Assembly: GCA_046563655.1 (NCBI GenBank) | Contig: CM102288.1 | Span: 6,262,001 to 6,326,000, forward strand | Origin: Yuukianura sp. NJ FZ-2021 | Lineage: Eukaryota | DNA: 64,000 nucleotides | Reading direction: 5' to 3' | In this document: one piece after another, positions 1 through 64,000 of the stretch | Layout of the letters: every line of letters begins with the position of its first letter | Numbering within the stretch: the first letter of the stretch is position 1 | Notes under the pieces: generated by a model | Database searches by the model: none | Told to the model about the DNA's origin: nothing | What the model saw: the letters and a program-made list of their open reading frames with translations, nothing else | Translations under genes and position numbers: made by a program

Positions 1-3000
1 ACTTCCGTACCCCTACACCCCTTTCAACAACCAATCACAAGTGGCCACTGGTGAACTCCGGTGGGACACTCCGTCAGAACCGAACGGAGTCATTCTGGGC
101 TATTTAGTTCACATGTGGAAGGGAAGGCAGAAAGTGTCAGAGTCATTTCCACAAGTGGATCTGCGCAGACTCAGTGCTCGAGTGACCAATTTGAGCAGAA
201 ATGCTACTTATCACTTTGGAGTTGAAGCTTATACGGACGGAGGAGTGGGGCGCATGAGCAGAAAAATTCAAGTGGAGATGCAAAATGGACAACTTCTGTC
301 CAAACTTATGTTGACAACAGGAGACAAAGTGGAGATTCTGGACGTTGATAGAAATGGAGTCGAACGACTAAGAACACGTAAGTTTTACACTTGTTCGATC
401 TAACAGTTTTAAATTTTGAAAGTTTTTCTTTGAAATTTTGAAAGTTTTTTAAAATTCTGATTTAACTAAAATTCTGACCTTTGACATTTTTCAGCGTACA
501 ATCCTCATACGGTAGCGTACTACGCTTTAGAGGAAACCTTGTTTTGCTTTGACGAAGGAAAGCATCTCTTCCGCTCACTGTTGAGAGGAGGAAACAAAAC
601 CCGGGTACTTTTTCAAAAAATGTCAAAAACAGAAAAATCAAAAAAGTTTGTTTTTTATTATATTTTATGCCTGCAGATTTATTACTAATGTTTTAGATGC
701 TGAGTTTGAATGAAGGTGTGGGTTCTAACTTGGTGGTGAACTGGATTTCCAGAAAGTTGTTCTGGATACGAGAATCGAAGGACAAGAAAGACCATTTTGC
801 CATTGACAGTTTGGATTTGGACAGAGTTGATGAAGGGCCCAAGGAACTTTTTAGTTCAAACAGTCTCATAGCAGCACTCGTCACGAATCCATTCACTAGG
901 TAAAAGTTTTAATTTATAGTATAAATTAATTGCTTTATATAAGTATTTATACAAAATAATTAATATATAATTTTTACATCTTTGAATTAGTTCTTTGGTT
1001 TGGACGAGCGTCGCACGCAATGGAATTGTATCTCTTCACTCAGCCTTGGACGATGGAACTTCTCACGCAAACTTTCTCAAAGGGACAGCGTAAGTTTTAT
1101 TTTAAAAAGTGTTAATTTTATCAAAATTTTATTAAAAAAAAACACACAAAATCTTAAAAATAATTTTTTCGTGATCTTAGAGGTTGCAATTGCAGTGGAG
1201 TCCATTCTGTGGGAGAACCGCTGACTTTGGATGTAAACGGACTGAGAGGGGGGCCTGGAAGAGGACTAGTTTTTACTCAACCTTCGTCCGGACTCATTTG
1301 GTTGGCAGACGAAGATGGCTGCAAGTGCATTCCTCTGTTAAATAGCACTGGAAGTGGACGACCTTGGCGGTTGGCTGCAGAGGTCAATGACCTCTACTGG
1401 ATTTCTGCTCAAGGTCACTCCCCCGATGGACTCTACGCTGGACACAAACTGGGACAATCTGGAACTACGCAACTCAGAACTGGAGTCATCACGGAAATCA
1501 GCTCAATCGGACCCAACACACAGCCTTTTCCAGGTTATTTTCCAATTTCAAATTCAAAATCGAAAAAACCTAAAAAAAAAAACGAAAAACTTCAGCAAAC
1601 TTTTAAACTTCAAATATCCGGCTCTTTTCTGCAAAGGGTGGAATTGGAACCTAAAAATCTGACGATTTTCGATTTTCAAGTTTTGGGAACTCGAATTCCA
1701 TTTTTTTTTTTTTTGGCTTTTCAGAACGAGATTGTTTGATTCCTGTGAAACTGGAAGTGGAAGAAGCAGTTTTACTGAACCGCACTGCGCATGTACTGAC
1801 TTTACGCCTTCCTGCTCCAGAAATTCAAAACTGTTCTCTGGACAAAGTAGTACTGCCGACTCCACTTTATTCAATCTACTACGCACGCGTAGATGACAAC
1901 GGACTCACGCCATGTACAAAAACGTCGCTTAGTCAATGCAATGTCCTGGAAAACGCAACTTCTCCAGCATCAATCCAGCATCTCGAACCATACACTTCCT
2001 ACACTCTCTTTTTCTCCGTTACAACTTACTATTCTAAGAGGGAGGGGCTTCCACCCCTTTTCTCCGCCCCCGTCGTCATGGCAACCGCCCCAGGAGCCCC
2101 CCTGCCCCCCACCCTCTTGGAAGCAGTCCCCCGCACCCCAACGTCATTGACTATCCGCTGGGCTCAACCAGAGAAGTTGAATGGGAGGAAGATTTGGTAC
2201 GCTGTGGAGTGGGAGGAGGCGGGGTCAAAGGGAGCAGCACCCAATCAGAAGTGGGCAGCAGCCGAGGGGGCGTGGTCTCAAAATGGAAGTGACCTTGAGC
2301 TGAACGTGACAAATTTAATGCCAGAGAAGAAGTATTCTGTGTGGGTCGTTGCTTATTCTGAACTGGGTGACGAATTTAGCAAGTCGGAGGTCAAGGTCAT
2401 CGGGACACTGGGGTCACCGAACAATGTCACTCTTGTTGGAGTCACGCCGCATGAGCTGACGGTGTCCTGGACAGCTCCAAACTCCAGTCACATCATCAAG
2501 TGAGTTTCAAGACGATTCCAAACAATTGCTTTTGATTGCGGTAAAATCTACCAAGTGTTTTTTAATTTGTGTCCAAGCCATTTATAAGAGCGCAACGGAG
2601 TTGGGTGGAGTTTGGATGGCGGGAACCAAAAATTTGAACGGTTGACTTTCCGCTGAGGTGACAAAGGTGTCCACATCTGGTCTTGGTTATTCTCATCCTT
2701 TTACTCATTCTTTTACTTAACTTTAGTTAATTGTTTTAAACTATTTATTAATGACGTTAATTGTTGAAACAATTGACTAAAGTTAAGTAAAAGAATGAGT
2801 AAAAGGATGAGAATAAACAAGACCAGATGTGGACACCTCTGTCACATCAGCTGAATAGTCAACCGTTCAAATTTTTGGTTCCCGCCATCCAAACTCCACC
2901 CAACTCCGTTGCGCTCTTATACATGGCTTGGACACAAATTAAAAAACACTTGGTAGTGCAGTAACTTACAAAAGTGATTTCTGAATCAGATTTTTTGCAG

Positions 3001-6000
3001 CAATAACACTACAGCTTCAATTGCAGTTTATTTTACCGTAATTCCAGGAAAATTTGGTTTGGTTTCACTGATGTTTACCCATTTTGAGATAAAGTAATTT
3101 TTCTCTTTTCTGCAAATGAATTTCTGCTGCAACAGGCCTGTTTTTCTGCAATTGAATTTCTGCTGCGAAAGGCCTTGTTTTCTGTATTGTTTTCTGTATT
3201 GTTTTCTGTATTACTTGAATTTTTTCCGCGATTTTATTTGTTGAAACATTTTCACTATTGCAGGAATGAATTTCTGCTGTATCAGCCTGTTTTTCTGTTT
3301 TACCGCAATATTCTCTGCAGTTGAATTTTTCCCAATTTTTTTTCTCAATTGTTGCAGGCATGAATTCATGTATCGAGAGGGTTGGTCTTCTACCTGGAAT
3401 GCCACTGGACTCCACAATTCAACTTGTGCTGGTTGTGTGTACAATGTGACTGTTGGTGACCTTCGACCTAAGACAACTTATGGATTCCGAGTGAAGACTT
3501 GGTATGGTGGTGACCCGTCCGAGTCCTTCCAGTGGCCATCCCAAGGTCAAGTGGAGCTGGAGACGCTGGCAGACAAGCCGGGGTCACCGGGCATTCCGAT
3601 TGTGCGTGGATTGGGCAGAGGGCGCTACGAAGTGAGTTGGACGAAGAGTGAAGACAACGGAGCACAAGTGGAGCTGTACTCACTCGAAGGCAGAATTCAA
3701 CCTCCCCTCAACAGTACTGGCAACAATACTCACAGAATTGCTCAAATTCCGACTCAGAATGGGCAAAGAAAGAAAAGAGACGATCGAGAAGTGGCTCAAA
3801 TGTATGTTGCTGCAGACTACGTTGAAGGCAGAGGAGCAATTCCGCCGTGGATAGTTTTGTACAACGGGACAGGTACGAATGCACTATACACACTGCAAAT
3901 TCATGTGAAATTGAAAAACCAAAGCAAAGTTGAGAAGAAACAAACGAATCAGTAACTATGCAATTGCGGAAATACAGGATCTCATTAGTATTGCAATACA
4001 TAACTTTACTTTTTACTTTTTCTAATTGATAAATTCTGTTTTTTAATTTTTTTTTAGAATGTCGTTGGGAAGTTGTTGGGTTGGATAGCACAGTTGAGGT
4101 GGAGTTTCGAGTTCGGTCGAGAAATGCTTATGGGTGGAGCGAGTACAGTCGATCCAGTGAAATCCAGTCTCTGGATGAACTGATGCTGCTGGTCGCAGAG
4201 CCACAAAATTTTGGAGTAGTTGTGGGCTTCGTCCTATTTGGAACTCTGGCTATCCTCGCATTTGCATCACTCTTCACTTACGGTAAGTTAAAACACTTTT
4301 CACTAAAACTTTCACTTCTTCGTCCAAATATTTAAATTTTTTGACAAGTACAAATTTTTTGACTTTTTCATTTCAGTTTTCCGGAAGCAACGAAAGGAAA
4401 AATCTGCCATGGAAGGAAGTCCTACTTCTGCACAGCGACGTGAAGTTGAATTGGCCACTTTGCGAGAACTTCCAGGCGGAGTTCACCAAAACAACATTTT
4501 GTATGCTGCCGACTTCCTTTTGGAATTCGATTCAGAAGATTTGGAAATGCACAAAGTCAAGAGGAGTCAAATCACTTTGCTCAAGCATCTTGGCAGTGGA
4601 GCTTTTGGAGATGTGTACGAAGGGTACGCAATCAACCTGAGACCAACAAACTCACCGCCTTCACTCGGATCCCGAGTGGCAATCAAGGTAATTTTTCAAA
4701 AAAAAAAATAATAATAAAAAAAATAAATTTTTTTTTTGAAAAAAAAAGTTTTTTGGAAATTGAGATCTGTGCATGTTTTTCTTCTCTTTTTCTTGCAATA
4801 TTTAGTCAAAAATGAAAATTTTGGTTTTTAGACGCTGCGAAAAAGTGCTACGGGCAAGGAGAAGTTGCAGTTTGTGGAAGAAGCTCGCCTGATGGCCCAG
4901 TTTCGGCATCCCCACATTCTGGAGTTGCTTGGAATCTGCTTAGACGCAGATCCGTGTCTTATTCTGGAACTAATGAGTGGTGGAGATCTGCTGTCCCACC
5001 TTAGATCCACCAGAGCCCCACCGAGACAGAGCCACCAAAGAGCCACCATAAGCCTAAGTGAGTTGCTGGACATGGCTGTCCAAGTGGCGCATGGCTGTGT
5101 CTATTTGGAGGAGAAGCACTTTGTTCACAGGGATTTGGCAGCTAGGAATTGTCTGGTGCGGTTGGATGCTCATGCGCAGAGAGGAATTCACCGAGTAGTG
5201 AAAATCGGGGATTTCGGACTTGCTCGGGACGTTTATAGAAACGACTACTACCGAAAGGAAGGCGAAGGTTTGCTGCCTGTCCGCTGGATGGCACCAGAGG
5301 TACGACGCCTAAAAAATCTTTGGCGAGTTTCTAGAAAATCGTCGAAATTCCAAGACAATCGTTAGATTTCCAACAAAATCCTCTGATTTATAACAAAATC
5401 TTAAGATTTCCAACAAAATCCTCAGATTTTCAACAGAATCGTCCGATTTCCAACAAAATCCTAAAATTTTCAACAAAATCATCAGATTTTCAACGAAATC
5501 GCTAGATTTTTAAAAAAGTGAACCAACTTTTAACAAAATCTTCGGCAAGTTTCTAGAAAACCATCTGATTTTATGATTTTTAGCAAAATCCGTCAACTTT
5601 CAACAAACGCTGCTAAAAATCTTGACTTTTTTTTTGTTTCAGTCTCTGGTTGATGGCGTTTTTACGACGCAGTCTGACGTGTGGTCGTTTGGCGTTCTCC
5701 TGTGGGAAATCATGACTTTGGGTCAACAGCCTTACCCTGCAAGGTCAAATGTGGAAGTGCTCAACTACGTCAGGATGGGCGGACGACTAGGCGAACCTAC
5801 CAACTCACCTCCACCTCTGTAAACTCAAATTTTCAAAATTTTAAACTTGTTTGGGTTCCAAAATTTTAAGAATTTTGCATTTTTTTAAACAATTTTTTTT
5901 TATGTTTTCCAGAACTTGGCTGATGTTCCGCTGCTGGGAGTTTGAGCCGCAGAACAGGCCGACGTTCAAAGAATGTCTCCAGCATTTACTCACACTTGCA

Positions 6001-6697
6001 CAGACACATTCCGAAAATGACCAATCAGAACACACTTCAAGCGACAATGTCGCTCCGTCCTATCAAAATACAATGGGCATCAGGGATATCGAAGGTCACC
6101 CAGGTAAAATTGACATAACATCAAATCTAAAATCTAAAATTTAAATTTTTTTCAAATTTTGAAGATTTTGAAGTTGAGCTGGAAGGTCAAGATTGTGCCG
6201 TGTTTGGCCAAAATGGTCAAGAAGCAGAGTCGCTCCAAAACGAGCTGTACGCTACTCAGGAAACTACGTTCCCAAAGTACCTCGAAGTGGTGGGATGCTG
6301 GACTCCACCCCCACCAACCACGCCCCTCCCCCTCCAAGTGAACGATGGCTATGAAATCCCCCTGAAGCCTCTCCCCCTCGGCCTCCCCTCCCCACCCCCT
6401 TACCCCCCTCTCGCCCCCCGCAGAGAATACTACGACAGAAGAGTTGGGACTGAACGCAGGAATCTGCTCGGATCCACCACTTCAGAGGATTCGGCAGACC
6501 TAAGGTGGAGACCGGAACTGGATTCGGCACAGTTTCGGACGGATCCGGGAAATTTCCGGTCCGAATTGGATCCCGGTCACTTCCGGACGGAAGTTGACAT
6601 GGAAGAAAGTACAAACGAAGAATACGAGGACGAATGTTCGTCCTATGGAAGACTGGAGGGGATGCACTGGAGAAGGCCCCTCAGAGCCATAGACTAA
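1..6697 (+). CDS. sev: Sevenless/ROS1-family receptor tyrosine kinase, multi-exon, 5' part outside the window
   Basis: FN3 repeats (41-377, 1736-2500, 3358-3872), YWTD-like propeller exons and a TM segment ([22 protein letters not shown], ~4210-4280). Kinase motifs [51 protein letters not shown] (ROS/Sev-type activation loop) and SDVWSFG. Stop at 6697. Confidence 0.9.
2548..2956. mobile_element. Foldback/MITE-like palindrome of about 410 bp in a sev intron
   Basis: Left arm ctaccaagtgttttttaatttgtgtccaagcca... is the reverse complement of right arm ...tggcttggacacaaattaaaaaacacttggtag over about 190 bp with few mismatches and a short AT-rich centre. Confidence 0.85.
5335..5610. repeat. Degenerate ~20-bp minisatellite in a sev intron
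   Basis: Recurrent caacaaaatcNtcagattt(t/c) units. Confidence 0.7.
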
Positions 6698-7124
6698 AAA
6701 AACTAAAATCATCACAAAAACAAAGTTACCATAACTTAAGTTTAATTGTTTCATTATCTAGTAACCCTTCTGAAATGGTTACTATTAATGATTACCAAAT
6801 TAGTTACTCGAAGGTTACCAAAAGAACTTTCCCAAAAGTTGTTACTCATTCCCTAACTATTCATTCGCTAAAGCCTATATTTCATACGTTTCCTACAAAG
6901 TACACTTACATAACCTTACATAAACTTTCATAAAAGGTAAACTTGAAAAGTAAAGCTATTAGTCACGAGTTTGATCTCTAAAAACTTCTGCTGCAAGATA
7001 AAATCACAAATTATTTTTCAATTTGCGACTTCGCTAAAACTGATTAAAATTAAAAATTGGTTAAAATTATTAAAACTTAACCTAATTAGTTAAAACCCGC
7101 TTACTGATAAAATGAAATGTTTGA

Positions 7125-8692
7125 CTAGAAATTGTTTCCTCTGCGGTCAGTACGAGAGCATGTCTCTTCTGGATTCCAAGGAAGTGTGAATTTTCTGTGA
7201 AATGAAACAGATTTAAAAGTCAGTTAAATGTACTTGGTTAGTTTAACGTAGTTGTTTGAGAAGTATTGGTTACTCTGGAGGAAATGCTGGCAGTAGTGTT
7301 CCGAAGACGTTGATTGGTACTTGGTCCTCCACTTGCAGAAAAAGCGCCTCCTTCGGATTCGGATGGAACGGCTCAATCCAAGCTAAATCGTCCCATCCGT
7401 CTTTTCTGCAAAAAATAAAAGTTTTTAAAAAAATCCAAACTTTTAGTAAAAGTGAATATTTTTTACTTACGCTGGTTTTCTGGTTCCAGCTTTGCAAGAT
7501 CGCTTCCTGCTCTCAGCCCGTTGTGCTAATCGTTCCTTAAGTTGCTCCACGTATTCCTCTTCCCGCGTTTTCTGAGCGTCCCACCGCTTCCTTCGTTTCT
7601 CAGCCTCTTCGGCCTTGAAATGTCGCCGCAAGTAAATGTCGTCGTCCAGGTCCTCCGTCCAGCATGCGAGTCGCGACGGGTCAACTTTCTTGGTTCGCCA
7701 ACTTGGAACCTACAAAAACAAAATTTTAGCTAAAAAAGTAAAAATTAAAAAAAAAATTTTTTTTTAGATATCCACCTCGATGTTTCCTGAAAGAATGTCG
7801 CTTCCCACTTCCTCCAATCCAACTTGCTTAAAAATTGATGGCGGAATGAGCAACTCTGGATCAAGCGTCGAAACGTAGTTTTCCTCCAGATGAAATTCGA
7901 TTCTCGGCTGACCTGAAACGTTTTCGGTTTCCTCCATCGATTTTCTTTCCACCTTTTCATGTTTAATCGTAGCTTGCTGAAAAGTTTCCACTTTGTTTTT
8001 GCCTTGTCGATTGCGTCTCGGAATAAAATCTCTTGTGGGGACAAGATCTTCGGGCAGAGCAGAAGCCCTTGTTTTCCTAATCGCAGGATTCAACTTCCTG
8101 GATTTGAAAATGTTGTTTTGCTGCGGAAGCGGTTTCACTCTACTGAAGGAATTCAGATTCAATTGACGACGAACTCTATACGTTCGGATTATGTTGTGCA
8201 TCGGCCTAAAGCGGGACTTTGGTCTTGACCTTCTGCAGCGGATTGGCTGACATTCGGATTCCGACGATTCCGAGGAAGAGTGACGACTTTGAAAATCGTC
8301 GTTTCCGTAACGTCGTGTCCGGAGACCGTCCACTTCCCTGGCCAGCTAGAAATAGGAACAACAGAAACGTTATCTTATTCAGACCTTATGCTAAAATTGA
8401 AAGTGAAATGTAACCTAACCTGTTGATTTCTGATAGAAAGTCGTTTGACGATCTCGTCGTTTTTCCGTAGCATATTCGTTTGAATGTCAATTATCCTGAG
8501 TTGCTTCGTCAAAACGCTGCTCCAGAGGAGGTCCCTTACGGACATTGGTGGGGTCAAGGGACCTCGTACTGCCAATCTTCCATTTCTCGGTGGCTCCGCG
8601 GCTCGTCTAAGTCTCAACGTGAATCGTTGAACAGCCAACGAAATTGCATGTCGCACTTCCATGTGCCTTCCAGTGTATGCTCCTTCCTGCAT
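7125..8692 (-). CDS. MSL1: MSL1-like protein (male-specific lethal 1 homologue, C-terminal PEHE domain), multi-exon
   Basis: Minus-strand exon ~7471-7709, missed by the ORF track, reads VPSWRTKK...EDLDDDIYLRRHFKAEEAEKRRKRWDAQKTRE. It is followed by ...FHPNPKEALFLQVEDQVPINVFGTLLPAFPPE|KFTLPW, matching the MSL1 PEHE signature (VPSWR...H...E.RRKRWD...FG..LP....F.LPW). The start codon is uncertain. Confidence 0.8.
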
Positions 8693-9206
8693 GTTCAACT
8701 CTTAACTGCACAACTGTAAAACTTTTAGTAGTTATAAACAATCGATTAAAAAATAGTACCTGATTCTGTGTTACCTTCTGTGGCGGCTTCTGCAACGCAA
8801 ATAAAAAAAAAGGGCTGACTAAAAAGCAGAATTTATGCGAATTTCTTCGGTCGCAAGAACGATTTAATCAAGAAAAGCTGCGAAATTGTGGAGCCGGAAA
8901 ACAACGGCTTTGGATATGTTAGGTCGTTTTAGTGTTACGTTTAGCCCAAGGTAGATAAAACAATACTTTGAATAAAACAATAAAACAATACAATCTTGGG
9001 AACCTTACCCTCAGGAAAAGATCTTTACGAGTTATTCATGACTTATTGAATTCTAACTTAAATCCTACTTCTTTTCTCAACCTGCCTTTGGCAGGTGACT
9101 GTGAAAAAATTCGATAAATAAATAATTTAAAAAAAAAAATACTTTGAATCCTAATAAGACTCAATTTTATTTTATTATAAAAGCAAAGAAAAAAAGTCAC
9201 GATTAA

Positions 9207-10303
9207 CTTTTTGAGGCCTGTTGACAACTTTTGTCGCAAAAGTTTGGTTGCATAAGAGCCGGTGGTCGACTTCAGTTGCAAAATTTTACAACCTTGACAA
9301 CCGGCAGACGACTTTTGTCAAAAGTTTGTTTGTCGCTTAGGGCCTGAAGACGACTTTTGTCGTTTTTTTTTTGCAAGACGTTGGGGACGGTTGACGACTA
9401 TAGTCGTCAGAATTTTTCTATTTTACTCTATTTGGAATTGGAATTTTTCAAAATTCCAAAAAGTGTACAAGTGAATTTGTCAAAATTTTGTCACGTCAAA
9501 AAGTTAGAGAACATTTGAATTTTTCACGAGACCAACATTTCAAGACGGTAGAGTTACGCGTGAATCCTCGGCAAGGCAAATATATCCAAAAGTTGAATTT
9601 CAGCTGAATTTTTCAAAATTCCAAATCCTCAAAAAGTAAGTGTACAAGTGAATTTTTAAAAATTTGGTCACGTCAAAAAGTTAGAGAACAGGTCAATTTT
9701 TTCACGAGACCAACATTTCAAGACGGTAGAGTACGCGTGAATCCTCGGCAAGGCAAATATATCCAAAAGTTGAATTTCAGCTGAATTTTTCAAAATTCCA
9801 AATCCTCAAAAAGTAAGTGTACAAGTGAGTTTTTAAAAATTTGGTCACGTCAAAAAGTTAGAGAACAGGTCAATTTTTTCACGAGACCAACATTTCAAGA
9901 CGGTAGAGTACGCGTGAATCCTCGGCAAGGCAAATATATCCAAAAGTTGAATTTCAGCTGAATTTTTCAAAATTCCAATTCCTCAAAATTCGTCAATAGT
10001 TTTACCACACAATGCGAAGGCTACCTGGAGGTAAAAAATAATGGGTCGAAAAGTGTTTTAGGTATTGTCAATCGTCACGGAATTATGATTTATAACTTCT
10101 TCGTTATATGACTAGGCTTTTCGGAAAATAAAATGTTCGGAATTATATTTGTCAAAATTCAGGCTCCTGTCACTTATTTCTAAATTTTTAATTAATCCTG
10201 CGCATCCGAATCAAAAAATTATTTTGCTTCAACTGTGGAAACCAAAATAATTTATGGTCGCCTACTAAATAAACAATCGCTGGCGTAAACAGGCCTCAAA
10301 AGG
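9207..10303. mobile_element. Non-autonomous piggyBac-like element (TTAA target site, ~19-bp TIRs) carrying an internal tandem array
   Basis: TTAA(9203-9206)-ctttttgaggcctgttgac ... gtaaacaggcctcaaaagg-TTAA(10304-10307). The termini are reverse complements with 2 mismatches; there is no transposase ORF. Confidence 0.7.
9445..9985. repeat. Tandem repeat, 177-bp unit x3
   Basis: gtgtacaagtg recurs at 9463, 9640 and 9817; the units are nearly identical. Confidence 0.9.
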
Positions 10304-10562
10304 TTAAGCTAACAAATTCCTAAAGATGTACTTTCCTTATTTATGAGAAATTGAAATTTTTCAAAGCATTGTTTTTTAAAACACCATCACACCTTCTAAT
10401 TTTCCACAGTAGGAATTTTGGAAAAAGTCAAGGTTAGCTAAAAAATTTCCAAAAATGTATTTTCCTTATTCATGAAAAATTGAAATTTTTCAAAATATTG
10501 ATTTTTCAAAACAATACCACATCTTCTAAAATTCTACAGGAGGAATATTTTGGAAAAAGCCT
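10304..10562 (-). repeat. Two degenerate copies of the ~131-bp repeat family also found in the acyltransferase intron (opposite orientation)
   Basis: Reverse complement of ...catcacaccttctaattttcc...ggaaaaagtcaagg resembles cctgactttttccaaaag...ttagaaggtgtgatg at 30960-31480. Confidence 0.65.
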
Positions 10563-10801
10563 GTAGGAAAATTCCTTCATCAAGAGGCATTTTGTGCCTC
10601 TTTTTTGAGCAAGAGACAATTTCGGAGTTTTCCGAGGATAAGACAGTACCCTAAAAAAAAAAACAAAAACAAGAAACATTTAGCTGTCATTGGCCTCCGT
10701 CAGCTGTCCGTCCGTGTCTATGCTTTTCCCATCGTCAATCCTTAATCGATTAAGCAATCAGTGATTTAATTCATGAAACTATAAATTAGAGGATAGGAGA
10801 C

Positions 10802-13800
10802 ATGGACCACAGACCTCTTATAACATGTAAGTCCACTTCTAAATTGGGAGCTCCAGTCATTTTATCGCTAAGATTAACCACGATTTACAGTAAATTCGAC
10901 TGGGAAACGTTTTTGTTTCTAGATGCTGGAGACATGAGTGTGTTCCAGGCGATTGCGCCGAGTCTGCAGAAGGAAATGGGTGGTGAGGCAGTTGACTGGA
11001 GAAGAGCCTACGGAAGACCAACGAAACACGTCCATCTTCATCCCAGGTTCATTCCATTTGAACCCACGTCCAGCACAGGTCAGGAAGAGGTCACTGGATC
11101 TAACGCTGTGCTGAATACACTCTTGGACCAATCCATGCTCCACACTTTCTGGACGGATTGCTCGGTAAAACCTAGTTCCATTTCATGTTGTCGTAACATA
11201 GCCATATACTTTACTTAATCTCACGATTTTGAAACGTTTTTAGGACGTTGAAGTGTATCGGACGACCACCAAGGACATGATCCAGAGTTGGTTAAACGAA
11301 GTGAAGAGTTGTAACATTCGGGATTGGCTGGTAGTGCTGGTGGAAGCACCGGAGAACAAGAAGGCCAAGCAACTCCTTCCGCGGACGTCTGTTTTGGACA
11401 AAATCAAAAGTGACTTTGCTCAGAAGCAAGTGGAGCGCTGTATTGCTCTATCGGATCCTACGAAACTGGATTCCAAAAGTGCGGAATCGCTGAACGCTGT
11501 TTTGCATCGTCTCCGCTCTCTTATCCTCACTTCTTACTCCAAAACACTGACAAAGTTCGAGGAGAACATGAGAGCGCAGCGGGAGAAACGAAACGAACCG
11601 GGATGGAACTTTTGTCACTACTTTCTCCTCCAAGTAAGTCCGCTTCGATAACTTTACCTTAATTTTCAATTAGTTTAGAGATTGATTATAACTAACTTAA
11701 CTTTTGTGGTAGGAAGAGCTGGCTTTTGTGCTGGAGATGATGGAAATCTACGAGGAAGCTCTTGTGCAGTACGACGAACTTGACGCTCTTTTTACTCAGT
11801 TCGTACTCAATTCACATCTTACAGGTAACATTATTGAATCCGAAGATTCCGAGGATTAGTCAGTCCCGATGTTAATCACATTAAGGGGAGACAGCAGGTC
11901 AATAAAAATAACGCCAAATAACGTTTTGTAGACATGGCAACGACTGAGAATTGAGAAATGCCACATTACGTAATCATGCAAAACCCGGACGGGTGGATTC
12001 TTAACGATTGAAATTTTGCACAACTCATTCTAACTTGCGAATCACTGCGTTGGATTTCAAATTTGAGGCTCCTTCGCGGGTTTTTCTAAATGGATATGGC
12101 GAAGTGGATGAGCCACTTCTGAGACTCAATTCTCAGGTCGCCCCAACTCTTAGTGACGTAATGCGAAATAATAAATTGTAAACAAGAAATTCGTGAACTC
12201 TGACCCAATCTTCTGGTGCAATTTCTGAATGATTGGTTAGGCGCTCAAAAAACTACGACCACAGTTTTCGCATTAGCACACGCTGATCAGCAAAACATCG
12301 GACAAGTAGGTGACGAAAAGAGTACCCTTCGCCCAGAAAACCTAGTTTTTCTGGATTTTCCCGAGGATTTCAGAAACATTTTCTGGAAAACCTAAGTTTT
12401 CTGGACGAAGGGTACTGTTTTCGTCACCTAGCTGTCCGATGTTTTGATCATCAGCGTGTGCTACTGCGAAAAGTGTGGTCGTAGTTTTTTGAGCGCCTAA
12501 CCAATCATACAGGAGATGCACCAGAAGTCTTATGGGAAATTGCGTTTAAGCGAATCTGTCCATCCTAATCTTAACTTTTACAGGTTGCACATGGCTTGAG
12601 AGTGCAAAAAAATTTAATGTCAATAATCACAGATGATGGAATGGAATCTGAAGGTTTAACACAGCATTAGTCTAACACAATATGTTTTGATTGTTTCAGA
12701 CACTCCGCAGTGGCTGTTGTCGTTTCAGCGATCAGGTGACCAGTGGCCAGCACTTTCACTGTCGACATCAGCATCTTCCACGGCCTTATTGCAAGAAGTG
12801 AGACAAAAGATAAGGAATTCCACGGTATCGCTGCTTCCGTTCCGCAACTACTTATTTGCTCGTCAAGCGTCGTTGCTTGTCAAGCAGAAGAGAATCAACG
12901 AACTGGCACAGCGATCTCTATCGTTTCTGCACAATGCTATCAATGAACTTTCAATTCTTGACGTCACATTTACTGAAGTGGGTGCTACAAGTGCCTGGGT
13001 GCTGGTGTCTGCCCTTGAAATACTTGGCACTATTTGTGGTCATGGTCAAGCATCGGCAGTACATACTGCTGGAACTGTCGTTGGATCGGGCGACCACTCT
13101 GCCAATGTCGCCATGTCATCAGCTGATTTCTCAGTTCACACTGCCAGTCTCTGGGATTATGCTAGGGAAAAGGTAAGAACGTCAAAGCAACAAAAATTTA
13201 GAGGGAAAAAAAAAACGATTTTTTTTTGAAATTTTGAAATTTCAAAACGTATTGAGTTTGTGTTCGTTTTTTTTAGCTGTACGAGTTGGGAAAACTGTGC
13301 GAATTGCTTCCGCAGAGTCAGCCGAAGAGTGACCACCTTCACAAAGTCATCAGTCTCGCTGCCGGTCTTGGAACTGTTGAACCAGACGCACCAAAATCAG
13401 CGATTTTAGGCAAAAACAGCGCTGGACATCGCTTGACGCCAGAAGAATTCCTTAGTATCCAAATCCTCGTGACGCCAATCGAAAAACTCAAAAACGCTCT
13501 GTCTTCCAAAGATCAGTTCCAAACGCATTATCTGGTAATTTTGGTTACATAACTTACATGATTACATGATTTTACATAACTTACATAATTATGTGCTTAC
13601 ACAACTTACATCTTCGCAGGAACTTTGTGAGTTGGCGATGGGGACTTACAAGCACATTGGCAGAATTCGGTCTGCAAGAAAAGTTGGTCTGAGCTTAGCA
13701 TTGTATTATATGGAGGGAGATGAGCATCAGAAAGCAGTCGGATTTCTGACGGATGCTCTCAAGACTTTCAGAGATGAAAAATGGAATGTGCTGGTGGTGG

Positions 13801-16522
13801 AAATATTGCTCAAACTGGCAACTTGCTACAAAGCAACTGGAGATACTGACAAGTATCTCAAAACTACTGCCCAGCTGGCAGCATCCAACCAAGTCAAACC
13901 GGAAGATAGAAATTACTTTTTCAAAGAATTCACCACAACGCTTGACTCAATCCCCCCAGAAGGTAAAAAAAATTGTTATAAAACTTAAACAAAAACATTA
14001 TTATATAATTCGTACAATTTTTAATAGAAATTAAATGAAATTGACTTTTTTTTTGTAGACGGTGTGATTTTGAGTTCGAGCGAGGATTGTCTTGCCATTC
14101 GGAACGTCCGTGTGGAAACACTGGGGAAGTTGTGTGGAGATGCTTGCGAAGTGATTGTTTTCCTGGAAGTGGAGTCTCATTTTCCGCAAGTACTTCCCTC
14201 TGCCGAGTTGGAGATGGCCATCGTGACCTCTGACCCCCACCACTCAATGGCTCCGGGGTCAACAGAGCTCTCTGGGGGGAAGATGACACGGAGGTTGAGT
14301 GGCGGGAAGAAAGTAGATCGGAAGGAGAGTTTGGTTCCCTTGACGACGTGTGAAGATGAAGACATTCTGTGGACACAGGAAGACACGAATCCAGGCCACT
14401 TGAGACTCGAACTGGGCCAGTCCTTTGATACAAAACAGGACAAAACCATCCAGGGAGGCAAAATTACGTGTCACAACTCACATCTCGCTCTCAGATGGTA
14501 AGAACAGTCTAAAACTTTTGTAACTTTGTTTATGTTTTTATGTTAATGTAGAGTTATGTAACCTATGTTTATGTTTTATGTAAGTTAGTATGTAATTTAG
14601 CGATGTTTGTGTGTTGTAGGCGGAAAGAGAGCAATGCGAAGACCGATTTTCAGCTGATGAAGACTGATTTCAGCGTTTGTGCGAAGCAAAGTTGCGTCAG
14701 GCTGGAACCGGGGATAAACAAAATCAAGCTGGAAGCCAAAGTAAACCGAGAGCAGCAAATTTTTAATTTAAAATTTTGTTCAAATTTTAAAAGTTGCTTA
14801 AATTTTTTGAATGTTTTTGCAATTCCATTGTAGATGGCGTGTTCTGGATCTTTTCGTCTGGGTCAGTTGTCAGTTGGAGTGGGTTCGTTTGAGTTTGTGT
14901 CGCCTCGACTGGGCTGTCGCTACACTTTTAGTATTGACAAAGTGGCTGGAACAATTACGCTTGGAGAGGAGAGACTCAGCCTCATCGCTGGAATTGAACA
15001 GTTCATCACAATCCACCTAGATACTGGCAGCAACCACATCAAACACGTACAACTTTAAACCTTACAAAATATTTTGTACATACTTACTTTTTTAAGGTGG
15101 TGCTGATGATGATGATGAGGATATGATGATGATGATGATGATGATGATTTGATGATTTCAGGGAATGCATCTGAACGTGCGTGGATCTTCTGGTTTGCAG
15201 CTGAAACCTTACGAGAATGCTCCGCTGACTTCCGAGTTTTCCATTCCGCTTGCTCCGACGAAGCCGTTTTGCGGAACGGAAGTTCGGATGAAGGTCAAGG
15301 CCGATCTGGGTCCACAGAAGGACAATTCTGTCATCGAACACAAAGTAAAACATTTATTTTAAAATTTAAAAAAAAAGAAGTTTTTTAAAAATGAATTGCG
15401 TTTTTTTACAGTTGATGGTGAAATGTCCCTGGTCGAGCGATGAAGTGAAGTTGAGTTTGACTTTCCAGCCTCCTTTCATGTCATCGTTCAAAGTTCACAC
15501 GAGTATTGGAGGAAGAAAGTTCATTCAAGTGCTGCTGCAGGGATTGGCAGACAGAAATTTTACTTTATCCAATCACCAACTCCAAGTTCAAGGTCAACAA
15601 GCCACGGACATTCCCCTCGTGCCACTCAATCCCAGGTCACAGGAACTGGTGAGCTGTTTTCACTTTGCGAAATTTAGAAAATCCAAAATTTCGAAATTTT
15701 TGTTTTTCAGTGTTTGACCCATGGACAAACGGCTTCGTACATGTTTGAGATGGGAGTGACTGAGCTAGTGGATGCTGACCCCATGAGACTAGAATTTTCC
15801 ATGACCTTTGCCCCTGCTAACAAATCACAACCACCAGCACTCTACAAGTACTACTTCTCTCTTCAAAATTTCAAGGTATGGAGAAAAAATGTTTTTGAAA
15901 ACAAAAATATTTTTTTGTGAAAAAATGTTTTTTTTAACTTTGACTTGACTTTTGGTTTGTGTTTCTAGACGCAGTATGAGCTGAAGTACCGTGTGGATCC
16001 GCAGAAGGGCCTGGAGTTCTGCCGGGCTGGAACAATGTGCTGTCTTGTGGTGGAGATTTTGAAGGTGAATTTGGAGCTGGAAGAGGCAGAGACTTCGTTG
16101 ATGTACGAAGTGAGAGCTGACCAGCATCTCTGGGCCATTTGCGGAAGAACTTCTGGAGTGGTGAGCATGAGTGATGGACTGGAAGTGGCCCATGTCACGG
16201 TGGATGTGCTGCCGATGAGTCCCGGATTCCTGCCACTTCCAACAGTTTACCTCTCCAAGTACATTCCAGCAGACATCAAAGGTCAAAGCACTTCCCGCCA
16301 AAAGTGAATTCTTAAAACAATAAGAAAGAGAATTTTAGTTATTGTCGTGAAAATATTTTAGGTGGGAGTTCTACTGTGAAGTTGGATCCGTTCCACTCTG
16401 GTCAAGTTTTCAACTGGTGCAAAGGAACACAAGTGCATGTGCTGCCACCATCCCAAGGCTCAACTACTTCCGGCAGCGCTGCTACTTCAGCGCTCAACAG
16501 CCTCAACGAAACACACTTCTAA
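10802..16522 (+). CDS. TRAPPC10: Trafficking protein particle complex subunit 10 (TRAPPC10/Trs130), multi-exon
   Basis: N-terminal 'DWRRAYGRP', 'LLPRTSVLDKIKSDF', 'REKRNEPGWNFCHYFLLQ|EELAFVLEMMEIYEEALVQYDELDALF' and 'ELAMGTYKHIGRIRSA'. C-terminal 'DVLPMSPGFLPLPTVYLSKY' and 'GQVFNWCKGTQVHV'. Stop TAA at 16520-16522. Confidence 0.92.
12210..12527. mobile_element. Foldback/MITE-like palindrome of about 320 bp in a TRAPPC10 intron
   Basis: cttctggtgca...gattggttaggcgctcaaaaaactacgaccac... pairs with ...gtggtcgtagttttttgagcgcctaaccaatc...tgcaccagaag. Confidence 0.85.
15104..15156. repeat. (GAT)n microsatellite, intronic in TRAPPC10
   Basis: gatgatgat run just upstream of the acceptor gatttcag|GGAATGCAT. 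Confidence 0.8.
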
Positions 16523-17307
16523 GGTCACCATTTTTAATCATACTTCACCTCATTTTCATTACTTTTTTGTTCTTCCTGCTCAGTTTTCAGATTTTTTCTT
16601 TGTTTTTTGCTTTCACTTTGCTTTTTTTGCTGCTCGGTTTTCTGTTTTCGTTGCTTTCATTTTCGGCGTTGTTTTTTTCTGTCGGTTTCCTCAGCTTTTT
16701 TTGAGAGACGAGAAAACTTTGTTTGATTTTTGGTTTTTGGTGATCGTCGTTGTGAATTTGAGGAATTTTTTGAGTGTTTGAGAACTTTGTGGAAAGTTTG
16801 TGTAAGTGATTGATTTTTTTGAGTAAGTGCGATGTATGATGTGATTCTTGGAATGATTTATTGTGAAGTTGTCAAGTTGTGCATGTGGAGTGTGATAAGT
16901 GTCCAACTGAAGGAAAGTCCAAATGCTTTGACATGTCACGCTGACCTTCGTGGACGTCACTGTGTCCACATGGCTCTTGGATCTTCCAGTGTTCAGCAGA
17001 ACTAAAATATTTACTCAACTTTTAGCAAATCAAAGATACTCAAAAGTGGAGAGATTGTGCAATTTCATCCATCCTCTCCAGCGTCAGTGTGTTCACTTCC
17101 AGGAACGAGGATCTCCAGAGTCAACACAAATATTACAACGAATTGCGAAATTTAGCACAGAGTGACGATGGACATGAGTGGACGAGATTTGGTATATAAC
17201 TGACACACTCACACACTTCCAGCATCACATCTTCTCCAATTCTTTTGAAACTTATTTCAGCTTTTAACTTTTTCAATTTCAATTTCCAAATTTTGAAGTT
17301 TGTCAAA

Positions 17308-17658
17308 ATGAGTCGAAAACTGATCATCTGTGTTGCTCTTGTAGCTCTGTGTGCCGTCCTGCTCATGGACGCTGCCGAAGCCAGTCCACATCGAGGTAAG
17401 TTCATCTCAAACCATTAAATTTTGAAATTTTAAAACTTTGAAACTTTTTTGAAAATTTTCAATTTTGGAGAAGAGTTTCTGAAATGTGTTGTTTTTTCAG
17501 ATTCTTCGAGTAGCCATGGTGGGAACAGTGGTGGCAACAGCGGTTCTTCGAGTCAGGGTGGCAACGGGTGGCGGTGCCGCAACGACCGTGACTGCACTGG
17601 CATCCAAGAGTGTGTCCGCGGAGACTGCCAGAATCCACGCACAACTATCGGCGGATAA
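17308..17658 (+). CDS. Small secreted Gly/Ser-rich peptide with a 4-Cys motif (2 exons, 81 aa)
   Basis: Exon 17308-17395 is a signal peptide (MSRKLIICVALVALCAVLLMDAAEA) ending at a GTAAG donor. Exon 17501-17658 continues in frame: DSSSSHGGNSGG...WRCRNDRDCTGIQECVRGDCQNP. TATA-like tatataa at ~17193. Confidence 0.75.
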
Positions 17659-17901
17659 AATGTCCGCGGATAAAATGTCCACGGAAGAAATGAAAAGCAC
17701 CACCGCTACTGTATGATTCCATTCCCATAAATTTATATTATAACATGTTTGTGAATTAGTTGGACTTAATTGCAACAATAGGTAATTGTAATTCAAAATA
17801 ATAAAACAAACAAATAGAATAAATAACTTTATGTTAAAACTAATTTTCAGAGTCAAAAAAAATTTGTTTCGGGAAATTAAATTTTCAAAATGTCATAATT
17901 T

Positions 17902-20711
<2,810 letters not shown>

Positions 20712-21249
20712 GTCTGAGGATTAGTCTAACTCTATCTGCTTCCTTACACCGACGTTCCGAAAGTGCGAATGCCAGTGAAATTTAAAATTTAAAAAAATTT
20801 CAACCTTTGTTCTAAAAATTCTGTTTAGGGATTTGTTCTAAAAATTCTCCTGACCTTTGTTCTAAAATTTGAGCTTTGTTCTTGATTTAAAAAAAAAGCA
20901 CCAGGGGACCAAAAAAGTTTTTTGAATATAAAAGCTTGAAATTTGGGTTGAATGAGAAACTAATTTTGGCATTTCCGAAACAAGGCAAAGTTTTGCCTTT
21001 GTCTTTTGCTTCTTTGTTTTATCAATCAATCAATTATTTATTTGATTTGGCCTATTTTGGTTATTTTGTCGGGCCATGTAGCTTTTCGTTCTTTCAAGGT
21101 TTTCGTTGCCGCTTCTTTGTTTTAGGTTTTTCAAAAAAATATTCAAATTTTTTAAGTGAAATAAGCAAATTGAAGCGTTAAAAATAAGTTTTGATGAGTA
21201 CAACAGATTTTTTTTTGGAAAATTAAACATTTTCAAAATTTCATAATTT

Positions 21250-24319
<3,070 letters not shown>

Positions 24320-27174
24320 GTCTGAGGATTAGTCCAACTCTATCTGAAGTTCTTCGCCCTTACACTCTACTGCTACGAATGCCAGTGCATTTTACAATTT
24401 CAAAATTTTTTAGACTTTGTTTTAAAAATCCTCCTTTGGGATTTGTTCTAAAAATTCTTCTGACCTTTGCTCTAAAAAAATCAAAGGGTTTTAGTTTTTT
24501 AAAAAAAAAAAAAGAATCAAATGCCCCCAGGGAACCAAAATTTTAGGTTGGGTTGAATCGTAAACTAATTTTGGCATGTCTGAAACAACGAAAAGTTTCC
24601 TTCGGATTTTTCATGGTGTGTTCATGATCTAAATTTTCACGTTTTTAGTTGGAAGTTTTTAGTTTTAGAAAATTGGAAGTTCATGCACGTATGAACGTTT
24701 TTTGGGTTTGGAGTCCTCTAAAAAATTATGACGCATCATTCAAAAACTGAAAAAATGAAATGCAAAATAAAAAGAAATGAATCATGACTGGGGTTTTTCT
24801 GTTGCGTGTCCTCGAACCCTGTTAAAATCATACTTTTTGAAATGTAAACTCAAATAGAAAAAAATTGCAATATGAATGTTAATAGTCATTCTGATGAGAA
24901 TGGAAAATTTAAACTAACAAAAGCCAAAAAGCTGTTAAGAGGAGCAATTCAAATAAAAAAGAGGAATTATGAAAAGTTAGATGAAGATGGAAATAGGCTG
25001 TGAGCGGGGAATAATACTTTATTAATTGGACAGACTCAAAGTTAATCTGCACAGTTTTGCACAATCCCAATTGAGTTTGATCACAGAGAGACATTACTTT
25101 TTAAAACTAAAGTGAAGTAGCTAATGATTACAATCACTTTGGACAATCTCTTCATCTAGTCTATTACGCTATTCACAATTTGTCCTTTTAACTTTAACTG
25201 TTAAAGTTAAATTTTTCCAAGGTTTTAACTAACCTAACTTCTATCCTTAACCTACTTTGTAACTAACGAATTCAAACAGCGTAGTGATCGTCCGTCGCAT
25301 TCCATAGTTTAGTCAGTTTCCGAGGATTAGTCGGGTTCACTCGGCCGTCGCTTGCTTTTCCGTGGGGTAGTCATAGATCTGCATCCAGGGTGAGATTTTT
25401 TCTGGTTGCAGTTTTTCAATGCTCGTCCTTCGTTTTGACATTCGCTCCAACACCTCTGCGCACGAAAAAAATTTGGATTAGGATCCTGAATTTTGAAATT
25501 TCGGATTTTACATTTCACGATGTTTGAGTGTTAGTGATGCTGCTGGATGTTAGAATTTTGAATTCTTGGTTTTAAGATTCTACGTTTTAGTAATTGTGGA
25601 TGCCTGGATTTTGAATTTTTAAATTCTAAGTTTTATGATTTCTGAATTTTGGATTTGCATTTTTGCATTTCTTCAAATTTGTTAACTGCGCAGATTCTTT
25701 CCGTCAAAACGGAAAATTTAGCATTTGTTGGTCTATTTGACGTCAAAATTTTTAGTTTTTGCTGTGTTGTTTGAATCTTTAGAGTAGGATTGATAGGTGT
25801 TAGGTTAGGCTAAGCTAGGATTAGGTTAGTTAGGCTAACTTTAGATTAGGTTGTTATGTATGTCTTACGTGGTGGGAGGTTTTGTGATGATCTTCTGCGT
25901 TCCGTGGATGCTGGGGGTGGACCATCTTCGGGGATCGACGGCTGTCGCTCTGGCGACGTCGATCCGAATTCAGGCGTTGCCTTGGTTTCAACTGCAGCAG
26001 TGGAGGCCATTGTAGTTGAAATTTTGAAATTACTCAGAAAAATGGAAGTAGTTGAGTGGTTTGTGGGTGAGTTGTTGCTAAACTGAGTGGGAATTGAACT
26101 GGCGTCTCACTGTTTTGGTGCGATGGAGAAGTGGTGTGGTGGAAACTGGATAGATTGGTTGTGGTTTTTATTAAGAGTGGACTTGGGAGGGTGTTGATCA
26201 AGAGTTGTCCAAGGTCACTCCCGCTGTTAAGCTAATGTCATGGACAGGTTAGGTAGTAACACTCGTAATTTAGCATATCCATTGTTCTGGACAAGTACTA
26301 TAGATAAGCATCCTTCCACAATAAACTGATCATTATGCACGAACCAATCAACTATGAGGACAATCCCCACTTTTACTCAATTTAAAAACTGAAAGTCTAA
26401 AGTAAAAGACAAAAAAAAACAGCAAAAACAGCAAACAGTTTTATGTCTCTTTTATTTTTTGCATGGGTAAGAAGGAATGAGTGCTAAAATAGGATTTACA
26501 GGATCGTTATTCGATTTTTGCCGTCACTTTACAAAAAATTTGTCAAAATTTTTTCCTAATTTTTGATTTCTGATGTTTTTTTTTCCCGTAATTTTTTCTA
26601 ATGCGTAATTTTTTTAATTTTGATGACATTTCAAGTCGAATTTTTAAAAGAAGAAAAAAATTATGCTGTTGCCGAGAATTCAAAACTTTTTTTTTTTAAT
26701 TTTTACGTTCTGGATAATATCGGAAGTTAAAAAAAATTGTAAAGGGAAACTGAGAATATTTCATGAGAGAACATTATTGTGTAAGAAGTTGTTACGAAAC
26801 GATCCACTTAAGTGAATCATATTTAATCTTGATGAGATTCAATTTAAGTTTAAAAACTTATTTCGAAATTACATCAATTCAATTGTTTTGAAAAATTTCT
26901 CAAAATGACGCACACGGATCATGTGACGCGTCATTTTCCAACTGGTTTTTGGACATGCAAAGTCACTGGAAAATTACAACACAAATGCCACACAACTGGA
27001 AATGTTTTCTATTTTAAGAATTTTTTAGCTTTACAGGATAAGTAGAAAATTTGCACTTTATTGCGACTAATTAAATAAATTATAAATTATGAATAAATTA
27101 TAAATAGTTTTAGATTAACTTCTTTTTTTTTGTAAATTAAGCTTTAGAACGTGTAGAATTTACAATTTATAACG

Positions 27175-27594
27175 TTAGTATCTGCAAACTTGGCTTTTCT
27201 TGCCGTTGTAGCGCCATCTACCGCCAGGCGTCTTTGCTTGACACTTCAAACCTCCGCAGCATTTCTTATTACCGCCGCAAGTGCCTTGCAGACTCACGCA
27301 CTTTGAACTTGGCTTTTTGTGGTGACCTTGACCTTTGACCTTCTGCTTCACTTTTGACCCGTGACTGACCTTGACTGGGTATTTGACAGAGTACTTGCCC
27401 AGAGGGACTCTGCTCCAATTGTAGGGGCGGTACAAGTGGGTACCCGGGTAGTAGAAGTGGGTACCCGGGTAATACTTTGTTACCCGGTATTTCCCAGGGT
27501 ATTTGTAGAAGCGACTGTCTCCTTCTGGGAATAAACCACAAATGAGGAAACAGAGAAGGATCCGAACAAAACACAAATCAAACTTCCTCACCAT
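27175..27594 (-). CDS. Secreted, Tyr/Lys-rich cationic protein with a C-terminal inhibitor-cystine-knot-like 6-Cys domain (single exon)
   Basis: Hydrophobic signal (FVRILLCFLICGLFPEGDS), YPG repeats, then CVSLQGTCGGNKKCCGGLKC...VC (C-x6-C-x5-CC-x4-C-xn-C). Confidence 0.75.
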   Translation of the reverse strand: MVRKFDLCFVRILLCFLICGLFPEGDSRFYKYPGKYRVTKYYPGTHFYYPGTHLYRPYNWSRVPLGKYSVKYPVKVSHGSKVKQKVKGQGHHKKPSSKCVSLQGTCGGNKKCCGGLKCQAKTPGGRWRYNGKKSQVCRY

Positions 27595-28674
27595 CACGAA
27601 CTTCCTTATTGCCAGTTTTGAAAAGCAAAAACTGAAATTTTAATGTTTTTTTTTTAAAGTTTTTTGAAAATTGTAGAACAAAATTGTGCGGCTAAGTTAT
27701 TGAACTTGAAAGTGGGGAACCTTGATGTTGGTTCTGTGTGCTTTCTGTCAAAATTCACTTCCGTGTGAGTTTAAAAATGCTAAATGTTAACAGTTAGATA
27801 ATGTTAAATTTTGAGAGTGTTAAAAATAAACTCCGTTAACAAAGTTTAGGTAGTTGACCTACTACACTTAAAAATTTAGTGACAGCACAGGAATTTGCAA
27901 AACGTTTTAAAATTAGCTTAACTTAAAAAGTTGAAAAATTAGAATTTCGAATTTAGTTCGAAAGTTAAATTTTGGTTCAAAAGTATACGTGGACAGTCAA
28001 TAACCTCAAGTGACAAAGGAGCGTTTGTGTTTTGAGCATTAAAATTTTTAGGTTCGGTGTTTTTAAATTTGAAGATTATGTACATTTGAGGATTTGAAAC
28101 CAAAACGAGACTAAAAAATAGAAAGTCAAAGTATTTTGCAAATTCCAAACTAAAATATTTGGTGCTTTAGGTTCATGACCCCAAGTATATCAATTGAACT
28201 TGCAAAAAATTCCTTCAAATTTTTTTTTACAGGAAAATGAGTGCAAAATGTTTACATTTTTTTTGTTTACTCACTCAAATGTTTATTTCTGTCACACCAC
28301 TCATAAACTGCGTCTTTTTTGCTTTTGTTTTCCTTCTGCGTATCAACACTTTGAAGTGTTTAATTTTTCATTTGAAATGTCTAGCTTTAGTATTGATATG
28401 CATAGCTATAGGATTGAGAAAAAACACAATAAAAAATGAAACAGATTGTACAAAGAAACGGAGAAGATGAGAAGTTTTGTGGTCAGTTGTGAAGTTTATG
28501 CTTAAATTGTGTGTTGTTTGGATCTCTGGACAACTCCTACTTCCGGTTTCGTCTTTTTATCACTCCAGAGAAAAGAAGAAAAGAAGTTTTTGTGAATTTT
28601 GCACATGTCATCTTGAATTTGAATTCAATTTCAATTTAGACTCAGAAGCTAGTGGTTCAGTTCATTGTGCAACA

Positions 28675-29915
28675 ATGGTTATGCCTAAAGCATTCAACAC
28701 GGTGACCTTGGTGTTGAGTGTTGCCTCGCTCTGGGCTCTCTCCAATTCTGGTTCAATTCACTTTCAAGACTGTGGTAACATATGCACTTCTTAAAAAAAT
28801 TCAAACAAAAAAAAAAAACTTGTGAAAAAAAAAACTTGACACTACACTAAAGAAAAGGCCTTTTAAAGTTTGTCATAGTTGGCGTCAGAAACTTTAGAAT
28901 CTGCTTAATCAGTTGCTAAATTTACTTCACAAAAGATGAATTGCTGGTGGAAAAGTACAGAAAAGTTGACAAAAATTTAGACTTTTTGGCTGGCAAAATG
29001 ACGCAGGCAATTTATCTGGTCAAACCTGATTGGCGGATTTTGAAAGAAAAAATTAAGAAATTTGAAATGGAACAGGATTTATGTAATTTTTGTAATTTAT
29101 GTAATTGGTAAATGATGTAATTGCAGGTTCGACTGCAAATATTACTGAGATGCGAGTGACAGGCTGCTCCAGTCCGCCTTGCATCTTCCTCAAGGGCAAA
29201 CCATATGAAATTGAAATTGATGCAATTTCAAGTAAGTAAAGCTTACATGCAACACCCTACATAATTATGTAAGGTTACATTATTGTAACTTACATTTTAT
29301 GCATAATGTCTGCATTATGTCTGTAATGATGTATAGATTGCCACAGTGCCAAGTTGCCGTACAGAGTGACTGCAAAACTGCTGTTTCCGTTTACAATTTT
29401 GAAGGGAGATGCCTGTACGGTTCTTAGCCGAGGAAATTGTCCTGTAACTGCTGGAGCAGAATTTACTTACAAAAATCACATCAACATCAGCAGCAGTTAC
29501 CCATCAGTAAGTCCATTACCGTAAATCAACTTGTACTAAAAATCAATTTACTTACCCTTGGCTTTAAACTTGGAGTTTTACGGTGACACAGTCCATTTCA
29601 CACGCGGTTTGTGACTTTATGTTGTGCATTTCTGTATAACCTTGGTTAAATTTACAGGAAATGACGCTTTTTCCTAAAATATTTACATAAACTAATTTTC
29701 AAAAACAGTCGTTGTGAAAAGAAAACAGAAAAAAAGTAGCGGATAAATTAATCGTTATGAGAAATCTAATGAAGTTTGTTATTTTTCCTGTTTAGTTTCA
29801 CACTAAAGTGAAGGCATTGGTTCAAGATGACGCCGGAGAGAGCGTCATCTGCATCATTCTGGACGTGCGCATTATGAAGAAGATGGCCAAAAGGAAACAA
29901 TGGACTCTGATCTGA
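28675..29915 (+). CDS. NPC2: NPC2/MD-2-related lipid-recognition (ML) domain protein, 4 exons
   Basis: Spliced model: signal peptide, FQDCG|STANITEMRVTGCSSPPCIFLKGKPY..., DAC...NCPVTAGAEFTY...SSYPS|...DDAGESVIC. This is the six-Cys ML pattern. Family-level call; orthology is not established. Confidence 0.85.
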
Positions 29916-30277
29916 TTCTGCACATGACAACACCGTTTGTGACTCCACTGGCAACAAATAATGCAACTGCTCATGCGTATTCATCAAAATTTTGAAATTG
30001 TTTCACTCAAGTACTAAATAAATTGTTTTCCATATCTCTTGTGTTATCTTTCTCGTTTTATCTTCAAAACCGTCATTTCAAATTAGGTGAACTTCAAAAT
30101 CCTCTTGCAAATTCCACTTAATACAAAAATTTTAGTTTCCGAGTCAGAATTTTGAGAGCAAGGTTTTAAAAGTCTGAAATTTTAGAACTTTTAAGAAATT
30201 TTGGAATTTTCTTAAAAAGTGAATTTTGAACTCTACAATTTTTTTTTAGTTTTTTTGTGTCTGATTTTGATTCAAAA

Positions 30278-32511
30278 ATGATTGTTGAGCGTTTAATTTT
30301 GGTTTCGGGGGAAAGTGAGACTGAGTTGAAAAAAGAACTGGAGAATTTGAAACTAGCTGCGACAGAAGATGGTGCCAGTATGGAAGGAATTTTGCGGAAG
30401 TACAATACGCATGAGCACAAATCCTTCCGGGCGGCCATCCGAGCAGATTCACTGGACCAATTGATTAAGAATCTTGCTGAGGGAAATTTTCGTACTGCGC
30501 AGGCCCCTGCACAGCCTCCGTCCGTGGGTTTCATGTTCAGTGCTCAAGGCAGCCAGTATTTCGGAATGCTAAGGCCACTCTACGACAGTTTTCCAGTCTT
30601 CAGACATTCTTTGGACAAGTATGAAGATCTTGTGAAGAAAGTGACTGGAGAGGGATTCAAAGAAGGGATTTGGGAGAAGGATAATTTCTGGATTGTGCAC
30701 AGCCAGGCAGTGTTTGTGTGTCTTCAGATGGCGCTGGTTGACCTCTGGAGGTCATTTGGGGTCATTCCCCAAGTAGTCATGGGTCACAGGTCAAACAACT
30801 TATTTTAAAAATTTAGATTTTGTTTTGGAATTTTAATATTCATAGGAACGGAAGTTTCCAGACTTTTGCACTATTTAGATCATTTTTTAGAATAACCAGA
30901 ATGCTACGTATGCGTGCCAGGGCTTCGCCCCAGACATACATACCCATTCGTCTTATTTTCCTGACTTTTTCCAAAAGTCCTTCTGTAGAAAGTTAGAAGG
31001 TGTGATGCTGTTCTTAAAAATCTATGCTTTGGAATTTTTTAAATTTCCATAAAAAAGGAAAATGCACTGAAGTGAATTTGCTACTCTTATCCTGACTTTT
31101 TCCAAAAGTCCTTCTGTAGAAAGTTAGAAGGTGTGATGATGTTTTTAAAAATCAATACTTTGGAATTTTTTAAATTTCCATAAAAAAGGAAAATGCACTG
31201 AAGTGAATTTGCTACTCTTATCCTGACTTTTTCCAAAAGTCCTTCTGTAGAAAGTTAGAAGGTGTGATGATGTTTTTAAAAATCAATACTTTGGAATTTT
31301 TTAAATTTCCATAAAAAAGGAAAATGCACTGTAGTGAATTTGTTAGCCTAATCCTGACTTTTCCCAAAAATCCTTCTGTAGAAAGTTCAAAGGTGTGATG
31401 TTGTTTTAGGAAAACATATTTTAGAATTTTTTAAATTTCTCATGAATAAGGAAAGTCCACTTTTGTTTCCAAAAGTATACTCTAGAAAGTTAGGAGGTTC
31501 ATGATGGCGCTTTGAAAAATAGAATATCTTGTAAATACTTTCAATTTTGCTTGAATGAGGTCGATACATTTAAAAGAATTTTAGCCCAAACGTGACTTAA
31601 TTTTCATGCAAAATTTTGAGAGTAAACAAGTGGATTACTAACTATTCCGGAATTACTTTGTACATGTAACTTGTCGTTTATTTATCATTGGAGTTAATTT
31701 GTTTGTTGCTTAATCAGTTTCGGAGAATTCGGAGCTGCCGTGTACGCTGGAGCGATGACGCTGGAAGACGCTGTGGCTGCAGCCAATGATCGCTTTCGTC
31801 TCATCCGAACAACTGGACCAGCAGCAATGATGGGCATAGGAGGTTCAGAGGAGGTGAGATTTAGCACAGATTCTGAAGATTTTAATTTTTGAAAAACTCA
31901 AAATCTTGAAATTTTAAATTTGACTGCAGGAAGTGAATCGACTGATGGCGGAATTTGAAAAAACGGCAAAAGATGCCGATGATTGGCTGGACGTCTGTGC
32001 GGTCAATTCTCCCGAGGAAGTGCTCGTATCTGGGCCCAAGAAACGAGTAGAAGCTTTTGAGAAAGTTTGCATCTTAGCAGGACTGAAAACGCGTCCGACG
32101 GAATCTCCGTTTGCATTTCACTCGAGGGCAATGGATCCCATCATGGCCGAATTTGCACAAAGTATGAACCGAGTGAAATATTCAGAAACACTCAGTTGTT
32201 CGTATATTTCTGCCACTTACGGAAGAGAAGTGGAGAGTGAAGAATTAAATGCCGACTATTGGCTCAAACACCTCAGGCAAACTATGCACTGCGGAAAAGC
32301 TGTAGTTGAAATCTGGAAAAAAGCTAAGATCTTAATAGAAATCGGGCCGAGAGAGATTTTAGTGCACAAAGCTCGGGAAAACATTCGGATCACGACGAAA
32401 GATGAAGAAAATGGACTCATTTTGGCATCAGTCAAGAGACAAGATCCCAACTGCTTCTATGAAAATTTAGCACAACTTTTTCTACAAGGAATCAACATAA
32501 AACTCAGCTAA
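30278..32511 (+). CDS. Stand-alone PKS-type acyltransferase (KS-AT linker + AT + post-AT linker), 3 exons, 409 aa
   Basis: Exons 30278-30789, 31718-31853 and 31930-32511 join in frame (1230 nt). Motifs are FMFSAQGSQYFGM, GH|SFGE (catalytic Ser codon split by intron 1), AVNSP, FAFHS, YWLKHLRQ and IEIGP. No KS or ACP in the gene. Confidence 0.88.
30960..31480. repeat. Tandem repeat, 131-bp unit x~4, in acyltransferase intron 1
   Basis: ctgactttt recurs at 30961, 31092, 31223 and 31354. Confidence 0.9.
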
Positions 32512-33001
32512 AAAGTGTAAAACTAAATTTAATTTTAAAAATTGCTGTAAAAATTCATAAGTAGACTAAATGAAGAAACAAGTTTGATATTTCAAATTTT
32601 TTGAGTTGACTGGATTAAGGTGATCCGTTATCCGGATGCCGACTTCTGAATTTTTACATTTTTGGTGAATTGTGACTGGACTCTTTTCTGAATTTCATTT
32701 TGGAAATTGATTTTTTTTTTGCAAAGTGTTGAGTATGAGTTTTGTCAAAATTTTTAAATTGGTGTCAAAGTTTTCCTTGCTCTTAAATAAAAAAATAAAA
32801 TCTGACTTTGACAACGCCTCTTTTGGTTTCTGTTTCATGGAATTATGAATTTTTTTTTTCAAATGAAGTTGGGAAGTTGTGGTTGACTTCCTGTTTTTCT
32901 TTTAAATTCTAACCGCAAAAACCATTTTTCTTTAATTTTCCTCCAAGTTTATTCTAAAATGCAAATAACTTCTAATAATGAAACTGATTAATTGAAAATG
33001 A

Positions 33002-33941
33002 TTAATTGGCTCTGACTCTGGACATAGAAGCGACCAGGGCAAAAATGGATGTTGCCATGGCAACGACGGTTGCCATGGGGCTGATGACGAGGCCAGTGGC
33101 TGCATTGCAGCCATCTACGGTGCAGCACAGGAAACAACCTGTTTTGGATTTCTGTTCTTCCGTGCATGGTTTGTCACAGGGTGGGTCCTCTTTGTCTTTT
33201 CGGTACTCGCAGAATCGCACAATCTGAGAAAAGTTGGCTAAAAAAGGAGAAATCAGAAAAAAAATTTAAAAAACTGAAAATTGAATTTTTTTTAATTTTG
33301 GTTTTTGAAATTACCTGGTTGCTGGCGGAGCCACTCCTTGTTGGTGGATTCCTTGTGGAGCACTTCCTTCATGCATTTGAGCGTGTATCCTGGCTGCTCC
33401 TGCCAGCCATACTCGTGTCGCTGGCTGGGAGCAGGAGCTGGAATTATTTTATAGTAGTAAAGCTATATATCTGTATGATTGAAATAATTATTTTATTTAT
33501 ATAATTATGTTATATAAACTAACGTGCTCCTTGTGCCTGTGCCTGACCCTGCTCCTGGTTGATGTTGTAGGGTGAGTGTGGGTTGAATTTGTTGTCGTTC
33601 CAGCGTTCGTCCATCCACTCGTTCTTGAGTGCCCTCATGGCGCCGACATCGCACTCTTTCGGCTTAATATACTCCGAGTATTTTTCTGGATAGCGACACC
33701 ACTCCTCCTTTGTCCCATCTTTTTGATCCGCAGTGTTGCAAATGTAGCACTTCAGACCCAGCGACTCTGAAAACAAACAATTGTATACTATTTAAATAAT
33801 ATAAATAATATCATTAATAGAATATAAATAATATAAATTTCTAACATAACTTCAACAATTTAAACAATTTTTAGAAAACTTACGTTGGACGGTAGCGACG
33901 AGAACTACGAGCAAAATGGCGGAGATTCTGAGCTTGCCCAT
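33002..33941 (-). CDS. Ly6/uPAR (three-finger, quiver-like) GPI-anchored protein, 4 exons
   Basis: Signal MGKLRISAILLVVLVATVQ, then LKCYIC...C...C...CMKE...RFC...C...C...CFLCCTVDGCN and a hydrophobic GPI-type tail. Exons splice in frame using the acceptor at ~33238. Confidence 0.82.
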
Positions 33942-34762
33942 TTCGATCTAGACAAAAACCAAATTTGTACTGAGCAAAAAGCTTCGTATACAAATCAAAA
34001 TGAAAACTGCTGGGCAAAAAGGTTCCTGTACTAGCAAAAAAAAACTCCCTGTACGATGCAAAGTGATTTATTACTGGGCAAAATGCTTCGTCTACGACGC
34101 AAAATGGTTCTACTATTAAGGAAAAACTTTTCTTTACGTTGATCAACGGGTGTAGTACTGGGCGAAAAGCTTCCTCTACGAAGCAAAATGGTTGTTGTAC
34201 TGAGCAGAAAGCTTCCTTTGCACGCTAATTTAGTTTAGTTGGAGACTAATTTGGAAAATTAGTTTACCTGATTGGCGTTTTGTGATTCGTGCTTGGTGTG
34301 TTGTGGTTGTTGTAAATTTGCTGTTTGTGGGAACACCGTGGGAAAAACCGTGTTTTCTGGTGGACCGTGGAAACAGGAGTGTCTATCGTCACGATACTTT
34401 CTTTACACTTGGATTGGACGGGAAGTGGATGGATCGGAGGAAACAGTGGTAAGATGCCCGTCATTTCCGCTGGCTCCAGGAAAAGTCAAACAGCAAGTGG
34501 AGGAAATCAAAACCAAAATTTCACTTCCAAAATAGTTACCAAATTCGTAGAAATCGGCTGATAGCGTCAAAATTTTTGAAAGAAAAAAAATGCGAAACTT
34601 AATTCAATGAAAAACGAACGAAGGTACTTTGCAAAAGTTCACGAAACATTGAATTTAATTCGATTAAAATGACATAAAATTATGTTGTGCAAGACTATCG
34701 GCTTACATACTATGTAAGGTTAATGTAAAATTTTAAGTTTTATGTAATAATTTGGTTAGTAT

Positions 34763-37700
34763 TTACTTCAGTCGTATGATTCTGTCCAAGTTATCTCTAA
34801 AATGCTGCTGAAATAATTCAATATCTTGCCGACCTCTGAATTCGACTCGAGCGATGCCATCTTCAATGCGAACAGTCGTCAGTACTTTTGTGGCTGGCAG
34901 TATTGGCCACCCTCCGTGGATACTGCGAAGTATGTACTTGGCTCCTCCCACTTCAAACTCCTCTCTCCGAGGAGCGGAGTCAACGACAAAATCAAATAGG
35001 AATTGAACAGAGTCATGCTCCACCAATCGATGAACTCCTCCAGCCGAAGCCACGCCCATGTCAATCGGAAACAGCAAGTTGGCCTTTGATTTTTTCACAT
35101 CGGCAGCAACTTTTCTGATCACTTTCTCAATTGACCCGTCTCGGCCAAGGTCAAAGGTCAATGGAATCACTTGAGTAAGGTTTCCAAGTAGTTCATACAG
35201 TTGCGGATGGTCTCTGAGTGACAGAAAAGTTCCCACGGTGACCTCTTCGTCAGGGTCAATGACTTTTTCTGTCATAACTTGACCTGATAAAAACAAATCG
35301 TAGAGACTCACGCCAAATCGAGACGCGAAACTCCTCAAAGACTCTAATTCGTCTGCGGTTAAAGTTATCCACGACGTGAAAAATTCCTCGCTCGTGATTG
35401 GCCCAGAATTTGTGGAAATTTTCGGGGGCAAGTTGAAACTTTGTTTCCAAAAGGTCAAGAGGTCATTGATCTCGTCGTCTTTGTGGAAATTCTTTTGATA
35501 AAAAGCAAAATCAGCATAGTTTATGATTTCTGTATTAAAATCTTCGTGCAGACGGAGGAGTTCTTGGACAAAAATGGACTGTGCAGAGTAGTCCATCGCA
35601 ATGGAATGTGACACGACCAAAATTTTTTGAATTTTCCCGCTTTCAGTTTCGAAGAGACCAACCCTAAGTGGTATTTGAACAGACAGGTCAAATTCTGTTT
35701 GAACAAAATCTTGAACAGCTTCTGTGCAGTTTTTAAAAAGTTGAACTGGCATCTCCACGGATTCCAAAATTTTCTGGATTTTCGTCCCAAATCGACTTTT
35801 TGGATAAACCGTTCTTAAAATTACGTGTTTTTCAACAAGTGCAGAAATTCGGACTAAAAATGGTTCCAAATTTTCCCCGCCTGAAATTTCAAATTCGAAA
35901 ACCACGTTATGGTGATGCCTTTGGCGGGAAACCAAAATTCTCTCTTGCGAAGTTGACAGTGGAGCTTCTTTCAAATTTGGTCTTTTTGGAATTTTGTCAT
36001 AATTTTTGTCTGATGTTGTTTGAATTTCTGTAGATGTCAAGAAACTTTCAAAACTGCCTCCACTTTCCATGACCTTTGCAGGATTGACCTCGAGGTCAAG
36101 TTTTTGAAACAAAAGGTTAATGACCTTGATTGCCAACAAACTGTTGCCTCCGAGGCTAAAAAAGTTGCTTGTAAGGTCAACCGAATTCGGCGGGAGGCAG
36201 AGAACGTCTTCCCAAATTTGAGCAACGACGAGTTCCTCAGAAGATTTTGGCGGGTTTTCCAAATTTTGTGGAGTTTGGTTCAAATTTGGAGCCGATTTTT
36301 TGGAAATGTTTGAATTTGGAGGTGAAATTTCTTGAAGCTGCGTTCGATCAATTTTTCCATTTGGGGTAAGCGGGAATTTCGAAAGGCAGATGAGTGTTGT
36401 AGGAATCATGTACTCGGGAATGTTCAATTTCAAAAATTGGCGAACTTTTTTTGTTAAATTTTCCCGCTCAAGATGAGTGCTAGCGACGTTGGATTTTGGA
36501 ACGAAGAATCCAAGTAGTTGATTCCCCTCCTTCAACGTTTTTGAAATTACAACTGAAAATAATTTTTGATACAAAAAATATAAAACTAAATTATTTTTCA
36601 AAATTTTATGCTTTCGAAATTACCCGCTCTGGAAATTTCCGGTACTTTGAGCATAGTGGTTTCCACTTCCAAAACTTCGATTCGAATTCCACGGACTTTG
36701 ACTTGCAAATCCTTTCTGCCTAAAATTTGAATTTTCCCATCCACTTCTACTCCGAAATCTCCAGTTCGGTACAATCTCCCCCAAATTTCCGGTACGTTGA
36801 AACTGTTTCCCGGTTCGGTCAAAGTGTTTCCCGGGTTTTTCAAAAACGGATTCTTTAGAAACTTTTGTTTAGTTAAATTTTCGTTTTTCAAGTACCCCCG
36901 GGCCAGTCCTGCTCCGCTCAAACAAATTTCTCCAATCGCCCCAGGCGGAACCGGCTTCAAGTCGTTGCTTAGCAACAAAACTTTCTTGTTTGCCACGGTT
37001 CTGTCGAAACTGAAACTCCGCCCACTCGTGACATCCGCTGTTAAGCTGCACATCGTCCCTTCACTGTTTCCATACACATTGTAAATTTTTACATTTGGAT
37101 TGTGCCTTAAAAAAGTAGAGTGGTGCGCAGACGTTAAGGGTTCCCCACCTACGGCGATTCTTTTTAACTTCCTGAGTCTGTGCAGATCGAACTGTGCAAC
37201 AAGAGATGGCGTTCCATCAATATGAGTCACTTGGTTTAACTCAAAGTAGTCCAGAAGGGCCTTGGGTTGCATGAGAAGGTCAAAGGGCACCATGACAAGG
37301 GTCAGCCCTTGAGAAATTGACAATGTTAAGGGCTCCAGAAAAGCGGCAAAGGCGTAGTTGAAGAGCTGCACAACGACTTCGTCTCGAGAGAGATCGGGAT
37401 ATCGAAGAGGGTAGTCGAGACACTGATTGACGACAGCTGATTGGCGGAGCATAACTCCTTTCGGGGTTCCCGTCGTTCCCGAAGTGTAGACCACGAGGGC
37501 AAGGTCGTTGACCTCAGATTTGCTGACCTGCGTAAGATTGCTGACATCTGACGTGCTGACCTGATTAGGATTGCAGACCTGCAGGTCAAACGATGAAATG
37601 TCAATGACTGGACATGACATTTGTGGTAGTTTGGATTTTGATGCTTTGTCTGTCAATAGAGCAATCGGCTGACAGTCGTCCAGAATCAACTGAATTCTGT

Positions 37701-38655
37701 TTGGCGGGTAGTTCGGATCGATCGGAACATAGGCTCCGCCCACTTTCCAGATTCCGAGGATTCCAAAGATGATGAGTTCAGTTCTGTCCAGGCAGAGGGC
37801 AATCAGAGCGTCTGATCGGAACTGAACTTTTGATCGGATGTGATCAGCAATTTGATTGGCTCTTTGATGGATTTGAGCGTAAGTGAACTTCCGATCGCCA
37901 GCTACCAATCCAATTTTGTTTGGAATGCGTCGTACAGTTGAGTCAAACAACTCCGACATGTTTTTGAATTCGGATTTCGGATTTTGAGTTGTCTCGGGAA
38001 AATTTATTGTGTCTGGAGTGAATTTGAGTTTTTCTAGCGGGAGTTCCTGGAAATTCAAAATTTGGTCCAAAATCAACTGTGCAGTGACAGCAAGTTGGGA
38101 CAAGGTGACGTGACCTTGACTTCCTTCCTGGCCGTTGCCTGAGTAGACGAGGTCAAAGGTCAAGCAGTCCGTAAGTTCTGTCACGACTACTTTCAAAGCT
38201 GGTTCCATGTTGAAATTTTCTATTTCCGAGTTCGATTTTTCGAATTTTGATTCTTCTTTGCCTTTGAACTCGAAAATGACGTCAAATAGCCCAATTTCGG
38301 CTGGAGTCAAAGCACAGGAGGCACATTTGAATTTTTTGGCTCCATTTTTAAATTTTTCCAAAATTTCAGTTTTCCCGGGAAAATCATGGTTCATAAAATG
38401 AGCCAATCCAAGTGCTTGGTAGTAAAGTACTGTGGTGTCAGCGTAGCAGTAGACGTGAAGGAGTTGATGCACGACGCCAACAAAAATTTCGTCGTACGCG
38501 ACGCCGTTTTCCAAAAATTCACGAAATTTAGTTTTTTGAATTGAGAATCTCGCGGCGTCCGGGGTTTTCCCGAGGCTTTCCCGAATGTCCTGACGATCTT
38601 CCAGATTTTCAACAAACTTCCGCATGCAATTTCTAGCACAAAGTTCAGAAGCCAT
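34763..38655 (-). CDS. Single-module non-ribosomal peptide synthetase (partial C - A - T - C), 2 exons, 1273 aa
   Basis: Two ORFs are joined by a 71-nt GT-AG intron (36553-36623). A-domain cores: FTYAQI, KVGGAYVPID, YTSGTTGTPKG, NVYGNSE, GEICLSGAGLARGY, YRTGD, GRKDLQVKVRGIRIE, PEYMIP, NGKIDR. PCP motif FFSLGGNSL. C-terminal condensation-like domain: APLSTSQER, HVILRT, HSIAMD, YADFA. Confidence 0.92.
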
Positions 38656-39162
38656 TTCAGATTTTGAAAAATTCCCGTTGTATCAAATTTTGAATAGGTT
38701 TTCAAAAATTTCAAAGAATTTTGAAAACGATTTGAGTCGAGGAGAAGGAAGTGGTGATTGGTTGAGTAAGTTTTGAATTGGAGTGAATCATAAGTTTTAT
38801 AATTTGGGGAAAAGCGTAACAATTCTTCTCATTTCTCCATTCAAATTGTCGTTAAGATTGTCGGGATTCCCGGAAAATTTTGATTGGCTGCTGGATCAAT
38901 CCGGATTTCGAAATTAATTTTAAATTGACATTTTCTTAATTCTTGTGACGGTTGTTGTTATTCATTTGAAATGGATTGAAAATGAGCAGTTAGCTCTAAT
39001 TGCCTTTTAACAACGTCGTTAACTTCAAATTCAAAAGTGTGGAGAGTGACCTCAGTCTCCTCAGGTCACATTCACACAAACTTCAACATTCAAAACACAA
39101 CTCACTTCAAAGTATCTCAATTTCACTGAAGAAAGTTAATCAGACCTCATTCCACAAAAAAA
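38656..39162. promoter_or_regulatory. Putative bidirectional promoter region between the NRPS and the GT8-PKS
   Basis: The two start codons are head-to-head, about 0.5 kb apart. An Inr-like tcagtc is at ~39052. This is positional inference only. Confidence 0.45.
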
Positions 39163-42100
39163 ATGAAAGGTAAAGAAGTAGCGAATGTTGTTTTTCTTTT
39201 GGGAATTTTTTAATACAATATATGTTAAAAAATTAATTGTAATAAAATTTTCGTTTTTAGTTTACATGTGTGTCTCTAAGTAGTGAAAGCTACTTTGGGT
39301 ATCGAAATTGTCATGTCTGTCCGTCTGTCTGTCTGTGTGTTGCCTTGTTTATTCTGTCTAAATTTTTGTGTATATATTTAATTAATTTCAATTTATTTAA
39401 ATATATTATATGTTTTTAGCAGGAGAGAAGGAGTCGTGGGTGACGGTGGTTCTGGATGATCGTATGGGATGGGAAGCATTGGTTCTTGCTGCATCCATTA
39501 AACGGCATCTCACACTGCGCAAACTCACTGTTCTCATCGAAACTCAAAAAGTTTCTGGAAAAATGCAGTACGAATTCAGAAATAATCAAAGATGATAAGA
39601 TTAAAACAAAGTTTAAAATAAATTTTTATTATATTTTATTATATGAATATGTTTTTAGAGAAATGTTGAGAGGAGCTTTCGACTACGTCGAGACTCTACA
39701 GAATGCGAGTGTTGTGTATGGCGGAAAAGAACATTTGAACGACAAGTTCTGGAAGAGACATCTCTGGAGTCTGCTGCTCTGGAAGAAGTGCGTCTTCATC
39801 GCTTCAGATTCACTCGTAAACTACTTTGACATAAACTTAGATTCTAAACTTTTGTTTTTGAATTTCAGTTTTTGGATTTTGAACTTTAGGTTTTGGAGTC
39901 AATTGAAGATTTGTTTGACCTGGACGAGTTTTCTGCTCCTACTGTTAGAGTTGGCGCGCAACAAGGAATGTCGGTTGACTTGTTTGTTTTTCAACCGAAC
40001 AGAGAAACACTCAAAGCACTAAGTGCCAAATCCAAATTTGGTATTACCGATGTAGTATCATAATCAGAATGAAAAATGTTTTTCTTTTAAAATTTAAAGG
40101 AAATTTTGAAACTGAAATTTGAAATTTTGAAATCAGGTGACGATGCAATTCTGAAGCATTTTTGGAAAACTTGGACAGCTACTGCAACAAAGAAAATCAA
40201 GGACGGAGTGGTCTTCCCTCTGTTGTCTCAGCAGAGCCATCTACAGTAACTAAAAAACGTTTTCAAAAAACGAAAAAAATTTAAAAAAGATTTGTTTTTC
40301 TAAAATTTGCAGTTGTCAACAGCCAAGAGTTGTTCAGTTTGGGCAAAAGCCTTGGACACACAAAACGTATGCTGGAAAGTGGTGCCAAATTTTAGCAGAG
40401 GACGTACTGCCACAACTTCAGTCTTGTGAGGTAAAGAAGTATTTTAAAAGTTATGTTAAAAATTAACAAATTTTTTCAAAATTTTAAAGTTTTTGAAATT
40501 TTGAAAATTTTGTGCTTTAACAGCTCCTGGAATTCCTGGAAACGTCGTCCAAGGAGCTTGGCATTCCACTTTCGAAAGCGATGTCCAGCACTGTAACTGT
40601 GAATATGGCTGAAAACTGGTCAGACTGCATTGCAGTTGTGGGCATGAGTTGTCGGTTTCCTGGAGCCAACTCAGTTCAAGAGTACTGGAACCTCCTCGTG
40701 GACGGAAGATCCGCCATCCGTCCATTTCCGGATGGACGAAGGACGTTTGAAGCCGTCGGAATCCGGAAGGACGTCGCAGGATTTCTGTCCTGCGCAGTGG
40801 ACGAGTTTGATGCTAAATTCTTTGGAATCAGTCCGCGAGAGGCACCACTGCTCGATCCTCAGCAACGACATCTTCTGGAAGTCATTTGGGAGTCACTGGA
40901 AGATGCAGGTATGCCATTGGCTCTTGAAGCAAATCCAGCTTTCTGATTGGCTGTTGAAGTAAATCCAGCCTTCTGATTGGTTATTTTTAGGCATCGATGG
41001 ATCACTGCTGAAAGAAACACCCACTGGCGTTTTTGTTGGCGTTTTGACGCAGGATTACGACCGAATGCTTCCGAGAAACGGCTATATCGGAAACGAGTAC
41101 CACCATCGCTTTCTTGGAAACGCAATCAGCGCTATCGCTGGAAGAATTTCGTTTTTTCTGGGATTAACTGGGCCAAACATGGCAGTTGAATCTGGTTAGT
41201 AGTATAAATTCACTACAATAATGTGCATGGCCAAAGAAAAACGGCGGTTTTATTTTTAAAAAATCTCACTTTACCCCAAATGTCGCTCAAATTCTAAAAA
41301 CAATAGTTGAAACAACAGGTTATATTTAAAACAATAGCTAAAACTTGAAACAATAATTCGTTCTTTTTTGTAAATCAGGCTGCTCCTCGTCCCTGGCAGC
41401 TCTCCATCTTGGCTGTCAGAGTCTGCGAAGTGGTGAGTCCAACTTGGTGATTAGCGGTGGAGTTAACTTGATTATCATTCCACGCAACTCCTCCGTCGCT
41501 GGAACTGACGCTGGAGAAACTTTGAAAAAAGACGCTGATGGTTTCATCTCTGGTGAGGGTGTGGCTACAATTGTGCTTAAGCGTTACGCAGACGCTGTCA
41601 GAGATGGAGACAAAATTCGAGCCATAGTTCGTGGTTCTGCGATTGGAAACGACGGAGGAATGATCAGTGGCGGCACGGCTTCTGCTGATGAACAAGTTCG
41701 TGTGTACCGTGAAGCTTTAGAAAATTCGCATGTGCTGCCGGAGGAAATTTCATATGTTGAAACACACGGCCCTGACGAGACGGAGGTGACGGCCCTGAAC
41801 GAAGTTTACTCAAAAACGAACAGAGCAGAACCGCTTCTGATTGGTTCCGTCAAACCGAACATCGGATACTGTGAGTCTGCTGGAGGAATTGCATCAATTA
41901 TCAAACTGATTTTGGCCTTTGAGCGGGAAACTATTCCAAAGAATTTGAATTTTCAAAATTCAAATTTGCCACTTCAAGAATTCAAAATCAAAATTCCGGC
42001 TACAAATTTACCCTGGGGTGGAAACAAGCGACTCGCTGCAACGAGTTCGTTTAGCACTACCGGAACACTGGTACACTTCATCCTACAATCCGCGGACAAA

Positions 42101-44935
42101 ATGCCGGCTGAAACAGTAACGGCGGACAAAATGCCGGCTGAAACACTACCACCCAAAACAGAACCACAGCTTGTTCTAATCTCAGCTAAAACGCCGGAAG
42201 CTCTTGAAGCCCAACTGAAGAATTATGAAAACTTTTTTGAAAAAAATCGCGATTGGCCCCTGGACGAAATTGCTTTTGCGACGAATCTTTGCCGAACGCA
42301 TTTCTCCCACCGAGTGGCCGTTTTTGCCGAAAACACTGCCGATTTAATTCAAAAACTAAAATCAAAAGATTTTACCAGTACCGGGAAAGTTTCAAATTCA
42401 AATTCAAAACTGCCGCCAATTGGATTTCTCTTTACTGGACAATTCACGCAATATTTGGGAATGGCTAAAGGCCTGTACTCACTTTTCACGTCGTTTCGCG
42501 AAACGCTTGACTACTGCTCAGAAGTGTATCAGCGTTTAAGCGGTTTTTCGCTTTTGCAAATCATGTTTGAGGACGAAACAAAATTGCGGGAAACCGAATT
42601 CTCGCAACCAGCGATTTTCTGTGTTCAAATTTCTCTTGTTAAGCTATGGGCCCATTTCGGAATTCAGCCTTCGGTTGTTCTCGGTTCAAGTCTTGGAGAG
42701 TACGCAGCCGCAGTAGCTGCTGACGTCATGAGCATCGAAGACGGCTTGCGATTGGTCGTTGGACGGAGTCAGTTGGCCAATCAGATGAAGCCAGGCAGAA
42801 TGCTGGCCGTGAAGGGGTCATTGACCTTGGTTGAAAAAATGCTGGCGGAGGTCAACTTGACTGAAACTTTGGACATCGCTGCAGTGAATTCACCAACTCA
42901 AATAATTTTAGCTGGACCACCAGAGGCTGTGGAAGCATTTGAAAAATGCTGCGCAGAAAGAGAAATAAAGACACACCGTTTGGCTTCTGCGCAGGCCTTC
43001 CACTCTAAAGATATTGAAGACATTCTGGATGAGTTTGGTGAAATTGCACAGAGTATTCAGTACAATTCTCCGACTTGTACTTACATTTCTTCCACTCTCG
43101 CCAGACGACTGATTCCCGAAGACTTCCGAGCAGAGTACTGGCAGTGCCATCTACGAGATCCAATTCAATTCTCTAAAGCAGTTTCACTTTTGACGAATTC
43201 CACTCAAATTTTGATCGAAATCGGACCACAACCGGTTCTACTAGGTCTTGCAATGGCCAATTACGGACTCCATTCAAATCAAAATCAAAGTCAAAATGAG
43301 GCAAAAAGTCAAAATCAACGTCAAAATGAGGCAAAAAGTCAAAATCAGCTCGTGTGTTGCCCATCTATGCGCCGAGTTGAAGAGAATTCTTACACTTTCT
43401 ACACAGCTTTGGCCAAACTCCACGTTTCAGGAATTCCAATTGACTGGAAATCCCATTTTGCGGGAAAATCAAAAAATTTGAAATTACCGCTCTACCCGTT
43501 TCAGCGCCAAAAATTTTGGTTTGTTCTGTCCGACTACACGGATGAAGAAGACGACAAAGATCGTGACGGGATTTTCATCAGCGCAGAACGAATCCACCCA
43601 ATTCTGGGCTACAAAATTCCAACTCCCGGCAGAATTCATTTTGCCCAATCAAAACTCCTCAAAGAATTGCCCTACTTCAACCATTGTACAATGGCTAATG
43701 CTCCGTTTCTAACTGCTGGTGGGGTCATTGAACTGTTTCTGGCAGCAGCCAATCAGAAGCGACGACAGTTAGCAACAGCCAATCAGAAACTGCAACTCAA
43801 AAGCATTCACTTCTGTGACTATTTGCGATTGGACAAAGACACAACTATTCACACTTTGATTGACGACTCACTTGTGACTTTGTATGAACAAACAAACGGA
43901 TCGTGGAACGTCATCGCAAAAATGGAAATTCCGCCGGAAAAAGAAGAAAAAAATACAATTGGATTTGAAAAGAGTCGTGATTGGCTGAAACGAGAAATGG
44001 AGGATTCTGATTGGTTGAACAAATCTGTGGAATTGGAAGTTACAGACTTTTATGAATCTGAACCTGAAGTTTATTTTGGAAACCATTACAGAAGAATTAA
44101 AAAATTGCGAAAATTTGAAGACGGAACAATTTTAGGAGAGTTGTGCACTTTTGTGCAAGATCCGGCGATTCTGGGTCAAAGGTCATCGACATACATAGCC
44201 TTCCCTACAGTTTTAGATTCCATGCTCCATTGTGCCTTGCTAGCACAGAACTGCACAGGAACAGTTTGTCTTCCAAAGAAAATCCACGCTATCACGTGGT
44301 TCGGAAAAACCGCGAATTCGTCCGAACTGGTCGTCAGAGCAGATAAAACTGGTGTTTCTCTTAGCTCGAGATCTGGCGACATTTTGGCGACCATTGAGGG
44401 TGTCGAATTCCCTGAAAAGTCGGATGAGCAGATCAGAGAAAACAGGAATTTGTCAACTACTGCAACTCCTGATAAAAAGTCAATGGCCTCTGCTGAAATC
44501 CAGGGTCAAAGGTCAATGACCTTTGACCTCGGCGATTCTCACATCACCATGGAAGATTTAAAGGACGAGAGACTGCGTATTCTGGCTGAAATTCTTGCAC
44601 GACCATCGGCGAAACCAACCGCTGCTCCTGACCGGAGTTACGACATTGTCGAAAAACCGCTGGAAATGTCGCAGAAAAGTGATCCAGGAGAAGAAATGTC
44701 GCTGGAATCGCTTGAAAAAAGACTGGAAAAGTTGGTGAGACAAACGCTGCGACTTCCGGAGGGAGAGATGCTGGACATGGACCAGAACTTGGCAGAGATT
44801 GGAGTGGACTCTCTGATGGGTCTGGAGATTGGCACGAAGATCCAGGACTGGATTCAGCACAAGCAAATTCCACCGACCATCGTCCAGGAATTTCCCACCA
44901 TCCGCACACTTTTGGCTGCACTCACGCAACAATAG
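39163..44935 (+). CDS. Glycogenin-like GT8 domain fused to a type I PKS module (GT8-KS-AT-DH-ACP), 9 exons, about 1611 aa
   Basis: Exons 39163-39169, 39420-39567, 39659-39815, 39890-40040, 40137-40245, 40313-40430, 40524-40908, 40991-41194 and 41379-44935 total 4836 nt, with all GT-AG phases compatible. GT8 part: SWVTVV...ALVLAASIK...RKLTVL, KCVFIASDSL|VLESIEDLF, FVFQP, GDDAIL, VVQFGQKPW. KS: IAVVGMSCRFPGA, LDPQQR, ESG|CSSSL. AT: GSSLGE, AFHS. DH: HPILG, PTVLD. ACP: GVDSL. Confidence 0.85.
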
Positions 44936-45789
44936 TTTTCAAAAAAAATTGCACCTTCAAAAACTTTAAATCCATTATAATACTAAGAAAATATGGGGTT
45001 GATTTGTGTGTCTCGAAGGCGTATTTCTTTGACCGATTGGTAATGCAATGAATTCATTATAATTTTTTTCAAACCAAAATCAAAAAAGCTTGGTTTCTTA
45101 TTCGGGTTCCTCCAAAGTTTAAAAAAAAATTTAAAAATCTGAAACAAAATCTGCAATTGTGCAATTTGTAACTCGGTTGACCTAATTCAGAATCTGTTGA
45201 CCCCGACTTGACTTGGACACATGGTTTTTGAAGTGAGCATGTCACATTCTGCTCGTTTGTATTTGTAAATTGGTTTTGTTGACATGATCAAAAGACTGTG
45301 AATGAGCGTCATTGTTTCTGCAAATGGAAACAACACTTTCTTCCTGGGTCGTGTGTGTGTCTTGACAAAGTTTCCGAAAGATTAGTCAATCCACTTGTCC
45401 ACTTGAGTCAAGATGAGCCGACTGGTGACCTTTGACCTGGAACTAGTCACAAGTTGACCTCACAAGGAACAGGATCCAGGCGGTTCCTTTCCATTTTTCA
45501 TCAATTACTTCTGACGCATATCTGCTTGGAAGTTCACTTTTTCTACGTTTCTACACAAGGGAAACTCACAGCATAACTTTTATAGTTCTCAAATTTTGAA
45601 ATTTTTCACAATCTTCAATTCAGTTTTTAAAAATGTTCAAATGTAGGTCCTCTAATTTTATTTTTACACATTCGTGAAACGTCAAAATCTCGATTTAACA
45701 CAAAATCTACAAATCTGGCTCAAAATCTCGACCAAACGCAGAAGTCAAGCTTTGTCTCAAAATCAAAATCTCAAAATTTTTAAGGAAGA

Positions 45790-47769
45790 ATGGAGCAATC
45801 TCTGGTGGAATCGCTCCCACTTCTGGGGAATTCCAGAAGGTTGAGCGTAGCCCACGAGCGACCGTCGACTCTGAAGCGATTTGGCGGAATCCTATTGGCT
45901 CTCGTGGCGACATTCGTCTACTCCCTGGCGACATTGATTCTGAAGACTTTCAGTTCCTACCATCCGTTTTCTGTGAGTCTGTGGAGATTCCAGGGCATGA
46001 TCATCCCCTCTGTCCCTGTCATTCTCTTCTACGCATGTCTCCCATCCACCAATCAAAATGGATATGCAAAAACATTTGGAATTGGACCAGGAGCTCACAA
46101 ACTACGCACCAACATCAACATTATTCTACTCATCTGCGTAACAAAACTTCTCAAAACTCAAAATTTCAGAACACAAAAAAAATTCAGAATCTTTTTGTAA
46201 TCTTTCTCAAATTTTCCATTTCTTGTTGTAGGTTCGTTCAGTGGTGGGATGTTCGAGCACAGTTTTTCAGATTTACGCAGTGGATCGGCTCAGTTTGGCC
46301 GATGCATCGGTGATCGTGTTCAGTTGTCCAGTGTTTGTGACTTTGTTTGCACACTGTTTCCTGGGTGAGAAGACTGGCTGGGGATCGGTGCTAATCGCCA
46401 TCTTGACTTTTTCTGGAGTCGTCATCATCGCTAGACCACCGATCCTCACTGGACAAAGCGCCATGGACAAAAATACGCTCGTAAGTTAAACCTCCTAATG
46501 CAACAGAAATTTTCTGATCACGTGTGAAATTTTGAAATTTTCCGACCACTTGTGAAAATGAAATTTTCCGACTACAGTGGATTCTCTAAATAAGGGACAG
46601 GAGCTCCTCCTCTTTCTCACTTTCACTCGAAGTCGCGGTACCGTAAAGTTTTAATTTTGGAGGGAACGTATGTTTCAGTTTATCGGCTTATTTTTGTTAC
46701 AAACTGCGCAACAGCGCACAAACTGCGCAACAGCGCACAAACTGCGCAACAGCGCACAAACTGCGCAACAGCGCACAAACTGCGCAACAGCGCACACTTC
46801 GAAACAGGAAATTTTCATTAGAATGGTGTTCCTAGCCTTAAATTCCATATAACTGACCGTTTACCAGAAATCTTACGGTACTGGGGGAGGCGCCTACTAC
46901 CAATCCTCCAATCGTGATTTTTTCCCTTATTTAGAGAATCCACTGTACTTGTGAAAATTTGAAATTTTCCGACCACTTCTGAAAATGAAATTTTCAAAGA
47001 AACTCGTCCAGAAAGTTTAGAAAATCTTCAACAAACGACAGAAAATCGACTACAGAAAATCGTCGGTTGGGTGGAGATTTTAAAGAGAATTTTGTGTTTT
47101 TTAGGAAGGGATCCTGTTTGCCGTGGCTTCCATGCTCACAGCGACTGTTGTGATTTTGATTTTGCGTTTTCTGCGTGACGTGCACTACTCCGTCGTCACA
47201 ATTTCCTACGGTGTGATTGGCTCTATTGAGTGCCTCATTTTGGCAACTTTTCACGGCGTGCTTGACCATCCGCACGGAACGCACGAATGGACTCTCGTGT
47301 TGGGCTTGATACTCTTCACTTTCCTCGGACAAACACTACTAATCTTGTCACTCAAACTGGAAGAAGCTGGTCCAGTAAGTACTGCACAATTAAAGTGCTA
47401 AAAATCAATGAAATTCAATGAATTCACGGAAACTCATGATTTTTAACTTCACTCAAACTCTTGACTTTGAAATTCAAAGAAACTATTTGTGATTTTTGTT
47501 GAAGGTGTCTCTGTTGCAGTCTACTGACGTTATTTTCAGTTTTATTTTGCAATACATCTTTCTCGATATTTCACCGGATAAATACAGGTAAGCCTAACTA
47601 AAAAAAAACACCAGAAAATTTTGAAACTTTCAAAAAAAAAAATACGAAAATTGAGAAAATATTTCAATTAACGTAACCTTGAATGATTTTTAGTATGGTT
47701 GGTGCTTCTATTGTGATACTGGGAGTGAGTCTAACTACACTGCGCAAATGGCTCACTACTCAAAACTGA
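45790..47769 (+). CDS. EamA/DMT-superfamily transporter (SLC35G-like), multi-exon
   Basis: Two EamA repeats with about 10 hydrophobic helices: 'SLWRFQG', 'YAVDRLSLADASVIVFSCPVFVTLFAHCFLGEK', 'GVVIIARP', 'GQTLLILSLKLEEAGP|VSLLQSTDVIFSFILQ'. Stop TGA at 47767-47769. Confidence 0.88.
46575..46945. mobile_element. TA-flanked MITE (Tc1/mariner/pogo-type) in a transporter intron, with an internal 19-bp minisatellite
   Basis: TA|cagtggattctctaaataaggga ... tcccttatttagagaatccactg|TA gives perfect 23-bp TIRs. caaactgcgcaacagcgca x5 at ~46700-46796. Confidence 0.85.
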
Positions 47770-47791
47770 CACAAATCCAGAGTTTCACTTT

Positions 47792-48342
47792 TTACTTCTT
47801 GAGTTCCCGGATGAGTTTTAGCAGCTTCTCCCCAGTCGCTCCCAAGATGGTTCCTACCTAAAACAACAACAAATAACATAAAATATAATAAACATAAATA
47901 TATAAATATCTCTTATTGAATAATATAACATCGAATTGAGAAACCCAGGATAACTCAAATCCAGGGTACCGATGGATTTTGATATTTGTAATAAAAAGTT
48001 TACTTTTTCTTCATCGAGGAATGCAATGATGGTGGGCATGCTTGAGATTTCAAATTCCTCTGCCAGTTCTTCAATCTGATCAACATCCACCTTCATGAAG
48101 ATGACATCAGAGTATGTTTTGGAGAGGCGATCAAACTCCGGAGAAAGCAGTTTGCATGGGCCACACCACTGGGCGTAAAAGTCCACCAGCACCAACTTCC
48201 CTCCAGCTTCTTTAATCTGACTCTCAAAGTCATCCTGCAACCAAACAAAGTTAAAACAACTCAATTAACTCAAACTCAATTAATTAACAACCAATTTTAA
48301 AGTTAAACTCACCCTGTCCAGGACATGATGTACGAGCGACAT
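47792..48342 (-). CDS. Trx: Thioredoxin, 3 exons
   Basis: MSLVHHVLDR|DDFESQIKEAGGKLVLVDFYAQWCGPCK...KVDVD...ISSMPT...|VGTILGA. Confidence 0.93.
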
Positions 48343-48856
48343 AATTTTCAAACCGACCACTCAACAACTTGTCAAAAGCTGGCCAAAAACTAAACTCACT
48401 CAAAACGAAACTAAAACGTCAGCTTTATGGTGTATAAAGCTGTCGTTTTAGTTTCGTTTTCAGCACGACATGCGTGTTGCAACTTTCAAATTACTCGAAC
48501 AAACAATTTTTATGAAAAAGTAACAAATTACGAAAACACGAATCGTGAATTTGAGAAAATTGGGAATCATAAATGATTTAAGTGCTTGGAAAGAAGTTGG
48601 GATCGATACAAAGTAAAAGTGAAGCCACTAAAAGTTTATTCACAAGACCTTGCTCTGATGGACTCTACTGTCCAATTCCCCTTGTTAAATAATTCAGTCC
48701 ATTCTTACCTCAATTGGGTCTAGAGAGTGAGGGGGAGAGAGTGAAATGTGGCTAGGTGACCTTTGACCTGACATGTATAAATAAAGAATTAATCGATTAC
48801 TCTTAACAGAACCAGGGTGAAAAAGATGTCAAAAGGAAGAAGTAGTTGGGGTGAGT

Positions 48857-49168
48857 TTACTGGGGAGTCTTGGCCTGTTTCCTGAGTAGCATGTAGATCT
48901 TCTCCTTGATCCAGTCCTTGGTGTAGGGTGCATAAGTGGACGTGCTCTTCTGGTACACGAGACAAGACAAGTCGGCCAGTTGATCCACAAAGTCAAACAG
49001 CTGAGAGATGTCGTACGTGATTGATGGAGTGTGTGGATTCTGGCGCTTGAGATGCTCTTCATAGATCTTGCACACGCCTTCCATGCATTCGTTGACAGAC
49101 TCGAAGTCACTGTATGTCCGACTCTCCGGTTTTGGACCCGGTTGCATCAGTAAGATCGTATGGGCCAT
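48857..49168 (-). CDS. ERH: Enhancer of rudimentary homolog
   Basis: [45 protein letters not shown]...[23 protein letters not shown]...[14 protein letters not shown] is the highly conserved ERH sequence. Confidence 0.97.
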
Positions 49169-51484
49169 CCTGCAGACTTGTCAGATGAAAATGGGAGATG
49201 ACGAGATCCGATCCGATTCTAATATCAATCAAACACAAATCGTAAGTTAGATTTAGACGCAACGGTAACGATTAACGATACTTTAGTTAGTGGAGAGGAA
49301 TTAAGCAAATGGTAACTTACTTTAAAGTGACAATGATTGTGATTATTGATCTTACGACTTAAAGTGGGCGGTGACGCAACTGTCGCTGGTAACTGAAGGT
49401 GGTAGGAATAGTTAGTTGAGTGGTGCTGGTAATCGAACGATTAATTAGGTGAATCACCTGTTCTTTCCTTGCAGTGTTTCAGTGGATATGGGACTCAATT
49501 CAAAGAATAAAAATCTACGTTGAAGTACGGAATACCCACCGTGAGTGTATCCTCACAGTGTACTCTGATAGTGGTAACACTGCAAATACAAGTACACTAG
49601 GTGGCGACACATTTTCGGAGACACTTACATGTTACATCATTACATTAGTTCCTTATTGGTTAAAGGAAACTAAGGCAGATGAATTTTTTCCACACAGTAC
49701 ATCCGCTGCACCGACAATTTTCGTAATCACGACGTTGTTATACTATAGTGATTACGATGTTGTGGTTATCAAACTTAAAAAAAAATGGAACAATCTATGG
49801 TAGCCACTTTGTACTTTGTAGTAACAAAAATGGTATTATTTTATAAGTACAATCCACTGCATAATAACAACAAATACAGTGTAAGCTTACTCTAACCAAA
49901 AATAGTTCAACTGCGTCTGACAATCCTGAGTTTGTCAGCGGATTAGTTACCCGATACATTTTGTCCGATTGCGGGAAAATCTCGGTTGCCATAAACCAAT
50001 GCTGAATCAGTTGTGAACACACGCTAGTTTCCCTAACGTTTTCCCTAAAGTTTCCCTAACTACCGAGCGATTACAGCCAGTCGTTACACTTTTGTGATTA
50101 CACATTCAGAACCCTAACATCGTAGTCTGGGTAATCAGCGATTATAATCAGTGAGTGGGTACAGGTAAGATGGCAGTCGTTTCACATGCAAGGTTACAAC
50201 CACTTCTGCCTTCGTGTACTCCAACCAAAAACGTTTTCGGAGACAGACGCTTCTTTGTTCTTTCAGCAAAAGTTATTTTCTCTAACGTTAGTTAATCGTC
50301 CTTAGCTTAATGAAGATAATAACGACTAATGGAGTCATCACTGCTTTCGAACGACTCCAGCCTCCAGTTATCATCAAAGTGGACATTCCAACGGACCAGT
50401 GGGTAAGACGTAGCAAAAACGTATCAAAAACGTAGTAAAAAGAAAATGGCCGGTTATCATGGAAGTGTGCCTGGACAATGGGCAGTCGAACGTACCAATC
50501 GCTAAGTTGTAGCAAAAACGTTTCAAAAACGTAGTACATACAAAGAAAATGGTCGGAGTCCATACGTCGAAGTGGAAAGTGTTTATTTGAGTCGAGTCTA
50601 GAAATCCTAATTAGTTTGTTCTACTTATAGGTATCACATGGACTAGAAGACTAGCACCGCCGTTGTGGTCCTTAACTAATTAGCACCTTCCTCATCTACT
50701 AATTACTTCGCTGCTAACCTACGGACAGGAAGTCTCATATTGATATGCTCTGAGAAGGTAAGCTAACATTACGTTACTCCGCTTCTACCTAATCTTTCTC
50801 TTCTCCGATACTCCAATACGGTACCGAAACTTCTCGGTATCGGCTCGTTAAGGGTAACTTAAAGGTACATTAGACATAGTTTATAATAAGTTAGCTATGT
50901 TGATTGGGTTACATATATGTTCAGGTTTCGACTAATTGGTGGATCAGTTGTTCGAAATCTTGAGTATAGGATGGATGGCCTATTTTTTTTAGAAAATGAA
51001 ATGGTCATATAATTTTTTAAATGCTTTCTCTCAATATGTGAGTGGCCTAATACTTTAAATGTAGAAACGTGTGCCCGTCGTTTTCATCTGTTCCGTCTCT
51101 TGGTCATACGTTTTCGGGGATATGTGGTTTTGCATACCTCCCGCCTGTTGGCCCCCCTCCCCGTGCCATTTTCATACTCATGTTACGTGAAGCCAGGCGC
51201 CCCCCGCCCCCCAGGGAGGGTGCCATGCTAAATGGCTTCCAGAATTTATGTTGATGTGGCTGTCCTTGTCTCAGTTTGGCGCCATTGAGGGAAGTAAGTG
51301 AAGATCTTCTTGCTTGGGAGTAGCCCCCATGAGGAGCTCCTCCTCACCACCCTTCTTCGTCCAGAGCTGAGGACATGGACATGGCTGACATGGGGCTCTT
51401 GACAGGGGAGGACTGGATGAAGTTGATGGCGGGGGGTGGGAGGGGTCGGCTGCCTCCCCCTGGGGGGAGACAGCTCTCCTTATG

Positions 51485-54400
51485 TCATACGATCGTCCCC
51501 GGCAGGTTGAGGGAAGTCGTTGAGGAGATGGTGTCCTCTGGTGGTGTGATTTCGAATCCAATTCCGCCGTTGAGCGTGAGGCGGACTGGACGAGTGGGGG
51601 CGTTGATTGTAGATGGAAGTCCGAGTTCTTCGTGCGACGAGGGTCTGCGTAGACCTAGTCCCTGTCGTAAGGAAGAGCACCGACGTACCAGAATGTCGTC
51701 AGTGGCGTTCATGGGGCGAAGTGAGTTGGAACGAGGGCGCCTAAACACAAAAAAAAATGTTGAGAACAGTCTTATGGAATTTATTTATATCCGAAGCGTG
51801 CATAAATCTTAATATAAGTAACATAAAATGTCTTACTGATTGGGTGAGTCTGGAAGTGAGAGACTGTTGCTCTTGGTGACTGGTTGTCTGGGTGAATGTT
51901 GCTGCGATTGCGTGTAGAGACTGCCTGAACTGGACCTTCTCCTGCCCTCTTTCCCGCTTAAATTTGAAGGTTGTGCGAATAGGTTGAAGCCCAGGGGTTG
52001 CTGTCCCCCTTCTCCATTGAGGGATACGTAGCTCAGTGTGGATTTTCTTCTAGAGTTGTGACGTTCAAACGTTTTCTGGGCCGAAAACGGACTTGGTTTG
52101 ATCAGGTAAATCACGTCTCCCTCCTTCAGTTTCAAATCGCAAGATGGATTCAGAATCACGTAGGAGAAAGAACTTCGTTTTTCAGAGAAATGGAAAGCTG
52201 CGTCTCCGAAATGCGGCAATCCCAAACTCTGCATTCGTGATCTGCGAGAATTGAAAAAAAAGGTTTTAAAGTTTCTAAATCTTTTGTTGTTTTGTTGCTA
52301 AAAATTCATATCGCACCTTAGGCGCGAAAATAGATTCTGGCTCTAACATTTCTTTCACTTACCGAATCAAACTCGCGATTTCGGCGCGTTCTATGAGTTG
52401 GACATGTGAGTCTTTGGTTGAATGTGGTTCCTCCATAGCACCCATGGCGAGCGAAAGATACGAACTCTCGTGACTTCCGCACCCCCCGAGGCAACTTCTA
52501 GCTGTTTTCATGCTTAGACCGCGCATACTCTGCTGCACATTGAGGTGCGGAAGACTCTGTGAAATGGCTCTGATGGTAGGACATCCTGTGTCCTGCTGTT
52601 GTTCAGGGGCGTAACGCCCTGCTGTTCCTTGTTGCTTCAAACTGTCTCCGCCTGCTGTTCCCGTGGGGCTAGACACTTCGCTCCGGGAAGTTCCGAATCC
52701 TTCCGGAGTTTCATCTGAAGCCATTTCCTGCGTTCGGTAAATCCCGATCGGCACTTCACAACTCGTCGAACAGAGTTTCTGGTACAGTCGACCGTAGGTC
52801 CGGATCCAAAGGTCTTCCTTTGCTATTTCCATCTGCAAAATCATCAAAACAATGTTTAATTGCATTCTAATATGTGCCTTTTAAAGGATTCCTAAGAAGT
52901 CTCACGTTGCCCAAACAGCGCTCGAAAGTGTGATAAAATAGTTGAAACAATAAGGAAAATTCAAAACAACAGGAAAATTCAAAGGAATATAAGGAAAACT
53001 GAAACCAATAAGGGACAGTTCAAGCCATTAAGGAAATAGTATAAACAATACGGGAAAATTTAAAATAACATTCCAAGAGTTCAGTATTCAAAGAAAATTA
53101 TTTGTGCAACATTAAGTTTTGTGTTGTAGAAATCAGCGACCGAATCTTAAAAAATGTTTCGGCTATTGTTTTAATGATTGTTTTTTAGCTTTGAGTTCGG
53201 TTGGGGTAACCTGAGAATTTTCTTTTGGAATGTCGCTGGATATGTTGTGGATCAATAAGGTGAAAGTGTGTTTAATGTTTTGTTTTTTTCCTTGGTTTTA
53301 ATGAGCTGGAGAGAAAGTTGTGAGTGAGAGAGAAACAAAAAACAATGGAGCTAACTTTCTGTTTTTTGGTTCTCGAGATGCAGTTTGTATGCTCCGAGAA
53401 AGCAGTTTGTGTCCCTCATGCGAGACCGGGGCTTTATTAGATCATTTTCCGTTCCGGTTTCTGCCTTTTGTTTCATCCAAACACTCTGCCCCCAACTTTT
53501 TTTTTGTCATGAATGTGGGACCAACTTTTATTTTGTCAAGGTGGGGCCTACCTGTCCCACCGCCCGGATAGTAGAAGAGAAATCACGGCCAAGCGGGGGA
53601 ATTGCAATTTGGAGAAAAACAGAAGAAATAACACCGAAAACAAGAGAGTTTTCGGTGTTTCCGAAGTGGAAATGAAGACGCGAGAGATTTAGGAGCCTTT
53701 TTGTCCTTCGGAATTGACATTAAACTTTTAAAGCAGTTTCTCTTGTAAACCAATTCACTCCAATTTAGAAAGGTCACGGGTCATCACTATTTTCGTCTTT
53801 TCCGTCTTCTCTTTTAGTTTTTTTTAGTCTTTTAGTTTTGTTTTACTGGTGACCTAAAAATTGAATCTTTCCCGCTTTTTTTTAATTTCAAGGTCAGAGT
53901 ATAGATTAGGTGAAGGTGGAGGTTTGATTTTGAAATTTGTACACGAAAATGGTTGGTTCCTTGAGCTAGAATGTTCCTTTCAATTTCCCTGTCAGAGAAT
54001 TGACAGGCATGCAAGAATAGGTTGTCAGTGTCAGCGAAAGAGTGGCGTAATCGCTTCACTTTTCTTCTCTCTCCCGCATTTTCTGGTGGCATTTTCGGTT
54101 TTTGAATTTTATACCTTTAGTGGCACAAATAGTCGATGGAAACGACTGCCATTGTGAAAACTATGTTGAAACATGACGTAAAAAATTTTTTACTCCGTTG
54201 GGGTATCATTGTGCGTAGTTATTAGGCGTTTGTGGAAATTGGTCGCAGGGTTTGAGCGTCTACCCTGGCAAAGGGGGACGAGGGTACGAGTTGCACTAGG
54301 TAGAAGATTTTTTTTTGGATTCTTTTTCTCATTTTTACGTAATGTCGAACCTTAGTGGTGAGTTTGTTGAATTTTGGTAATGTCAATGTGTGACTTACGC

Positions 54401-57400
54401 AAGTGAGAAAGCCGGATCCGGGAGCCTGGTCGATCCCTAGGAGGAGACGGACGAATGTGATGAGGTAGTCTTTGACAAAAGCTTGGTACAACAAAGTGTC
54501 CAGCATGGATGCGGAAAAAACGCTTCCGGCGGCAAACGGAAGACGAAACATGTATGAAATGTGACTCCCACGCTCCTTCTCTTTCTAAATTAAAAAACAG
54601 GAATTTTGAAAGTCTTAGCAGGTAGCTTTTCTGTAATATTTTGAGATTTGTCTTTGAAGTTGAAAAAAAGGAACCTTTTCCATGCGTGAGAGGTGGAGAG
54701 CGTATGCATCATGTGCTCTGAACTGCATGAATCTCATGTTGCTGGACTGCGACAGTTCTGTGACGATCTTGATGTGGGGGAAGAAGCGAAACATTGTCTG
54801 TACTGCGACGATTGTGTTGCAGTCTGACAAAGTGTCTTCCTCTGCTGAGTTGGAGAGTTCCTTGTTAACGACGACTACGTTGTCAGCTAGTGTGATTCCT
54901 GCTCTGAGGAGATCATCCAGGTTGTCAATGGATCCACACATCCAGTAGACCATTGGGAAGTGGGACACTGCGTCCAGGAAGGCAGCGTCTGGACGTCGCT
55001 CCAGCAGCAGAATGATTGGATTGAGTCTGGATTTGGGCCGGAAGTGGGCTCGCAGCGGCACAATGAAGTTGTAGATGGCTGTAGAAGCGTAGTCGGCACT
55101 CAGGATGATCGTAGAGTTCTGCCAGTTGTAGTCGTAGGCGTTCCGGTTAGAAGTATGCTCACATGCCTAAAGAAAAACAACATTTTTTGAACAATTTTCA
55201 CTTTTTGGAAACGTTTTTACATTATTTAGGATTGACAGGAATTTTTAAAACATTGAAATTTCCGGAAAATTCATGCATTTATCACAAGATTCACAGAGGC
55301 ATTTATGTCCCTCCATATTTTTTAAGGGACAAGAATTCTACCAGTGCTGGCTGGGGCCTCGCCACAAACCGTTTGAATTTTTTTCTGAAACTTTTTACTT
55401 TTGATTTTGTCGAATTTTAAAATTGTCGGAGAATACATATGGAGGCATTGATGTTCCTCCATATTTTTTAAGGGAGGACAAGAATTATTTCCTTGCTTGC
55501 TGGGGCCTCGCCGCATTTTTTTCTGAAACTCTTGACTTTTGCGTTTTGAATTTGTTTTGGGGTTTACAATTTGAATTTTTTTAAAACTTTTATGCTTTTT
55601 TTTGAGTTACCTGAGCTAGCTGGAGGCAGCAAAGTGGTTTTTTGTCCCTTAGAAGGTAGCATAGAGTGGGGGTGACTCCTATGAAGGGGGCCACTGGGGG
55701 GAATCCCTTGATGACCTTGTTGGAACTGTTGTCTGAAGGGGCCCCCAGCCAAGGGACCTCATCTTCAGCTTCATCATCCGAACCCCCTCCCTCCTCGTCC
55801 CCCTCAACATCCCCCTCCACTGCAAAATCATCGTCAACTGACGACGAAAACGATTCTGGAACAGGCAGAATACTTGGACGACGACTCTCTGTAAAAACAC
55901 AAAAATTTTCGAAATTTTCAACTCAAAATTTCAAAAACTTAAAATTTTGGGGTAATTTTCTTAAAGTTTTCGGTACCTCTCCTGAGTGCGAGATTTGGTG
56001 GGAGTAGCAAGTTGCTTTCAGTTGGTTTGGCCATTTGCGTTAGATGTTTGAGAGCATTTCCAGCCGATTCTTCTCCCACGCCGATCGGTGGTACACCACT
56101 TCTCTGTGCAGTATTTGGAGTGGGCGTTGAATTGGTGACGACTGCCCGTAGTTCTACGTTTTGTGTCGCCAAGGGGACGTTAACAGGAGAGGAGGCGACG
56201 TTGTCGTCAAAGTCAGAGTTTTCCTCTTTTGTGATTGAAAAGTAGAAGCAAATGTCGCTCTTCTGCATGATGTGTCGTGGTCCAGGGTTAAGCAGAATCG
56301 TATCTTCGTAGAATTCGGGTAACTGCGCAGGTCGAACTCCGGTTAAAGCAACGCCATACTTGCGATGTGCATGGAACGACGCATAAGTGAAGCTTTTCCC
56401 TTCGTATTCCCCGAAAAACCGAGAATCCCCTAGCCGAATGTGGTAAACTTCGTTGCCCGAACAGCGACCGTAGAGACGATGCCATTCTTCACGTGAAATC
56501 TGTCCCTCCCTGAAAAAAAAAAATTTCAAAATTTTGTATTTCTGAAATTTCAGTATTTCTACTGTTTTATTGTCTTAGCGGTAGGGTCATGATAACGTTC
56601 CAATTCCATGTTTTGAAGACTAGAGCCTGATATTGCAATTTTTTGCGAGAACTTTTTTTTAAATCTAATTTTTTTTCATACTTGTGTATGAAGGTCAGCT
56701 TTTCACGTGACATATGCTTAGATCACGTGAAAAGCGGAACCATCAATGTCAAGTTTAGGACTGTCTTTGGAATTATTGAAAAGCTCCCGCCTTTTCTGTT
56801 AGCCGGGTATTCTGGAGACGTTGATGGGAGTGACGGGAGGAAATGGAGTGAGAATGAATTCAACCACTCTCCTGTCACTTCCACTTCCAGTCACAGTCAG
56901 CATGTCACATGACTTTCTTGTCACCCGGGTTTTACCCAACCAGAATTAACATAATTCTTATCAAATATGTGACCTTTGACCTTATAATGAAAATGTGACC
57001 TGGTGACGTACCTTCCTCTGGACGTGTGGAGAAGGAGCGTGACGAGGGTGGAGGTTCCCGGGAAGAGGCAGTTGTTGGCGAGGAGTGCATATTTGAACTC
57101 GTCTTCACAGACGACGTGTTCTGCAAATCTGACGTGGATTTTGTTTTCTGGTCTGAAGATTTGAATGTACTGGGGAACTGCAGGGGCGTAGTCTTTGACA
57201 GCCCAGGATCTGAGGATTGTGTGTTCGTCTGCTGCAGTTTTGTCTGCGTAGTTTCTGGCTGCGAGGATGAAACAGGCCTCTGCTTCGTCCATTCTCGCTC
57301 GAACCAAGTCTGCGTCCTTGAGGCATGACCCCTGCAGGTAGATTACACGGGCACTCCAAATAGGGATCTGCAGAATCATGCGCATTGTCGTGTCCAGTTC

Positions 57401-60400
57401 CATTGGAGACAGCAAAACGACGTAGTAATCCTAAAAAACGGGGATTTGAAAAATTTAAGAAGAATTCCATGCTTGCTAACACTTCCGCTCTAGTCTAACG
57501 ATTGGATCTGTAGTAGAATTCATTCAAATTCAGCAGTACTCTAATTTTCGGATGTGATAGAATTGCCAAAAATTCAGCTGTACTCTGTTAGCTGTTTTAG
57601 ACCAATGTTAGTGGATTTTGATTTTCTTCAATAGGTTGGGCAATACCTCATGTTTTTCCGATTTTACAAAAAGTGTTTTTCGATTTCAGGGCATCGTAGT
57701 CGTAAATACCGTCGAATTTTTTAAATTTTGTCTACTTTTTTTTTCATTTTTTTATTTAACAAGCGAAGTAGTACCAAACCCGTTAAAGAAAATTCACTTT
57801 TCGTTATCAAGGAACCTTGTTTTGGAGGTAGTATTTGAATCGTGAAAAATTGAATTTTGGTGGGTATGAGCCTATATTAATATTGACCAACATTTTTGTG
57901 GTGATTCTGACCTGTAGGAGAGGATGTGCGTAGAATTCGTTGAGAAAGTCCATGATTGTGTCTGCGTGGAGAGTTGTTGAGCAGACGACGACATGATGTT
58001 CGTTGTGTGCTCGGTGGGCCGAGTAGGTCCCACCCAGTTTCTGTCTCTCCATCCACGTGAAGGCGAGTTGTTCAAACTGGGTGGGGAGGACGATGAGTGC
58101 TATGCAGATCATGGCCACCATGAAGAGTTGTGATGGCCAAATGTCAGGCACAAAGTCTCCGTAGCCCACGGTGGAGAAAGTGACGACGACAAAGTAGGTT
58201 GCCTGGAAGAGGTTTGGTCGTTTGTGTCCTGCGCGTTGGAAGTGCTGGATGCCGCAGACGGAGGTGAAGACGAGGCAGACGAGTGTGGCTGACAGAATGG
58301 TGAGTTGCTGGGCGAGAGCGGACTGACTGCGTTGCATTGCTCGGTGGAGGTCATTGAACATGTTTTCGAGAGCGTACTTGGCTAGCCAGAGGTTGAGGAA
58401 GACGGGGATAAACATGTTGCGCAGAGGGGAGTGGAACATGGACACAATGAACGGCACGGTCGTCGTCAACTCCAGCACGAATTGGCGCGAAATCACTTGC
58501 TCACACAGGTTCCCCTGCAAAAACATCCAAAAGTTTTAGTTTGGGCCGAAACTAAGAAATTGGATCGAAGAGTTTCAGAAGTTGGATGAAATAGGAATTA
58601 ATTTGCATCGAAAAGTTTCAGATATTTGGGGAAATAGTTACGAATTTGGACCGAAAGGCTCAAAATGTCTAAAAATTGGTTCGAAACGTTGTGTATGGAT
58701 ATGTTTGTGTTTAGGAAATGAGTTTCATTACGTCGGTGTTTTTTTTGCGTGTTTATGAAAGGTTAAAAAAGTTGTGTTTTTGAAATGTGAAAGGTCATTG
58801 TGTCTTTGTGACCTACTTGAAGGATCTGGGTTTGTTTGGATGAGGAAGAAAGACTGGGAAGTTGTAAATTTGTTTGAGTTTGGTTGGCGGAAGGAATGAG
58901 TGACGGGTGGCTGTCAATTTGCGGCTGAGGTGGATCGATGTGTGTCTTCCCTCCATGTTGAGGAAGTGCACATGAAATGTGATCTTTGACCTGGCCCATA
59001 CTTTCCACTTTCTGCAGCTAATCAACAGCATCCCACGCTGAGGTACACTCCTTTCACAATATCCTACACAAAACTTGTATTGCTAGGCAACTACAAAGTT
59101 TCTAAAGTTTTCCCGTCATCAAGCATTATGCATTACATGAAATATTCCTAATACTGTTGGAATATTTGCCATGTTTCATGAAATATCTGGAATATTCCAT
59201 GAAATATCTAAAAATTTCATGAAATATCGCAATATGGTAATACTGTAGAGCTGTAACGGTGATGTAATGTATGCAACCTCTGATATTTGTGCTGAATGGG
59301 CCATTGCTTGAAGGTATTGTGTGATTACATGCGGTGAATGGCCCATTATTCTTTTAGATAGATGCTGCTGGGATTGTGGCTGTTGGGTCGTTGACCTTTG
59401 ACCTTTTGGCTCCTATTTCTGTCTCTCCCTGCCAAACGACTTTCTTTCTTAGACTTAGCTTTTACTATTGTCTTTGTTGGCTTGAGGATGTGTTTTGAGG
59501 CTGAGAGAAAGTAGAAGTTACCTTGTAGCCGAGGTAGGCGAGTAGAATGGACTCCGACAGAGAGATGACTGCAAGGAATATTTGGAGGAGCCACATGTGG
59601 AGGGGCCTCTTGACCCACCAAATGGCGTCCCAGTTGATGATTGGGTTGTCACGGAAACGCTCCTCCGTCAAGTTCAGTGCAGCCTCGTACTCCCACTTCT
59701 CCGTCACCTCGCACCCGTAACTGGAAACATAACATAAAATTCAGCTACTAATAACTGTTCTGACCTATTCTGACCAAATTTTGACCAGCCTGAGCCAAAA
59801 CTGACAATTTCTGACTGGATTTTGACCATTTCTGGCAGCATTCTAACAAAATTACAGTCAAAATGACAGGAGTAGTAGTTGGTTAAGGGATATTTTTAGT
59901 TTTAAGGGTTTTGAGACTAACGAGATTTCGGAATGACTGGGGGAGTGACCTTGACGTTTGAGTGGCGAAATAAGCTCAAATCCCAATTAGTTTTCTTGTG
60001 CTTCCTGCATGAGTCAAAGTGAGTTAGTTGGACTCAATTGAGCAAATCAAAACCACACTTTCACCATAGCAGGAAAACTTCAATCAAAAACTTCCGTCCT
60101 TCACTTTCACTCTTACAAGAAGGGCTTCCAACTCCAAATTCAATCATCTTTTGAAGTTCCCTCCTCCGACTTTACTATTTTGAAGTTTGTTGCTTAATGG
60201 CCTCATTCACGCCCCTAATTGACTTAATCCACGCTCTCTCACCTCAACTCACCACTTTTAGCGGATTTCACGACGTTTAAACTTAGGTTGAGCAGCTTTC
60301 AAACTTCAAAGTCATCTCCTCAATCTTATTTCGTCACAGTATTAATCTTTCAACTTTAGTTTTCACAACTTTTCAAACTTTTATGCAATATTTAAAAAGA

Positions 60401-63400
60401 AAAGGTGTTATAGCATAGCATATATATTTACATCTTCTGGAAATTTAAAAAAAATTTAAGCTTTGATTTTTGGCTGAAGTTTATCCTTATTGTCTTAAAG
60501 TTTCTTCTATTTTGTGAAACTATTGTTTCAAAATTTCTCCTATTGCGATAAACTATTGTCTTAAATTTGTGCTTATTGTTTTAACTCTTCCCCTATTGTG
60601 TCAAACAACTGCTTTCAGCTCTGTGCTTATTGTTTCACACTTGTTTTCAACTTTGTGCTTATTATTTTAACCTTTCTGCTGTTGAGTTAAACTATTGTTT
60701 TAGCCTTTGTACTTATTGTTTTAAATTTTTATTCTTTGGCTAGAAAATCTCTCTAGGGAAGATGTTGATGCAAGGGTAGAGGATATCAAATTACAAATTT
60801 TGCATTTGTAATTTTGTAGTAGCACGTTTGAAGTTTCGAATTTCAGCCGGTGATTTTGTGCCGGCAGAAACTTGAACCGAACTGTGGGCAAATTAGGACT
60901 CCCATACCACGTTTTCTTTGTGGTGGGCAAACAAAGGTTTTTGAAGTTCCGGAAATTCGAAGTTGGGAATCCTGTTAGTTTGATTTGACTTCCTTATGGT
61001 TGGGTGCAGCGTGTTTTCCTTTTGTTTGAAGTGAGAATGAAGTGTAAAGAGTGAGAAAGTGATCTCAGAGGGGGAAAGTGAAAGTGAGAACTCTCTTCTC
61101 TCTCTTTCCCACAATAGCATTTGAGGTGGGAAATAATGCTAATGAGACCACTGTAACGGAAACTAACTCACACCTCCACTTCCGGTCCATTTATTAGCAA
61201 AAAGAGGATTTCGACCAAGTGGTTTCCGCATATGATTAAGAATTGAGAACCCGGGGTTCGATTCCGACTTACTGCAGACTTTTTTTTGACTTTCCTTGTT
61301 TTAGTTTTTCGTGTCTAATGCCATTACTTTCATTTCCGGTGCTTGTAAAACGGAAAAGAGAAATTATTCTGAGTGGTTGTCACATAAGCGTCTAAATACA
61401 TGGCCCGAGGTTCGAATCCTACTCACTGCATACCGTTCAATGCTTTTCTGTGATGATATTTGCTGCATCTTTTTCCTAAGAACTTCTGATACGTTCTTTT
61501 CCGGTACTTTTAGAGAAAAGAGAATTTCGTCAAAGTGGTTGTTGCCAGAGGGCCTAAATTCAGAGCCCGAGGTTCGAATCCTCTTGTCCGTAATCTTTTT
61601 TTCCTTTCCATTTTTCTTAAGAAGTGCCTTTACGTGTGCTATAATGGGGTCGTGGTCGGTTTTAGACAGGTTAAAGGAGTGTTTGATGGTGGAGTGAGAA
61701 ACTGCGGAGAAAGTGATTAGCCTTTGTCCCTGACTCTCAATTGTGGAGCTCCTAAATGTCAATTAGAGCCTGTCATCTCCCCTTTGCTTCGTACTCTGGA
61801 TAGTTACTCCCTCTGCTAATTCCTCAGTTGTTAACACGAGAAGGGAATGGGTGGATGGCGTGCTAAAACCTCATCGCTCCAACCTGCCTCTGTCCGACCA
61901 ATTCCTCTCAGTCCATTGAAGGAAAACCTGCATTAGGTTATGGTTAGGCTGGATAACCTAACTCTGTTGCCTCCAGTGCATGGATCCAGAGACAATTGAG
62001 GCAGAAGGGTTTGAATATTTGATGAGCAGAAAGTGGAGTTAGTAAGTTCTACTTTCTGTGAAACTGGAGGGAGTAACTATTTCTCTCCACTTTCTGTGAA
62101 AGTGGAGGGAGTAACTACTTCCCTCTTAGTTTTGTACCTCAAGTGTCACTCTTCAGTTGCGGTGGAGCAGAAGAGACATTTGTTGTTATGTCAAAGGTGA
62201 GACAGGGATTCACTCTCTTCGTTGCATCACACAAATGATGACCTCCATTATTAACGACAAACCTCCGCAAAAGTTGGAGGCCATTAAAAGGCATCCAGAC
62301 ATCTCACTTTCTCGGACTAAAAGTTTGGAATTTTTTGCCACCTACTTCCTGCCGGGGGAAACTAAAAGAAAAGTGGCCTCCTGAAACAAAAAGTGGCTTG
62401 TATATATCTTCAGATTTGAGAAAAATTATCGTATGAAATGAAAAAAAAATTCGGCGTTCTGTCAGCTGTTAAGATAGTTTTTATGCCAGGGTTTTAAGAA
62501 TTTTGGAATTTTTGCCTCGTGCATTTCTGACAAAAAAAATCAGATCAAACTTGGCTTTCATGTTTGTTTTCCTCAAAAGTTTGGAATTTTCGCCATCCAG
62601 GATTGGCCGGCTAAAACTTTCTCCTAAAACGCTATTTTTTTTTAAGAATTAGGGAATTTAAAGTTTTCAGATCAGCTCCACAGGCTGAACTGAATTTCAC
62701 CTTTTTGTTAGAAAAACATAGAAAGTAAAAAAAAATGGCGGATGGAAGAAAATAGTTTTTTTCTTTCTGTTTCTGCCGGCAAAACTACGGTGAAAGTTTT
62801 GGGCCGAACCGGCGGTAAAGTGGTTGGCTAAATTTTTGAATTTGTTCCGTACGTGAGTATGTGTTGTTGGTATCTCTCTGTGTTTGAAATCCCAGTGTAA
62901 TTAATTACTAATGTCACACTTTCTCTCTGCTCAAATGCAAATGGAATTGTCTCGTGATAGCCACTTTGTCTCATATCTAAGCCTCAACAGATACGACCAC
63001 TTTCTCCCGCCGAAATTGGGGATTCAGAAGGCACTTTTTAGCATTACCTACCATAAAATAGCCTAACATAACAAAATAGTCTAAAATAGCCTAGGTTTCA
63101 CTGCCAGCAGACTTTCACCTCCACAATTATTCCAAGTCGGTGGGAAAAACAAAATTTTGGGGGGCTCTAAAGTATTTTGTTTGGAGCTTTAAAATGCAAA
63201 ACGGTTTTGTGAATACCGTGTTTAGCTCTGGTCACGTCCCACTTTTGGTGGAAAACTTTCACAATTTCACACAACATAAAAAAACTGGAGTGGGAATGGA
63301 ACTGACTTACCAGGTGGCTTGGGAGGGAGCGTCGTCCATTAGGACACGAGCGATGTAGAGGGCGCAAGTGAGTAGTTTGAGTACCATTCTGATGATGCGC

Positions 63401-63490
63401 AGACGCAGACTGGATCTCTGGTTCTTGACAAAGTACAAGTACAGCCGCTCACGCACCGTGTTCTCGTTCACATAGTACTCCACCCGCACT
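51485..63490 (-). CDS. SLO2: Slo2/KCNT sodium-activated potassium channel, multi-exon, 5' end outside the window
   Basis: [30 protein letters not shown], pore TFSTVGYGD, and RCK motifs [70 protein letters not shown]. Last exon ends ...PGTIV* at 51485. Confidence 0.95.
55290..55545. repeat. Two degenerate direct repeats (~147-bp period) in a Slo2 intron
   Basis: gaggcatt(t/g)atgt(c/t)cctccatatttttt...gacaagaatt...gctggggcctcgcc occurs twice; a related gctggggcctcgcc is at ~18736. Confidence 0.6.
61198..61610 (+). repeat. Three tandem degenerate tRNA-like/SINE-like units (~155-160-bp period) in a Slo2 intron
   Basis: Each unit has aaaagag...agtggtt (A-box-like) and ggttcga(t/a)tcc (B box at 61255, 61409, 61571) followed by T-rich tracts. 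No convincing cloverleaf. Confidence 0.55.
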
Positions 63491-64000
63491 CTAAAACCAA
63501 CATTCAACCACTTTTAGACACAGTAGAATGTGGAGAGGTCATGAAAGGTCAAGGTCATTTGAGTATTTTGGGAGTGTCATGGAGAATCGATAGGCTGGTG
63601 CTCCCATTAGTTTCAGTCATTATCCATATCCTACCCTTAATTGCCTCGTTTCTCCTCCAGATAAGATACACTTTCACCGACTCACAAAACCACTCTCCTG
63701 TACATCCATGTTCATTTTTGCCATAAGCTACTACTTTTTTTTGCTTTCAAAGCAAAAAAAGTAACAATTTTTGCAGCAAAATATTTTGCGTTTCAATTTT
63801 ACAGTGAAGGATTTTCCCTTAGTAAAAGATTCCGTCCTCACTGAAGCAATTTTGCATTTTAAACTTTACAACAAAAAGAGTTTGCCGTTAAACCATACAG
63901 CAAACATTTTGCCTTTAGATCCTTCTATCAGAACAAACTTTGCCCTTGAAAGCCTACAGCAAAAGAAAACTTTGCCCTTGTAGTCCACAGTAAAAGAAAC

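Follow-up and report, generated by a model that had tools for sequence, protein, structure and literature searches.

Gene content and organization of the locus

Within positions 30278-47769 of the window (the whole 64,000-nucleotide stretch of DNA that was analysed), spliced models were built for four intact genes, encoding a free-standing acyltransferase (AT), an NRPS, a PKS and an EamA transporter (Table 1). GT-AG borders were found at all 14 introns and no internal stop was present in any model, in agreement with an earlier sequence-only reading that had described introns and intact frames. The GC content was 15-31% in 11 of the 13 introns measured and 40% in the other two. Pfam placed the domains claimed by that reading at their claimed positions, and the region that it had marked begins precisely with the start codon of AT and ends with the stop codon of EamA. 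The KR, ER, TE and reductase domains reported as absent were not detected by Pfam in the ORFs searched: 59 further ORFs of at least 50 aa at 30-48 kb, 93 ORFs of at least 55 aa at 14.5-30.2 and 48.3-54.3 kb, and 30 ORFs of at least 110 aa elsewhere in the window. The region between the divergent NRPS and PKS genes is presumed to be a shared promoter.

Table 1. Positions of the genes, exons and domains at the locus
Feature	Position	Strand	Content or basis
AT gene	30278..32511	+	3 exons, 409 aa
AT exon 1	30278..30789	+	start codon, KS-AT-linker-like N-terminus, AT to Gly-His of GHSFGE
AT exon 2	31718..31853	+	completes GHSFGE nucleophile motif; Pfam profile positions 91-134
AT exon 3	31930..32511	+	FAFHS motif, post-AT linker, stop codon; Pfam profile positions 136-316
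Small Cys-rich ORFs ("Ly6")	33002-33265 and 33519-33791 (33002..33791)	-	Cys-rich motif seen
NRPS gene	38655..34763	-	2 exons, 1273 aa, A-T-C
NRPS exon 1	36624..38655	-	start codon, ~225 aa C-domain vestige and C-A linker, A domain through motif A8
NRPS exon 2	34763..36552	-	A9-A10 motifs, carrier domain, condensation domain, stop codon
NRPS adenylation domain	about 36889-37947	-	Pfam AMP-binding, LgrA alignment
NRPS carrier domain	about 36065-36226	-	Pfam PP-binding
NRPS condensation domain	about 35078-35971	-	Pfam Condensation
Divergent intergenic region, 754 bp	38656..39409		between NRPS start 38655 (-) and GT8-PKS start 39410 (+)
PKS gene	39410..44935	+	8 exons, 1612 aa, GT8-KS-AT-DH-ACP
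Five glycogenin-like (GT8) exons	39410-39567, 39659-39815, 39890-40040, 40137-40245, 40313-40430	+	splice models
Linker and KS N-terminal exons	40524-40908, 40991-41194	+	Pfam ketoacyl-synt; linker conserved with L001
Large PKS exon	41379..44935	+	KS active-site Cys to KS C-terminus, KS-AT linker, AT, DH, ACP, stop codon
PKS cis-AT	about 42425-43436	+	Pfam
PKS DH	about 43595-44366	+	Pfam, DH motifs
PKS ACP	about 44720-44924	+	Pfam PP-binding
EamA gene	45790..47769	+	5 exons, 341 aa
EamA/DMT exons	45790-46137, 46232-46480, 47105-47374, 47505-47587, 47694-47769	+	Pfam, splice models

Host context and integration

Around the locus, Pfam identified a receptor with fn3 and Tyr-kinase domains, TRAPPC10, two GH1 genes, an ML domain, thioredoxin, ERH and Slo2. 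The animal neighbours named previously were thus recovered for the receptor, TRAPPC10, ERH and Slo2. The exception was Ly6, since no UPAR_LY6 match was obtained in the Cys-rich ORFs with Pfam at E ≤ 1. This Cys-rich gene interrupts the cluster, separating AT from NRPS, and is outside the biosynthetic set. One Slo2 exon was 87% identical to Orchesella dallaii, 85% to O. cincta and 83% to Folsomia candida. The locus is that of an animal, most likely a springtail, the springtail placing coming from this one exon. The GC content of the cluster matches that of the flanks, GC3 of the cluster genes was 0.44-0.46 compared to 0.48-0.57 in the flanks, and the codon-usage correlation between the two was 0.73-0.87. 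The best explanation is a residence of the cluster genes in the host lineage that was long enough for introns and host-like codon usage to arise.

The GT8-PKS and its altered catalytic residues

In the 1192-codon frame at 41357-44935 (+), Pfam identified KS-C, AT (E 2.5e-54), DH and PP-binding domains, together with KS-AT linkers of the CurL-like and RhiE-like families, which are typical of modular bacterial PKSs; the N-terminal part of the KS was found in the ORF at 40521-40946 (+). The junctions are at 40431/40523, which is in frame, 40909/40990 and 41195/41378. When the GT8 exons were searched one per query against 177,635 PDB sequences, glycogenin-1 was the top match for exons 1, 2 and 3 (E values of 0.004, 0.19 and 0.32), collinear over residues 5-45, 78-107 and 108-150, respectively. 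No glycogenin match was found in this search for exons 4 and 5, and the GT8 claim was therefore upheld by it for the first three exons and not for the last two. In-frame consensus splicing and homology to the metagenome locus L001 (see below) point to a GT8-KS fusion transcript; an alternative internal ATG at about 40581 would permit a separate PKS. The PKS linkers contain young tandem duplications whose periods, 15 and 30 nt, leave the PKS frame intact.

The residues of the PKS were compared with those of 60 bacterial matches and of the metagenome loci L001 and L002. The KS motif EAHGTGTxLGDPIE reads ETHGP-----DETE, with five residues of the HGTGT loop deleted, and NIGH reads NIGY, so that the second catalytic His is gone. 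In the cis-AT, GHS reads GSS and GQGSQ reads GQFTQ, and the DxD site of GT8 reads A-S-D. Retained were the KS Cys and first His, the cis-AT Ser, Arg and AFHS, the DH His and Asp, and the ACP Ser. Highly conserved columns were kept at 93 of 119 positions compared to 107 of 119 in L001. At the locus, 80-82% of the bacterially conserved columns were retained, compared to a bacterial median of 97-98%. With the A domain described below, the KS, cis-AT and GT8 domains all deviate from the catalytic consensus. With one KS His gone and five loop residues deleted, chain extension may be wholly absent, and the DH is left without a KR to provide its substrate. None of these deviations from consensus was mentioned in the sequence-only reading.

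A eukaryotic GT8-fused PKS family

Every named match to the large PKS exon was bacterial among the 120 best listed (26-38% identity), in a search that took in proteins of up to 2086 aa and would hide longer relatives. Among the five best Atlas clusters, three of the four with recorded taxa were bacterial, the fourth-ranked being fungal and the fifth having no recorded taxa. The same held for the A-domain exon of the NRPS, whose named matches among the 120 best listed were all bacterial (≤37% identity), and the microbial type of the genes was thereby supported.

The closest relatives of the PKS were L001 and L002, whose in-frame stops at intron-like gaps mark them as intron-bearing. The identity to L001 was 52.6% in the KS (430 aa), 41% in the linker and AT, 23.6% in the DH, and 31% over 219 aa of the GT8 exons and linker (E 1e-23). 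Among 124 bacterial segments, the three PKSs formed a clade (FastTree support 1.0), nested by the next two nodes among bacterial modular segments (support 0.94-0.97) with P0052, P0026 and P0112 as nearest bacterial neighbours; the trees were quick (FastTree or a short IQ-TREE search), and the springtail sequences are long branches of deviant composition. GT8 introns 1 and 2 are identical in residue and phase in the PKS and L001, and intron 3 has the same phase and is at most one residue apart; none of the four KS/AT introns is common to the PKS and L001/L002. L001 lacks an ATG in the interval from the acceptor to its KS motif, and its KS exon must therefore be spliced to the GT8 exons. The shared clade, GT8 exons and intron positions thus indicate a eukaryotic GT8-fused PKS family, which was not found in the literature searched; the clade is eukaryotic on this evidence, and metagenome loci do not imply an animal family.

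Like the PKS here, L001 has glycogenin-like N-terminal exons, a linker before the KS and the unusual ESGCSS active-site context, and it reads IGHCE where the PKS reads IGYCE. In contrast to the PKS, L001 and L002 keep NIGH, GHSVGE and GQGSQ, and HGTGT is kept in L001 and seen in L002. After its glycogenin-like exons L001 has the order KS-AT-DH-MT-ER, and L002 also runs on into a methyltransferase; the PKS has neither methyltransferase nor enoylreductase. It is best explained as a trimmed GT8-KS-AT-DH-ACP paralogue of these fuller members. The earlier proposal that microbial-type domains had been acquired horizontally is therefore sustained as to their bacterial type, but the PKS is no isolated transfer, as L001 and L002 share its clade. 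A horizontal origin is suggested for the bacterial-type genes.

The free-standing AT, the NRPS and the EamA transporter

Pfam Acyl_transf_1 was found in the ORFs at 30230-30808 (profile positions 2-90) and 31924-32511 (+), and the missing positions 91-134 are supplied by the ORF at 31698-31889. The first AT junction (30790/31717) reads VVMGH^SFGEF, and the second is at 31854/31929. The best BLAST scores of the free-standing AT were 259 bits to L001, 220 to L002, 214 to the cis-AT of its own locus and 182 to the best bacterial sequence, and it fell inside the eukaryotic AT clade with a support of 0.999. By both measures it is not a "trans-AT" of bacterial kind, as had been supposed, but an AT excised from the GT8-PKS family. 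It retains every canonical AT motif, and for this reason it probably loads the PKS ACP in trans, complementing the cis-AT.

In the NRPS, which has a single intron of 71 nt (36553-36623), Pfam identified AMP-binding (E 8e-66) in the ORF at 36598-38682 (-) and AMP-binding_C, PP-binding and Condensation (E 9e-26) in the ORF at 34763-36619 (-), and no match in residues 1-245. The C domain was nearest to that of LgrA (E 9e-14). When the A domain was aligned with 71 of its bacterial counterparts, FA was found in place of the FD motif, and neither of two LgrA alignments puts an Asp at this site. Motifs A3, A7 and A8, the A10 Lys and the carrier Ser are retained, and the C-domain HHxxxDG reads SHSIAMD, with the first His changed to Ser and the other His and Asp kept. 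With the Asp that contacts an alpha-amino group missing from the A domain, its substrate is more likely to be a carboxylic acid devoid of such a group than a normal amino acid. The A-T-C NRPS resembles a segment taken out of a multimodular bacterial NRPS.

Pfam EamA matched three exons of the transporter gene (E values of 1e-10, 9e-5 and 1e-3), including 46232-46489. The domain claimed for it was thereby confirmed; its proposed role as exporter of the cluster product, which it may have, comes from adjacency.

Interpretation of the locus

These findings describe a genuine animal locus with bacterial-type secondary-metabolite genes; the explanation of it as a trimmed GT8-PKS, an excised AT, an A-T-C NRPS and an EamA transporter that would work jointly is, as a whole, somewhat more probable than an even chance. 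A PKS with a glycogenin-like fusion and without key catalytic residues indicates real animal DNA and no standard assembly line, and the PKS/NRPS domain logic fits no canonical hybrid order. In the proposed mechanism, the A-T unit of the NRPS would load an acid, which would be handed on through the KS cysteine to the module of the PKS and be extended there by at most one malonyl unit. Without KR or TE, the product would be released through amide or ester formation catalysed by the C domain; as this domain is placed after T, its donor would be the T-bound acyl group of the NRPS itself. The neighbouring EamA transporter may then export the product. Taken as a whole, from acid loading to export, this mechanism is tentative and less likely than not.

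The four genes could instead be merely neighbours, the PKS and AT being local paralogues within a GT8-PKS family that has expanded, the NRPS separately acquired and the EamA gene an ordinary host transporter, so that clustering would reflect local duplication or an insertion-tolerant region and not co-function. This is unlikely, though not negligibly so: the AT and PKS come from one family, the Cys-rich gene separates the AT from the NRPS and the domain order is not canonical, but just 754 bp separate the facing start codons of the NRPS and the PKS, an arrangement suited to shared regulation, the PKS with its atypical cis-AT has a canonical AT as a neighbour, and all carrier-protein-dependent enzymes of the window are inside 15 kb.

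A decaying relic, acquired or duplicated and becoming a set of pseudogenes after loss of function, would account for the altered residues in KS, cis-AT, A and GT8, for the absence of MT, ER and KR, at least partly present in L001, and for the low retention of bacterially conserved columns. We consider it a rather poor prospect. The frames of 1612, 1273, 409 and 341 codons are uninterrupted, splice sites are canonical at all 14 introns and the young linker duplications preserve the PKS frame. Codon usage is fully host-like, implying a residence so long that a neutral frame would not have stayed open. The catalytic residues are for the most part still there: KS Cys and first His, AT Ser, Arg and His, DH His and Asp, both carrier Ser, the core motifs of the A domain, and His and Asp of the C domain.

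Vertical descent from an old eukaryotic PKS/NRPS stock lost in most animals, without horizontal acquisition, is improbable. Intron-bearing eukaryotic relatives do share the GT8 fusion and intron positions, no specific bacterial sister of the KS could be named and the identity to bacteria is just 26-38%. Against this, bacterial modular segments surround the eukaryotic clade in the tree, the KS-AT linker families are bacterial in type, the 120 best matches listed for the PKS exon and for the A exon contain no animal, fungal or protist protein although animal proteomes are in the database, and the NRPS opens with a C-domain vestige, which would be expected if it had been excised from a multimodular gene of bacteria. 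Microbial contamination or a chimeric assembly, which the bacterial-type domains might suggest, is very unlikely because of the 14 spliceosomal introns, the host-like GC, GC3 and codon usage and the animal genes on both sides, and because an animal gene lies inside the cluster, the closest bacterial protein is no nearer than 38% identity among the matches listed, and 23-59% of the sampled words of the stretch were present in four DNA runs from two studies.

Comparison with known systems

Such clusters had been called rare in animals, which holds in general, but bacterial-type PKS and NRPS genes are already known in springtails: 36 antiSMASH clusters (30 type I PKS, 3 NRPS) and an ACVS-IPNS beta-lactam cluster are reported for F. 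candida (PMC5490193; see also PMC10531068 and PMC10764717). The F. candida clusters likewise contain bacterial-type PKS/NRPS genes that are physically clustered among collembolan host genes and read as horizontal transfers. They belong to another species (83% Slo2 identity at best), and the published description, on which this comparison is based, gives no GT8 fusion, pair of A-T-C and KS-AT-DH-ACP proteins or catalytic-site changes. The NRP/PKS clusters of bdelloid rotifers are also animal-encoded, horizontally acquired, diverged and proposed for defence; as described, they come from an unrelated phylum, are multimodular and subtelomeric and were shown to be pathogen-induced (PMC11258130).

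Bacterial cis-AT modular PKS modules (KS-AT-DH-ACP, such as P0062) have the same domain order and KS-AT linker families at 26-38% identity, and the PKS here differs from them in its introns, GT8 fusion, host codon usage and KS without the second His. In the animal amide synthetases Ebony and Sm-NRPS, the C-terminal domain joins an activated acid to a free nucleophile. They too are described as a single A-T unit followed by a C-terminal domain (PMC10531068). Nothing suggests orthology with the NRPS here, which, unlike them, ends in a true bacterial-type Condensation domain and has an A domain without Asp235.

Gene models and domain content of the cluster

Pfam was run on the open frames of the window from 30 to 48 kb. 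Two acyltransferase pieces were found on the plus strand, and an adenylation domain, AMP-binding_C, a carrier domain and a condensation domain were found in that order on the minus strand. The ketosynthase (KS) was split in three pieces, and the AT, DH and carrier domains that follow it lay within one 1192-codon frame. An EamA transporter was present downstream of the PKS. Every domain named in the sequence-only reading was recovered in this interval. For the spliced models, all GT/AG pairs leaving the frame open were listed and those restoring conserved motifs were chosen. The interval 30278..47769 proposed for the cluster begins exactly at the start codon of the acyltransferase model and ends exactly at the stop codon of the EamA model.

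Coordinates of the cluster genes and of further features, numbered within the window
Feature	Position	Strand	Description
Acyltransferase	30278-32511	+	3 exons, 409 aa
NRPS	38655-34763	-	2 exons, 1273 aa
GT8-PKS	39410-44935	+	8 exons, 1612 aa
EamA transporter	45790-47769	+	5 exons, 341 aa
GH1 (beta-glucosidase), first copy	18900-20340	-	tandem pair
GH1 (beta-glucosidase), second copy	22670-24040	-	tandem pair
ML-domain exon	29330-29521	+	NPC2/Der p 2-like, lipid-binding
Tandem repeat in acyltransferase intron 1	30959-31461		131 bp x 3.8, 93% identity
Tandem repeat in 114-codon open frame	34039-34217		42 nt x 4.3, degenerate
PKS linker duplication	42092-42138	+	frame-preserving
PKS linker duplication	43279-43347	+	frame-preserving
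Repeat in EamA intron 2	46699-46796		19 bp x 5.2, perfect

All 14 introns of the four genes were GT-AG and none of the models contained an internal stop, as expected from the introns and intact frames claimed earlier. The GC content of the introns was 15-31% in 11 of the 13 measured and 40% in the other two. The 1612-aa spliced model carries ketoacyl-synt, Ketoacyl-synt_C, Acyl_transf_1 (E 2.5e-54) and PP-binding, so that KS, AT and ACP reside on a single polypeptide as in a type I PKS. The starts of the NRPS and the PKS are separated by a divergent region of 754 bp. No KR, ER, TE or reductase domain was found by Pfam in any further frame scanned across the window, in agreement with the absence reported from the sequence alone.

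Flanking genes and host

The animal-gene setting described previously was upheld, as Pfam identified an fn3/tyrosine-kinase receptor, TRAPPC10, ERH and a Slo2 channel among the neighbours, together with two GH1 glucosidase copies, an ML-domain exon and a thioredoxin. One Slo2 exon showed identities of 87% and 85% with two species of Orchesella, 83% with Folsomia candida and approximately 80-82% with insects. Judging from this one exon, the window is most likely collembolan.

The GH1 tandem pair (Pfam E 4e-32 and 1e-33 on matching exons) lies between TRAPPC10 and the cluster, and the ML-domain exon (Pfam E 3e-6) lies directly upstream of the acyltransferase gene. The 114-codon open frame that holds the degenerate 42-nt repeat is located between the NRPS stop codon and a Cys-rich gene, and it gave no Pfam match. 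No Rfam family reached the gathering score anywhere in the window (1-64000).

GT8-fused PKSs form a eukaryotic family

When metagenome contigs were scanned with the large PKS exon, two loci carrying PKS relatives, L001 and L002, were obtained. Their coding blocks are interrupted by short, stop-bearing, intron-like stretches. L001 was modelled as nine exons without a stop, in the order glycogenin-like exons, KS, AT, DH, methyltransferase and enoylreductase, after which the contig ends. The identity between the window PKS and L001 was 52.6% in the KS, 41% in the linker and AT, 23.6% in the DH, and 31% (E 1e-23) in the GT8 part and its linker. In a FastTree analysis of the KS-C to AT region, the window PKS, L001 and L002 formed a single clade (support 1.0) within 124 bacterial segments. 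GT8 introns 1 and 2 were identical in residue and phase in the window gene and L001, and GT8 intron 3 had the same phase and was at most one residue apart; none of the four KS/AT introns was common to both. On these sequence comparisons, the GT8-fused PKSs are a eukaryotic family.

The GT8-fused PKS announced by the sequence-only reading was borne out in part. When exons 1-3 were each searched alone against PDB, glycogenin-1 was the best match, collinear and weak (E 0.004-0.32), and this stretch has its homologue in L001; exons 4-5 gave no glycogenin match in the PDB searches. Nothing was found in a single-exon Pfam search of the GT8 exons. Within the window gene alone, the fusion is based on an in-frame consensus splice only. 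In L001, no ATG occurs ahead of the KS motif in the exon that carries it, indicating that this exon is spliced to the GT8 exons, and the L001 linker resembles the window stretch between the acceptor at 40523 and an internal ATG at approximately 40581. The exon structure of L001 and the likeness of the linker strengthen the case for the window gene, in which a true GT8-PKS fusion is quite likely. The glycogenin DAD (DxD metal-binding motif) aligns to ASD in the window gene and to DSK in L001, so that the GT8 domain probably does not work as a transferase. Any role in structure or dimerisation would be a guess.

The window PKS departs from the catalytic consensus

The motifs of the PKS were compared with those of 60 bacterial hits, L001 and L002. 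The KS retains the Cys and the first His. The second His is replaced (NIGH to NIGY), leaving Tyr in the third position of the Cys-His-His triad, and the HGTGT loop is shorter by five residues. The cis-AT, that is, the AT domain inside the PKS, has GSS in place of GHS (GSSLGE) and GQFTQ in place of GQGSQ, and it retains the Ser, the Arg and AFHS. In contrast, L001 retains canonical NIGH, HGTGT, GHS and GQGSQ, and L002 retains NIGH and the AT motifs; the HGTGT loop was compared with L001 only, as L002 is gapped there, and HGTGT was also seen in L002 outside the motif comparison. The canonical forms in these relatives indicate that the changes are specific to the window copy. The window PKS retains 93 of the 119 highly conserved columns compared to 107 of 119 in L001. 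The DH retains its His and Asp; of 120 hits, only 2 could be aligned with it. The window PKS has neither the MT nor the ER domain of its relatives, and no remnant of them was detected.

An apparent intron was observed at approximately 430-560 of L002, after HGTGTxxG and before DPIE, at the site of the five-residue loss in the window KS (approximately 42260). That this loss is the trace of an imprecise intron loss is speculation. The two frame-preserving tandem duplications in the PKS linkers, one of 15 nt x 3.1 and the other of 30 nt x 2.3 with 97% identity, lengthen the KS-AT linker and the post-AT linker by repeated peptide units, and they look young.

A reading of the DH-like domain as part of a fungal non-reducing PKS (KS-AT-PT-ACP) was set aside, since the nearest relatives run on into MT and ER domains; it is further opposed by KS-AT linkers of the bacterial modular type found by Pfam.

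The free-standing AT is an excised domain of the same family

The free-standing AT has canonical motifs (GHSFGE and FAFHS) and includes both linkers that border the AT in a PKS module (KS-AT and post-AT). Its best matches were L001 (259 bits), L002 (220), the neighbouring cis-AT (214) and the top bacterial protein (182). It was placed inside the eukaryotic AT clade with a support of 0.999, and in a tree without L001 and L002 its grouping had an SH-aLRT of 99. Linkers, match ranking and tree position identify it as an excised AT of the GT8-PKS family and not a bacterial trans-AT. The label 'trans-AT' given earlier therefore does not hold. A trans-AT PKS system was ruled out, as the PKS has its own AT and the free-standing AT groups with the cis-ATs of the GT8-PKS clade.

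The NRPS lacks the amino-acid-binding Asp

The NRPS carries AMP-binding, PP-binding and Condensation domains (Pfam) with the core motifs of an A-T-C enzyme. Motifs A3, A7 and A8 and the Lys of A10 are retained in the A domain, and the T domain contains the Ser of GGNS. The C domain, with the motif SHSIAMD, most resembles a C domain of the ordinary elongation type. Residues 1-245 gave no Pfam match, and residues 122-225 approximately align to the end of the C domain and the C-A linker of LgrA, a bacterial NRPS used as reference. The protein thus looks like a (C-tail)-A-T-C slice of a multimodular bacterial gene.

In amino-acid-activating A domains, Asp235 binds the alpha-amino group of the substrate (GrsA structure). 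At this site the window protein has FA in an alignment with 71 bacterial A domains, which carry FD, and neither alignment to LgrA placed an Asp there (Phe or Ala). The missing Asp235 argues against an ordinary alpha-amino acid as the predicted substrate.

Bacterial relatives

Among the 120 best matches listed, all named proteins were bacterial for both the large PKS exon (26-38% identity) and the A-domain exon (at most 37% identity). The PKS word search spans proteins of 655-2086 aa, leaving GT8-PKS relatives of approximately 2,600 aa outside its range, and the A-domain/NRPS word search spans 372-1185 aa, leaving an NRPS of approximately 1,270 aa outside; these length ranges do not allow a claim that orthologues are absent from other springtails. 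Against a representative library of 1.84 billion, the NRPS matched bacterial proteins at no more than 36% identity, and the best 150 listed were giant multimodular bacterial NRPSs, in a ranking by summed domains where a single-module orthologue at 40-60% identity could fall below the best 150. Of the five best Atlas rows, rank 5 had no taxa recorded and rank 4 was fungal; the other three clusters were bacterial. The EamA exon gave mixed taxa in the Atlas search. With best listed named relatives that are bacterial at no more than 38% identity, the domains are of microbial type as originally described. The KS tree gave no specific bacterial sister, and the donor is therefore not identifiable.

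Proposed pathway and alternative explanations

A stepwise mechanism for the four genes as a whole can be put forward tentatively. A carboxylic acid would be loaded by the A-T unit and accepted by the KS cysteine, and the ACP would be charged with malonyl by the canonical free-standing AT, perhaps together with the cis-AT. There would be one extension at most. Without a KR or TE, the product would be released by the C domain as an amide or ester, and it could be exported by the EamA protein. The mechanism is weak in three places: the KS has lost a His, the DH is left idle, and the C-domain acceptor has no candidate.

A wider history is conceivable but doubtful. The GT8-fused PKSs may be an undescribed animal (collembolan) family that began when a bacterial PKS gene fused with a glycogenin paralogue of the host and that diversified afterwards. 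In the present locus, a trimmed member whose KS has been re-purposed and does not decarboxylate would have been brought together, within the animal genome, with an excised sister AT and with an A-T-C enzyme that activates an acid, giving a new two-synthetase pathway to an acyl amide or ester for defence or signalling.

The four genes might instead be unrelated neighbours, an explanation that we regard as possible although not favoured. A decaying relic is unlikely, because the four long frames are intact, the 14 splice sites are good and the young repeats preserve the frame. Vertical descent is improbable. The locus bears the marks of a horizontally transferred and animal-domesticated gene: its nearest relatives are not animal, it is physically linked to host genes, it contains introns and its composition is that of the host. 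The GC3 of the cluster genes was 0.44-0.46 compared to 0.48-0.57 in the flanks, and their codon usage correlated with that of the flanks taken together no less closely than the flanks did among themselves. This host-like composition makes contamination or a chimeric join very unlikely; contamination itself, against which the earlier argument from introns, flank-like composition and animal neighbours stands, can practically be dismissed.

Relation to known systems

The locus offers a compact, testable case in which two carrier-dependent synthetases on a shared divergent region are accompanied by a spare acyltransferase and a transporter. In the GT8-PKS family, a host-type glycogenin fold is joined by splicing to a bacterial-type synthase, which illustrates how fusion of exons, loss of domains and duplication rebuild an acquired gene in a eukaryote. 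Should the degenerate KS and the A domain without Asp235 be active, their chemistry would lie beyond the textbook rules of assembly lines.

Springtails have many bacterial-type biosynthetic genes and, to our knowledge, none besides the beta-lactam genes has been tied to a product. Published accounts describe springtail clusters of bacterial-type PKS and NRPS genes (PMC5490193; also PMC10531068 and PMC10764717), and for the F. candida genome 36 antiSMASH clusters are given, 30 of them type I PKS (PMC5490193). This kind of locus, a bacterial-type PKS/NRPS in a springtail, is already known. In the literature, only general papers were found on springtail PKS-NRPS hybrids, and no published mention of a glycogenin/GT8-PKS fusion was found. 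Set against the published descriptions of the F. candida PKSs, four features appear to be new: the family of GT8 fusions, the excised AT, the degeneration of the KS, and the pairing with an A-T-C enzyme that lacks Asp235.

Follow-up and report, generated by a model that had tools for sequence, protein, structure and literature searches.

A predicted fusion of a glycogenin-like domain to a bacterial-type polyketide synthase in an animal genome

Analysis of a 64-kb stretch of genomic DNA (hereafter, the window) leads us to favor, with a little more than even confidence, a model in which a diverged copy of the host's glycogenin gene is spliced onto a bacterial-type polyketide synthase (PKS), so that the two make up one chimeric gene of nine exons with an inactive, structural N-terminal head. 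The model combines recognizable likeness to glycogenin over three exons, two intron positions held in common with human GYG1, and an in-frame, phase-0 junction intron that leads into the ketosynthase (KS) exon.

Results

Gene model

The predicted gene runs from 39163 to 44935 on the forward strand. Its parts, in window positions, are as follows.

39163–39169, + strand: exon 1, ATG plus 4 nt, with a phase-1 donor AAG/gtaaag; start context cacaaaaaaaATGaaag
39420–39567, + strand: exon 2, glycogenin-like part, residues 3–52; PDB match; ends in phase 2
39659–39815, + strand: exon 3, residues 52–104; degenerate DxD motif Ala100-Ser101-Asp102; PDB match
39890–40040, + strand: exon 4, residues 105–155; PDB match adjoining that of exon 3
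40137–40245, + strand: exon 5, residues 155–191; GD..IL-type motif only; frame open, splice sites canonical
40313–40430, + strand: exon 6, residues 191–230; KPW motif; phase-0 end without a stop; donor GAG/gtaaaga
40431–40523, + strand: 93-nt intron at the junction, with a GC of 0.16; the frame through it meets stops and scores −42.8 bits as coding sequence
40524–40580, + strand: linker of 19 codons, from the acceptor up to the earliest ATG in the KS frame; GC 0.53
40581–40908, + strand: rest of exon 7, alternative ATG and N-terminal part of the KS; PF00109; tblastn matches with bacterial PKSs
40991–41194, + strand: exon 8, middle part of the KS; PF00109 at E = 1e-10; tblastn matches with bacterial PKSs
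41379–44935, + strand: exon 9, KS active-site Cys, C-terminal part of the KS, linker, AT, DH and ACP; stop codon TAG at 44933–44935

Spliced together, exons 1–6 give 690 nt, or 230 codons, with no stops, and the whole nine-exon model gives 1611 codons that are open throughout. All six glycogenin-like exons have GT..AG at their boundaries; their introns are 67–250 nt long with a GC content of 0.15–0.25, and the five of these exons that measure 109–157 nt have a GC content of 0.42–0.47. Across the entire model all eight introns are GT..AG, with lengths of 67–250 nt and GC of 0.15–0.40. An earlier sequence-only reading of this region had proposed the junction, and on re-examination all the coordinates it gave agree with the sequence: the last glycogenin-like exon does end in phase 0 at 40430 (TGTGAG/gtaaag) without a stop, and the acceptor at 40524 (aacag/CTC) is also in phase 0, with 19 codons running from it into the KS open reading frame, whose first ATG is at 40581.

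Likeness to glycogenin

The exons were compared one by one with 177,635 PDB sequences using phmmer, and residue numbers were taken from chain 7q0b_E. Glycogenin-1 was the top match for exon 2 (E = 0.0044; query 4–45 with residues 4–44), exon 3 (E = 0.19; query 23–52 with residues 77–106) and exon 4 (E = 0.32; query 1–44 with residues 107–149). The three matches are collinear, those of exons 3 and 4 abut, and the exon 3 alignment as computed pairs kcvfiasdsl with KCVFMDADTL of glycogenin. In an Atlas search with exon 2, the best named cluster (score 0.90) has PF01501 in 21% of its members. Exon 5 had no match at E ≤ 10 among the same PDB sequences, and for exon 6 glycogenin was not among the PDB matches found by phmmer, nor was there a usable Atlas match. 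Searched singly against Pfam as pieces of 35–52 aa, none of the five exons matched PF01501 at E ≤ 1. Because glycogenin ranks first for exons 2–4 and is absent for exons 5–6, we consider the likeness, judged by alignment, to be genuine over roughly the first 150 residues. The earlier claim of about 230 aa collinear with glycogenin thus holds for that part, the last 75 or so residues offering short motifs only.

Several other candidates were considered and set aside. The match of exon 6 to Crov588 (E = 9.9e-15) is a repeat-protein artifact in which no single stretch passes. Two metagenome loci from a scan with exon 3 are chance matches that share just a short RHLWSLLL-type word, and tblastn with the whole 230-aa part gave no other match in either. 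A homolog search with exon 4 for longer relatives returned no matches, and neither it nor the metagenome scan with exon 3 yielded an ortholog of the locus. Within the window, tblastn found no second GT8-like copy.

Intron positions shared with human GYG1

Skipping of exon 2 in human GYG1 gives p.Asp3Glufs*4, which implies a first coding exon of 7 nt (from the part of PMC5735306 drawn on here). The first coding exon of the predicted gene is likewise 7 nt, and its phase-1 boundary within codon 3 coincides with that of GYG1 as deduced from the same source. Exon 2 of the predicted gene ends in phase 2 at a codon aligned to GYG1 codon 48, where the human boundary is c.143/144 (relevant portions of PMC5735306 and PMC13737462). 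The comparison took in two of the five boundaries. The two positions in common, as far as these portions describe them, together with the PDB likeness, support the earlier proposal that the glycogenin-like exons derive from a host gene; exons 1–6 would then stem from the glycogenin gene of the animal itself.

Catalytic state of the glycogenin-like domain

At the DxD motif (Asp102-Ala-Asp104 in human glycogenin-1) the exon 3 alignment has Ala-Ser-Asp, with the first Asp replaced by Ala and the second kept; Lys is also kept at the position aligned to glycogenin residue 86. The DxD motif of glycogenin-1 coordinates Mn2+ and is essential, and the disease substitution Asp102His abolishes autoglucosylation of the human enzyme, as given in the portion of PMC5203857 used here; with Ala at Asp102, the suggestion that the domain supplies a sugar or nucleotide-sugar is not borne out. 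The positions aligned to glycogenin residues 10–15 in exon 2 (vldd.m versus TNDAY) and to residues 133–135 in exon 4 (svd versus NSG) all differ. We take these two segments to be UDP-glucose contacts.

In glycogenin, the C-terminal third holds the acceptor Tyr as well as a His, the third metal ligand. Exons 5–6 contribute about 75 residues, whereas glycogenin has about 110 over the matching stretch; the predicted domain has therefore probably lost the acceptor loop. As a whole the domain is presumably some 30 residues shorter than the glycogenin catalytic domain, on the length that we assume for the latter. Given the loss of the DxD Asp and of the nucleotide- and sugar-contact positions, and given this shortening, the domain is most likely not a glucosyltransferase but a predicted pseudo-glycosyltransferase. 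The pattern of substitutions argues for a structural or dimerizing head, or a mere expression leader, rather than a sugar-handling domain.

Glycogenin is the glycogen-priming enzyme and is dimeric, and PKS modules act as dimers; a role in dimerization is therefore conceivable, and by this analogy possible, for the glycogenin-like head. The C-terminal tail of glycogenin binds glycogen synthase. Here that tail is absent and the KS follows directly after the domain, so targeting to glycogen particles via glycogen synthase, another suggestion of the sequence-only reading, finds no footing.

The junction between the two parts

Both the 93-nt length and the GC of 0.16 of the junction intron are typical of the introns in the model, the splice is in phase 0 on both sides, and the donor begins with the same seven bases (gtaaaga) as the donor of intron 1. 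Upstream, the KS frame is open no further than 40521, and its earliest ATG is the one at 40581. If the intron is left unspliced, the frame stops at TAA 40467–40469, 12 codons past 40430. Scored as coding sequence in the KS frame, the linker (40524–40580) reaches +12.3 bits and tops all 1428 noncoding windows of 57 nt (maximum 8.9), on a score that is largely GC-driven, with a noncoding comparison set that was also the training set and a linker of only 19 codons. On the same scale the 12 read-through codons after 40430 score −15.0 bits, with a GC of 0.10–0.16, and the 57 nt leading up to the start codon at 39163 come to −12.7 bits. In a comparison with bacterial pre-KS linkers, 41 of 712 KS alignments begin at positions ahead of query residue 19, and those inspected, five in number, were weak; the 19 linker codons have no clear homology to anything in the KS alignments. 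On the grounds of the typical phase-0 intron, the coding-like linker and the lack of an ATG before 40581, a single predicted gene encoding a glycogenin-like part followed by KS-AT-DH-ACP is probably the best model. With canonical phase-0 sites and an open frame, the preferred gene model is the one that the sequence-only reading put forward, in which the glycogenin-like part is joined in frame to the KS exon.

The polyketide synthase part

Exon 7 matches PF00109 at E = 1.3e-27 (exon residues 36–128), and exon 9 matches Acyl_transf_1 (2.5e-54), Ketoacyl-synt_C (1.7e-25), CurL-like_PKS_C (1.5e-19), PP-binding (6.2e-09) and PS-DH (2.3e-05). KS, AT and ACP lie in one polypeptide, and Pfam cut-offs are passed by all models save one of the two for the DH. 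The nearest solved structure to exon 9 is CurL (PDB entry 4mz0; E = 2.3e-127); CurL and DEBS lead the relatives of solved structure, and the best 60 PDB chains matched include no animal fatty-acid synthase. Among the 120 relatives listed, the best database matches are bacterial, with 33–36% identity, none is a close relative, and none carries PF01501. HMMER with exon 7 against a representative library gave at least 150 matches, all multimodular PKSs of 4082–7969 aa, in a listing that is ranked by summed KS matches and uninformative on orthologs or N-terminal extensions.

The KS has a Cys-His-Tyr rather than a Cys-His-His triad, the second His being replaced by Tyr (NIGY), and a five-residue deletion in the HGTGT loop after the first His; each change occurs in 0 of 12 aligned bacterial homologs. 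Such a degenerate triad is as compatible with decay of the locus as with its repurposing. In the AT, GSSLGE (with its Ser kept), AFHS and the conserved Arg are present. The HxxxGxxxxP motif of the DH is intact, and the ACP has GVDSL with the Ser of DSL kept.

Genomic setting

Two further genes of interest lie upstream of the PKS.

34763–38682, − strand: NRPS gene with AMP-binding (7.7e-66), condensation (8.9e-26) and carrier (PP-binding, 1.4e-11) domains and AMP-binding_C
30278–32415, + strand: acyltransferase-like gene of at least two exons; Acyl_transf_1 profile positions 2–90 and 136–316 in two open reading frames; tblastn matches with three bacterial PKSs

The PKS, the NRPS and the acyltransferase-like gene all lie within about 15 kb. 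The NRPS is arranged head-to-head with the PKS, its likely start and the ATG at 39163 being some 0.5 kb apart. Animal genes flank the locus on both sides, and the best named matches of one gene, ERH, are pancrustacean, with 82–90% identity and with amphipods and copepods among them. Introns fall inside the KS, and bacterial PKSs aligned by tblastn give blocks that agree with the exons. These KS introns, the flanking animal genes and the pancrustacean ERH matches indicate that the PKS is a real resident of an animal (arthropod-like) genome.

Discussion

Alternative readings of the locus

A rather unlikely, but by no means negligible, alternative is that the junction separates two genes: a glycogenin-like protein of about 241 residues that ends at TAA 40467, and a PKS that starts at ATG 40581 and is expressed from its own promoter, or from an operon with a spliced leader joined at 40523. 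The in-frame stop 12 codons past 40430 fits such an arrangement, as does the ATG at 40581, which lies 13 codons ahead of the start of KS homology (tblastn), a normal distance for a stand-alone start and one seen in many stand-alone PKSs. Spliced-leader trans-splicing is reported in amphipods and copepods, which are also represented among the best ERH matches; an Rfam scan of the whole window gave no matches, spliced-leader RNA included. However, the read-through stretch scores as noncoding and has an intron-like GC, a strong donor lies precisely at 40431, and in the KS frame the 57 nt ahead of ATG 40581 resemble coding sequence, more so than every noncoding window. The spacing is also tight, with 56 nt from the TAA to the acceptor and 111 nt from the TAA to ATG 40581, whereas elsewhere in the window several hundred bases separate neighboring genes. 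Neither AATAAA nor ATTAAA occurs in 40400–40600; their lack at the junction weighs little because the region past the PKS stop is also without them.

Granting a single gene, the head might still be an active glycosyltransferase with altered chemistry, one that adds sugar to itself, to a carrier domain or to the polyketide-peptide product, or that provides a sugar-linked starter. Its place at the N-terminus, where PKS loading domains occur, would suit this, the second DxD Asp and the residue-86 Lys are retained, and the 230-codon frame is still open despite strong divergence, which argues for selection on the protein. We nevertheless judge such activity improbable in view of the Ala at Asp102 (the portion of PMC5203857 cited above), the changes throughout the equivalents of glycogenin 10–15 and 133–135, and a C-terminal third that is shortened and unrecognized in searches. 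To a repurposed head on a horizontally acquired bacterial PKS, for example a loading domain that primes with sugar or that glycosylates itself or the product, in a three-gene cluster with the NRPS and the acyltransferase, we likewise give little credence. It is more doubtful still that the glycogenin-like exons and the PKS are functionless relics of a decaying locus, with open frames left from recent inactivation. In favor of decay, catalytic residues have been lost in both N-terminal domains (DxD to AxD, and the second His of the KS to Tyr), and the KS deletion and the Tyr are absent from all the aligned homologs. Against this, the nine exons read through without a stop or frameshift and with all splice sites canonical, and the motifs of the AT (Ser, His and Arg), the DH and the ACP (DSL) are intact. 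Moreover, with only 33–36% identity to the nearest bacterial PKSs among the matches listed, and with introns gained, the gene appears to be old, and neutral AT-rich sequence would by now have picked up stops.

Proposed origin and significance

In the chimeric-gene model that we favor, the 5′ part of 230 codons would come from the glycogenin gene of the host, as a copy that has diverged but retains the intron positions, and would be spliced in frame, over the 93-nt intron, to a CurL/DEBS-like KS-AT-DH-ACP module that itself gained introns. The glycogenin-like part would supply the promoter, the start codon and an N-terminal structural head for the synthase, possibly a dimerizing one, and the PKS may share a divergent control region of about 0.5 kb with the neighboring NRPS. 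The exon structure, the likeness of exons 2–4 to glycogenin, the DxD loss, the PKS domains and the coding-like linker are seen in the sequence itself; we infer removal of the junction intron in the living animal, along with an inactive domain that has a structural role.

To our knowledge, bacterial-type PKS and NRPS genes are rare in animals, and the expression of such foreign genes is poorly understood. If the model is correct, a host promoter, start codon and first exons placed on a foreign synthase would amount to domestication by exon capture, and the domain would be one never before reported on a PKS. The locus resembles a small animal biosynthetic cluster of PKS, NRPS and acyltransferase genes, and the odd KS triad together with a dead-looking glycosyltransferase would provide a concrete case for examining pseudo-enzyme domains in megasynthases. 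Two separate genes would instead mean a diverged glycogenin paralog tightly linked to a PKS, which would be far less remarkable.

Comparison with known systems

With glycogenin (GYG1/GYG2; CAZy GT8, PF01501) the predicted head shares collinearity of exons 2–4 with catalytic-domain residues 4–149, the two human GYG1 intron positions as far as the portions cited describe them, the residue-86 Lys and the second DxD Asp. It differs in that the first DxD Asp is Ala, segments 10–15 and 133–135 are not conserved, the last third is short and unrecognizable to searches, and there is no C-terminal tail, the KS adjoining instead. A literature search by title and abstract found no described PKS with a host glycogenin-derived N-terminal domain. 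The synthase itself has the KS-AT-DH-ACP order of bacterial cis-AT modular type I PKSs such as CurL and DEBS, as well as CurL-like and RhiE-like KS-AT linker domains. Unlike those modules, it belongs to an animal-genome gene with spliceosomal introns, has a Cys-His-Tyr KS with a five-residue deletion and an AT with GSSLGE in place of GHSxGE, and is predicted to carry a host-derived GT8-like N-terminus where a docking or loading domain would be. Among the NRPS and PKS-NRPS genes that animals are presumed to have gained from bacteria are the nematode nemamide genes and the NRPSs of bdelloid rotifers and springtails (from the part of PMC10531068 consulted); in common with these, as they are described there, the present gene would be a bacterial-type megasynthase resident in an animal genome.

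Gene structure and glycogenin likeness of the 5' part

The exon anatomy proposed in the sequence-only reading was confirmed to the base by reading positions 38600-41400 and joining the exons by coordinates. Exons 1-6 join into 690 nt (230 codons) without a stop, and the GC content is 0.42-0.47 in the five exons of 109-157 nt and 0.15-0.25 in the introns between them (67-250 nt). The acceptor ctttaacag/CTC opens a phase-0 exon at 40524, and the first ATG of the KS frame follows 19 codons later at 40581, ahead of the KS. The full model comprises 1611 codons and ends at TAG 44933-44935.

Features of the predicted glycogenin-like/PKS gene and its surroundings (window positions)
39163-39169, +, exon 1, GT..AG-bounded, 7 nt (ATGAAAG)
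39420-39567, +, exon 2, GT..AG-bounded
39659-39815, +, exon 3, GT..AG-bounded
39890-40040, +, exon 4, GT..AG-bounded
40137-40245, +, exon 5, GT..AG-bounded
40313-40430, +, exon 6, GT..AG-bounded, phase-0 end (GAG/gtaaaga)
40909-40990 and 41195-41378, +, introns of the PKS part (gene model)
34763-38682, -, NRPS (AMP-binding, AMP-binding_C, PP-binding, Condensation), head-to-head with the glycogenin-like/PKS gene
30278-32415, +, acyltransferase-like gene, at least two exons, Pfam and tblastn matches
47854-48264, -, thioredoxin exon, same strand as ERH
48860-49168, -, ERH (enhancer-of-rudimentary homologue), intronless, complete, just upstream of the thioredoxin exon
54615-58535, -, slowpoke-type BK potassium channel exons (Ion_trans, Slo-like RCK, BK_channel_a), ordinary animal context

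Exons were queried singly against 177,635 distinct PDB sequences and against Pfam. Glycogenin-1 was the best PDB match for exon 2 (E=0.0044; query 4-45 to residues 4-44 of 7q0b_E), exon 3 (E=0.19; residues 77-106) and exon 4 (E=0.32; residues 107-149), the last two matches abutting between residues 106 and 107, and nearly all chains among the matches listed for each exon were glycogenins. Though the single E-values are modest, the likeness seen in these alignments cannot be chance: separate searches with three exons all lead to a single small family, with the matches in collinear order. For exon 2, the protein atlas likewise points to PF01501; Pfam GT8 matched none of five single exons at E<=1. 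The collinearity claimed for the whole 5' part therefore holds for exons 2-4, but exons 5 and 6 gave no glycogenin match in the PDB, nor exon 6 in the protein atlas, and they retain only the short motifs first noticed. Glycogenin presumably has ~110 residues across the stretch corresponding to exons 5-6, compared with ~75 here.

Opposite glycogenin Asp102-Ala103-Asp104, the exon 3 alignment has Ala-Ser-Asp. PMC5203857 describes this DxD motif as the one that coordinates catalytic Mn2+, and the substitution Asp102His as abolishing autoglucosylation. The second Asp of the motif and a Lys aligned to residue 86 are both retained. The segments aligned to residues 10-15 and 133-135, which we take to be UDP-glucose contacts, diverge in the exon 2 and exon 4 alignments. 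The C-terminal region, presumably the site of the acceptor Tyr and third metal ligand in glycogenin, is shortened and unrecognisable, and glycogenin's C-terminal tail is missing, since the KS comes next. The domain is thus a putative pseudo-glycosyltransferase, and the loss of the first Asp and the changed segments speak against the sugar-supplying role once suggested for it.

PKS module and neighbouring genes

Pfam domains in the PKS part are KS, KS-C, CurL-like and RhiE-like linkers, AT, DH and ACP. The closest solved relative is CurL (E=2.3e-127), with DEBS modules next and no animal fatty-acid synthase among the 60 PDB chains listed. The best database matches are bacterial type I PKSs (33-36% identity), and tblastn blocks from three bacterial PKSs agree with the exon model. 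In the KS (41379-41960, in exon 9), the Cys and first His are kept, the second His (NIGH) is Tyr, giving a Cys-His-Tyr triad, and five residues of the HGTGT loop are deleted after the first His; the second His and full loop are present in 12 of 12 aligned bacterial homologues. This KS may be non-elongating or otherwise unusual. The AT residues Ser, His and Arg are intact, as is the DSL motif of the ACP. Exon 9 also carries in-frame tandem duplications encoding repeated peptides after the KS (42092-42138, period 15, 3.1 copies) and in the AT-DH linker (43279-43347, period 30, 2.3 copies, 97% match). The KS-internal intron contains a 30-nt unit (40916-40980, 2.2 copies, 91% match) and has a GC content of 0.40, higher than the other introns.

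The genome is that of an animal; the window also holds genes for a slowpoke-type BK channel, an fn3 receptor tyrosine kinase, TRAPPC10, thioredoxin and an intronless ERH. The best named matches to ERH are pancrustacean arthropods (82-90% identity), and its exact sequence is absent from a 15-billion-protein collection. The PKS, NRPS and acyltransferase-like gene suggest a small biosynthetic cluster in this animal genome, in which the KS-AT-DH-ACP module, its KS unusual, would pass an acyl chain to the adjoining NRPS. In the NRPS, ~240 residues without domain assignment precede the adenylation domain. Elsewhere in the window, an ORF (27178-27639, -) has a weak Toxin_12 (ion channel inhibitory toxin) Pfam match (E=0.0083, 17.2 bits, below the cut-off of 21), and beyond the 3' end of the PKS, in or beside a membrane-protein-like gene, there is a perfect 19-nt tandem repeat (46699-46796, 5.2 copies, 100% match).

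One gene or two

On the gene model, the glycogenin-like and PKS parts are probably fused in one predicted gene. The junction intron (40431-40523) is ordinary in length, composition and splice sites, phases agree across it, and the frame remains open. The KS frame opens just 3 nt upstream of the acceptor and has no ATG until 40581. The 57-nt linker between the acceptor and this ATG has a coding score of +12.3 bits in the KS frame, exceeding all 1428 noncoding windows (maximum 8.9), a score that is mostly a GC effect, is compared with its own training set and comes from 19 codons, which are few. If both parts lie on one mRNA, a fusion protein follows, the upstream ATG being in frame without a stop. 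Two separate genes, one glycogenin-like and one a PKS of its own, are a distinctly less probable arrangement. It would leave just 111 nt for a 3' end plus promoter, with no AATAAA or ATTAAA there, and would have to accommodate a linker that looks coding, whereas the read-through C-terminus past exon 6 scores -15.0 (-12.7 for a comparable 5' leader). However, the PKS 3' region likewise lacks canonical poly(A) signals, ATG 40581 lies at a normal distance ahead of the KS, and an operon-like pair could use the same acceptor, because spliced-leader trans-splicing is within reach of some crustacean groups. Searches with exons 3, 4 and 7 of homologues, metagenomes and a representative library found no orthologue of the joined locus among the matches listed.

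For the predicted fusion, we propose that the glycogenin copy would give the foreign synthase its promoter region (~0.5 kb, shared divergently with the NRPS) and its start codon, and would add a folded domain as an N-terminal head. This head would most likely be structural, because its catalytic metal site is lost, and may dimerise the module; alternatively, it may persist simply since translation has to run through it. A still active, repurposed transferase seems improbable, and a locus in decay slightly more so, as the 1611-codon frame is open despite an identity of only 33-36% to any relative. PF01501 was absent from the 120 PKS matches listed, and neither these relatives nor the papers listed in the literature searches included a PKS carrying a domain of GT8 or glycogenin type. 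As a gene-model prediction, a glycogenin-headed PKS would be without precedent in the literature searched.

Origin of the glycogenin-like part

Exon 2 ends in a split codon (CA/A, phase 2) that the PDB alignment places at glycogenin residue 48. In the variant descriptions of PMC5735306 and PMC13737462, the human GYG1 exon 2/3 boundary falls at c.143/144 (codon 48, phase 2), and the recurrent intron-2 variant c.143+3G>C, given also in PMC5203857 and PMC7046021, leads to exon-2 skipping, p.Asp3Glufs*4. On these descriptions, a frameshift at codon 3 upon skipping means that GYG1 exon 2 starts at c.8 and that the first coding exon is 7 nt, as is exon 1 here. The host-gene origin first suggested for this part is thus supported: sharing two intron positions with human GYG1 argues for descent from an animal glycogenin gene via DNA-level duplication, and against the bacterium that donated the PKS as its source.
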